The position numbers were made by a program, and so were the translations under genes. Positions 1-32,543 of a DNA stretch of 32,543 nt are shown here, piece after piece (positions within the stretch are counted from its first letter, which is position 1; each line of letters starts with the position of its first letter). The notes beneath the pieces were generated by a model. It saw only the letters and a program-made list of their open reading frames with translations. It did no database searches and had not been told where the DNA came from. This DNA comes from an uncultured virus (IMG/VR IMGVR_UViG_2706794593_000002) (lineage: Duplodnaviria > Heunggongvirae > Uroviricota > Caudoviricetes), in the IMG/VR virus record IMGVR_UViG_2706794593_000002. The stretch is one strand, 5' to 3'.

Positions 1-21
1 TCTGTGCATTGTCATAAGGGA

Positions 22-1179
22 TTACTCCACGGTGGCATTGATTTCAGCGATATGACCGGCACGGCCTAAAATCACTAACAGGGTGGTTAACGGGTAAACA
101 CGTTTTTTGCGTTGGTCGGAAGTCAGCGAAAGGACATCCTCAGGACGCGAACGGATGACAAAACCAAAATCAGCCACTTTCGTGACACCATCGTCAGGAT
201 CAACATAAGAGCCGGTACCGAGCACCCCGTTATTGAAAAAGCGTTTGCAGGTAGTGGCAACCGTAGACAGCAATCCGCCATAGTCGCGTGGTGTCAGTGC
301 ACGTTTGGTGCCGACATTAGCAATGTAGTTGTAGCCATCCACCTGAATATGGTTTTTCAACACATCCAGATTGACCACATCATCAATAAACTCGCCATAG
401 GACGACATCGATTTACTGTTGATCACCCGGCTGTTATCAATTTGCCCCGCCAGTTCAATTTTGGTGAAAAATACCGCGTTTTTGGCTTTTAACGCATTGT
501 AAGCACTGGTGGCCATATCATCACCTATCACACCCGGTAACACCTGATACTCGCCGGTAATGGCGGTGTTTAACCCTGTTGGCCTGAATTTATGGAACGC
601 CGCCGCCAATTGCACCATTGAATAAGCTTGGGTTGGGTCAGTAGTGACGGATTCAGCGGTTTTATAGCCAGCAAACACATGGCGGTTACCTTTGCTTTTG
701 AGCAGTGACACCACATCATCCACCTTGTTCTGATCAGCAATGTCGTCATCACTAAATGTCCACCAGACCGGATGACTATTCGCATCAGACCAGTCGGCCA
801 ACTGGAGAATAATGTCATTGCTGGTTAAGTCGCTTGTTTTAAAGAAGTAGTGATAACGCCAAATGCGGTCAGTGGCGCTATTGACAGTTTCCAGCAGCGA
901 ATTTTCAGCATTCTTCATCCAGACGGTAATTTGTGGTGGTTTGGGGATTTGCGCAAAGTAGCGAGTCGCAATGTGATAAATCGGGCTGTCCGTTTGGAAA
1001 TCAGCACCAAGTTCTGGCAGTGATGCATAGTCACGAAATGAATCTGCATCAAACTCGCCTTCCTCAACTAAATCTGACGGGTCAGCAAAAGTTAGTGCAC
1101 TGGAAAAATCACCGTAGCCCAACCCTGCCGCCGTCAGAATAAGATTGACGGGGATAATATTATCAACCGGATAAGCCAT
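22..1179 (-). CDS. Tail sheath-like protein (DUF3383 family)
   Basis: Likely start MAYPVDNIIPVNL (ATG at 1179, overlapping the end of the upstream gene) rather than the ORF-track start at 1371. C-terminal GEFIDDVVNLD...GHIAEINATVE and position after the neck genes fit DUF3383 sheath proteins. Confidence 0.75.
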   Translation of the reverse strand: MAYPVDNIIPVNLILTAAGLGYGDFSSALTFADPSDLVEEGEFDADSFRDYASLPELGADFQTDSPIYHIATRYFAQIPKPPQITVWMKNAENSLLETVNSATDRIWRYHYFFKTSDLTSNDIILQLADWSDANSHPVWWTFSDDDIADQNKVDDVVSLLKSKGNRHVFAGYKTAESVTTDPTQAYSMVQLAAAFHKFRPTGLNTAITGEYQVLPGVIGDDMATSAYNALKAKNAVFFTKIELAGQIDNSRVINSKSMSSYGEFIDDVVNLDVLKNHIQVDGYNYIANVGTKRALTPRDYGGLLSTVATTCKRFFNNGVLGTGSYVDPDDGVTKVADFGFVIRSRPEDVLSLTSDQRKKRVYPLTTLLVILGRAGHIAEINATVE

Positions 1180-1723
1180 AAGAGCTGTCTCTTTCTCTAA
1201 TTTGAATGTCAAACCCTGCAGCACGTAATAGCGCGTAGGATACGGTTTTCTCAATGAATAGATGGATGTCAGCCTGATAGCGTGGCTGTAGCCCAGCTTG
1301 CAATAAGCCTGTGAGATTTCTAAAGTTGCTGGAGAACCGCCAGGCGATTTTATGGCGGAACAGATAGTCACTGACTGGGGTCACGAAATTGGCGTTAGCT
1401 AAATGCATAGCGGCGGTTGCCGCACCGCTATTGAGCAAATTCACCGACAGCAAAAACTCCATTGATGTACAGGCTGTTTCTTGCAAGTCTTGCCACTCTG
1501 CGCCTAGCGCCGGATCAGTTTCAGCAATGGCCGGGATAAATTCACGCTTGCGCCGTGTTTGCCCATAAGCCCGAACAGGCACTGGGTTATAGGTGGCATA
1601 TAAGCTATTACCTATCGGTGGGTTACGGCCTTGATCGGCTAATACAACACGGTCGAGGGGGACTGCAGCGGCGAGTGAAATGAGTTGCTGAAATACCGGA
1701 TACATCTCTTCAATGGTTTCCAT
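1163..1723 (-). CDS. Putative neck/tail terminator protein
   Basis: 186-aa ORF coupled to its neighbours, immediately upstream of the sheath gene. Function from gene order. Confidence 0.55.
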   Translation of the reverse strand: METIEEMYPVFQQLISLAAAVPLDRVVLADQGRNPPIGNSLYATYNPVPVRAYGQTRRKREFIPAIAETDPALGAEWQDLQETACTSMEFLLSVNLLNSGAATAAMHLANANFVTPVSDYLFRHKIAWRFSSNFRNLTGLLQAGLQPRYQADIHLFIEKTVSYALLRAAGFDIQIRERDSSYGLSG

Positions 1724-2142
1724 CAGCCCGCACCTCGATAACGTTCAACCAATGCACGGCAAAAGTTACGCCAAGGCCGGTTATCACAGGAAGCAATTCG
1801 CCATTGTCGCATTGCCAGCCCATCGCTGAATTCCAGCAAGTCGCTAAATTTCCCCTCGTCATCAGGCCAGAGATAATGCACACCATCGTTAATGTGCACC
1901 ACTCGCAGGTCCTGCGGGTTAGCCGTGCCGCCCATGCCTATCAGCATTTGAATATCTTTCCATTTTGCTGATTGGACATTTACCTTCTGCAATTCGATGA
2001 CCTGCGGCTCCCCTTGCTGCCAAATACCTCCGAGGCCGCTATAGTCACCCGCAGTCGGTCGAATTAACCGAATGCCGCCCTCGATAGGCGAATTAAAGGT
2101 GGCATCAATATGTCCGTGCATATCCAAGCCATTACCGAACAT
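1723..2142 (-). CDS. Putative head-closure/head-tail joining protein
   Basis: 139-aa ORF in the neck module with overlapping stop/start. Function from position. Confidence 0.5.
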   Translation of the reverse strand: MFGNGLDMHGHIDATFNSPIEGGIRLIRPTAGDYSGLGGIWQQGEPQVIELQKVNVQSAKWKDIQMLIGMGGTANPQDLRVVHINDGVHYLWPDDEGKFSDLLEFSDGLAMRQWRIASCDNRPWRNFCRALVERYRGAG

Positions 2143-2144
2143 GA

Positions 2145-2612
2145 TTAATCCTCCACGATATGAGTAAGTGCGCCTTTTAGCGTACCGTGGTTAACCAGCG
2201 GGGTTGCGGAACCTTTAGCGGCAATCGTGGCATCCGCATTGCCTGGTTGAATACCGGCTTCTATCGCCTCCTGGCAATAACCCACCGCACGCGCACCAAT
2301 CTGATCCAGCATTTGAAATGCCGTGATTTCGCCGCGAGTGACCTGTGCCGTCAGCACACGAAAGGCTTTTTTGATGTTGTCCTGATTTTGTCGCAACGGA
2401 ACGCGCAGAAATGAGCGCTCAGGAATACGCCCATCCGCAGAGCCAAATTCCTGTACTGCCCCAATTACCACGATAGGTGCACCATCTTCATACACCCCAG
2501 CCCCCTCGGGCAGCCCCACCAGCACCCGACGTTTGGCAGTGACCCGTTGATGGATCTGGCGCAATTTCTGCGCCAGTTTTGTCCCGCCCCGTACTTCGGC
2601 CCGAAGTTTCAT
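2145..2612 (-). CDS. Putative neck/virion morphogenesis protein
   Basis: Motifs EFG...IPERSFLR and NADATIAAKGS..PL..G.L are typical of this phage neck-protein family. Confidence 0.65.
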   Translation of the reverse strand: MKLRAEVRGGTKLAQKLRQIHQRVTAKRRVLVGLPEGAGVYEDGAPIVVIGAVQEFGSADGRIPERSFLRVPLRQNQDNIKKAFRVLTAQVTRGEITAFQMLDQIGARAVGYCQEAIEAGIQPGNADATIAAKGSATPLVNHGTLKGALTHIVED

Positions 2613-3016
2613 ACCATCATGGCCCCGGTACCGGCTCGGCGGCGCAAGCGCAGGAACTCCACCCCGTAGGTGGTCAGTGGTAAATCACCATTGATATTGA
2701 GATCATCAGCGGTCACCGTAGGAACGGCAAAAGAAGTCGATTCATCACCCACTGATTTTGATGAGATGGCATAAGCCGCCCCGACATCACCACTGATGGC
2801 CCTTTTGCGCATCACCAGCCGGTGGGCGGCAAAAGCAAACAGGCCGCGTTTTTTGATCGATGCAGGACGAGCATGATATTTCAGCCAACGTTGACCGGTT
2901 TCCGAGTCGCCTTCCTCCAATGCCTGAGTCACTTCCCGCTCAGGCCACAAGGTGGTATCGCTGAATTCCGGGTAATACTCCCGAAAGTCAGCAACAATTT
3001 GCACAGTAATATCCAC
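2609..3016 (-). CDS. Head-tail adaptor (DUF4054 family)
   Basis: FREYYPEF, AAH, SKSVGDES and T.YG.EF motifs. GTG start with GGGGG SD; follows the capsid genes. Confidence 0.75.
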   Translation of the reverse strand: MDITVQIVADFREYYPEFSDTTLWPEREVTQALEEGDSETGQRWLKYHARPASIKKRGLFAFAAHRLVMRKRAISGDVGAAYAISSKSVGDESTSFAVPTVTADDLNINGDLPLTTYGVEFLRLRRRAGTGAMMV

Positions 3017-3040
3017 ATCACCCCCTAAAGCAAAAACCCG

Positions 3041-3421
3041 TCACGCGGACGGGTTATCAATGGCATCGGTTTCATCCGATGGGATCTTCGATTCAGTGAT
3101 ATCGTTTTGTGCCAACTCGGCTTTTTTGCTATCAATCGCCTTTTGCAAAGTTATCGCTTTAGCCGCCGAGGGGGCTTTTTTACCAAACAAGGTTTCATAT
3201 TCATCACGTACCGCAGTGATATTTAGCTCACTATCATCAGCATGCTCATCAAGTGGCTCATCAAATAGCTCGGCACGCATCATGCCTGCCTGAGTAAATA
3301 AGTGACGGGTAAAATCGCCATTCACCACCGCAGAATGGCCGACGGCAATCGTGATGCGTTGATCGGTTTTGTCATCAGTGACCGTCAGCGGTGAAGTATG
3401 CAAGTTAGTTAATTCAAACAT
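3041..3421 (-). CDS. Hypothetical protein downstream of the major capsid gene
   Basis: 126-aa ORF starting 2 nt after the capsid stop. C-terminal YETLFGKKAP segment is common at this position. Confidence 0.6.
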   Translation of the reverse strand: MFELTNLHTSPLTVTDDKTDQRITIAVGHSAVVNGDFTRHLFTQAGMMRAELFDEPLDEHADDSELNITAVRDEYETLFGKKAPSAAKAITLQKAIDSKKAELAQNDITESKIPSDETDAIDNPSA

Positions 3422-3423
3422 GA

Positions 3424-4359
3424 TTAAACCCCATCTACATAGTGAGCCGCTTTAGGAATACGCCATTCCGTGCCACCCGTGCGTAAGATGGCCGGCACTT
3501 TGAAATTAACGTTGTCTGGTGTGGCTGGATCTAAGAAACGTAACGGCATCACGTCATGGCCTTTCACCACCCGCATATCTTTTTTGTACACCATCAGGCG
3601 ATCTTTACCCGCCGCCCCAGCACCAGCCAGCAAGATATCATCGTCAAAATCCATATCTTTGAAGTTGGTCCGCAGGAATTCCAACAACGTGACGTTTGAG
3701 GCGTTATGGGTGGAGAGCAAGGTACGCATCAGTAATTGATGTTGCTCTGAGGGCAGAATAAAACCATTTGGTCGGTGAACCGTAACGGTGTTTTTCAGAT
3801 ACACCTGGTTATAGGCGGCACCAAAGAAATCAATGATTGGCTGGGTGCCCTTGGTAGGAATAGCAGCCACTAACTCGGCCAAGGTCGCCGTAGCCGCCTC
3901 CACACCCACATTGGAACTGGTATACAGCCCCTCGCCAATGTCATTGTGACCGAGCAAGTAAATCTTATTCAGGCCTTGCTCAACCACATCGCGTACCGCC
4001 TGACCACGTTCAGCATCCAAATTGACGTTATTGAGCATGGCAAAACCGATTTCCTCAATGGAATAGGTGTAACCCAGCGCGGCGGTTTTGATCTCATGGA
4101 AGCCCTGATTCATAGCGATATCCACCGTCGGTACGTCGGTCGAGTTCGGGCCAAATACCTGCAACTCACCACGGGCATCAATCGAGCGGAACGCCACCAC
4201 TTTTACCCAGTCTGGTGCACTGTTATCCAGCGGTAATATTGTGCTGTATTTAAACTGCGGATATTCCAGTCGGTAAATTTCCGATTCAATATGCGCAGCT
4301 TGTTGCACCAGAAAAGAGAGCGCCGATACTGGGCTGACGTCAAATACACTTCGTTTCAT
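3424..4359 (-). CDS. Major capsid protein (DUF2184 family, HK97-like fold)
   Basis: 311 aa with AAGGA SD. Motifs GYTYSIEE and GG...R.P.A..Y.DG at the C-terminus; follows the decoration and scaffold genes. Confidence 0.8.
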   Translation of the reverse strand: MKRSVFDVSPVSALSFLVQQAAHIESEIYRLEYPQFKYSTILPLDNSAPDWVKVVAFRSIDARGELQVFGPNSTDVPTVDIAMNQGFHEIKTAALGYTYSIEEIGFAMLNNVNLDAERGQAVRDVVEQGLNKIYLLGHNDIGEGLYTSSNVGVEAATATLAELVAAIPTKGTQPIIDFFGAAYNQVYLKNTVTVHRPNGFILPSEQHQLLMRTLLSTHNASNVTLLEFLRTNFKDMDFDDDILLAGAGAAGKDRLMVYKKDMRVVKGHDVMPLRFLDPATPDNVNFKVPAILRTGGTEWRIPKAAHYVDGV

Positions 4360-4377
4360 GAATATGTTCCTTTAATT

Positions 4378-4902
4378 TTACTCGCCGCCAGCAGCTGCAG
4401 GTGTAGATGCCAGAATGCCATCAACGCGAATTTCACCCACTTCACCCGCCACCACATCATCAATCCAGCGGACAAAATCTAATTCAACTCCGGTACCGCC
4501 TGCGGTTAACCGGCCCTGATTCACCCCTACGGCTGTAATGACTGTTACGGTTTCGCCTGCGCTGGCACCATCGACACACAAGGCAAACATCGGCCCACGA
4601 CGCAGTAACGATGCAACATGACCAACGTCATAACCCACCTCATAATCTGGCGGATTGGTGGGGACACTGTTGCTAAATACCGCCATTGATCGAACAGTAA
4701 AACCGATGATTTGTGCAGCGGTGGTGTCTGGTGTAACCGGCGCACAAGAACGTGCCCCATCACCACGAATAGCCGCACGGCCAAAGGACACCATTTTTGT
4801 TTCCACACGGCGGGATACCACCTCACAGACATCAGTCGTTGAAATTTGCCCTTCGTAAGCCTTGCTGCGCCATTTTGTGAATTCACTCTGAGCAATCGCC
4901 AT
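4378..4902 (-). CDS. Capsid decoration/cement protein
   Basis: 174-aa Gly/Val-rich protein (FGRA...G; GP) between the DUF2213 and capsid genes. Confidence 0.65.
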   Translation of the reverse strand: MAIAQSEFTKWRSKAYEGQISTTDVCEVVSRRVETKMVSFGRAAIRGDGARSCAPVTPDTTAAQIIGFTVRSMAVFSNSVPTNPPDYEVGYDVGHVASLLRRGPMFALCVDGASAGETVTVITAVGVNQGRLTAGGTGVELDFVRWIDDVVAGEVGEIRVDGILASTPAAAGGE

Positions 4903-6101
4903 TATTTATTCTCCGTTTGTTTGCCATAACGTTTGTCCAGCCAGCTTTGGCGAACACTGTCACGGGTAGTCCGAGCATCACCGGTTTTGACTTTCTTCAT
5001 GTCGCGGCCCAAATTGATGATGGAATCATTCACGTCATTTTTATCGTCAGGATCATCTTCATCCTCGTTTTCCCGACGTTCTTCTTCGGCATCAAAATAA
5101 GCAGATACGTAAGCATCCGGCGCTTTATCCCATGAGGTGTATTTGCGGCATTTAATGTCAGCACTGTCCAGCGCGGCACGCTTGATTTTTAGCGGGTCTA
5201 CCGCATCACAACTAAATTCTGCACCGGCAATTTTGATAGCAGAGTCACGCGCTGCCACCACATCGGCCAGCCGCTTCGAAATCGCATCCTCAGACGATTT
5301 TTCTTTTAGTGCCTCGATTTCTTCATCTTTGGCATCGGCTTTGGCTTCGGCCTCCTCTTTTTTCTGTTCAGCTTCATCCTTGGCGGCTTCAGCTTTTTCC
5401 TGCCCTTCCTCCGCATCAGTGACACGTTTTTTTAGTGCATCCATCGATGATTGGATTAGCTGCTGGGTCGCTTCGTCAGCCACCTCAACGCGTGCGCCTG
5501 AATCCAGCACAACTTTATACATGGGGTTTACTCCCTTGGGGTTACGGTCAAATAACCGCGCCAGGTGTCCGGCTCTGGCCTGATCACACAGTGCGATATG
5601 GTTGATGGTGATGGTGCATTGAATAAATTCGTAGGCAGTACCACAGGGCGCGATACCGGGGGCATAACGGTATTCAGAGGTGTAACCGGCGGATAATTCC
5701 TCTTTCTCTTGGTTGATGGCATCAATGGCGTACTGATCTTTAATCAGAAGGTCGACCACCACATAATCAGGGTCATCGACATCTTGTCGCCCCGGCGAAA
5801 TGGCATGCCCTGCGGTAACCTGCTTAAAAGTTTGGGCATTCACCAAATCATCAGGGTGATCAATGGTGACGTCTTTATTGTCATAACTGGCCAGACTAAC
5901 CGGATCAAACACCTCAGTCGGTGGCCGGTACACATTGACGATTTGACCGGGTGGCCTGTCTTTTAATCCCAGTTCGGAGGCGAGATATTGCTGCACACCG
6001 ACGCGAGCAACCCGCCCGGGGACTTTTAAATAGCCCTCAGGGGTAATTTCTCGTTGGGAATTAATCGGAAAGGACACGCGGTCACGAACGGTGATCCGCA
6101 T
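4902..6101 (-). CDS. Prohead protease/scaffold (DUF2213 family)
   Basis: ARVGVQQY, HP, ELSAGY and NHIALCDQARAG motifs, followed by an acidic coiled-coil scaffold-like region. Confidence 0.8.
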   Translation of the reverse strand: MRITVRDRVSFPINSQREITPEGYLKVPGRVARVGVQQYLASELGLKDRPPGQIVNVYRPPTEVFDPVSLASYDNKDVTIDHPDDLVNAQTFKQVTAGHAISPGRQDVDDPDYVVVDLLIKDQYAIDAINQEKEELSAGYTSEYRYAPGIAPCGTAYEFIQCTITINHIALCDQARAGHLARLFDRNPKGVNPMYKVVLDSGARVEVADEATQQLIQSSMDALKKRVTDAEEGQEKAEAAKDEAEQKKEEAEAKADAKDEEIEALKEKSSEDAISKRLADVVAARDSAIKIAGAEFSCDAVDPLKIKRAALDSADIKCRKYTSWDKAPDAYVSAYFDAEEERRENEDEDDPDDKNDVNDSIINLGRDMKKVKTGDARTTRDSVRQSWLDKRYGKQTENK

Positions 6102-6112
6102 AATATATCCTG

Positions 6113-6988
6113 TTAGTAATCAAGCCCCTTGATTTGGGGAATGGCATGACAGCGGCAACCGATATGGGCTCTGCCGGGGAATAGCCCGCTTTCACCGTTA
6201 TAAGTTGCACCCCGCGACCAAAGATAAATACCCGCGCCATAACCCACATCGCTACGGGAAATTTCAAAGCATTTGATTTTGGCTCGAGGATACTTACCGG
6301 CGGGATTACCGGAGACACGTACATCTTGCGAGGTAGACCAACGAAAACGGTTAATTCCCGCGCCTACCTGCCGAGTATGAGTAATATCACTGCGGATTTT
6401 GGCGGTTTGGTCACGGGAAATAAGATGCGCACGCTGATAGCTGACTCCGGTCACTTGCTGGATATTTCTAACCATCGTCGTGAGTGAGTCACCTCGCATG
6501 ATGCTGTCCATCACTTCCCGCTGAATATCATCGAAATAATCTGAGGACAGTGATTTTATCAAAGCAACATTACTTTCGACTGAGGCATCGAAATAATCCA
6601 CTAATGACTCATTAACCATAAGTGAGGTCATATCGATACCGATAGCGCGATTAATTTGTTCAACGAATGCCGCAGAACTTTCAGATTCTGCGCGACTCAC
6701 CACTTGCTGAGCTAATCGGTCAGCCTGACGGCCCATAACTGAACGATTAAATTTGTCGGCGGCCTGCCTGATTGACTCTTTGATGATATCGACCAGATAA
6801 CTATCAGCAGTGTAATTACGGCGTAGAACCGGTGTTAATACTTCATCTACCGACTGGGCCATCATCCGAACCATTTCACGTAACTGAGCACGATAATAAC
6901 GTTCGGTTTCATCTGTCAGTTTAACTGGCCTGAGTTGCGCCCTCCGGCGCGGCGGCTGGGTTTTTATCATCGCCTGCAGTGTTGCCAA
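6113..6988 (-). CDS. Head morphogenesis protein (SPP1 gp7 / Mu F family)
   Basis: RA.LI.RDQ..K, W.T..D.RV and PG...GCRC.A motifs. Start uncertain: TTG at 6988 or ATG at 6970; the ORF track extends to 7066. Confidence 0.8.
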   Translation of the reverse strand: MATLQAMIKTQPPRRRAQLRPVKLTDETERYYRAQLREMVRMMAQSVDEVLTPVLRRNYTADSYLVDIIKESIRQAADKFNRSVMGRQADRLAQQVVSRAESESSAAFVEQINRAIGIDMTSLMVNESLVDYFDASVESNVALIKSLSSDYFDDIQREVMDSIMRGDSLTTMVRNIQQVTGVSYQRAHLISRDQTAKIRSDITHTRQVGAGINRFRWSTSQDVRVSGNPAGKYPRAKIKCFEISRSDVGYGAGIYLWSRGATYNGESGLFPGRAHIGCRCHAIPQIKGLDY

Positions 6989-8306
6989 GCCGGAATTGAT
7001 AATCACCTTGCCGCTCGGCTGACTCATCATCTTCGAGTCGGGTGATGTCATTTTCTTGAATACCATAAACCCCTTGCTCCATCAGCTTACGAGCTACCTG
7101 CGACGGCAACACCACTTTTTGCTGGAGGCGAATATCATCAGCCTGTGCATCAGCCAGTCGCTGGGCCGATATCTCGCTATCGGTCGGTTGTGACAGTGGC
7201 GCAAAGGTAAAATCCAAACCATCGGGCATGGTGCCAAGAGTCGAACGCACCAGCACCTCATCCAGCTTTTTTAGGAACGGGCGGTATTTCGCTTCCTGAT
7301 CCCCCTTGATAGTACTGAAATAATTGTTCTGGTCGCCTTGCCCGGAATCCCCTAATCCTTTGGCTTGCACGCCGAATATGCGTGTCATCGGAATACCGGA
7401 TGCGCCCGCCGTCCACTCCATTAGTACCGCCAACACTTCTCCCAAGCCGCCGAATGAGATTTGCTTGCGATCAAAGCTCTCTTTGGAATCCAGCAGCGCC
7501 AGCCGAAATAGCGATTTCATCATGCCAAAAGTGTTGTAGCGTTTGGCTATGGCTTCATCCATATCGCCAGATGCTAAGTCAGTGGCTAAATTTTCTTTGC
7601 TGATGATGTCGATATTGGCTTCCAGAATTAGCGAAGAAATCCCCCCTTTGGCGGCGACGGCATCTTTCACATCCTCAAGACAGCGCCTCAAACGGCTATC
7701 ATCCCAACCACCGTTAATCATGCGTAACCGCATCGGCAAGGCAGCACCGGGCGCACGAACAAAATGGCTGAAATGGATTTTCTGCTGACCGCCGTTCACC
7801 AGGTAATATTCCGGCTGCATAAAGTTCTCAGCCAGCGGGTTAGAAACGTTGTATTGCTGCCCATTGATCAACATGCGATCCAACACCAACAAACGCTTAA
7901 GTGAGCCTTTCTTGATATTCTTTAATTCCAATTCATGAGACAGGTCTTGGTCGGTCAGCATCAATACCCCCGCCCCGCCATATAATCCGGCCCATTTAAA
8001 GGACTCTTGGGTAACCCCCTGAATATTGAACTGGTTTTCAGCATTGCGTAGTGCGGTAGCATCATCTGACGGAAATGAGCGCCATTCGCGAGTGGCATCA
8101 TCAACCGGAATATCAATAATCGAACGGGCAATCCAGTTTTCGGTATAAGCGGCCTCCAGCTCAGCAAAATCTTGCATCGCGCCATACATAAAGCGGCTAT
8201 ACATACGCCGGTCACGGTCGGTACCCATCCCCGTCATCACATTCGACAAACCATCAGCAGTCAGGCGAATGCGGGGTTTACCGCCAAAATCCAGTTTTTC
8301 ACTCAT
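6921..8306 (-). CDS. Portal protein (DUF1073 family)
   Basis: Directly follows terL. Motifs LYGG, IH.S, GIPMTRIFG....G and D..NY. Start MSEKL at 8306. Confidence 0.8.
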   Translation of the reverse strand: MSEKLDFGGKPRIRLTADGLSNVMTGMGTDRDRRMYSRFMYGAMQDFAELEAAYTENWIARSIIDIPVDDATREWRSFPSDDATALRNAENQFNIQGVTQESFKWAGLYGGAGVLMLTDQDLSHELELKNIKKGSLKRLLVLDRMLINGQQYNVSNPLAENFMQPEYYLVNGGQQKIHFSHFVRAPGAALPMRLRMINGGWDDSRLRRCLEDVKDAVAAKGGISSLILEANIDIISKENLATDLASGDMDEAIAKRYNTFGMMKSLFRLALLDSKESFDRKQISFGGLGEVLAVLMEWTAGASGIPMTRIFGVQAKGLGDSGQGDQNNYFSTIKGDQEAKYRPFLKKLDEVLVRSTLGTMPDGLDFTFAPLSQPTDSEISAQRLADAQADDIRLQQKVVLPSQVARKLMEQGVYGIQENDITRLEDDESAERQGDYQFRLGNTAGDDKNPAAAPEGATQAS

Positions 8307-8308
8307 CG

Positions 8309-9952
8309 TTAAACCCACTTGTCATAACTGATGCTGCCACCAGCAATTAATTCGATTTCTATCGAATCCATAATTGTGTCGAGGATGTCGTCGTTTTTAT
8401 GACTGTCGTCCGCTGAGAAATCAGCGCATTCCGTCAGTGCAGGCATGACCCAATCAGTCGAGGCGGCCACTGCACCATCCCAGTAATAAACCTGCGGGAT
8501 CTTTTGGCCGTCGTCAGTCATCAGTGCCGGAAGATAGACACAACCGGTTTTCATCTGCGGAATGGTATTCAGGCAACGGATCAGCTTGTTTTGGCCTGAG
8601 CCGCGCGGGATGGTCAGGATGGGAATGCTTTTACGTTTTACCAGCGTGGTAATCAGACCTTGCCCGGCTTGCTTATCCTCGATGCCCATATGGCGTAATG
8701 GCGCGGGGCGTTTCGGATTATAAGGTCGCCACTTTTCCCATAAGTCTTGCGCGGTGGTCAGTAAGTCTTCTGGGTCCCAGCGGCCACGCACACTGTCAAT
8801 AATGTAGAGATTGCCATCAACACCCATCCCCACCAGGGTAAAGACGGTGTAGTCGTTGTAATCTTCAATTTTGCCGGAATTGGTATCAACATAAACGGCG
8901 CGGTGAGTCAGCGGGGGTAAATGGGTGTAGCGTTTAAACCAATCGGTATCAATTAACCCGCCAGTCAATGCCCGTGGGCGCTGCATATATTGCGACATGA
9001 AAGTGTATTCGTCGCTTTCCCACAACCGCAGCAAATCACCGACATATTCGTTTACCGGCCAGTAAGACCAATAACGCACCCCGCCGACCACCACACTTTC
9101 ACTATTTTTAACCGAGAACCAGCACTGCGAGCGCCACGGCTCCGGCAATGCATCAATATATTCTTCACTAACCAAGGCTGGAATGGTGATGTGGTGAAAA
9201 TCCACCCCCATCTTGCCGGACAGCATAAATCCGGTGGCGTCATCGGTATGTAACCGCTGCTGGATAGAAACGAACGGTGTCGGGTGCTCTTTGCTCTTAT
9301 CACCGCGTCGTGAGCGGATGGTGTTCACCAAGATACGGTTAGCGCTGGCCCGTTTGGTAGCCGAAAACATATCTTCGGGTTTATTGTAATCATCCAGCCC
9401 GACAAAACCGGAAAAATCAGGGCCGGGGAAACCCGCACGACCACCGGTTAATTGCCCACCGCTGGAGCGGGAAACGGTCTGCCCCACCATTCGGCCCCGG
9501 CTATTAACGATTTCCCACTCTTCCGCCTGATTAATACCAAAGCGGCAAGGCCACAGTGATTGATACTCAGGGCTGGCGATAATATCGCGGGTGCGGCGGC
9601 TATTGCGTTTTACCAGTGTGTCAGCAAATGACACATTGAGATTTCGAAAGCGCCGTAACTGGCCAGTCTGTACCAACATATTGATGTAGGCCGGCAGATG
9701 AACCGAAATAAACTCGGTTTTAGTCCCACCTGGCGGCACGTTCACAATCAGGTTGCGCGGTTGCAGCCGGTTATTGACCAAATCATCCAGCTTTGCGGCC
9801 ATCATTTTATGATGCCAGTTCACCAGTAACCGGTCACTTTGCAGCAGCTCAAACCAAATGCGAGTGAAATTAAGAAATGATTTTTCCGATCTGGATTTCA
9901 GGGCGACACGCGACGGGAAATCCAGATTTTCCCATTCGAGAATATCGCTCAT
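8309..9952 (-). CDS. terL: Terminase large subunit
   Basis: Walker A-like NVPPGGTKT, Walker B GLDD, QQRLH..D, QYMQRP, and nuclease acidic residues (VDT, DY, HKNDDILD). Confidence 0.9.
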   Translation of the reverse strand: MSDILEWENLDFPSRVALKSRSEKSFLNFTRIWFELLQSDRLLVNWHHKMMAAKLDDLVNNRLQPRNLIVNVPPGGTKTEFISVHLPAYINMLVQTGQLRRFRNLNVSFADTLVKRNSRRTRDIIASPEYQSLWPCRFGINQAEEWEIVNSRGRMVGQTVSRSSGGQLTGGRAGFPGPDFSGFVGLDDYNKPEDMFSATKRASANRILVNTIRSRRGDKSKEHPTPFVSIQQRLHTDDATGFMLSGKMGVDFHHITIPALVSEEYIDALPEPWRSQCWFSVKNSESVVVGGVRYWSYWPVNEYVGDLLRLWESDEYTFMSQYMQRPRALTGGLIDTDWFKRYTHLPPLTHRAVYVDTNSGKIEDYNDYTVFTLVGMGVDGNLYIIDSVRGRWDPEDLLTTAQDLWEKWRPYNPKRPAPLRHMGIEDKQAGQGLITTLVKRKSIPILTIPRGSGQNKLIRCLNTIPQMKTGCVYLPALMTDDGQKIPQVYYWDGAVAASTDWVMPALTECADFSADDSHKNDDILDTIMDSIEIELIAGGSISYDKWV

Positions 9953-10005
9953 GTGGTGATCCTGCTATCGCGCCATGGTTGGGTGATTTATCGCCATTAT
10001 TCCCC

Positions 10006-10059
10006 TTGCACTTTTTTCCCGATAGGGACAAAATGACATTTGTAATTACAGATGTCATT
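10006..10059 (+). promoter_or_regulatory. relBE promoter and relO-like operator
   Basis: TTGCAC-17-CAAAAT, then the near-perfect inverted repeat AATGACATTTGTAATTACAGATGTCATT (10032-10059), which closely resembles the E. coli relO operator. Confidence 0.7.
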
Positions 10060-10078
10060 ACATAAGTGAGGTTCAAAG

Positions 10079-10318
10079 ATGGGTAACATTAATATTCGCA
10101 TTGATGATGACTTAAAAGATCGTTCTTATGCGGTACTGGAAAAACTGGGGGTCACCCCCTCTGATTTGCTACGCCAGACACTGGAATATGTGGCACAAAG
10201 TGGCAAACTGCCCTTTAAATCCGTGTTGCTGACCGATGAAGATCAAGCACTGGTCGCCGTAGTCAGAGAACGTTTAGCCAATCCACAACCAGTCAGGGTA
10301 TCACTGGATGACTTATAA
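10079..10318 (+). CDS. relB: RelB antitoxin
   Basis: MGNINIRIDDDLKDRSYAVLEKLGVTPS...LPFK...VRVSLDDL closely matches E. coli RelB. Confidence 0.92.
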   Translation: MGNINIRIDDDLKDRSYAVLEKLGVTPSDLLRQTLEYVAQSGKLPFKSVLLTDEDQALVAVVRERLANPQPVRVSLDDL

Positions 10319-10592
10319 TCTTGATTTTGATCGCCGGGCGCTAAAGGAATGGCATAAGCTCGGCGATACCGTACGCCAGCAATTTAAGAAAAAGCTGCTC
10401 GAAGTGATTAAAAATCCACGCGTTGAAGCCAATAGACTGCGCGACTTACCTGATTGTTACAAAATAAAACTACGCAGCGCCGGATACCGCCTGATTTATC
10501 AGGTGCAAGACGAAAAAATCACGGTTTTTGTGGTTGCCGTAGGTAAACGGGATCGTGAAGAAGCCTACAGTGAAGCTGGCAAGCGCGTCTGA
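10308..10592 (+). CDS. relE: RelE mRNA interferase toxin
   Basis: LDFD.RALKEW.KLG.TVR.Q.KKKL...DCYKIKLRS.GYRL.YQV...VGKR...YSEA matches E. coli RelE; overlaps relB. Confidence 0.92.
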   Translation: MTYNLDFDRRALKEWHKLGDTVRQQFKKKLLEVIKNPRVEANRLRDLPDCYKIKLRSAGYRLIYQVQDEKITVFVVAVGKRDREEAYSEAGKRV

Positions 10593-10602
10593 TTGTCAGT
10601 AT

Positions 10603-11619
10603 TCAATCCAACCCCGGCAATTTACCCTCTAACATCTGCTGTGCTTTCGAATAATCTTCTGGCGTGTAATTCACCTGGCTAATGGCACCACCATCAGGGC
10701 CGCTGATTTCGGTTTTATTTTTCAGCATACCCAAATGTTGCCCGACCATTTTTAGTGCGTCATCCTGATTACGGGTAATAACTTCTAAGCCAAACTTGCC
10801 TTGCTTAACACCGGCATAAAGGCGGCGTGCCGAAATCGATAAATCCCGCGAATCATGAAAATGCGCCCTGCCTTGCCCCTCACCATTACAACGTGGGCAA
10901 TCTGGATTGGGATCGAGCGTACTGTCAAAACCGTAACCGCCATCATCCAGTGGCGCAGGTTTTCCGTTATTAGTCCTTTTCTCTGACTCTTCCTGATATT
11001 CCTGCTCGTTAATCCACTGGTATTTATTTTCAATCCCCCAACAGTGGCGGCAACATAAACGACGAAACTCTGAAATTTCGTTGGCGTTGGCCGTGGCAAT
11101 ATCCCACCACCAATTTAAAACGGCATCCTGCGTGATATGCGTCCGTTTCTCTCTGGCTTCCATAGCATCGCGTATGGCTCTGTTTACCGATACATGGCGA
11201 TACAACCGACGGGCAGCAGCAGCACCGGTTAATCCCTCGCATTTATATCCTGCCCGTTTATAAGCAGCCGTCTTATCCAAATCAATTAAATACTCACTGA
11301 CGAATTTTGCCTGCATATCGTTAAGCCCGTATCTACTGGCGATAGAGCAGCTTTCTTCAATTTGATTTTCAATTGGTGAGCAATTTGAATCGATTTGGTT
11401 TTCAATCGGAGAAATTGATTTTTTATCTTTGGTTCGCAGGTTCGCACCGGAATTATGCGAACCTGTTTTGCGAACCTTTTCGGGCTTAGGCCATTCATCA
11501 GCTTTAGCCCTCTTCCGTATTGCAGTATCACTGACACCGTACTTTTCAGCTAATGCGCGAATTGAAAGTTGTCCGGCACAGTATTCGCGCTTTATCGCCT
11601 CCCAATCCGGCTTTTTCAT
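10603..11619 (-). CDS. terS: Terminase small subunit
   Basis: Start MKKPDWEAIK (11619). N-terminal HTH, KFVSEYLIDLD..AAY.RAGY core, Cys-rich insert (CCRHCWG, CPRCNG) and ALKMVGQHLGM. Confidence 0.85.
   Translation of the reverse strand: MKKPDWEAIKREYCAGQLSIRALAEKYGVSDTAIRKRAKADEWPKPEKVRKTGSHNSGANLRTKDKKSISPIENQIDSNCSPIENQIEESCSIASRYGLNDMQAKFVSEYLIDLDKTAAYKRAGYKCEGLTGAAAARRLYRHVSVNRAIRDAMEAREKRTHITQDAVLNWWWDIATANANEISEFRRLCCRHCWGIENKYQWINEQEYQEESEKRTNNGKPAPLDDGGYGFDSTLDPNPDCPRCNGEGQGRAHFHDSRDLSISARRLYAGVKQGKFGLEVITRNQDDALKMVGQHLGMLKNKTEISGPDGGAISQVNYTPEDYSKAQQMLEGKLPGLD
11431..11476. repeat. Four GGTTCGCA/TGCGAACC octamers inside terS
   Basis: GGTTCGCA at 11431 and 11439; its reverse complement TGCGAACC at 11456 and 11469. 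Confidence 0.75.
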
Positions 11620-11700
11620 TTTTCCCCACAAGATTAGTATCGAGTTGTTCACCAGTATATTCTGTTGGTTCCTACACCTAAGAACTAAGGATGTTCGACA

Positions 11701-12144
11701 ATGACTAACTATCAAAAACTATGGGTAACAATTCTCTCTAAAGTACGAAAAGCCAGAAATCTAGCTGACGTAGGATTAACCGATAACTTCAAAGAAGAAT
11801 GTGCTATCCGGCGCGCGGCACAAATATTCACTCTTGATGTATTACTTCACGAGTACAGAAAAAGCCTTGATGGGACTTTAGTTTCACTCAATGGTAAAAA
11901 TGCACTCTTGCATAAGCTTATGAATAAATACCACTGGACACCAGAGTTCATTAACTCAATGAATTTAGAACACACCTTTCTGGCGCTAGCTGATGAACTT
12001 CACCTGTCAAATCTATCTCCAGAAGCTCAAGAACCGCTATTGAGGATCGATATTCCTAATCCTCGCGTTGATTTTGGGGATTATTTGAGTACTGAGTGGG
12101 ATCCGAACATTGCTGAGTTACTCTTGAGAACGCAGCCTCAATAA
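11701..12144 (+). CDS. Phage-associated hypothetical protein (resembles ECs1072 family)
   Basis: 147 aa, AAGGA SD, opposite strand to the late operon. RA..IF.LD.LL..YR...L.GK.AL.H.....Y.W.P..I pattern recalled from that family. Confidence 0.6.
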   Translation: MTNYQKLWVTILSKVRKARNLADVGLTDNFKEECAIRRAAQIFTLDVLLHEYRKSLDGTLVSLNGKNALLHKLMNKYHWTPEFINSMNLEHTFLALADELHLSNLSPEAQEPLLRIDIPNPRVDFGDYLSTEWDPNIAELLLRTQPQ

Positions 12145-12307
12145 CTTCATTGCTTTTCATATGAAGTGCGGCTAGTTCTTCGTTCAAAGCAACTTGCCGC
12201 GCTTCATGAATTATTAGTGCTCCCAAAGCATGGGATTGTTGAGTTAGCCAGCTATAGAGTTCTTCCGTATTTAATTTTCCAGCATAAATATAGGGCTGAT
12301 CGTTCAT
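12056..12307 (-). CDS. Hypothetical protein
   Basis: 83-aa ORF with AAGGA SD. Its 3' end overlaps the 3' end of the convergent gene. Confidence 0.45.
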   Translation of the reverse strand: MNDQPYIYAGKLNTEELYSWLTQQSHALGALIIHEARQVALNEELAALHMKSNEVIEAAFSRVTQQCSDPTQYSNNPQNQRED

Positions 12308-12345
12308 ATCATTTTCCTTATAGATGAAATGACAGTAGGTAACTG

Positions 12346-12600
12346 TTATTGAGGTTTTAAATGCTCCAGCAAGAAAATCATGGCTCGCGTGTCGCCTTTC
12401 TTGGCTTTGATAAACAGAGAATTGGATATATCCGCTATCCCTTTGGCTTTTCCCCGGCGAACAGCCAGCCGGTAAAGCGAGATTGCTGATTTATCTCTTC
12501 TTAAATTATCAATGTCGATTTCCAGTGTGTCGGCTATCTGCTGTTCCGTTAATCCACGCCCTGCCAATGCCTCCACCTTATCTAGCGTCGGCTTATCCAT
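12346..12600 (-). CDS. Small HTH protein resembling a terminase small subunit N-terminus
   Basis: GLTEQQIADTLEI HTH, then AVRRGKAKG...SL..KA..GD..AMIFLL. Starts 2 nt after the mom-like stop. Confidence 0.6.
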   Translation of the reverse strand: MDKPTLDKVEALAGRGLTEQQIADTLEIDIDNLRRDKSAISLYRLAVRRGKAKGIADISNSLFIKAKKGDTRAMIFLLEHLKPQ

Positions 12601-12602
12601 CG

Positions 12603-13217
12603 TCAGGCCCTCTTGGGATAGGGTTTATGACGTGAAATCAGGATTTTTTTCATTTTCTTGTCGAGGGGCATCAGGTATTTATGCTTTCCTGACGTTTTAA
12701 ACTCTTGGGCGTTGGGGTCTAAATGCTGGCGAATTGATTCAAGGTTTTGCTTTACCCCCTTGGCAGAAACACTGCGCGGGTGGGTTTTCTTACCCTTGAT
12801 AATGAATGCACCCACCGTTCCTGCGCCAAATAGCCCCTCATATATCCAATTAGTGGCCTGATAAATTCCGCCATGATGATTTTGGTCTTTATCTGCATAA
12901 GAAACGATTAGCCGCAGACCGGGACAAACATCAGCGAGAAATTTAATCGCTTTCGCCAATATCTGACTAACTGGCGATAAATGCTGACGTAATGCCACAC
13001 GGGTAAGTTCGCAAACTTGATCCTGTTGCAAACTGTATGGTTGCCCGATGTGGTTATTGGCCCCACGGCTAAAAATAACGACGCCAATAAATTCCCCATC
13101 TTCCCATGCGCCCACTTTTACCAATTTTCCAACCGGTACCGCTTTCGCATAATGCCAGTTAAGGCAAGCAAAACTGGCAGCCTGATGAGTTGCCCAATCA
13201 ACAGTGAGTGTTGTCAT
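12603..13217 (-). CDS. mom: Mom-family adenine modification protein (GNAT-like)
   Basis: WHY, GV..F..G, ELTRVAL, LIVSYAD..Q.H.G.IYQATNW.Y.G motifs. ATG at 13217 overlaps the upstream stop (ATGA). Confidence 0.8.
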   Translation of the reverse strand: MTTLTVDWATHQAASFACLNWHYAKAVPVGKLVKVGAWEDGEFIGVVIFSRGANNHIGQPYSLQQDQVCELTRVALRQHLSPVSQILAKAIKFLADVCPGLRLIVSYADKDQNHHGGIYQATNWIYEGLFGAGTVGAFIIKGKKTHPRSVSAKGVKQNLESIRQHLDPNAQEFKTSGKHKYLMPLDKKMKKILISRHKPYPKRA

Positions 13218-13786
13218 AGGACACCCCCACAGTGTGGGCAAAGCTTGGCGTCAAGGTGGTCGAGCTTTCCCTGATCACTTTCGTTACCAGGTGGAAAATC
13301 GACATTCAACATTTGATCGATTTCTTCAGGCGAAAATCCAGTTAGACCAAGATCAAATTTTTCCGCCAATAAATCACTTAATTCCAAGGTTAAGAGGTCC
13401 TGATCCCATCCGGCATTAAGCGATAATTTATTATCGGCAAGGCGATAGGCTTTTTTCTCAGGCTCAGTTAACCCAGATAATGTGATGGTGGGGACTTGTT
13501 CAATACCCAACTGCTCTGCTGCCAGTAAACGACCATGACCAGCAATCACCTCTCCCCGCTCATCAATAAGGATCGGGGTTGTCCAACCGAACTGCTTAAT
13601 ACTCGCGGTAATTTCATCTACCTGCTCGACAGAGTGTGTTCTCGCGTTTTTTGCATAAACAATCAACGAATTGAGCGGTTTGTAGACTATCTCCAATTTT
13701 TTCTGATTTTTTACTATGGTCATTTTGCATGTTCCAACTATTATGACCCTGCTCTCGAGAGCAAGTGGGCCTTGGTTCGTACTCAT
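13214..13786 (-). CDS. ParB/Srx N-terminal domain protein
   Basis: NARTHS..Q...I.ASI..FGW..PILID....IAGHGRL.AA and Y.LADNKL...AGWD motifs; ends in CPHCG. Start at 13786 (AGGA SD) or 13723. Confidence 0.85.
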   Translation of the reverse strand: MSTNQGPLALESRVIIVGTCKMTIVKNQKKLEIVYKPLNSLIVYAKNARTHSVEQVDEITASIKQFGWTTPILIDERGEVIAGHGRLLAAEQLGIEQVPTITLSGLTEPEKKAYRLADNKLSLNAGWDQDLLTLELSDLLAEKFDLGLTGFSPEEIDQMLNVDFPPGNESDQGKLDHLDAKLCPHCGGVL

Positions 13787-13857
13787 GACCGATCCTGTGG
13801 GTATGAATGGCCGTTAGTAGCTCCAACTACTCGCGGTCGCCCACCTTCCTAAATAAA

Positions 13858-13954
13858 AAAACCACCAGCAACCATGCTCAGGGTGAGCGGAAGGTGTTAC
13901 TGATGGCTTTGTTTGCGCATTACATAACAGCCTCGCAAAGCTGCTGTGTAATGC
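13858..13954. other. Two stem-loops downstream of the lysis/moron region
   Basis: AAACCACCAGCAAC...GTTACTGATGGCTTT, and GCATTACA (13917)...TGTAATGC (13954). The second resembles hairpins commonly seen after lambdoid Rz genes. Confidence 0.5.
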
Positions 13955-14026
13955 CATAAACATCCGAAAGAACTATGGTGTCTACCCTAAATACTTTGAG
14001 TAAAGAATACAGTTGCTTGGCTATTT

Positions 14027-14593
14027 TTATAGTGTTTGGGATATTTTACGGGAAAGTTCCAATTTGAAATTTTGAGCTTTGTTAACTAGTGATTCATTAC
14101 ATTTAAGCAAATCTATTGCAGCATCTTGCTTACTAACTTTACCCATTACATATTCAAAATATTTTCTTAAGCCTAATTGGTAAATTTTAAGAATATCTTC
14201 TTTAAATGGTAAAAGCTCTGGGAAGTAGGCTGTTATTAATGTATCAAGCCTATCTAGAATGGCACCACTATTAGTGTTGATGAGTCGCTCTTTGACCTTG
14301 TCAGAAATAGCCCCGTCCTGTCCACCTACAGTATCGATTGTTGTCGCATTGACAACGGCTAAAAACTCATTAGACAGCGAAGATATCAATCCTATAGCCT
14401 CTTCACCCTTTTCAATAAATAATTGCCGATTTGATTTCCATCTCTCAGCTTGGAATAGCTCCTCTCTTTGTTGCTTATTTGCTTTATTATTGACAATAGC
14501 TCCGAGCAAAGCAAAACTACCAGCAACTATAGCCGCGAGGAGAGCCGCTGAAGCAGCGATTACCGCAGAAGCATTATTATTAAACCATTCCAT
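14027..14593 (-). CDS. AT-rich moron, hypothetical membrane-anchored protein
   Basis: 188 aa, AAGGAG SD, N-terminal hydrophobic helix AVIAASAALLAAIVAGSFALLGAIV. Visibly lower GC than the structural genes. Confidence 0.7.
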   Translation of the reverse strand: MEWFNNNASAVIAASAALLAAIVAGSFALLGAIVNNKANKQQREELFQAERWKSNRQLFIEKGEEAIGLISSLSNEFLAVVNATTIDTVGGQDGAISDKVKERLINTNSGAILDRLDTLITAYFPELLPFKEDILKIYQLGLRKYFEYVMGKVSKQDAAIDLLKCNESLVNKAQNFKLELSRKISQTL

Positions 14594-14773
14594 ATTTTCT
14601 CCTTTAAGGATATTAGAATACCTTTAGCACGGGTGATGAGTCAGGATGTCGTTGTTAAAGTGATGTGCTCTGATACTAAGCGCTATGTTTACCACCACAT
14701 AAAATAATGTAGGTTAAATGATGAGTTCAATGGTCACTCGGCAAAGCATAATATGTGCGTATGAAATAAGAGT

Positions 14774-15037
14774 CTAAGTTTTCTTAGCAACACTCTGTCG
14801 CCAGCCAATTACTTCATCTAACCGTCCCTTACAGATCCGCAACTCACGCTTTAGGATCAGTGCATATAATCCACTATCACCCCATGTAATACCAGAAAAC
14901 TCAGGTACTTCACATACAAATAATGCTGATTCTGGAGGTAGCAATAGAGGGCAAGTTGTGGCTGGACGTGGTACAGACTTACTCGCGCATGATGCTAATG
15001 CTAGCGTCAGGCATGCGCTGAATAGCACACTTATCAT
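14774..15037 (-). CDS. O-spanin (Rz1-like lipoprotein)
   Basis: Start MISVLFSACLTLALASC with lipobox LASC; Pro-rich segment; overlaps the 3' end of the Rz-like gene. Confidence 0.8.
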   Translation of the reverse strand: MISVLFSACLTLALASCASKSVPRPATTCPLLLPPESALFVCEVPEFSGITWGDSGLYALILKRELRICKGRLDEVIGWRQSVAKKT

Positions 15038-15311
15038 CTGACGACGCCGCCAGAAACCGCTTAAGCCGATCTTCACTTTCATTGCGTAGTTTCCTTTCTT
15101 TCTCTAGCTGGCGGGTTGTGGCTGCTCGGTTGGCGGCATCATTCACCTGGTATGCATCGATGATGTTGCCCAGTGCCGTGTTTGTGGCTTGCTCCGCCAC
15201 CAGCTTTGCTTCCGTTTTTTTGACCTGATTTGAGAGGCGATAACTGTTAAAGAACAGAGCCGACACAACCATCACCAGCACAGTAATAACTAGTCCAATG
15301 ACCTTATTCAT
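14979..15311 (-). CDS. I-spanin (Rz-like, DUF2570-type)
   Basis: N-terminal TM helix, coiled coil and C-terminal D.CA...P; follows the endolysin. Confidence 0.8.
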   Translation of the reverse strand: MNKVIGLVITVLVMVVSALFFNSYRLSNQVKKTEAKLVAEQATNTALGNIIDAYQVNDAANRAATTRQLEKERKLRNESEDRLKRFLAASSDDKCAIQRMPDASISIMRE

Positions 15312-15834
15312 CCAGCCCCCAACAGACCAGTTCGCTTTCCTGCGCGCGGCGTTCTATCTGTCCGTAACAGTTATTTGAGCGGATATTGCAATCTTTACCG
15401 CCGTCATATACCCAGCGTTTGATTTCAGAGCATGCGCCTTTGCGGTCGCCAGCATTGAGTTTCCGGTAAAAGGTGGAAGTAAAACACTTGCCTGGGCCGA
15501 TGTTATAGGGGCAAAACGAAGCGATACCGGCAATCTGTGGTTCAGTCAGCGGTACCCGGACATTTTTATTTACCCAACTGATGGCCTTGTCAGCCTCCAA
15601 CTTATTCACCGCAGCACATTTCTCCGCTGACAGCTTCATCCCTTTCACTACCGGTTTGCCATCAACTACTGTGGCACCACGGCAAATAGTCCAAACCCCC
15701 TTCCCATCTGGATAAGCTGAAAGCAGGTTACCCTCTTTCTCATCCAAAAGCTGATCAAGAATTATTGTGGCCGGTGCTGCAACCATAACCAGAGCCAGGA
15801 CTACCGAACTTAATTTGCTTTTTGTCGAGGCCAT
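15304..15834 (-). CDS. SAR endolysin (GH24 lysozyme, phage 21 R-like)
   Basis: N-terminal weakly hydrophobic SAR segment; catalytic E-x8-D-x5-T (EGNLLSAYPDGKGVWT); FCPYNIG motif. Confidence 0.9.
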   Translation of the reverse strand: MASTKSKLSSVVLALVMVAAPATIILDQLLDEKEGNLLSAYPDGKGVWTICRGATVVDGKPVVKGMKLSAEKCAAVNKLEADKAISWVNKNVRVPLTEPQIAGIASFCPYNIGPGKCFTSTFYRKLNAGDRKGACSEIKRWVYDGGKDCNIRSNNCYGQIERRAQESELVCWGLDE

Positions 15835-16049
15835 CACTCACCATCCGGTTTATAGCCGTGGCGTCTGTCCCAAATTTTCACGCCTGCATTGAGCAAAAAT
15901 GTCAGGGCCATAAAAAACAAAGAGCCAAGTACGCCAATAACCGTCCACTCATCAGGTGTGAATCCAGCAATCAGCTCTTTAACCCAGAAAATAAAACTAC
16001 CACCCGACACGGTATAGGAGACCGCTGTTGTTATATTGCTCATTTTCAT
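15834..16049 (-). CDS. Class II holin/pinholin with dual start
   Basis: 71 aa from ATG 16049 (M-K-M-SNITTAVSY), two hydrophobic segments (P.EW..IGVLGSL...LTFL.N) like phage 21 S; GGGAGGGGGAG SD. Confidence 0.85.
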   Translation of the reverse strand: MKMSNITTAVSYTVSGGSFIFWVKELIAGFTPDEWTVIGVLGSLFFMALTFLLNAGVKIWDRRHGYKPDGE

Positions 16050-16142
16050 CGTCTCCCCCTCCCTGATGGGTTGGGTGTGAAGCAAAAAGAAAATGCGCCA
16101 CAATCACATGATAATCATACTTATTGCAGATTATTTAGGCGC

Positions 16143-16250
16143 AAAAACGACAAAACCCCGCAAAAAACGAGGTTTTCTGAATTGTGTAAGCTACGTGACT
16201 AAGTAACCACTCTTATCACAGTACCTACTTTTTTGCGTACGCGTTAATAA
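16143..16250 (-). promoter_or_regulatory. Probable late promoter pR'/qut and terminator tR'
   Basis: Minus strand AACGCGTACGCAAAAAA...TAAGAGTGGTTACTTAG resembles the block that usually follows this Q family. It is followed by the hairpin AAAACCTCG-N6-GCGGGGTTTT and T-rich sequence before the holin. Confidence 0.55.
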
Positions 16251-16323
16251 TTAAGATAGAAAAAATACTGATGCATAGGTATTCTCATATAGTTACAAAA
16301 AACTAATTGTTAAGGATGATGTA

Positions 16324-17943
16324 ATGCTTACCTCTCTTGGTGTTAAAAATCTAAGAAGTTTTACTTCACGTGCTAATTTTTTAATAAAACCTATTACTGT
16401 ATTTGTTGGTAAGAATAGTAGCGGGAAAAGTTCGTTATTACGTGTATTCCCCCTGATGAGGCAATCATTCGAAGCTAATACAACAGGTCCTATACTTTGG
16501 TATGGTCGCCTTGTCGACTTCGGTGATTTTGAGGAGGCTATTTCAAAAGGGACTAAAAATAAAAATATCTCTTTTTATTTTGGTTTAAAAATAAATGAAT
16601 ATCGCACACGCCGAACTACAAGTGGTAGATATATTGATGATGACTTCGGAATTGAAAATAAAGAAATAGAAGTCAATGTTGAGCTTGTTGTTTCTTCATT
16701 AGACAAAAAAAGCCTTACAAAAGAGATAATAATAAAGGTTGAAGATACAACTTTAAAGTTAATTTTTAACGAGGATGCAACGAAAGCTACATTTGTAGCT
16801 TCTAATACAGGATTTACATATAAAAAGAACCTTACTCTTCAACAAAATAGCACAAAATTCCTTCCTAATATAGCCAGCCTAGAGTCCTTTGATCTTGAGT
16901 ATGATGACTTAAAAAATAGTGATGACCCACTAAAGTGGGCAACTGGTAGAGGCCATTTGCAGAGCAAAGCAATCATGGGGCAGCGGAGGTTTTCACAAGA
17001 ATTAGCATCAGATGCTGCTGTAGCAATTAAAAATTATTTCCATAAAAATACTAACTTAGGAACCATTTCCCCTTCAATACGAGGTTTTAGATTTGTCAGT
17101 AAAAAAAATATAACATCTACCTTGAAGTATGTTTTTGCAGAGCAAAAACACTTCATTAATAATATGAATGATAACCAATTATCTGATGTTATTGCTGAGA
17201 CACTTCAATCAATACTTTTAATTAAAAATTATAATATCTTAGCGGACAATATTAACGAAAGTTTAAAGAATAGTTTTGAGTCAATTAAATACCTGGCTCC
17301 AATTAGAGCAAGTACGGAAAGATTTTATAGATTTCAAGATTTACAAGTAATTGAAATGGACCATACTGGTTCAAACTTAGCGATGATATTAAATTCATTC
17401 TCAAATGAAGTTAACAATAACTTTCAAGCGTGGATTAAGCAAAATTTCGGTTTTAATGTTACAATTGAAAAAGCTGGTGGTCATTATGCAATAATGATTA
17501 AAAATGAAAACGATGATACTAATCATAATATTAGTGATATGGGTTTTGGTTACTCACAAGTTTTACCTATAATATTATCTATATGGCTTGAAACGCAAAA
17601 GAATAACAAAGACAATATTGAAACAATTTTTGTTATTGAACAACCAGAATTACATCTTCATCCAGCATATCAGACTAAGCTAGCTGTATTATTTGCAAAA
17701 ATAATTGAGTTATCTAAAGAAAACTCGAGCAACATAAAAATAATATTTGAAACTCACAGTCAGCAAATGGTTGATGCATTTGGTGATTGCATTGAGAATT
17801 CGGAAATTAATTTTAATAAAGAAGATGTATCGATATTAATATTTGATAAAAAAAATGAGACTGGTACATCCATAGATGAAGCGAGCTTTGATGACCAAGG
17901 TTATTTTGAAAACTGGCCAATCGGGTTCTTTTCTGGGAAATGA
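16324..17943 (+). CDS. ABC/AAA_15-type ATPase with DUF3696-like C-terminus, putative defence component
   Basis: Walker A GKNSSGKSS, signature DMGFGYSQ, Walker B/D-loop IEQPELHLHP, H-loop ETHS, C-terminal G..NWP.GFF; strongly AT-rich. Confidence 0.85.
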   Translation: MLTSLGVKNLRSFTSRANFLIKPITVFVGKNSSGKSSLLRVFPLMRQSFEANTTGPILWYGRLVDFGDFEEAISKGTKNKNISFYFGLKINEYRTRRTTSGRYIDDDFGIENKEIEVNVELVVSSLDKKSLTKEIIIKVEDTTLKLIFNEDATKATFVASNTGFTYKKNLTLQQNSTKFLPNIASLESFDLEYDDLKNSDDPLKWATGRGHLQSKAIMGQRRFSQELASDAAVAIKNYFHKNTNLGTISPSIRGFRFVSKKNITSTLKYVFAEQKHFINNMNDNQLSDVIAETLQSILLIKNYNILADNINESLKNSFESIKYLAPIRASTERFYRFQDLQVIEMDHTGSNLAMILNSFSNEVNNNFQAWIKQNFGFNVTIEKAGGHYAIMIKNENDDTNHNISDMGFGYSQVLPIILSIWLETQKNNKDNIETIFVIEQPELHLHPAYQTKLAVLFAKIIELSKENSSNIKIIFETHSQQMVDAFGDCIENSEINFNKEDVSILIFDKKNETGTSIDEASFDDQGYFENWPIGFFSGK

Positions 17944-17946
17944 TTC

Positions 17947-19089
17947 ATGATTATTAACTTAATAAGCTCTGAAAAATGTGACATTAAAAGTGAGCCTCGT
18001 TTTTCGGCAATCATTAATATTATGACTGCTTATAAAGAGGGGAAGCATGTTATTATTTCCGAACCTGAACTACTTCAATCTATTTATAATGAAAATGATT
18101 TTGACAGAAGAATAAGAAATGCAGCAAGGCATGCGGAGACGGTACAAAAACAATATCGCAGATTAATTAATGATGTAAATACGTACATAGTTGTAGACAT
18201 TGCCAATAATAATATAAATAAAAAAACAATCAATGAAAATGGTATGGAAGTGATTTCCGTTGGCTGCAAAATTTTTTCTGATAGCGCATCAGTACAGAAA
18301 GTAAACCTACTTTGCGAAGATTTAAGTGATACTAGTTTTTATATCAAAATTGGGGAGTTTTACAGATATTTAATTAATTTAGAAACAGTAGATATTATTT
18401 TCAAACCAGTAAATGGTGGGGGTAATAATACTTACAAAAATTTTCAAAGTATTGTTTCAAATTCTGGCTTTTGTCTTTGCATGCTTGATAGCGATAAAAA
18501 ACATCCTACCGGAAAACAAGGTGGCACAGCCCTATACTTTAACGGTCAAGCAATTCCTTATAATGGTAAGTATGTGGTTATTAATGCACAGGAGGCTGAG
18601 TGTTTAATTCCTGATGAAATAATAAATCTTCTTATAATAGATAAGAAACACAAACACTATGACTATAGTTTCAGTAACAGATTAGATTACCTAAAAATAC
18701 TCTGTAAAAGCGATAGCCGTGCTAAACTTTACTTCGATCACAAAGATGGATTGATGGTCAATGATGTTAAGAAATTTGATAAGTCTGGCCAAAGTTTATT
18801 TTGGGAAACAACAATAAGTAATGCAACAATTTTGAATAGGAGTAAATGTTTACGAGACTTAGAATGTAAATGCAAAGAAACCCCTAAGAAAAATAGTCTA
18901 ATGGAATGCTATGTTAGCGAAGGGTTTGGTTCGAAGCTTCTAGAGGATTCAAACAGTAAACTTAAAGAAATGCCTAATTCCAAACTTAAATATATCCTGA
19001 CGGAACAACTCTTGCATGAATGGATGAATATTGGCAAAGACATATTCAGCTGGGGATGTGCTCCTACAAAGACAGCAAGAACTTCTTAA
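17947..19089 (+). CDS. Hypothetical protein with TOPRIM-like motifs, putative defence effector
   Basis: LLCEDLSD (catalytic E-like), NGGG, CMLDSD (DxD) and EAECL motifs; starts 3 nt after the ATPase; AT-rich. Confidence 0.65.
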   Translation: MIINLISSEKCDIKSEPRFSAIINIMTAYKEGKHVIISEPELLQSIYNENDFDRRIRNAARHAETVQKQYRRLINDVNTYIVVDIANNNINKKTINENGMEVISVGCKIFSDSASVQKVNLLCEDLSDTSFYIKIGEFYRYLINLETVDIIFKPVNGGGNNTYKNFQSIVSNSGFCLCMLDSDKKHPTGKQGGTALYFNGQAIPYNGKYVVINAQEAECLIPDEIINLLIIDKKHKHYDYSFSNRLDYLKILCKSDSRAKLYFDHKDGLMVNDVKKFDKSGQSLFWETTISNATILNRSKCLRDLECKCKETPKKNSLMECYVSEGFGSKLLEDSNSKLKEMPNSKLKYILTEQLLHEWMNIGKDIFSWGCAPTKTARTS

Positions 19090-19093
19090 TCTA

Positions 19094-19128
19094 ATTAAAG
19101 GCAGTCATTAGTTATGACTGCCTTTAAT
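19094..19128. terminator. Bidirectional terminator between convergent genes
   Basis: Perfect 15-bp inverted repeat ATTAAAGGCAGTCAT-tagtt-ATGACTGCCTTTAAT. Confidence 0.8.
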
Positions 19129-19133
19129 AAATT

Positions 19134-19526
19134 TTAAAAAGACAATATGTAAAATATACCTGCAATAAACCCCTGCGCCGTTTGCATCTCTTTTCTGATT
19201 GTCCCATCTGAGCATTTACGCCTTTTCGCTATCATGCGCAGTGAAACACCATATACATAGTGCAAAATCACCAGCTCATACTCTTCCGGTTTATACTTTT
19301 TCAGCCGTGCCACACAGCCATCAATCATAATACCGTCATCATCACAGCACTGTGGCCGTGATTTGATGGTATACGGGAGCAGCCCCTTAAATCCAGCGGC
19401 AATAGGTTGCCAATCTACCTGGCTATTATCATTGGCGGCCCATGCTCCCCAAAGCTCCAATAGATAGTGAATATCCAGCATTGGTTTTTCCTGCTCTGAC
19501 GGCAGGCTTTGCGGTGCGGCTCTCAT
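19134..19526 (-). CDS. Late antiterminator Q family protein
   Basis: DI..LLE.WGAWA, IAAGFKGLLP, CCDDDG..ID.C..RL and S.GT.RK.MQ.A.GFI.G motifs. Start may be the internal Met (MLDIH). Confidence 0.85.
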   Translation of the reverse strand: MRAAPQSLPSEQEKPMLDIHYLLELWGAWAANDNSQVDWQPIAAGFKGLLPYTIKSRPQCCDDDGIMIDGCVARLKKYKPEEYELVILHYVYGVSLRMIAKRRKCSDGTIRKEMQTAQGFIAGIFYILSF

Positions 19527-19807
19527 AACTTCCCTTCCTTTCGTAAAATATACTGGGTGCGCATAACGCCCTCGGCGTGATACAGACGGGCGGTGTCACT
19601 ATCAATTAAACGGGTGCGCCGGTCACATTCGTCATGACATGCACCGCATCCCCAAGCCCCCTGCTCATCAGGTGGTTTGATGGCGGTGCCACAGGTACCC
19701 GCCAATCGGTAATGAGCCAGAACCACAGTTTCGGAATTGCCATTGCATATGCCGGGGATTCTTATTTGACACTCACGGCCCCTTGCCTCTTTGCGTAAAT
19801 TAGCCAC
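19523..19807 (-). CDS. DUF1364 (YbcO-like) putative nuclease
   Basis: LRKEARGRECQIRIPGICN.N.ETVVLAH...C..CHD..D.R motif. Confidence 0.85.
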   Translation of the reverse strand: MANLRKEARGRECQIRIPGICNGNSETVVLAHYRLAGTCGTAIKPPDEQGAWGCGACHDECDRRTRLIDSDTARLYHAEGVMRTQYILRKEGKL

Positions 19808-19815
19808 AAATCCCC

Positions 19816-20409
19816 CTACGCATAACTTAATAGCTGGCTGGCAGCGTTTTCTGCGGCAGCTGGCGTGCTAAAAGTTTTGTTCAGGATGAATTGCCAAAGC
19901 ACATCAAGAGTGGCTTTGTAGAGTTCGGAGAATTCGGTATCGTCCATCGAGGCAAAAGAGATCGATTTAGGCTCTTTAAATTGCGAGCCATCCGGCATTT
20001 GAATAATAGCGTAATAACCAGCTTGAATGGTTGTCCAGCGTCGGAAAGCATCAAAAGATTTAAGCAGGGTTACGCGGTCGGCCCGCTGTTCTGCCAAGGT
20101 ATCGAGGTACTGACGGGCTAATTCTTCCAGCGTATCGCTATGACCGGCATATTCTGCCAAATAGTTTACATAGCCGCGCACCAGTTTCTTTTCTTCAGGC
20201 GATATGGTGCCACCGGAGGGTGTCCAGTAATCAAAACCCAGATTCAATAAAGAGAAGTATTTACGGTGAAACTTTGGATTGCGGACCTGCTTAAAATCAG
20301 CGGTGAGAATAGCCCCCAGCTTGACTTTATAATGCAGAAAATCTCTAACATCGGGCGTGGCCGGTGTCAGTGTCTCATTGCCAGATTTGATAAACGAAAG
20401 TTGTGCCAT
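19816..20409 (-). CDS. DUF1367 family protein
   Basis: L.PATP, RNPKFHRKYF.LL.LGFDYW.P, AFR.W....AG and PKSISFASMD..EF motifs. Confidence 0.85.
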   Translation of the reverse strand: MAQLSFIKSGNETLTPATPDVRDFLHYKVKLGAILTADFKQVRNPKFHRKYFSLLNLGFDYWTPSGGTISPEEKKLVRGYVNYLAEYAGHSDTLEELARQYLDTLAEQRADRVTLLKSFDAFRRWTTIQAGYYAIIQMPDGSQFKEPKSISFASMDDTEFSELYKATLDVLWQFILNKTFSTPAAAENAASQLLSYA

Positions 20410-20482
20410 CTTGCCCCCAAGGGTGATGACACAACAACAACTTAGGTTGTCAGTTGTTCAGGCTGACTTGGTTATTATACCG

Positions 20483-20665
20483 TTAAATATCAGGGATTGT
20501 AATGATATACCCCGCTCTTTCTGCCATCTCGATAAAGGCTGGCAACGTTGCTATAAACTGATCCGGTCTTAATTGTGCAATACTTATTATGTTACCTTTT
20601 TCACTATGAATTACAGTTCGACCATCCGTTGGTAAGTGTTGAATCAAGTTTTCTATAGTAATCAT
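20483..20665 (-). CDS. Small hypothetical nin-region protein
   Basis: 60 aa with AAGG SD. G.I....L..D.F...L..F.E.A..AGY pattern is seen in lambdoid nin regions. Confidence 0.55.
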   Translation of the reverse strand: MITIENLIQHLPTDGRTVIHSEKGNIISIAQLRPDQFIATLPAFIEMAERAGYIITIPDI

Positions 20666-20812
20666 TAAGCTAATACCTTTATGATCTCAATAACCCCATA
20701 CAGGGGACCTGGTTCAACCGATTTCATGTGAATGTCAGTTAAGTAAAGTTTCATATTCTAAATAGCGGATATAACCACATAAAAAGTATGAATATCAGCA
20801 ATTTCTTGTTGA

Positions 20813-22873
20813 TTATGCAGCCATCCTCCAGATACACAGCTCTGGCATATTGGCCCTTACCAATGCCTCGGCAAAGGGTGGCGGCACCGCATTGCCACAT
20901 CTTGCCACCTGTTCAGATTTGGGCCAAAGGGTGCCATCAATATCGCGGTCAATAATGTAATCCGGTGGGAACCCGCTGGCGTTGTAAAGTTCACGCGCTA
21001 TCAACATACGCATACAGATATCAACGATGATGTATTCGCCTACCGATAAAAATTGCGGCCGTGGTGCGGGGAATAAAGGCCAGTCGTCCGGTGAATCGCT
21101 GAAATGACCCACCAGCCGAGCACAGTTCCAGGCGTTATAGCGCTGCTCGTCGGTCAGAGGTTCAACATCAAAATTGTTTTCCACCAAGCCAAAACGCTCT
21201 TTAGTCGTCACCGCGTGTATTGGTTCTGAGAGATCTACTGAGCCACCGGTACCGTAATACTTGGTCAGAAAGGCGTTTATTATCCCGACATGATTACCGC
21301 CGGCGGTTAAGGTCGGTACCGGTTCAGTGATCGGTTTACCATCACGGCATGTGCCGCGCAATTGCACCAGGTGAGATGTACAAAGCGCGTGGTGATCAAC
21401 CGTGGTGATGGTGTGCAATGGCTGGTTAATATTGATGCCTGCACCGGTATAATTGCCGCCATAATGCTTGGCAAGATGAGCGCAGGTTAACTGGCTTTTA
21501 CCGCCCCCACCCGCCGTCACGGTACCCAAAGGCGTATTGATATCATTTGCCGTACTGTTACCGAACTGACGCACAACTACCGGCGCAGCGATTGCGAAAC
21601 CGTGAGTTCTGGTGATGGTCTGTAACGGATCACGTAATGACTGCCCACGGAAGCAATCATATTTGGATTTGGTGCTGGTGTGGTTGCACTTCACCGCATA
21701 CGGCTCTAGCAACAAATGCTCGGCCTTGCTGGTGATGGTGGTTAGCGGTTGGTCTAGCGGATACTGCAGGCGGTCGCCACCGAAACCGGTTTGGCCCAAC
21801 CGCACAATAAACGGATCAGGGTTATCAATAACAAAGCGTTGCAGCCCTTTGACGATGCGCCGCAAGGTATTATCAGCCAAATCTTTCTTGCGACCGAAAA
21901 TAGAGCGTGTTGGCTGGCTCCAATCGATACACTCCGCCGCCGTTCGCCAGGGTTGCAGCATGCCAGAAAGTACACTCGCTGAGTTTGGCTCGCCGTGGCT
22001 TGGCTCTGGCCATACAACCGGCTCACCGTCACAACGCCCAACCACAAACAACCGCTTCCTGATGGTAGGTGTGCCGTAATCACAGGCTTTTAGCTCCCGA
22101 TGATCCACGTTATAACCCAGCCCTGAAACCAACTTTGCCGCCTCAGGGCCATTGATATCTATCTTCAAAAACTCACACACTTCGGTCAGCGCTGGATGAT
22201 TGCCATCAATACCGGTACCCAGCATGTCAATAAATGCCTTGAACGTTTCCCCTTTACGGGCTGGATCTGGTCGGTGATTACCCTGGCTATCCGTCAATAA
22301 TGGCCCCCAGCCACGAAACTCTTCGACGTTCTCGAGCATCAGAAAACGTGGGCGCACTGCCAACGCCCAACGCAACACCACCCAGGCTAAACCACGAATT
22401 TCTTTCTTAACCGGAGTGCCGCCCTTGGCTTTGGAGAAGTGACGGCAATCAGGACTGAACCAACCCAGCAATACCGGCAAACCGCCCGTTGAGATGAGCG
22501 GGTCAACACTGAAAATATCCTCAGGGTAATGCAACGTACGTGGGTGATTGATGGCATGCATCGCCATCGCCACAGGGTTATGGTTCATCGCGATGTGTGG
22601 CTCATAGCCTAATGCTTGCTTGATGCCCTCACAGCTGCCACCGCCACCAGCGAACCCAACAACAACCAGACCATCCTGTAAATCAGGCCGCGCTACCGTG
22701 ATTTCTTTACGCCGCGCCCATGCATGGGCTGTCTGTTGGATATGCTGCGGATTATCTCGATTTAAAAACATCTGGTTCATTTGGAGCAAAAGCTGTTGCT
22801 GGTGGTCGGGACTCAAAGCATGTGCCGGTATAACCGATGAGGCACATTGATTTACTTCCGTAGGCCAGATCAT
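20813..22873 (-). CDS. DNA (cytosine-5) methyltransferase
   Basis: Motif I FAGGGG, catalytic SPDC, ENV, R.RLF and motif X GNAVPP, with a long repetitive variable region. No cognate restriction gene nearby. Confidence 0.9.
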   Translation of the reverse strand: MIWPTEVNQCASSVIPAHALSPDHQQQLLLQMNQMFLNRDNPQHIQQTAHAWARRKEITVARPDLQDGLVVVGFAGGGGSCEGIKQALGYEPHIAMNHNPVAMAMHAINHPRTLHYPEDIFSVDPLISTGGLPVLLGWFSPDCRHFSKAKGGTPVKKEIRGLAWVVLRWALAVRPRFLMLENVEEFRGWGPLLTDSQGNHRPDPARKGETFKAFIDMLGTGIDGNHPALTEVCEFLKIDINGPEAAKLVSGLGYNVDHRELKACDYGTPTIRKRLFVVGRCDGEPVVWPEPSHGEPNSASVLSGMLQPWRTAAECIDWSQPTRSIFGRKKDLADNTLRRIVKGLQRFVIDNPDPFIVRLGQTGFGGDRLQYPLDQPLTTITSKAEHLLLEPYAVKCNHTSTKSKYDCFRGQSLRDPLQTITRTHGFAIAAPVVVRQFGNSTANDINTPLGTVTAGGGGKSQLTCAHLAKHYGGNYTGAGININQPLHTITTVDHHALCTSHLVQLRGTCRDGKPITEPVPTLTAGGNHVGIINAFLTKYYGTGGSVDLSEPIHAVTTKERFGLVENNFDVEPLTDEQRYNAWNCARLVGHFSDSPDDWPLFPAPRPQFLSVGEYIIVDICMRMLIARELYNASGFPPDYIIDRDIDGTLWPKSEQVARCGNAVPPPFAEALVRANMPELCIWRMAA

Positions 22874-23370
22874 TTAGCACCCCCGCCTTTTGTTTTGGCC
22901 CTGAGTATCGAATCCACATAAAAACGCTCACTGACATTGTGCAAGGTAAATTCCGCTACCGGTTTTTCATCGCGGGTAATATCAACATGTGGCGATTTCA
23001 TCAAGCCAATCATACGCATCTGCAACATGCGCAGCGTAATGCCGTGATCCGGATAGGATTTATCAAGCGCGGCAAGAATACCGGTATAGGTCAATGTTTT
23101 ACCCAGCATCACTGCCACCAGCTCACTGGCTTTTAGCCGTAGTGCTGATGATGTGTTAGATTTTTTAGCCGCTTTAGACTTCTCTGATTTCGTTGCTGCC
23201 GATGTAGGAATTACCACCTTTTTCGGCTTGACCGGCGGCGTATAAGGCGCTCGGCATCTGGCGCGAGCCGCCATTCCCCAGGCATCAATGATGCAGGATG
23301 AATGATCACATTTGTCGTCAATCACTGGCCGATTATCATTGATAAAATTATTACAGTTATTAATTTCCAT
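22870..23370 (-). CDS. Hypothetical protein
   Basis: 166 aa; start lies within the repeated CGAGGTATGACCAATG motif; overlaps the methyltransferase start. Confidence 0.7.
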   Translation of the reverse strand: MEINNCNNFINDNRPVIDDKCDHSSCIIDAWGMAARARCRAPYTPPVKPKKVVIPTSAATKSEKSKAAKKSNTSSALRLKASELVAVMLGKTLTYTGILAALDKSYPDHGITLRMLQMRMIGLMKSPHVDITRDEKPVAEFTLHNVSERFYVDSILRAKTKGGGAK

Positions 23371-23387
23371 TGGTCATACCTCGCTCA

Positions 23388-23786
23388 CTACAGGGAATTC
23401 TTGTAATTCGTTGCTAACTTTTGCACCCGCCGACATTGGTCTAAATCAAACATGCCGATGTGGCATTGAGACATTGAAATCTCTAACTGTCCGGCCAACC
23501 ATTCATATGCTTCTGGTCGCTTCATGCCAAACTCTTGCCACAGTGGATCAAATGCGGCATGTGCCAACCGCTTCGCCGCTCGTAACTGAGCGTTAGCCAG
23601 ACGGCCAAGGGGATAAGCATCACTATTTTTGTGACAGCCCACATAGGCCCCACAAGGCGCACATGACCAAAAGAACTGTGAAGCTAAGTCTTGCCGCTGA
23701 GGGTAAATTTCATGTCCCCGCACCAGCTTCGCCCCTTTGCCGCAGTAATCGCAAAAGACCGCTCGGTTGATATTGATCGTTTCCAC
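23388..23786 (-). CDS. Zinc-finger protein (DUF3268 family)
   Basis: CDYCG, C.PC.AYVGCH...PLG.LA, AH..FDPLW and CHIGMFD motifs. Confidence 0.85.
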   Translation of the reverse strand: METININRAVFCDYCGKGAKLVRGHEIYPQRQDLASQFFWSCAPCGAYVGCHKNSDAYPLGRLANAQLRAAKRLAHAAFDPLWQEFGMKRPEAYEWLAGQLEISMSQCHIGMFDLDQCRRVQKLATNYKNSL

Positions 23787-23789
23787 TTT

Positions 23790-24737
23790 TTAATCTCCGC
23801 TATAGGGCTGTTCACCACTTTCGGTGTAAGCCTGTTTGAGATAACCCCGCCAGGCGTTATGAGCTATCGTTTCGTTTTTCATACGTAAATTGGCATTTTG
23901 GGCTTGTTTCAATGCCCTGCGTTCGGCTGAGTTTTTTGGCTCATTACCCTTGAGTACCAGCCGCCGGAATGCGCCTTCAAAATCAATATTCAAATGCCCT
24001 GCATGGGACTGGCTGGCTTTCGGCTCAAACAATCCCTGCCACTCATTGGCAATGCTTTGAGCAATGACCACCGCTGGTGCATGGCCGTTTTCCTTGAATA
24101 TCGCCAGCTGATTGATTGCGCCCATTGCCCCCTGTTTGGTTTTAATTGGTTTTTTTAAATCACAACGAAATTGAACCCACTCTTCCCACAACTCAGTCGG
24201 TAACCATTCCGGCAGTTCGATATTTAACGGATCAAATGTCTTACCTTCCCTTTTCCCCTTGGGGGGTACAGGGGGGTTTTCTTTTAGTTCTTTCTCTTCC
24301 TCTAACTCTTCCTCTGGTAACGCTTTTTTATCCGGTGGTGTAACGCCGCCAGCGTTACCTTTGTTGTTACCTTTTGATTTCGAATCTCTGAATTCTGTAA
24401 CGCGCCGACTGGTAACTGCCCGTTTTTTAGAGCCTTTTCCGTTATGGCGTTCAAAATGTGGGAAATACATTTTTGTGCCATCATGTTTTAACCATCCAAC
24501 GGCAAGCAGTGCGTCAGCGAAGCCCGACATAAAAGTGATACGGTCAATGCCAATTCGGGTAACGCTAACGGCGTTACAATCTGCGTTACCGTCGATGGTC
24601 TGCTGATCAGCCCAGACCCAAACACGGATTAACTTCCCGAGTACGGTATCTGGGTCAACATTTAGGATTTCAGCCAGTTGGAAGATCTCCGGTTTATCTG
24701 GAGTAATCACTTCGACTTTTATCCAACTTGATGCCAT
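23790..24737 (-). CDS. Phage replication initiator (O-like)
   Basis: WIK......DKPEI..LA..L, L..VGWL and F..HNG...KKRA N-domain; LPEWL...W..W...R....K and SI.N.WQGLF C-domain; internal iterons. Confidence 0.8.
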   Translation of the reverse strand: MASSWIKVEVITPDKPEIFQLAEILNVDPDTVLGKLIRVWVWADQQTIDGNADCNAVSVTRIGIDRITFMSGFADALLAVGWLKHDGTKMYFPHFERHNGKGSKKRAVTSRRVTEFRDSKSKGNNKGNAGGVTPPDKKALPEEELEEEKELKENPPVPPKGKREGKTFDPLNIELPEWLPTELWEEWVQFRCDLKKPIKTKQGAMGAINQLAIFKENGHAPAVVIAQSIANEWQGLFEPKASQSHAGHLNIDFEGAFRRLVLKGNEPKNSAERRALKQAQNANLRMKNETIAHNAWRGYLKQAYTESGEQPYSGD

Positions 24738-24781
24738 ACCTACCCCGATTCAGTGCTGCTCTGTAACGCTGATAACGTTAC
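24317..24781. repeat. GTAACGC/GCGTTAC iterons, probable replication origin
   Basis: GTAACGC at 24317, 24340, 24397, 24559 and 24763; GCGTTAC at 24352, 24571 and 24583; plus partial copies. Confidence 0.7.
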
Positions 24782-24938
24782 ATTTGGCGTGACTAGTATT
24801 AAATAGAGCGTTAAATGCTCTCCGTTGCCCTTGCATGGCTTCACGGGTAAATTGCCGTAAAATCACCCGCGCCATATTTGCTGTGATAGGCATATTCCCG
24901 TACCGATAACCATTGCGGTAAGTCAGTTTTTTAGCCAT
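24750..24938 (-). CDS. Small hypothetical protein
   Basis: 62-aa ORF overlapping the upstream gene and ending 12 nt before the initiator. Confidence 0.55.
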   Translation of the reverse strand: MAKKLTYRNGYRYGNMPITANMARVILRQFTREAMQGQRRAFNALFNTSHAKCNVISVTEQH

Positions 24939-25182
24939 GTGGCACCCGCCACGGCTTTTTAGCTTTAACGACTTTAGCTACCGGTTTATCCCGCATCCGC
25001 TTATAGGGTTTGGCATAGGTCTTAGCCCAAGCCAATGCACTGGCAAATGTAGAGTTCGGCGTATCGGTGTAATGCTTACCGCCTTGAATAGCCGCCGATC
25101 TGGCGACTGTCTCGCTAAAACCGACACGTTGCAGTTCATCTCGTAATTGTTGCTCGACTTGTTCTCTGGAAAATCTGGCCAT
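24931..25182 (-). CDS. Hypothetical protein
   Basis: 83 aa; start lies within the repeated 16-nt motif. Confidence 0.7.
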   Translation of the reverse strand: MARFSREQVEQQLRDELQRVGFSETVARSAAIQGGKHYTDTPNSTFASALAWAKTYAKPYKRMRDKPVAKVVKAKKPWRVPHG

Positions 25183-25195
25183 TGGTCATACCTCG

Positions 25196-25636
25196 TTATG
25201 CAATCAACTGCTGTGTCACCGGAATAAGTGCATGTATTGCCTCAGTTGCTTTAATTAATTTCTGTGACATATCAGAGCAGCCCAACAACACCGCACTCAT
25301 CGCCAGCGAGAAATCGCGCAATGCTTGTGCCGCCAAATAATTCACTGAATTGGGGTTTTCCAATCTGGCACGCCGCTCTCCTGGCAATGCCTGAAGTATG
25401 GCTGGAGTAAGTTCGGCGATTTTTGCTCTGGCCTTGTCAGTGTCACTATCAACCCAGCGGAACAAGCGCTGTTTGTTGTTGTGGGTGGCGTGTTCATCCT
25501 CAATGGGCGTGAGTGGAAGCTCATCACCACCGAGATCGAAATAAGCCTGTGCTACTTCTGCCGCGACAATTTCTTGTTTGGTTTCTGCTGCCCAGCTCCG
25601 CAATTCTGCGCAGATGGCATCATGTTTTAATTTCAC
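25196..25636 (-). CDS. CII-like regulator (YdaT family)
   Basis: H..I...L..WA....Q..VA, N.Q..FRW...D and L.PAI..ALP motifs; GTG start with AAGGAGG SD; follows cro. Confidence 0.8.
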   Translation of the reverse strand: MKLKHDAICAELRSWAAETKQEIVAAEVAQAYFDLGGDELPLTPIEDEHATHNNKQRLFRWVDSDTDKARAKIAELTPAILQALPGERRARLENPNSVNYLAAQALRDFSLAMSAVLLGCSDMSQKLIKATEAIHALIPVTQQLIA

Positions 25637-25654
25637 AGTGACCTCCTTATGAAA

Positions 25655-25674
25655 GCTGATTTTTAAAAATCAGC
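25655..25674. promoter_or_regulatory. Perfect 20-bp palindrome, putative operator
   Basis: GCTGATTTTTAAAAATCAGC between cro and cII; the core recurs at 30461-30477. Confidence 0.6.
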
Positions 25675-25676
25675 GT

Positions 25677-25874
25677 TTACTGTGCTGGTGCTATAGGCTT
25701 GTCATAGTCAATAGGGTCGTAATGCAATTCGCCATTAGAGGCTTTCTCTAATCGAACGGCCCTTTTCTCTGGGACTAAATCACCCCAAGCAGAAACCGAT
25801 GGCGGCTTAACCCCCGCAGCTTTTGCCAGAGCACTCTTGGTGCCGAAATATTGAATGGCATCTTTTTTTAACAC
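25677..25874 (-). CDS. dicC: Cro-like regulator, DicC homologue
   Basis: MLK.DA..YFG.K..LA.AAG....S...WGDLVPE.RA.RL..AS.GEL.YDP aligns with Qin DicC. Confidence 0.85.
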   Translation of the reverse strand: MLKKDAIQYFGTKSALAKAAGVKPPSVSAWGDLVPEKRAVRLEKASNGELHYDPIDYDKPIAPAQ

Positions 25875-25905
25875 GTCGCCTCTCCTGTTGTTAGATTTAG
25901 TTAAA

Positions 25906-25934
25906 AAGTTATTTGTTCAGGAAATTTAAGTCAA
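25906..25934 (-). promoter_or_regulatory. pR-like promoter for the cro operon
   Basis: Minus strand TTGACT-17-TAACTT, flanked by imperfect TTAG...CTAA operator-like sites. Confidence 0.65.
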
Positions 25935-25956
25935 GAGAATTTAGAATTACCTAACT

Positions 25957-26349
25957 ATGAAAAATCCCGGTGAACGCATCAGAGAGCGGCGAAATGAGCT
26001 GCAACTAACCCAACGCAGCCTTGCAAAGGCGGTGAAAGTGTCCCATGTCACCATTTCACAATGGGAAAGCAACGACAGTTCACCTTCTGGCAAAAATCTA
26101 TTTGCCCTGAGTACCGCATTACAGTGCTCACCAACGTGGATTTTATACGGGGATACAGATCAATCCCCCCCACCCGCAGTAAAGATCCCACCTGAACTTG
26201 ATGAGAGAGAAGCTGAACTAATTCAATTGTTTGCGTCTCTTCCTGAATCAGAAAAAGAGCGGCACTTAACAGACCTTCGGCTTAAAGTTGATGAGTTAAA
26301 CCGACTTTTTGAAGAGCTGTTACAAACCAGAAAAAAACTCGCCAAATAA
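25957..26349 (+). CDS. dicA: Prophage repressor, DicA homologue (HTH_3, no peptidase domain)
   Basis: GERIR.RR..L..TQRSLAKA.K.SHV..SQWE..DS.P.GKNLFALS..LQCSPTWIL.GD...LPESE...FEELL matches Qin DicA; divergent from cro. Confidence 0.88.
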   Translation: MKNPGERIRERRNELQLTQRSLAKAVKVSHVTISQWESNDSSPSGKNLFALSTALQCSPTWILYGDTDQSPPPAVKIPPELDEREAELIQLFASLPESEKERHLTDLRLKVDELNRLFEELLQTRKKLAK

Positions 26350-26416
26350 ATATTCATACTTTTCAAATTCTTACCGCTAATTTCGCCCTTATTGTTAAGT
26401 TTATTTAAATTTACGA

Positions 26417-26445
26417 TTGAATTTATTGTTAGTTTAAATTAACTT
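26417..26445 (+). promoter_or_regulatory. pL-like early promoter
   Basis: TTGAAT-17-TAACTT (same -10 as the pR-like promoter), overlapping the imperfect palindrome GTTAGTTTAAATTAAC. Confidence 0.6.
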
Positions 26446-26521
26446 TAGCCCATCAACGGCACAACAGCCGCTTAGGTAAGCAAGTTCTGACAATCTGAAA
26501 GCAGATAAAAAGGGATAGACA

Positions 26522-26740
26522 ATGGGAAAGCTATTGGATGACCACAGTAAATATGTTGCACAAGCTAAAGCCAAGGGGGTGAATTTCATCACTCTTCGCT
26601 GCCCAATATGTAATAAAGAAATTGAAACACGCAGAGGAATAGATAACGCAGTTTGGGATTCACTAGCGACTTGCCCTCATTGCGAATCGATTTATCTAAA
26701 AATTACTGATGGTGGGAAAGCAACTGCCGAGATAATTTAA
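26522..26740 (+). CDS. Small zinc-ribbon protein
   Basis: CPIC...CPHC pairs, AAGGGA SD; first ORF after the pL-like promoter. Confidence 0.6.
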   Translation: MGKLLDDHSKYVAQAKAKGVNFITLRCPICNKEIETRRGIDNAVWDSLATCPHCESIYLKITDGGKATAEII

Positions 26741-26761
26741 CCCTTAATATTCAGGAAATTT

Positions 26762-26935
26762 ATGGAGCAACTATTATTCGCTTTAGTTGTATCGGTATGC
26801 CCTGCTCATGAAATTTGTAGAGATATTGTCTATGAAGTTTATGACACCCAACAAGAATGTGAAAAAGTCATTTTCGAAAATAGGTTATTCAACGGCAACT
26901 GCTACCCAGTCGATGCCATTATTCATCAACAATAA
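26762..26935 (+). CDS. DUF1482 (YdfD-like) small protein
   Basis: Not in the ORF track. Translates as MEQLLFALVVSVCPAHEICRDIVYEVYDTQQECEKVIFENRLFNGNCYPVDAIIHQQ; T.QEC and GNCYPVD..IHQ match Qin YdfD; AGGA SD. Confidence 0.8.
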   Translation: MEQLLFALVVSVCPAHEICRDIVYEVYDTQQECEKVIFENRLFNGNCYPVDAIIHQQ

Positions 26936-26948
26936 CGAGGTATGACCA

Positions 26949-27281
26949 ATGAAATTTAAAGAAATTAAATTATCTATTAAACCACTTCATAATGACGTTG
27001 CTCAGTTATCCGCAGAAAATGAAGTAATCGGCTATGCCGTTAAAAATAAAGAGGCTAATTTACCGCTGGCTTCTATTGTTTTGCCTAGTGGTGAAACTTT
27101 AGGGGATTATCACTGTATGGGCTGTGCAATTAAAGCCGCCGCTCAGCATTATATTGGTATTGGCGAAGATGAAGTCATTGAGGCCAATTTCAGCTTCGGT
27201 AATAACAACGTCCGTGACTTATTATTAGCTGCTTTGTTATCAAGTGTTGTTGATGATTTAACCACTCAATCCAGACATTAA
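26949..27281 (+). CDS. Hypothetical protein
   Basis: 110 aa with an HCxxC motif; start lies within the repeated 16-nt motif. Confidence 0.7.
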   Translation: MKFKEIKLSIKPLHNDVAQLSAENEVIGYAVKNKEANLPLASIVLPSGETLGDYHCMGCAIKAAAQHYIGIGEDEVIEANFSFGNNNVRDLLLAALLSSVVDDLTTQSRH

Positions 27282-27376
27282 TAATTGCAGCCAACACCAG
27301 TGAAACGGTCGTAAAACTCAGCTCATTAAAGTGGATATATCGACGCCGAAAACGTAACCGGCATTAAAACAGACGT

Positions 27377-27488
27377 AAAAAAGCCCACACAAGGTGGGCA
27401 ATCTTACCGGCTTAACGTCCCGGTGACGGCAGAGTCAGCGACCAAACCGACTCTAGCGAGGTATGACCAATGGCTTCCACCACTGGAC
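27377..27488 (-). ncRNA. Predicted antisense sRNA carrying the complement of the repeated start motif
   Basis: Minus-strand promoter TTGTCT(27524-27519)-18-TATAAT(27500-27495); internal hairpin AGAGTCGG-N8-CTGACTCT; terminator GCCCAC-N5-GTGGGC-TTTTTT (27399-27377). Confidence 0.6.
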
Positions 27489-27784
27489 GCCGAAATTATA
27501 GCGAGATCTCTATGCAAAAGACAACACTTAGAATCCTGGCTGATTCTATCGTCATCGCTAATGCTGCTAAATCCCCCGCATTAGTCGAAGTTGGAGCGAG
27601 TCCAGACGCAATAATGGGCACTGTTTCAGATCTAATAGAATCCGGCATTGTAGATGTACGTGATTTAATTTCTCTGGCTTTAGAAAAAATTAAAAAATGT
27701 GACTCTACGTCGTTAGTTCATGTATTACCCACAGATGAATTAATAGCACTGACCGATTGTTATTATCAGATTAAAAATAATTAG
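27470..27784 (+). CDS. Hypothetical protein
   Basis: 104 aa; start lies within the repeated motif (alternative ATG at 27512). Confidence 0.6.
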   Translation: MASTTGRRNYSEISMQKTTLRILADSIVIANAAKSPALVEVGASPDAIMGTVSDLIESGIVDVRDLISLALEKIKKCDSTSLVHVLPTDELIALTDCYYQIKNN

Positions 27785-27797
27785 CGAGGAATGACCA

Positions 27798-29951
27798 ATG
27801 AGCTTATTTGTATGTGGGTTTCTACCCAAAAAATCAGCTATGGCAAATGGTGCTGCAGCCATGGCGATTACTGTTGATGCCAAAAATCAAAAAATGGCAA
27901 CAATGAAATCCACCATGTTATTAGAAGGGGAATTCCCCGGATCAAGTAGTAATTTCTTTGCCCCTAAAGTTTGTGCTGATCGTGTGGGTTCCCCTCGCCC
28001 TCCGGTACATGATGATGCTGAAGATAATGCCATATTCAGCACTGAATGGATGGAACATAATCAATGGAATGATGAAACTAAAGAATTTGAACCTATCGTC
28101 GTTGATAATACTGATGAAATTGACAATGTTAAAAACATCTTCGATTTACCAATTAACGTAAGAATTGCATATGTTTTATTATATGGCGTAGAGCCTGAAA
28201 TTGTTGATAGCCATCTATTATCTAATGCATACGATTTAATTAATGATGATGAATCAGAGTCGTTATATCGTGCAGTTATTGATGGCTTGCCACGCTTACC
28301 ACAAGTTAAGCACATGTACATCACTACATTGGCACAACTCATTGATGATGTTCAGGCCCACACTCCGGTATTTAAATCATGGCCGGACGTTAACAAGTTT
28401 GCTGAAAAGTGGATCAACTCCCGTCCAGATGAGCGGGAACACCCTGGCCATCAAGCGAATGAACAAGCCAATTCATCGCCTACGCCAGCGGGTCATCGTG
28501 AACGCGATTATAAGCATGATTACGCCTCTCTCGATCTTGAAGTCGCCTGCGCCCTGTTCCCCAGTGATTATGATGTTTGGGAAGTGCCATCATCCATTTA
28601 TCGTGGCGCTAAAGAAAAAGTAGAGAAAGGTGATGAGGCTTGGCGGCGCTGGTCAACAGCTTTACGGATTATCCCTGCCATTTTAGCGGTTTCCCGTGAT
28701 GATCTGTTTGCAATGATCCGCAGTGCTGAATTGGATATTCATAAAGACCCAGCCAAGCTGAAAGTCTATATCAATCAGTGTTTACAGCTTGATGTAATCA
28801 AAGCCGATGATGTGAAAGTAGCAAACCTTGGCGATGGCAAATTTAGTGTTGATGGCTTGACCAGCGCAGCCAACGATTCACCGGCGAATACCAGCACAAT
28901 CGAAAAACCAAAAACTGATACAAAAGTGCCAAAAGGTGCAACAGAACAGCCCAATCATGTATCAAACATTGCAAATAGCGCCATTAATGATGAAACGGCG
29001 ACCATTAACGCCGAGACCCATACCAATAAGCAGATAGAACCTGAATCACCGCATCCTACCGCAGATGAGTTCCAACAGCGGGCATCACAGATCGATCAGG
29101 ATATATCTAAGTTACCCAAAGAGTCTCAGGATAATTTAAGTATCTGGAAATCAGTACAGCGCACCGATCCCGCGCGTACCAAGCGCAAAGATACGACCAA
29201 AAATGGCAAAGTCATTCGCTCTGTGACCAGCATCAATCCTACCTATCAGACAATGAGAGCCACGGAAATCTTTGGCCCCTTTGGTAGCGGCTGGGGCGTG
29301 GATATTATCAGTGAGGAATTTATACCCGGCATCCCATTTATGGAGTCGATTCTGGATAGCAACAATCGAGAGATCGGGCGTAAACCCATGCGTGATGGGG
29401 ATGGCACCATTCTACGGACCTCCAACCACACTATGCGGATTGAACTGTGGTACCAATACGCAGGAGGTCGGGGCCGCTTCCCTGCTTTTGGTCATACCAA
29501 ACATATTTATCAGAGTACAAATGGTTTCATTTGTGACGATGAAGTCAGCAAAAAAAGCCTAACGGACGCCACGACCAAAGCATTAGCACAGCTTGGTTTC
29601 AGCGCTGATGTATTTATGGGGCTGTTTGATGATGCTGAATACACCGCCGACAATAATATTGAGTTTGGTATTAAAAATGCCAGCACTAAAGCTGATGATG
29701 TGGTTCGTCTGCGTAAAGAGTTAGACGACAAATTCAAAGCCAATACCGAGACGATGAAAACAGCAGTCACGGCGAATGAAGTGACAAAAATCAGCACCTC
29801 ACTAACACGCACCATCGGGGTTCATCTCAAAAATGCCGAATCATCCCATGATGATGAGCACGTCAAATATCTGACCGGACGCCTAACCCGTTTGAATCAA
29901 ATCAAAGATGAGTGCTTGGCAAAATTTGTCACTGAGGGAGAAAAAGCATGA
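27798..29951 (+). CDS. Recombination protein: RecE-like N-terminal region fused to a Rad52/Sak-like annealing domain
   Basis: LD.E.A.AL.P.D......P......AK......W..WS..L....IL..SR block is typical of exonuclease VIII N-regions. C-terminal TSI.P.Y...RATE.FGP.G.GWG and KKS.TDA..KA...LGF.ADVF.G.FDD are typical of Rad52/Sak-like proteins. Confidence 0.7.
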   Translation: MSLFVCGFLPKKSAMANGAAAMAITVDAKNQKMATMKSTMLLEGEFPGSSSNFFAPKVCADRVGSPRPPVHDDAEDNAIFSTEWMEHNQWNDETKEFEPIVVDNTDEIDNVKNIFDLPINVRIAYVLLYGVEPEIVDSHLLSNAYDLINDDESESLYRAVIDGLPRLPQVKHMYITTLAQLIDDVQAHTPVFKSWPDVNKFAEKWINSRPDEREHPGHQANEQANSSPTPAGHRERDYKHDYASLDLEVACALFPSDYDVWEVPSSIYRGAKEKVEKGDEAWRRWSTALRIIPAILAVSRDDLFAMIRSAELDIHKDPAKLKVYINQCLQLDVIKADDVKVANLGDGKFSVDGLTSAANDSPANTSTIEKPKTDTKVPKGATEQPNHVSNIANSAINDETATINAETHTNKQIEPESPHPTADEFQQRASQIDQDISKLPKESQDNLSIWKSVQRTDPARTKRKDTTKNGKVIRSVTSINPTYQTMRATEIFGPFGSGWGVDIISEEFIPGIPFMESILDSNNREIGRKPMRDGDGTILRTSNHTMRIELWYQYAGGRGRFPAFGHTKHIYQSTNGFICDDEVSKKSLTDATTKALAQLGFSADVFMGLFDDAEYTADNNIEFGIKNASTKADDVVRLRKELDDKFKANTETMKTAVTANEVTKISTSLTRTIGVHLKNAESSHDDEHVKYLTGRLTRLNQIKDECLAKFVTEGEKA

Positions 29952-30460
29952 GCACAAGCGCCATATCATTAGCCACTGATTACCGCAAATTGCAGGAAAT
30001 GGCCGATAGCGGTGATGAACTCACCCCCGAAATGGTCGCTGACACTCTCTCTGGCATTGAGGGCATGCTGGAAGATAAGTTCGATGCCTTGATGGCACTG
30101 GTACGTAACACGCTGGGTCAGGCAGAAATATGTGCCAACGAAGCCAAACGGATGAGTGCACGCAAGAAAAGTTTTGATAATCAGGCTGAAATCTACCGTA
30201 AATATATATTGGAATGCATGATTCAGGCCGGTAAAGACTCGATCAAAACGGCGTCCAATACCTTCACTGCCCGAAAAGGGACAAAAAAACTCGTCATCAC
30301 CGATGTGAATTTGTTGCCTGATGAATATGTCGACTCCGTTTCTCAGGTGCAAATTATCACCACCCCAAAAGCCGATGAAATCAAAGCTGCCTTAAATGAG
30401 GGCCTATTGATTGCCGGTGCCAAGTTTGAAACTGGCGAACGTTCGTTAGCCGTCCGCTAA
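29948..30460 (+). CDS. Siphovirus Gp157 family protein
   Basis: DTL..IEG..E.K, E.KR...RK, LPDEY and IK.AL..G..I.GA......L..R motifs. Confidence 0.85.
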   Translation: MSTSAISLATDYRKLQEMADSGDELTPEMVADTLSGIEGMLEDKFDALMALVRNTLGQAEICANEAKRMSARKKSFDNQAEIYRKYILECMIQAGKDSIKTASNTFTARKGTKKLVITDVNLLPDEYVDSVSQVQIITTPKADEIKAALNEGLLIAGAKFETGERSLAVR

Positions 30461-30532
30461 CTGATTTTTAAAAATCAAAACTGAACCGGTCAGCACGTTA
30501 CTATGCTGGCCGGTCATATCGAGGTATGACCA

Positions 30533-30799
30533 ATGGCTAAATTAATGACATTAACCGAATGGTGTGATGAAACGTATACGACTGACAAGCCGACGATTCA
30601 AACACTCCAACGCTGGGCCAGAAACGGTAACTTTTACCCTGCAGCAGAAAAACACGGCAGACAATATCGCGTGCGGCCCGGTGCCATTTATATACAGCCC
30701 AAAAGCTACAGAATGGCGAAAGCGCTGAACATTTCACATTCTACGATACCGCCAATATTGGAGAAGATGGGTTATGGCAAAAAGGCCGGGAAAGTATGA
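30533..30799 (+). CDS. xis: Excisionase
   Basis: L.TL.EW....Y...P...TL.RWAR.G..YP...K.GR.YRV...A.YI; overlaps the integrase start. Confidence 0.88.
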   Translation: MAKLMTLTEWCDETYTTDKPTIQTLQRWARNGNFYPAAEKHGRQYRVRPGAIYIQPKSYRMAKALNISHSTIPPILEKMGYGKKAGKV

Positions 30800-31856
30800 C
30801 GCTAATTTGCCCAAAAACCTCACCTTTAGGCGTGTTCAACTAACTTTCTATTGGCGCAACCCGCTAACTGGAAAGGAGTTATCTCTCGGCAAAATTGCCC
30901 GGCGAGACGCCATATCCCAAGCCATTGAAGCCAATAATTTCATTGAACAAAACTACACTCCTGTCGCACTACTAGAAAAGCTCAAAGGCACGCAGGAGTT
31001 CACACTGGCAGCATGGCTAAAACGATATGACGTCATCTATAAGCGCCGGGAATTGGCCGAAAACACCTATAAAGTTCGCAAGGGACAAATAGCCATGATC
31101 AGCGAAAAAATGGGCAACAGGGTGTTAGCTAAAATCAGCACGCGCCATATTGCCGAGTTTTTAGAGTTTTGGGTGGCACAGGACAAAAAAACTATGGCCG
31201 CTACTATGCGGTCAGTGTTGTCTGATATTTTCCGAGAAGCGATTGTCGAGGGCCATATAGATAATAATCCAGTGACACCGACACGCTCAGCTAAACCGGT
31301 GGTGAAACGTGAGCGCCTGGAACTGGATCAGTATCTCGCTATTCGTGAGGTCGCTGTCACATTACCGGCGTGGTTTGGGCTATCAATGGATCTGGCGCTA
31401 GTCACTGGCCAACGACGTGAGGATTTATCTCTGATGCGCTTTGACCAGATTGTTGATGGCAGATTACAGATAGACCAAGGCAAAACCGGAGCCATGATCT
31501 CCCTGCCCTTAGATCTTGAACTTAAAGCCGTTGGCCTACGCCTTAGCACCGTGATTGAACAATGTAGATTAGCCAGTAAAACAGATTTCATGATAAGTGC
31601 TGGCATCAGAAAAAATAGCCCTGATGGATCACTACATCCAGACAGCCTGACAAAGAAATTCGTAACGGCGAGAAAAGGAACAGATTTTCGTTTTGATGAG
31701 AGCCCACCAACTTTTCACGAGATCAGAAGTCTCGCTGGGCGATTGTATGAAAAGGAAAAAGGTAAAGAATTTGCGATGAAACTGCTGGGGCATAAATCGG
31801 AGAAGATGACGAACAAGTATCTGGATACGAGGGGTAAAGAATACGTAATGCTATAA
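30774..31856 (+). CDS. int: Lambda-family tyrosine integrase
   Basis: N-terminal arm-binding domain (LP.NL...Y.RNP.TGK...LG), TGQRREDL, KTG, FHEIRSL, LLGH and catalytic Y. Confidence 0.95.
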   Translation: MAKRPGKYDANLPKNLTFRRVQLTFYWRNPLTGKELSLGKIARRDAISQAIEANNFIEQNYTPVALLEKLKGTQEFTLAAWLKRYDVIYKRRELAENTYKVRKGQIAMISEKMGNRVLAKISTRHIAEFLEFWVAQDKKTMAATMRSVLSDIFREAIVEGHIDNNPVTPTRSAKPVVKRERLELDQYLAIREVAVTLPAWFGLSMDLALVTGQRREDLSLMRFDQIVDGRLQIDQGKTGAMISLPLDLELKAVGLRLSTVIEQCRLASKTDFMISAGIRKNSPDGSLHPDSLTKKFVTARKGTDFRFDESPPTFHEIRSLAGRLYEKEKGKEFAMKLLGHKSEKMTNKYLDTRGKEYVML

Positions 31857-31872
31857 AAGACCGAATATCAGA

Positions 31873-31970
31873 TTTCGATAAAATTTCGATAAATTTCGAT
31901 AAACAACAAAATTCACCTTTTAAAATCAACAACTTAAAAAGAGACCGAATACGATTCCTATATTCGGTCT
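31873..31970. other. Prophage attachment region: arm-type repeats, IHF site and probable core in the SdsR terminator
   Basis: TTTCGATAAA three times (31873, 31884, 31894); IHF consensus AATCAACAACTTA (31924-31936) abutting the sRNA terminator. The second att copy is outside the window. Confidence 0.7.
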
Positions 31971-32039
31971 AGGGAAATGGCTCTTGGGAGAGAGCCGTGC
32001 GCTAAAAGTTGGCATTAACGTAGGCTTATTCAGCCGTAC
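31936..32039 (-). ncRNA. sdsR: SdsR (RyeB) small RNA
   Basis: Minus strand TTAATGCCAACTTTTAGCGCACGGCTCTCTCCCAAGAGCCATTTCCC...GACCGAATA..GGAATCGTATTCGGTCTCTTTTT matches enterobacterial SdsR. SigmaS-type CTACGCT -10 at 32052-32046; next to yebY. Confidence 0.9.
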
Positions 32040-32201
32040 TTCTTAAGCGTAGTCGAGTACATGTGTTTAGCCAACTTGACAGTAGAAGTAATTAATTGCG
32101 GTTGTAAATTAATTTTGGTGATAAAAGCGCAACCTCAAGGCAACAAAAGTAATTATTTGTTAATTATAGGTTAATGCCCGTAGGCACCAAGAGAGCCAAG
32201 C

Positions 32202-32543
32202 TTACTGCTGACATAATGTCATGGCGCGCTGCTGGAAGGGTTCTAAACTCATCTTGAGACCCGGGTTTGCATTGTCATCCAGTAGCAAAACATCTAGCGG
32301 TTTGGCCAATACATGCCCGGACTTCATCTGTTCGGTCGCTATCTCGTTTAGGGGATATTGCGCTAACGTACTCGGGTTAATCACAAACAAAGCATTACCG
32401 GTACGGCATTCTAGCATCACCTCTTCCCGGTTAAATGCCCACTGCTTACCAAACTCAAACTTACTGACAGTGATGATCTTCCCGGCAGCCATAGCATTAG
32501 CTGATAGCATCAGTAACGTTAACGTCAGCACAAAACCCTTCAT
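32202..32543 (-). CDS. yebY: YebY family protein (host gene)
   Basis: Signal peptide, then [33 protein letters not shown]; canonical neighbour of sdsR. Confidence 0.9.

Follow-up and report, generated by a model that had tools for sequence, protein, structure and literature searches.

A start-site box and one predicted small RNA suggest that a prophage switches off a set of its own early genes

The immunity factor of the satellite phage P4 is its CI RNA, whose sequence complements more than one repeat in the early transcripts of the phage itself; it brings about premature transcription termination in one leader. Antisense RNAs are known from other phages as well, and those treated in the available text of the review PMC12197685 act on one target each. 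The c4 RNA of P1 and P7 pairs around the ribosome-binding site (RBS) of a phage message, which keeps it from being translated, and heteroimmunity between related phages is set by a small number of differing bases where the RNA pairs (in part PMC12197685). In that text, the sar RNA of P22, the OOP and aQ RNAs of lambda and STnc6030 of BTP1 tune lysis-lysogeny genes or exclude superinfecting relatives. Among short DNA repeats, the start-associated sequences (SAS) of Cluster K mycobacteriophages, with the consensus GGGATAGGAGCCC, occur in 11-19 copies and end 3-8 bp before the start codon; about half of the copies have an extended 17-bp inverted repeat upstream (ESAS), and the available text leaves the function open and reports no antisense RNA (PMC3203893). 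Lambdoid boundary sequences are short, conserved at gene borders and have been proposed as recombination foci (Clark et al. 2001 on HK620, as cited in the available text of PMC3029335).

In the window analysed here, a stretch of 32,543 nt from an uncultured virus (IMG/VR IMGVR_UViG_2706794593_000002), a motif scan finds the 16-nt box CGAGGTATGACCAATG in five exact copies and one with a single mismatch, each where the original prediction had placed it. No further match occurs in the window at up to three mismatches, and shuffled sequences, for which 0.26 copies are expected, reached six copies in 0 of 100 cases. Likewise, the whole 4,000,307-base genome contains no other copy at up to one mismatch (reversed-pattern control 0), and the extension of the scan to relatives shows that they carry boxes, too. 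All six copies lie within 23368-30535 and their ORFs within 22870-30799. The box marks 6 of the 46 ORF starts listed for the window. All six belong to the roughly 21 early ORFs, while each of the 25 ORFs of 1163-19089 lacks it, which bears out the predicted absence from the late genes. Early and late genes lacking the box show ordinary, varied ribosome-binding sites. As also predicted, every copy ends in the ATG of an early ORF (83-717 aa), with four boxes beginning 0-4 nt past the preceding stop codon.

On the minus strand, copy 1 (23368-23383, exact) provides ORF 22870-23370 (phrog_4183, unknown function) with RBS, spacer and ATG; this ORF overlaps the DNA methyltransferase gene 20813-22873 at the latter's start. 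Copy 2 (25180-25195, minus strand, exact) directly follows the stop codon of the CII-like gene 25196-25636 and heads ORF 24931-25182 (phrog_4439), with the overlapping ORF 24750-24938 and the O-like replication gene 23790-24737 lying downstream of it; this slot is also boxed in the loci L241, L242, L244, L245 and L247 and at gp13 of ZF40. On the plus strand, copy 3 (26936-26951, exact), immediately past the stop codon of ORF 26762-26935, heads ORF 26949-27281 (phrog_2434), and copy 4 (27457-27472, exact), in the following called the cis copy, heads the leader/ORF 27470-27784 (MASTTG...). Copy 5 (27785-27800, plus strand) differs by T6>A and heads the 717-aa exonuclease/annealing-type gene 27798-29951, which is named exonuclease in PHROGs and overlaps with its end the start of the Gam-like gene 29948-30460; the A6 variant at this gene recurs in L241, L242 and L243. 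Copy 6 (30520-30535, plus strand, exact) heads the excisionase (xis) gene 30533-30799 (PHROGs), a slot bearing the lineage's own box in ZF40, BUCT708 and pAEv1818. The statement that xis and the recombinase are among the box genes holds for xis, whereas the gene with the one-mismatch copy encodes an exonuclease/annealing-type recombination protein and not the integrase, the gene of which has an ordinary start of its own without a box.

The likeness to the SAS, drawn from the outset, is apt as a resemblance but not as membership. As far as the available text of PMC3203893 describes the SAS, both are short asymmetric repeats with a ribosome-binding core in one orientation relative to the gene, found where numerous unrelated non-structural genes start, lacking in the host genome and kept across subclusters or lineages; in the window, the core is at a start codon in 6/6 copies, exclusively at non-structural genes, and the host chromosome is free of it. 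However, CGAGGTATGACCAATG differs from the SAS consensus, and a counterpart of the ESAS is missing from the six flanks, in which the sole invariant base beyond the 16 nt is an A two bases upstream. In addition, the box belongs to another host phylum, has 6 copies, contains the ATG and is matched by an antisense RNA gene.

This predicted gene lies opposite the cis copy on the minus strand (27488 to 27377) and, going by promoter, terminator, conserved block and fold, would encode a small RNA of about 112 nt with the exact anti-box in its 5' part (nt 17-32). A sigma-70-like promoter (27495-27524, minus strand) with -35 TTGTCT (27524-27519), an 18-nt spacer and -10 TATAAT (27500-27495) matches the consensus at 10 of 12 positions. 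The intrinsic terminator (27377-27399, minus strand; GCCCAC-CTTGT-GTGGGC, then T6) has, according to the ORF list, no other minus-strand gene upstream to serve. Hence, the locus is predicted to be a short non-coding unit with its own promoter and intrinsic terminator. In the predicted fold (MFE -46.8 kcal/mol, z -3.28), SL1 (nt 1-24) contains the CAUUGGUC half of the anti-box and is followed by the single-stranded AUACCUCG (nt 25-32), while 3' of the seed come SL2 with the loop GGUUUGGUCGCU, SL3, the terminator hairpin and a U6 tail; two further UUGGUC copies are exposed in hairpin loops.

Conservation covers a block of about 150 nt that reaches from the -35 to the T-run in 31 distinct sequences (taken from the window, 7 other genomes and IMG/VR), with sharp borders and fully diverged flanks. 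The -10 reads TATAAT or TATACT in 31/31 aligned sequences, all bases but the fifth being invariant (by lineage TATAAT in ZF40, TATACT in AA, TAGAAT in CT and TACAAT in pAEv1818), and the terminator shows a compensatory A-U/G-C change in 4 of 23 sequences and its T-run in all 23. By RNAalifold and pair counts, 98.4% of 688 cells are paired: 677 of these cells pair on the minus-strand RNA (89 as G.U) versus 592 (86.0%) on the mirrored plus strand. Compensatory changes affect 10 of the 30 base pairs, compared to a shuffle mean of 3.8 (10 reached in 0/500 shuffles) and 0-2 compensatory pairs in slid controls. With a predicted promoter/terminator unit, compensatory structure on the transcribed strand and a seed changing together with its targets (see below), the locus shows sequence features of a base-pairing small RNA.

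A covariance model scores 141 bits at 27377-27488 and finds the RNA gene in every genome or contig with a box cluster. Among 151 family genomes, strong hits (120-143 bits) are confined to G000, G033, G123 and G133, precisely the four box-cluster genomes of that sample, and 8/8 early-region loci have one strong hit apiece. Of 42 IMG/VR contigs with an exact box, 36 give a hit of at least 96 bits; the other six are incomplete records with a single box each. The lineages with box and RNA comprise prophages of Yersinia, Serratia, Rahnella, Rouxiella, Erwinia, Izhakiella and Mixta as well as the isolated phages ZF40, BUCT708/709 and pAEv1818. Rfam has no match at 27377-27488 even at E up to 1, C4 antisense RNA included, the only matches being SraC/RyeA and SdsR/RyeB (31932-32077). 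Searches of the available papers for the box or RNA sequences found none, and the ZF40 genome paper is silent on them. In two RNA-seq contig sets, cI is covered at depths of 176 and 46.7 and no contig spans 27374-27507, a gap that gives no support but also proves little because these libraries are oligo-dT and tiny; two raw-read RNA-seq runs do not carry the prophage.

When the predicted RNA is compared with the 46 ORF starts, contiguous complementarity amounts to at least 49 nt at the cis copy, 19 nt at copy 1, 18 nt at copy 2, 16 nt at copy 3 and 19 nt at copy 6, so that in three trans targets it exceeds the 16-mer and reaches 18-19 nt. The exonuclease box is complementary at 15 of 16 positions (10+5 nt contiguous), and the remaining 40 of the 46 starts show 9 nt or less. 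In the proposed nucleation stretch, RNA nt 27 pairs with box position 6 and nt 25 with position 8. Between lineages, the box differs at just these two positions and is uniform within a phage (five proviruses), giving the classes TT, CA (ZF40), AA and CT besides a more divergent Aeromonas class, each with a matching RNA seed. The ZF40 boxes are CGAGGCAAGACCAATG, paired by the seed UAUUGGUCUUGCCUUG through 14 Watson-Crick and 2 G.U pairs, and the AA and CT lineages have the seeds CAUUGGUCUUUCCUCG and CAUUGGUCAUGCCUCG. In the Aeromonas phage pAEv1818, the seed is CAUUGGUUAUGCUCC; with up to 2 mismatches allowed, this phage has 4 boxes, and the annotated xis start codon forms the end of one of them. 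In the five proviruses, 31/31 matches to GAGGNANGACCA carry the seed variant of their own record (reversed control 0). Across these sequences, box and RNA change together in at least five lineages. This match is not fully independent evidence, however, because one of the box copies lies opposite the seed, which is therefore its complement from the start, and whatever keeps the boxes of a phage alike would yield the same seed/box pattern. As deviations, the exonuclease box of the Yersinia-type lineage (25 AT copies) keeps its A6 mismatch in the proposed nucleation stretch, and the RNA seed of L245 differs by one base (C.C) from the four exact boxes of that prophage.

Altogether, we consider it fairly probable that the phage-encoded predicted small RNA has the 16-nt box as its common target site, which suggests that the prophage uses a single RNA to turn off several of its genes. 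The earlier reading as a shared post-transcriptional operator gains support from the conserved antisense small-RNA gene with a 5' region exactly complementary to the box. For RNA production, trans pairing, repressive effect and timing of action we infer the following course. The RNA gene, which is located within the leftward early operon but on the minus strand, would yield a product of about 112 nt, in which the single-stranded AUACCUCG just 3' of the first hairpin may nucleate at CGAGGUAU, the half of the box that contains the ribosome-binding sequence. Pairing would then spread into the first hairpin and cover GACCAAUG including the start codon, and the paired box would exclude the 30S subunit. 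In this manner, six genes would be jointly repressed, namely xis, the exonuclease gene, the gene that follows cII and precedes the replication gene, the one ahead of the methylase and two small leftward genes; Gam would be repressed along with the exonuclease gene by coupling. With the box at 6 of about 21 early ORFs, the reach of such control would be limited. As box positions 6 and 8 differ between lineages together with the RNA, they would therefore set specificity. In the lysogen, the RNA would hold leaky early messages silent, and incoming phages that share its box type might be a further target.

Of the alternatives, the one faring best, albeit unlikely, is a standard start cassette recognised by a protein or acting on the ribosome, with the antisense RNA regulating only the cis leader and the exonuclease operon. 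The box spans RBS, spacer and ATG and heads unrelated genes (166 IMG/VR instances, 23 downstream protein families), some boxes open mini-ORFs coupled to the real gene, as fits a portable cassette, a seed/box match is bound to arise where the cis copy is itself a member of the box family, and for the SAS the available text of PMC3203893 leaves the choice between an RNA and a protein factor open. On the other hand, there is no candidate protein, the small early proteins giving DUF or zinc-ribbon hits only. Moreover, the cis copy of ZF40 has lost its ATG and is no longer a start site, and still its RNA pairs with the trans boxes by means of G.U pairs. Also at odds with this reading are the complementarity beyond the 16-mer in three trans targets and the UUGGUC loop copies, which become UGGUU in the Aeromonas phage, whose box has AACCA.

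Improbable is a recombination linker, that is, short homology for cassette swaps with gene conversion keeping the copies identical. The phage does encode an exonuclease/annealing-type protein and NinB, tandem partial box copies are present in L242 and L247, and, on the suggested check whether the box persists while adjacent genes swap, flanks reassort around it in more distant relatives: 22 upstream and 23 downstream families occur in 31 combinations, 4 upstream families joining more than one downstream family and 4 downstream families more than one upstream. Such reassortment in distant relatives is expected of any gene border. Of 1283 alignment endpoints from 21 close relatives, 2.8% lie within 20 nt of a box versus 2.2% expected, leaving the proposal of microhomology for gene shuffling weak and setting the box, with its antisense RNA partner, apart from the boundary sequences as described in the available text. 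A linker also leaves unexplained the constant inclusion of the start codon, the copy inside a promoter-terminator unit with structure covariation, and the uniformity within a phage alongside two-position differences between lineages. Even more improbable is a strong RBS inherited by descent with a spacer lacking special function: GAGG plus an 8-nt spacer makes a good start site and G after ATG is common, but the box is identical at unrelated gene starts and stays so at the exonuclease gene while the adjacent coding sequence diverges (MSLFVCGF, MALYICGF and MTQFICAL), ribosome-binding sites elsewhere in this phage are varied, and the host genome has no other copy. Hardly credible is a spacer that extends pairing with the 16S rRNA 3' end beyond the usual anti-Shine-Dalgarno stretch, for which, by eye, GA and CCAA could pair further 5' when allowing small bulges, but the bases in question belong to the final helix of 16S rRNA, such pairing explains neither the variable box positions nor the conserved first C, and the Aeromonas variant alters the supposed pairing bases.

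With the box as target of the predicted RNA, one RNA appears to address a regulon of six genes on both early operons, marked by the 16-nt start-site box. In P4, one leader is terminated, as opposed to the start codons of six genes here. Like c4 in the available text of PMC12197685, the predicted RNA would be a phage small RNA directed to an RBS with specificity differences of few bases, but c4 serves one operon (ant) versus six dispersed start sites on both early operons. The sar, OOP, aQ and STnc6030 RNAs have one overlapping or adjacent target each in that text, with no repeated start-site operator over a regulon. Tentatively, an RNA-based, immunity-like specificity may be envisaged for ZF40-like temperate phages, where a constitutive antisense RNA would silence the self-regulon as well as incoming relatives and the two variable seed bases would define mutually blind groups (TT, CA, AA, CT and Aeromonas), comparable to repressor/operator immunity groups. 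The self-regulon would here comprise excision, recombination and replication-linked genes. If true, the control of a regulon by one RNA would provide a simple, testable rule for how excision and recombination genes are jointly controlled in translation, a possible basis of immunity groups in RNA, natural orthogonal RNA/start-site pairs for synthetic biology and a concrete hypothesis for other phage start-associated repeats; by analogy, the unexplained SAS of mycobacteriophages might be RNA targets, too. Finally, small hairpins with a CUGACCA loop precede the boxes in the AA and CA lineages only.

A motif search allowing up to three mismatches recovered the 16-nt start motif CGAGGTATGACCAATG (hereafter the box) at the coordinates originally given, with five exact copies and one carrying a single mismatch, and gave no further copy in the window at this threshold. 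The ATG that closes each of the six copies starts an ORF, as had been claimed. On the minus strand, exact boxes at 23368–23383 and 25180–25195 head ORFs assigned to phrog_4183 and phrog_4439, respectively (PHROGs). Exact boxes on the plus strand head a phrog_2434 member (26936–26951), an ORF starting with a ‘MASTTG’ leader and bearing no PHROGs name (27457–27472) and the excisionase gene (30520–30535; PHROGs assignment), and the mismatched plus-strand copy at 27785–27800 (T6>A) heads the gene of a 717-aa ‘exonuclease’ (phrog_2489, PHROGs). The expectation from shuffled sequence is 0.26 matches and none of 100 shuffles reached six; the observation is genuine and well beyond chance expectation. 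Only 6 of the 46 listed ORF starts bear a box, all of them early genes, in agreement with the claimed absence from late genes, and the RBSs of the other 40 are ordinary and varied. The flanks of the six copies have a single A as their sole common feature. Extending the scan to the host, as originally proposed, gave no additional copy at up to one mismatch in the rest of the 4,000,307-base genome. The window represents a lambda-like prophage in which the cI-like gene (25957–26349, plus strand) is followed by the leftward early operon, also on the plus strand, with xis and int at its end; cro-like, CII-like, O-like, methylase, NinB and Q-like genes are encoded on the minus strand, and the lysis and structural genes lie farther left.

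The flanks of the copy at 27457–27472 are conserved far above those of the other copies. Opposite this cis copy, on the minus strand, a sigma-70-like promoter (−35 TTGTCT at 27524–27519, 18-nt spacer, −10 TATAAT at 27500–27495; 10 of 12 matches) and a terminator at 27399–27377 (GCCCAC-loop-GTGGGC plus six T), the sole terminator-like site in a 1.7-kb scan, are predicted. The corresponding RNA would run from 27488 to 27377 (about 112 nt) and includes an exact complement of the box, the seed, at nt 17–32. From the −35 element to the T-run, the unit aligns as a single block in 31 distinct sequences from the window, seven other genomes and IMG/VR, with TATAAT or TATACT as −10 in all 31 and complete divergence beyond both ends. 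The leader peptide is conserved because its codons constitute, on the opposite strand, the 5′ end of the RNA and its −10 box. At the Rfam level, no family was found at this locus even at E values up to 1, and the predicted RNA is previously undescribed. The comparative evidence is strong, and the best explanation appears to be a conserved antisense RNA of the phage, with the box as the mark of its regulon. The shared post-transcriptional operator of the original prediction is retained, now joined, on the strength of sequence comparison, by a conserved, predicted antisense RNA gene with exact box complementarity.

Besides, the leader itself varies in its arrangement. In the window (27470–27784) it is fused in-frame with the downstream ORF (MQKTT...); in relatives it stops after 12–14 codons, just before a separate RBS and ATG. 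The −35 element of the small-RNA promoter overlaps this second ATG.

The RNAalifold consensus consists of a 5′ hairpin containing the anti-box half CAUUGGUC, a single-stranded stretch AUACCUCG, a second hairpin with another UUGGUC in its loop and a third hairpin together with the terminator. By pair counts, 98.4% of 688 cells are paired in the predicted fold. Compensatory changes are found in 10 of 30 pairs, a value not reached by any of 500 shuffles (mean 3.8), and slid controls gave only 0–2 such pairs. With respect to strand, 677 of 688 cells pair on the minus strand versus 592 of 688 on the mirrored plus strand, the latter value being lower because 89 cells are G.U. The single-sequence fold has −46.8 kcal/mol (z −3.28). 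A hairpin within the box (GGU-AUG-ACC) was also considered and dropped, as it is absent from the variant of Pectobacterium phage ZF40.

In IMG/VR, the exact 16-mer occurs in 119 stretches on 42 contigs (166 instances). A survey of 401 genomes from the family gave 24 with a match when one mismatch was allowed, and clusters of 5–10 copies in about 10 kb are present in only eight of them (G000, G203, G033, G366, G200, G123, G133, and G335), which span six genus labels; the remaining matches are single and as common as those of a reversed-pattern control. Several copies are found in Yersinia frederiksenii, Serratia sp. PL17, S. fonticola, Rahnella perminowiae, R. rivi, Erwinia sp. OLFS4, Izhakiella australiensis and Mixta mediterraneensis, and Rahnella sp. 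PCH160 and Rouxiella aceris each have one locus of 3.6–4.0 kb, far exceeding the length of a single-copy locus. By our own arithmetic, single copies in unrelated MAGs are at chance level in 596 Gb.

A covariance model built from 23 small-RNA sequences gave one match of 97–143 bits in each of eight early-region loci. In a 151-genome sample, matches of 120–143 bits were obtained only in G000, G033, G123 and G133, exactly the four box-cluster genomes of this sample. Matches of 23–31 bits in 14 other genomes were rejected as false positives, the eight inspected being generic terminators plus a hairpin lacking the seed. Likewise, 36 of the 42 exact-box IMG/VR contigs show a match of at least 96 bits; the other six are all incomplete records with a single box (CheckV 1–76%).

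As originally proposed, the persistence of the motif beside changing neighbors was examined: at orthologous slots (xis, exonuclease, the gene following cII and the one preceding the methylase) the box is kept and the adjoining coding sequence is strongly diverged, and in total the box joins 22 upstream to 23 downstream protein families in 31 combinations. The second original suggestion, a recombination linker providing microhomology for gene shuffling, finds little support, as break-points between close relatives show no enrichment near boxes (2.8% observed versus 2.2% expected). In some relatives, the box starts a mini-ORF of 6–14 codons ending at or beside the true gene start. Two loci (L242, 10938–10979; L247, 2036–2077) show a tandem box pair 10 nt apart upstream of a 128-aa ORF, the first copy being without ATG (…AATC), which is either an unequal-exchange scar or a double target.

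Comparing the early region with isolated phages by megablast gave no close relative; isolated relatives were found by searching with the exonuclease protein and the RNA region. The closest by exonuclease protein is phage ZF40 (37% identity), having the box CGAGGCAAGACCAATG or near variants at gp13, gp05, gp07, gp18, gp16 and gp03; its 12-mer core occurs eight times at up to one mismatch, all within record positions 1810–10888. The homologous RNA unit lies upstream of the exonuclease gene on the opposite strand and has the −10 TATAAT, the seed UAUUGGUCUUGCCUUG, a further UUUGGUC and a U6 terminator. The plus-strand cis copy of ZF40 is without ATG and has consequently lost its start-site role, and by sequence the seed still matches the trans boxes through 14 Watson-Crick and 2 G.U pairs. 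In phages BUCT708/709 and Aeromonas phage pAEv1818, the RNA unit likewise precedes the exonuclease gene in antisense orientation. BUCT708/709 have five boxes at up to two mismatches and belong to the AA class, classes being named after the bases at the variable box positions 6 and 8. The more divergent seed of pAEv1818, CAUUGGUUAUGCUCC, is accompanied by four boxes (GGAGCATAACCAATG, up to two mismatches), of which one has the annotated start codon of xis as its end, and by a hairpin loop UGGUU versus UUGGUC elsewhere.

A degenerate IMG/VR scan gave, among the matches listed (at least 174 loci), at least 69 AA, 57 TT, 25 AT, 13 CA and 9 CT instances. Separate RNA genes are present in the AA lineage (seed CAUUGGUCUUUCCUCG) and the CT lineage (seed CAUUGGUCAUGCCUCG). 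A scan of five whole proviruses in which both variable positions were set to N gave 31 boxes, all 31 with the seed variant of their own record (CT, 6/6 and 6/6; AA, 7/7, 6/6 and 6/6), and the reversed control gave none. In AA and CA lineages (for example, the IMG/VR loci L300, L305, L351 and L363, and ZF40), a small hairpin with the loop CUGACCA and stems GCGC/GCGC or ACGG/CCGT is located 8–14 nt upstream of many boxes. Its sequence complements UUGGUC as displayed in loops of the small RNA, making a loop-loop first contact possible.

Box positions 6 and 8 oppose nt 27 and 25 of the RNA, within the single-stranded stretch after the first hairpin. This stretch would nucleate on the RBS half of the box, from where pairing would spread, open the first hairpin and cover the start codon, and 30S binding would be shut out. 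Pairing was scored as contiguous complementarity; scripted RNA duplex energies were set aside because of implausible structures with huge loops. It amounts to at least 49 nt for the cis copy, 19 nt for both xis and the boxed gene at 22870–23370, 18 nt for that at 24931–25182, 16 nt for that at 26949–27281 and 10+5 nt for the exonuclease gene, compared to a maximum of 9 nt for the remaining 40 ORFs. As several targets extend into the beginning of the gene that follows (the exonuclease gene into Gam, the 22870 gene into the methylase gene and the 24931 gene into the 24750 ORF, the last just upstream of the O-like gene), the effect of the RNA could reach further. A likely role is the silencing of excision, recombination and replication-linked genes in the lysogen, and incoming phages of the same class may be affected as well.

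Some observations weigh against this antisense model. The match between seed and box is partly circular, since the seed complements one box copy, and the degenerate cis copy of ZF40 together with pairing extended to 18–19 nt weakly favors pairing. The exonuclease box retains a mismatch within the proposed nucleation stretch, and in one prophage (L245) the seed is one base off from its own four exact boxes. In the RNA-seq contig sets X2 and X4 (8–11 million letters), cI reaches depths of 176 and 46.7 and the leftward genes 2–5, and no contig covers 27374–27507, these being oligo-dT libraries, which catch a 110-nt RNA poorly, so that they lend the RNA no support; in the raw-read runs X12 and X13, the prophage is absent. 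Extended pairing of the box spacer with 16S rRNA has low odds as an explanation, and a CsrA-type site was rejected, as by eye the main box variant is without the GGA of the CsrA motif.

The nearest look-alike of the box are the start-associated sequences of mycobacteriophages, whose function is left open in the accessible part of PMC3203893. The ZF40 genome paper (PMC3391216) reports ZF40-like prophages in Yersinia and, in its accessible part, does not contain the terms ‘ribosome binding,’ ‘Shine-Dalgarno,’ ‘motif’ or ‘intergenic.’ Among the phage small RNAs in the accessible part of a 2025 review (sar, OOP, aQ, c4, sas, STnc6030, DicF, and others; PMC12197685), none has a repeated start-site operator. 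Literature searches on boundary sequences, start-associated sequences, ZF40 and phage antisense RNAs gave no account of the box or the RNA and no closer system, and full-text searches with six forms of the box and anti-box sequence gave no match in the main texts searched. The predicted RNA and its box regulon would represent a new variation on phage antisense regulation.

Just upstream of the xis box, at 30485–30519, a 10-bp inverted repeat (ACCGGTCAGC ... GCTGGCCGGT) shows compensatory changes among relatives. Its 3′ end and the following bases read GGTCATA, which could pair with TATGACC of the box, leaving the RBS in a loop; possibly, the repeat is a cis switch mimicking the RNA seed. Between cI and the first leftward gene, 57 nt (26452–26508) show contig depths of 1057 and 581 as well as 23 and 41 raw reads in the RNA runs, this deep cover lying in contigs with other flanks. 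The segment contains GTTCTGACA...GAAAG, also found before the first leftward-operon box in relatives and ZF40, and may represent a common leader or nut-like element expressed from other prophages.

For the 717-aa ‘exonuclease’ (27798–29951), Pfam gave no match. Residues 3–377 resemble RecE/exodeoxyribonuclease VIII-type proteins of E. coli phages and residues 390–676 proteins of Pseudomonas and Vibrio phages annotated as annealing or Rad52-like, so that by similarity the protein looks like a fusion. Between the Q-like gene and the lysis genes, a low-GC (29–36%) two-gene cassette (16324–19089) encodes a 380-aa protein without a family in Pfam or PADLOC and a 539-aa AAA_15/AAA_21 ATPase, the first gene product, matching the PADLOC models NsnB, PDC-M55A, HEC-03B and AriA; it looks like a defense-type moron. 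Finally, the integrase gene (30774–31856) adjoins the SraC/RyeA and SdsR/RyeB small-RNA locus (31932–32077; 171 and 109 bits), which is followed by a DUF2511/YebY-like ORF (32202–32543, minus strand). Therefore, the prophage seems to be inserted at this bidirectional small-RNA locus, a known insertion hot spot in enterobacteria.

Follow-up and report, generated by a model that had tools for sequence, protein, structure and literature searches.

A predicted small RNA gene in the leftward early operon

The window, that is, the whole stretch of 32,543 nucleotides that was analysed, carries what appears to be a lambdoid prophage. Antisense within its leftward (PL-like) early operon lies an element with the layout of a small RNA (sRNA) gene, which seems to have its own sigma-70 promoter and an intrinsic terminator. 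Its parts are as follows.

27377..27488 (-): predicted sRNA gene, ~112 nt; the 5' end is inferred 7 nt past the -10 box and the 3' end is the T-run
27495..27524 (-): promoter-like site; -35 TTGTCT (27524-27519), 18-nt spacer, -10 TATAAT (27500-27495), 10 of 12 consensus positions
27467..27486 (-): 5' hairpin CCAGUGG-UGGAAG-CCAUUGG, in which the 3' arm forms the part of the seed nearest the start codon
27455..27472 (-): seed CAUUGGUCAUACCUCGCU, complementary to the start cassette
27430..27455 (-): hairpin 1; the UUGGUC of its loop is complementary to the GACCAA in the cassette
27406..27424 (-): hairpin 2, ACCGG-GACGUUAAG-CCGGU, overlapped by an alternative or pseudoknotted stem CGUC/GACG
27377..27399 (-): intrinsic terminator GCCCACCTTGTGTGGGC (GCCCAC-CUUGU-GUGGGC) followed by U6 (T6)

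The first-pass annotation had described a minus-strand TTGTCT-18-TATAAT promoter leading into an RNA that ends on a terminator and T6. We confirmed this sequence, with a predicted RNA of ~112 nt, and found that the -10 box is conserved among relatives. A promoter match of this kind is by itself not above chance (17 sites in 20000-32543, compared with 22.0 +/- 4.0 in shuffled sequence), so support for the promoter comes from its conservation. We found no 8-mers common to the cro-cI intergenic region and 27480-27560, which is a weak test of repressor control over the sRNA promoter.

The predicted fold of the sRNA has a minimum free energy of -46.8 kcal/mol, compared with -34.3 +/- 3.8 kcal/mol for shuffled sequences (z = -3.3; 0 of 200 were as good), and a T-run follows the terminator stem on the minus strand only. 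The first-pass annotation had drawn a 5' arm ahead of two hairpins. Part of that arm, the anti-SD segment CAUACCUC of the seed, is indeed predicted to be unpaired (p ~0.9); however the arm as a whole is not free, since nucleotides 3-22 fold into a hairpin of their own. This 5' hairpin holds 7 of the 18 seed bases in the predicted fold, which counts against the mechanism proposed below. With a predicted promoter of its own, a single-stranded seed and a Rho-independent terminator with a U-tail, the element has these features in common with the trans-acting seed-type sRNAs of enterobacteria (Hfq or ProQ class). A contig of 3,875 nt from an RNA library spans the whole 1-kb stretch at this locus, although its strand, its ends and even its RNA origin are not readable from the contig. 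Three further runs under the same species label, kept as raw reads, gave 0 reads on the stretch and apparently come from strains that lack the prophage.

When the whole window was searched against Rfam at the gathering score no match was obtained at the element. The sole matches at this score in the window are SraC/RyeA and SdsR/RyeB, at 31932-32077. A search of 27300-27600 with 4227 Rfam models and E values up to 10 returned only RyhB, asX2, isrB and ceN65 (at most 14.3 bits, E of 3 or more). BLAST in near mode with a 1.7-kb query retrieved nothing from 50,697 GenBank phage records, nor from 5,426 complete genomes of E. coli. In distant mode the element by itself was likewise absent from the 5,426 E. 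coli genomes, and among phages only its 3' half was found in Aeromonas phage pAEv1818 and 37 nt in Pseudomonas phage DDSR119. A covariance model (R1) run on 150 genomes, one per family of the class, gave matches of at most 31 bits outside the source genome; two of these were inspected and turned out not to be homologs, each being the 3' half of a tRNA gene with a terminator behind it. We found no description of the sRNA in the literature; supplements and subscription journals lay outside this search and a listing in a transcriptome table is possible. The words "motif", "antisense" and "small RNA" do not occur in the genome paper of Pectobacterium phage ZF40, a phage considered below. The first-pass annotation had suggested an Rfam/Infernal search and had not recognised such a layer of control as described before; the element matches no Rfam family and no paper on it was found.

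Start cassettes at six early genes

The seed is complementary to an 18-nt cassette, AGCGAGGTATGACCAATG, which comprises a Shine-Dalgarno sequence (SD), a spacer and an ATG. Six gene starts carry this cassette with at most one mismatch, at 23368-23385 (-), 25180-25197 (-), 26934-26951 (+), 27455-27472 (+), 27783-27800 (+) and 30518-30535 (+). By chance 0.01 copies are expected, and 0 of 100 shuffles contained six. The layout of the cassette is an overlap with the upstream stop codon, the SD, an 8-nt spacer and the ATG, and the final ATG of every copy opens an open reading frame (ORF), these ranging from 83 to 717 aa. Outside the six prophage sites no cassette was found at up to one mismatch in the 4.0-Mb genome, and a reversed-pattern control also gave 0. 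The genes behind the cassettes, with the predicted duplex energy of each site with the sRNA, are listed here.

27455..27784 (+): predicted cis target; cassette and 104-aa ORF (27470-27784), -68.2 kcal/mol
27783..29951 (+): predicted trans target; one-mismatch cassette AGCGAGGAATGACCAATG and RecE-like exonuclease gene, 717 aa, -36.0 kcal/mol
30518..30799 (+): predicted trans target; cassette and excisionase (xis) gene, 88 aa, -37.8 kcal/mol, 19 nt
26934..27281 (+): predicted trans target; cassette and 110-aa gene with no assigned function, -30.2 kcal/mol, 16 nt
24931..25197 (-): predicted trans target in the opposite, PR-like operon; cassette and 83-aa gene, -36.0 kcal/mol, 18 nt
22870..23385 (-): predicted trans target in the PR-like operon; cassette and 166-aa gene after the replication module, -37.6 kcal/mol, 19 nt

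Complementarity of 16-19 nt over SD and AUG had been claimed for the starts at 23370, 25182, 26949 and 30533, and the unbroken runs measured 19, 18, 16 and 19 nt respectively. The single mismatch noted earlier at 27798 was also seen; it is flanked by 8 and 10 paired nucleotides and is adjacent to the SD, and we count it against the proposed mechanism. The duplexes at the five trans sites are predicted at -30.2 to -37.8 kcal/mol. We tested 150 ORF starts in all, and for the other 144 the best of 143 reached -26.0 kcal/mol, the exception being 1723 (-). This seventh site, at -30.9 kcal/mol, was stronger than that at 26949 and was rejected with only 4 nt in common around its ATG.

The gene at 27798 (717 aa) encodes a RecE-like exonuclease and not an initiator; the replication initiator is at 23790-24737 (-). 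The 83-aa gene lies directly behind a CII/YdaT-like gene, and the 166-aa protein is homologous to gp16 of ZF40 (51% identity), the start of which bears the cassette of the ZF40 class. The 104-aa product of the cis ORF, when its translation was inspected by eye, was acidic and had no hydrophobic stretch. In relatives the cis cassette heads just an upstream ORF of 8-14 codons, and the conserved protein begins at the position that corresponds to ATG 27512. No function is known for four of the six target proteins, which makes the logic of the proposed regulon hard to see and weighs against it, and no match to antirepressor families was found among 19 ORFs scanned.

Conservation of the module and co-variation of seed and cassette

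The sRNA block is 81-100% identical across differing gene contexts, with its edges at the -10 box and the T-run and with flanks that diverge. Strong matches confined to this ~120-nt block were found in 7 further genomes among 400 of the family, and the block was present in 34 IMG/VR contigs. Its 3' module occurs in 67 IMG/VR contigs and in 17 named genome contigs, the latter from Yersinia, Serratia, Rahnella, Rouxiella, Erwinia, Izhakiella and Mixta. A prophage of Yersinia frederiksenii ATCC 33641 is one named carrier. All 42 distinct elements keep a -10 hexamer (TATAAT in 24, TATACT in 10, TAGAAT in 5 and TACAAT in 3), and upstream of this box there is no sequence conservation between classes.

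The hairpins covary. Across the alignment 96.1% of 1343 hairpin cells are paired and 13 of 32 pairs have changes on both sides, which 0 of 500 shuffles equalled; controls in which the helices were slid gave 29-42% pairing. RNAalifold recovered the same three 3' helices. The 5' hairpin (helix 1) is paired in 87.1% of cells, with G-C to A-U in 3 sequences and a different 5' hairpin in class B. Pairing is higher in hairpin 1 (helix 2, 97.9%), where 8 of 10 pairs show changes on both sides, and in helices 3 and 4 (100% and 97.6%). The stem CCGG/CCGG of hairpin 2 has become CCAG/CUGG in one locus (L038), and CGUC/GACG has become CACC/GGUG in 2 sequences. The terminator (helix 5) is 100% paired, with G-C to A-U in 8 sequences. 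The changes also show a strand bias, with 151 G.U cells against 9 A.C cells, and with pairing of 96.1% on the minus strand against 85.6% on the other. The loop of hairpin 1 is TTGGTC in 35 of 42 elements and GTGGTT in 7 of 42; all seven of the latter belong to class B, the cassette of which has AACCAA where the others have GACCAA, so that the loop tracks the cassette.

The seeds of the relatives fall into classes, and each class was compared with the cassettes of its own phages over 78 distinct loci of at least 10 kb. In the 36 loci with a class A seed, the trans cassettes were 172 A, 0 A' and 0 B. The 12 loci with a class A' seed had 35 A' cassettes, 0 A and 0 B, and the 28 with a class B seed had 87 B, 2 A and 0 A'. 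The exceptions are two class B phages with a class A cassette at xis, and 2 of the 78 loci, both in one genome (G123; L059 and L060), where the seed is in each case a variant that matches no more than one start and no cassette in several copies was found.

Two phages too distant for BLAST each have a seed-cassette pair of their own. In Pectobacterium phage ZF40 the seed is UAUUGGUCUUGCCUUG; the sequence it matches, CGAGGCAAGACCAATG, stands at 6 of 24 annotated starts, with duplexes of -30 to -38 kcal/mol compared with -22.5 kcal/mol for the next best. The strand opposite the ZF40 seed reads CAAGGCAAGACCAATA and has no ATG, and pairing of the seed with the six starts uses two G.U pairs. Stenotrophomonas phage BUCT708 has the seed CAUUGGUCUUUCCUC, and the sequence that this matches, GAGGAAAGACCAATG, is present at 5 of 18 starts. 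Both ZF40 and BUCT708 have extra cassette-like copies in the PL leader, whereas the source window has none. ACCAATG is the constant part of the cassette in all five classes, and the spacers between SD and AUG are UAUG, CAUG, CAUAA, CAAG and AAAG. Across classes the targeted positions are xis, the exonuclease and the genes that follow cII and the replication module; one of these positions holds non-homologous proteins. One Serratia fonticola genome contains both class A and class B, and on one Serratia montpellierensis contig class A' is ~40 kb from class B. Loci without the sRNA were sought via the exonuclease protein, and all 20 loci retrieved carried it. Phage Evi of E. coli, which served as a negative control, carries a RecE-like gene and has no start k-mer repeated more than 2 times.

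Since the loci are related, the co-variation of seed and cassette is to be counted as about five events and not as 78. Dispersed cassettes that change together could also reflect gene conversion between the copies, that beneath the seed among them. On these sequence comparisons the joint switching of seed and cassette in five classes is the decisive evidence, and it is also what the first-pass annotation had proposed to look for in related prophages. The same layout with different matched pairs in relatives points to an RNA switch for early phage genes that has not been described. The central idea of that annotation, that one guide-like RNA is matched to the start cassette of both early operons, is thus supported by the comparative evidence.

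We considered four other explanations. The first is that the element is a cis-only antisense RNA, on the lines of P22 sar/sas or lambda OOP, which controls the opposite gene or leader ORF, the other matches being a by-product of a ribosome-binding site (RBS) or of a recombination linker at module joints. One cassette is fully overlapped by the sRNA, the 8-14-codon ORF of many relatives ends just ahead of the next start as would fit translational coupling, the genes that share a position can carry the cassette without being homologous, as expected of a module linker, and in the two G123 loci a good match is limited to the cis site. However, a start codon is missing from the opposite strand in ZF40 and the seed still matches six starts elsewhere. 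Nor does a linker or a strong RBS predict that seed and cassette should switch jointly in five classes, and perfect pairing of 16-19 nt over SD and AUG would work in trans whenever the sRNA is present. We therefore regard action in cis only as unlikely.

We give still less weight to the idea that the cassette is primary and is read by another factor, such as a phage translational repressor protein or the ribosome, with gene conversion homogenising its copies and the antisense transcript being incidental. This would account for the joint retention of stop codon overlap, SD, 8-nt spacer and ATG, and for the constancy of ACCAATG in five classes; cluster K mycobacteriophages (PMC3203893) likewise have common start sequences, and no RNA partner of these is known. 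It leaves unexplained, however, the -10 box, the covarying hairpins, the strand-specific G.U pairs and the terminator beside one copy, as well as the loop that covaries with the cassette and the seed that is retained where the opposite strand has lost its start.

It is very improbable that the element acts on the plus strand within the PL-operon mRNA, in processing, antitermination or leader structure, and that the minus-strand signals are due to chance. Both strands fold into hairpins and the element does lie in an intercistronic gap of a plus-strand operon, but the G.U excess and the pairing frequencies favour the minus strand, the T-run follows a stem on that strand only, and its -10 hexamer is kept in all 42 elements. 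Type I toxin-antitoxin pairs with an antisense RNA over the toxin start are common in prophages, and the cis ORF does start within the sRNA; yet a role of the sRNA as antitoxin against the product of this ORF is most doubtful, given that the 104-aa product is acidic and lacks the hydrophobic stretch typical of type I toxins, that the ORF has only 8-14 codons in relatives and is absent in ZF40, and that at least five further matched starts would be left unexplained.

Proposed mechanism and relation to known systems

The cassette, the conserved module, the covariation of its structure, the strand bias and the co-variation of seed and cassette are directly supported by the data. We think it probable, from the sequence comparisons, that 27377-27488 (-) is an undescribed phage sRNA gene, the constitutive product of which would block initiation of translation of early genes in cis and in trans, among them genes for excision and recombination. 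In the proposed mechanism a seed directed against SD and AUG would be exposed between the 5' hairpin and hairpin 1. The seed would pair over 16-19 nt with the cassettes of one gene or leader ORF in cis and of five genes in trans, these being xis, the RecE-like exonuclease and three small genes spread over both early operons. Because the pairing spans SD and AUG, binding of the 30S subunit is expected to be blocked, and the duplex may also be cleaved. In the lysogen the sRNA would shut down the leaky expression of early genes for excision, recombination and accessory functions. Upon induction, transcription from PL would run head-on through the sRNA gene and would produce a fully complementary sponge, and once the sponge exceeded a threshold repression would be lifted. 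From the sequence relationships we infer transcription of the element, repression, its timing, effects between phages and a role in immunity.

Control of the decision between lysis and lysogeny is taught as a matter of protein repressors, and RNA-based immunity is known from few cases (P1 c4 and P4 CI), each involving one transcript. The present case departs from these in that a single sRNA is apparently matched to a dedicated RBS cassette, placed ahead of certain genes of each early operon. This match appears to have been re-tuned at least five times, and within the Gammaproteobacteria the system spans three orders or more. Should it work as proposed, it would add a translational layer to prophage maintenance and to the timing of induction, and would account for identical start regions on unrelated early genes. 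It would also suggest RNA-defined specificity groups among prophages and could offer natural orthogonal sRNA/cassette pairs for synthetic control of translation. Since there are at least five matched seed-cassette classes, RNA-based specificity groups among related or co-resident prophages are possible. A wider proposal, which we advance tentatively and to which we give a little less than even weight, is a programmable "start-cassette code" in temperate phages of Enterobacterales, Aeromonas and Stenotrophomonas. Here one sRNA and the spacers of 4-7 early genes would co-evolve as orthogonal classes, would gate translation of early genes, and would act as immunity or incompatibility groups that let co-resident prophages avoid or exploit cross-repression.

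Several known systems resemble parts of this arrangement. According to PMC12803456 and 10.64898/2026.05.13.724894, the DicF, svsR and Pas sRNAs of E. coli prophages act on host genes; svsR, located at the cI 3' end, is not known to pair with any target. Like the sRNA predicted here these are sRNAs of lambdoid prophages with a scaffold that ends in a terminator; in contrast, the perfect targets found here are all within the phage, and the element is absent from the 5,426 E. coli genomes. Cluster K mycobacteriophages have a short conserved motif where some of their genes begin (PMC3203893). This likeness is one of pattern only, as the motif differs, the hosts are Actinobacteria and the two do not belong to the same family. 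We know of no RNA complementary to the start-associated sequences of cluster K. RegA of phage T4 is a protein with loose sequence recognition that shuts off translation of many early genes at their initiation regions. It too is one phage factor directed at many early-gene starts, whereas the predicted factor here is an RNA with exact pairing over 16-19 nt.

The antisense RNAs sar, sas and OOP overlap a start region or gene end and are strictly cis-acting on one gene each, and sas lies in the PL operon. The element resembles them in being antisense to a lambdoid early operon, with full cis complementarity over the start at 27455-27472. It differs in that those RNAs have no common cassette at other genes, whereas five further perfect or near-perfect sites are present here and, with the co-variation of the classes, argue for action in trans. 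The P22 (sar/sas) and lambda (OOP) RNAs were reportedly described by Ranade and Poteete in 1993 and by Wu et al. in 1987. The element would share with P4 CI the principle of RNA-based prophage immunity through repeated complementary sites. P4 CI causes premature termination of transcription via sites in the leader of one operon; the sites here are instead the SD-AUG cassettes of individual genes.

The c4 RNA of the immI region of P1 and P7 is excised from the transcript on which it acts, at two sites upstream of icd/ant. It blocks the RBS by short complementary stretches, and translation of the downstream gene is coupled to that of the blocked one. The likeness to the system proposed here lies in a small phage RNA, complementarity that blocks an RBS, coupling, and specificity set by matched changes in RNA and target. 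This antisense RNA of P1/P7 is named in a review (PMC12197685), and the element here matches it neither in sequence nor by Rfam model. In contrast to c4, the sRNA proposed here would be made from its own predicted promoter on the opposite strand, and it would be directed at 4-7 individual gene starts spread over two divergent operons.

A shared start cassette and the RNA gene predicted opposite it

Gene content identifies the window as a lambdoid prophage, with a PL-like (leftward) operon on the plus strand and a PR-like (rightward) operon on the minus strand. Public RNA runs yielded a single contig that spans the entire stretch, and in three of the runs the prophage was apparently missing.

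Features of the control region and of the predicted sRNA gene
minus strand: rightward-type operon, with a CII/YdaT-like gene, the replication initiator, a DUF3268 gene and a 686-aa DNA methyltransferase
23790-24737, minus: replication initiator
25677-25874, minus: cro-like gene
25957-26349, plus: cI-like repressor gene, facing the cro-like gene
from 26522, plus: leftward-type operon, with small genes, the exonuclease, a Gp157/Gam-like gene, then xis and int at its end
27524-27495, minus: promoter-like site TTGTCT-18-TATAAT, from sequence
27399-27377, minus: terminator GCCCACCTTGTGTGGGC plus T6, about 112 nt downstream of the promoter
27798-29951, plus: RecE-like exonuclease, 717 aa
30533-30799, plus: xis
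30774-31856, plus: int

The int end adjoins the bidirectional sRNA locus SraC/RyeA and SdsR/RyeB (31932-32077; 170.7 and 108.5 bits), a known prophage insertion hot spot in Salmonella, after which comes a DUF2511 gene (32202-32543, minus strand). A low-GC (32-39%) insert of two genes at 16324-19089 on the plus strand adjoins the Q antiterminator gene (19134-19526). It encodes a 539-aa AAA_15/AAA_21 ATPase that matches the defence models NsnB, PDC-M55A and AriA, and a 380-aa protein without a family match, and is a candidate anti-phage defence moron.

We found that an 18-nt start sequence, the cassette AGCGAGGTATGACCAATG (SD, spacer and ATG), occurs six times in the window at 0-1 mismatch, where 0.01 copies are expected by chance and six were reached in 0 of 100 shuffles. 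Every copy is closed by the ATG of an ORF (83-717 aa; four of the six proteins are without known function), and in 4 of 6 the preceding gene's stop codon overlaps or adjoins the cassette. In the 4.0-Mb genome the 15-nt cassette core, at no more than one mismatch, was confined to these six sites, and the reversed core, used as a control, was absent. The 104-aa ORF that begins at the cassette ATG 27470 includes 14 in-frame codons ahead of ATG 27512, the equivalent of which (MQKTT...) is where homologues in relatives start.

The first-pass annotation had placed TTGTCT-18-TATAAT, an RNA of about 110 nt and a terminator on the minus strand, and all read as stated at 27524-27377. It had also claimed complementarity over 16-19 nt to four other starts and, with one mismatch, to a fifth. 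Unbroken pairing with the RNA measured 19 nt at 23370, 18 at 25182, 16 at 26949 and 19 at 30533, and 8 + 10 nt around the mismatch at 27798. Predicted duplexes with these five trans starts ranged from -30.2 to -37.8 kcal/mol. Among the 144 other ORF starts (of 150 tested) the best value was -30.9, at 1723, and the next -26.0. The 1723 start, whose energy is just below that of 26949, was rejected as a false site that shares just 4 nt around the ATG.

Since the sRNA lies opposite one copy of a shared cassette, its complementarity to the other starts is trivial, thus the question is whether a discrete RNA gene exists there. The promoter consensus match alone is not above chance (17 sites versus 22.0 +/- 4.0 expected). 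The comparative sequence data indicate that there is such a gene. In an alignment of 42 distinct elements the proposed five-helix structure was paired in 96.1% of 1343 cells, and 13 of 32 pairs covary, with a change on both sides; 0 of 500 shuffles reached these values, and slid controls gave 29-42% paired. RNAalifold independently returned hairpin 1, hairpin 2 and the terminator. There is a strand bias, with 151 G.U cells against 9 A.C, so that the fit of the structure is 96.1% on the minus strand and lower, 85.6%, on the plus strand. The -10 hexamer was TATAAT, TATACT, TAGAAT or TACAAT in 42 of 42 elements. An Rfam search, which the first-pass annotation had proposed, matched no family to the element, whether the cut-off was the gathering score or an E of 10.

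In the predicted fold nt 3-22 form a 5' hairpin. Of the seed (27455-27472, minus strand, the complement of the cassette), just the anti-SD part, CAUACCUC, is therefore predicted free. The 5' arm of the first-pass annotation is thus retained as an exposed stretch in its anti-SD part, whereas nt 3-22 are held in the hairpin. The hairpin-1 loop UUGGUC (27439-27444; alignment columns 76-81) repeats the UUGGUC of the seed and is complementary to the cassette's GACCAA; hairpins of the related phages ZF40 and BUCT708 likewise show UUUGGUCG. This loop may serve as a kissing-loop first contact.

Seed and cassette classes among relatives

Our main new result is that the start cassettes of each phage follow its own seed class. 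We counted trans cassettes at distinct loci of at least 10 kb, from 94 records representing 82 distinct neighbourhoods; four neighbourhoods below 10 kb were left out and two loci of one genome (G123) were treated apart.

Seed and cassette classes at distinct loci of at least 10 kb
Class A (the window): seed CAUUGGUCAUACCUCG; cassette CGAGGTATGACCAATG; 36 loci; trans cassettes 172 A, 0 A', 0 B
Class A': seed CAUUGGUCAUGCCUCG; cassette CGAGGCATGACCAATG; 12 loci; trans cassettes 35 A', 0 A, 0 B
Class B (including Aeromonas phage pAEv1818): seed CAUUGGUU(U)AUGCUCCGG; cassette GGAGCATAA(A)CCAATG; 28 loci; trans cassettes 87 B, 2 A, 0 A'

Two further classes, in phages beyond the reach of BLAST, were reached via the exonuclease protein. 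In Pectobacterium phage ZF40 the cassette is CGAGGCAAGACCAATG, and it stands at xis, the exonuclease, gp05, gp18, gp13 (which follows cII) and gp16 (which follows the helicase). Antisense to the leftward operon of this phage there are a TATAAT box and a 5' hairpin, then the seed UAUUGGUCUUGCCUUG, more hairpins and a terminator (fold z = -4.7 for the candidate RNA). This seed pairs with 6 of 24 annotated starts at -30 to -38 kcal/mol, the next best being -22.5. The strand opposite it, CAAGGCAAGACCAATA, lacks a start codon and its SD is weakened, yet the seed pairs with the six real starts via two G.U pairs. This argues that the seed is not merely the passive antisense of a start. Stenotrophomonas phage vB_SmeS_BUCT708 has the cassette GAGGAAAGACCAATG at 5 of 18 starts, in positions as in the other classes. 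Its antisense RNA, whose seed is CAUUGGUCUUUCCUC, shares its terminator with classes A' and B. In Evi, a lambdoid phage of E. coli that has a RecE-like gene and served as a control, no start k-mer was repeated more than twice.

The annotation of ZF40 gp08 (4919-5407) runs from GTG 5407 across the sRNA candidate; judging by sequence its real start looks like ATG 5212, which has a GAGGAA SD. The PL leader of BUCT708 (about 10517-11200, plus strand) contains several startless GGTCTTTCC cores in a repeated GTCTTTCC..G..GTCA unit, that of ZF40 one startless cassette-like core, TGGTCTTGCCTTGC (6066-6079, plus strand), and that of the window none. These extra cores may act towards the sRNA as decoys or attenuation sites, or else as operators for a protein.

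What chiefly separates the five classes is a spacer of 4-5 nt that links the SD to a constant ACCAATG (TATG, CATG, CATAA, CAAG or AAAG), and the seed and all cassettes of a phage share one spacer variant, except at xis in two class-B phages and at the two G123 loci. Similarly, the hairpin-1 loop is UUGGUC with cassette GACCAA in 35 of 42 elements and GUGGUU with AACCAA in the other 7, all class B. The co-variation of spacer and loop, together with the startless strand opposite the ZF40 seed, argues for seed-cassette pairing. Target positions are kept from class to class, namely xis, the exonuclease or recT, and the genes that follow cII and the replication module. The 166-aa target of the window is 51% identical to ZF40 gp16, and the genes after cII in the two phages are not homologous, yet each has the cassette of its own class. 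Because the loci are related, the co-variation amounts to about five events, and part of the concerted change could stem from gene conversion between the cassettes. The joint switch of seed and cassettes in five classes is the RNA-target covariation that the first-pass annotation had suggested looking for, and lends strong comparative support to its reading of one RNA for shared start cassettes.

A class-A cassette stands at xis in two class-B Serratia prophages (L191 and L193, about 4.7 kb from the sRNA). Class-B and class-A prophages share the genome of Serratia fonticola RP0009 (L193/L194), and a single contig of Serratia montpellierensis bears A' and B elements, separated by about 40 kb (L198/L202). 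The two G123 loci, L059 and L060, have the variant seeds UCAUUUGUCAUGCCUCGC and UCAUUGAUCAUGCCUCGC and cis cassettes heading ORFs of 127 and 130 aa, with almost no trans cassettes found. Prophage decay, or a form of the system that works in cis alone, may account for them.

Spread of the RNA module

The RNA module is conserved as a unit. When 400 genomes of the family were searched, the block of about 120 nt alone gave strong matches in seven further genomes, with one edge at the T-run and the other at the -10 box or predicted 5' end; an eighth held the 3' half only. By pattern scan, 34 IMG/VR contigs have the block. The 3' module alone is carried by 67 IMG/VR contigs and by 17 named genome contigs (Yersinia frederiksenii, Serratia, Rahnella, Rouxiella, Erwinia, Izhakiella and Mixta), with two more contigs that probably stem from contaminated assemblies. 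Flanking genes vary by group while the element and its -10 hexamer stay. A search of 5,426 complete E. coli genomes did not turn it up.

Class-B elements (L189 and L197) also occur on contigs labelled Sphingomonas sp. (42 kb) and Streptomyces sp. (1.4 kb), which share an NPDC naming style; since the L189 and L197 elements are identical to Serratia-type sequence, assembly contamination is likely. Two matches to the covariance model built from the sRNA, L279 and L281, were rejected, each being the 3' half of a tRNA gene with a terminator behind it; the model gives such false matches because hairpin 1 plus terminator resembles a T-arm plus terminator.

Proposed mechanism and known systems

From these comparisons it is probable that the RNA represses cassette-bearing starts in cis and in trans. 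The sRNA would be transcribed from its own promoter; a weak test found no operator-like 8-mer common to the cro-cI region and that promoter. The exposed anti-SD stretch would nucleate pairing, which would zip through the 5' hairpin over SD and AUG and block initiation. In many relatives a short upstream ORF begins at the cis copy and ends just before the next gene's start, so blocking it would also shut the coupled downstream gene. In the lysogen the sRNA would hold excision, recombination and several small early proteins silent. Upon induction, it would be lowered and titrated by PL transcription running into its gene head-on and by the PL mRNA, which is complementary to it in full, and a threshold would result. 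Matched classes may give specificity among related prophages.

The first-pass annotation had not recognised the system as described, and our literature search, with supplements and subscription journals outside it, found no description of the RNA or the cassette; the ZF40 genome paper contained no relevant term. Partial parallels are P4 CI, P22 sar/sas and lambda OOP, each acting on one transcript, and T4 RegA, a protein, is an analogue of the proposed function. The start-associated sequences of cluster K mycobacteriophages (PMC3203893) share with the cassette the pattern of a motif at selected starts. These sequences are not known to have an RNA partner. The E. coli prophage sRNAs described in PMC12803456 (svsR) and 10.64898/2026.05.13.724894 (Pas sRNAs) act on host genes and are unrelated to the element.

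By its logic the closest system is, by analogy, the c4 RNA of P1/P7. In c4, as proposed here, an RNA-based immunity goes with coupled translation, and related phages differ in specificity in a matched way. However, the element has no match to the c4 model in the Rfam scan, it has its own predicted antisense promoter whereas c4 is processed from its target transcript, and its targets are many separate gene starts (c4 is discussed in PMC12197685). Within phage antisense and seed-type sRNA control, a dedicated start cassette co-evolving with its sRNA is an unusual architecture.
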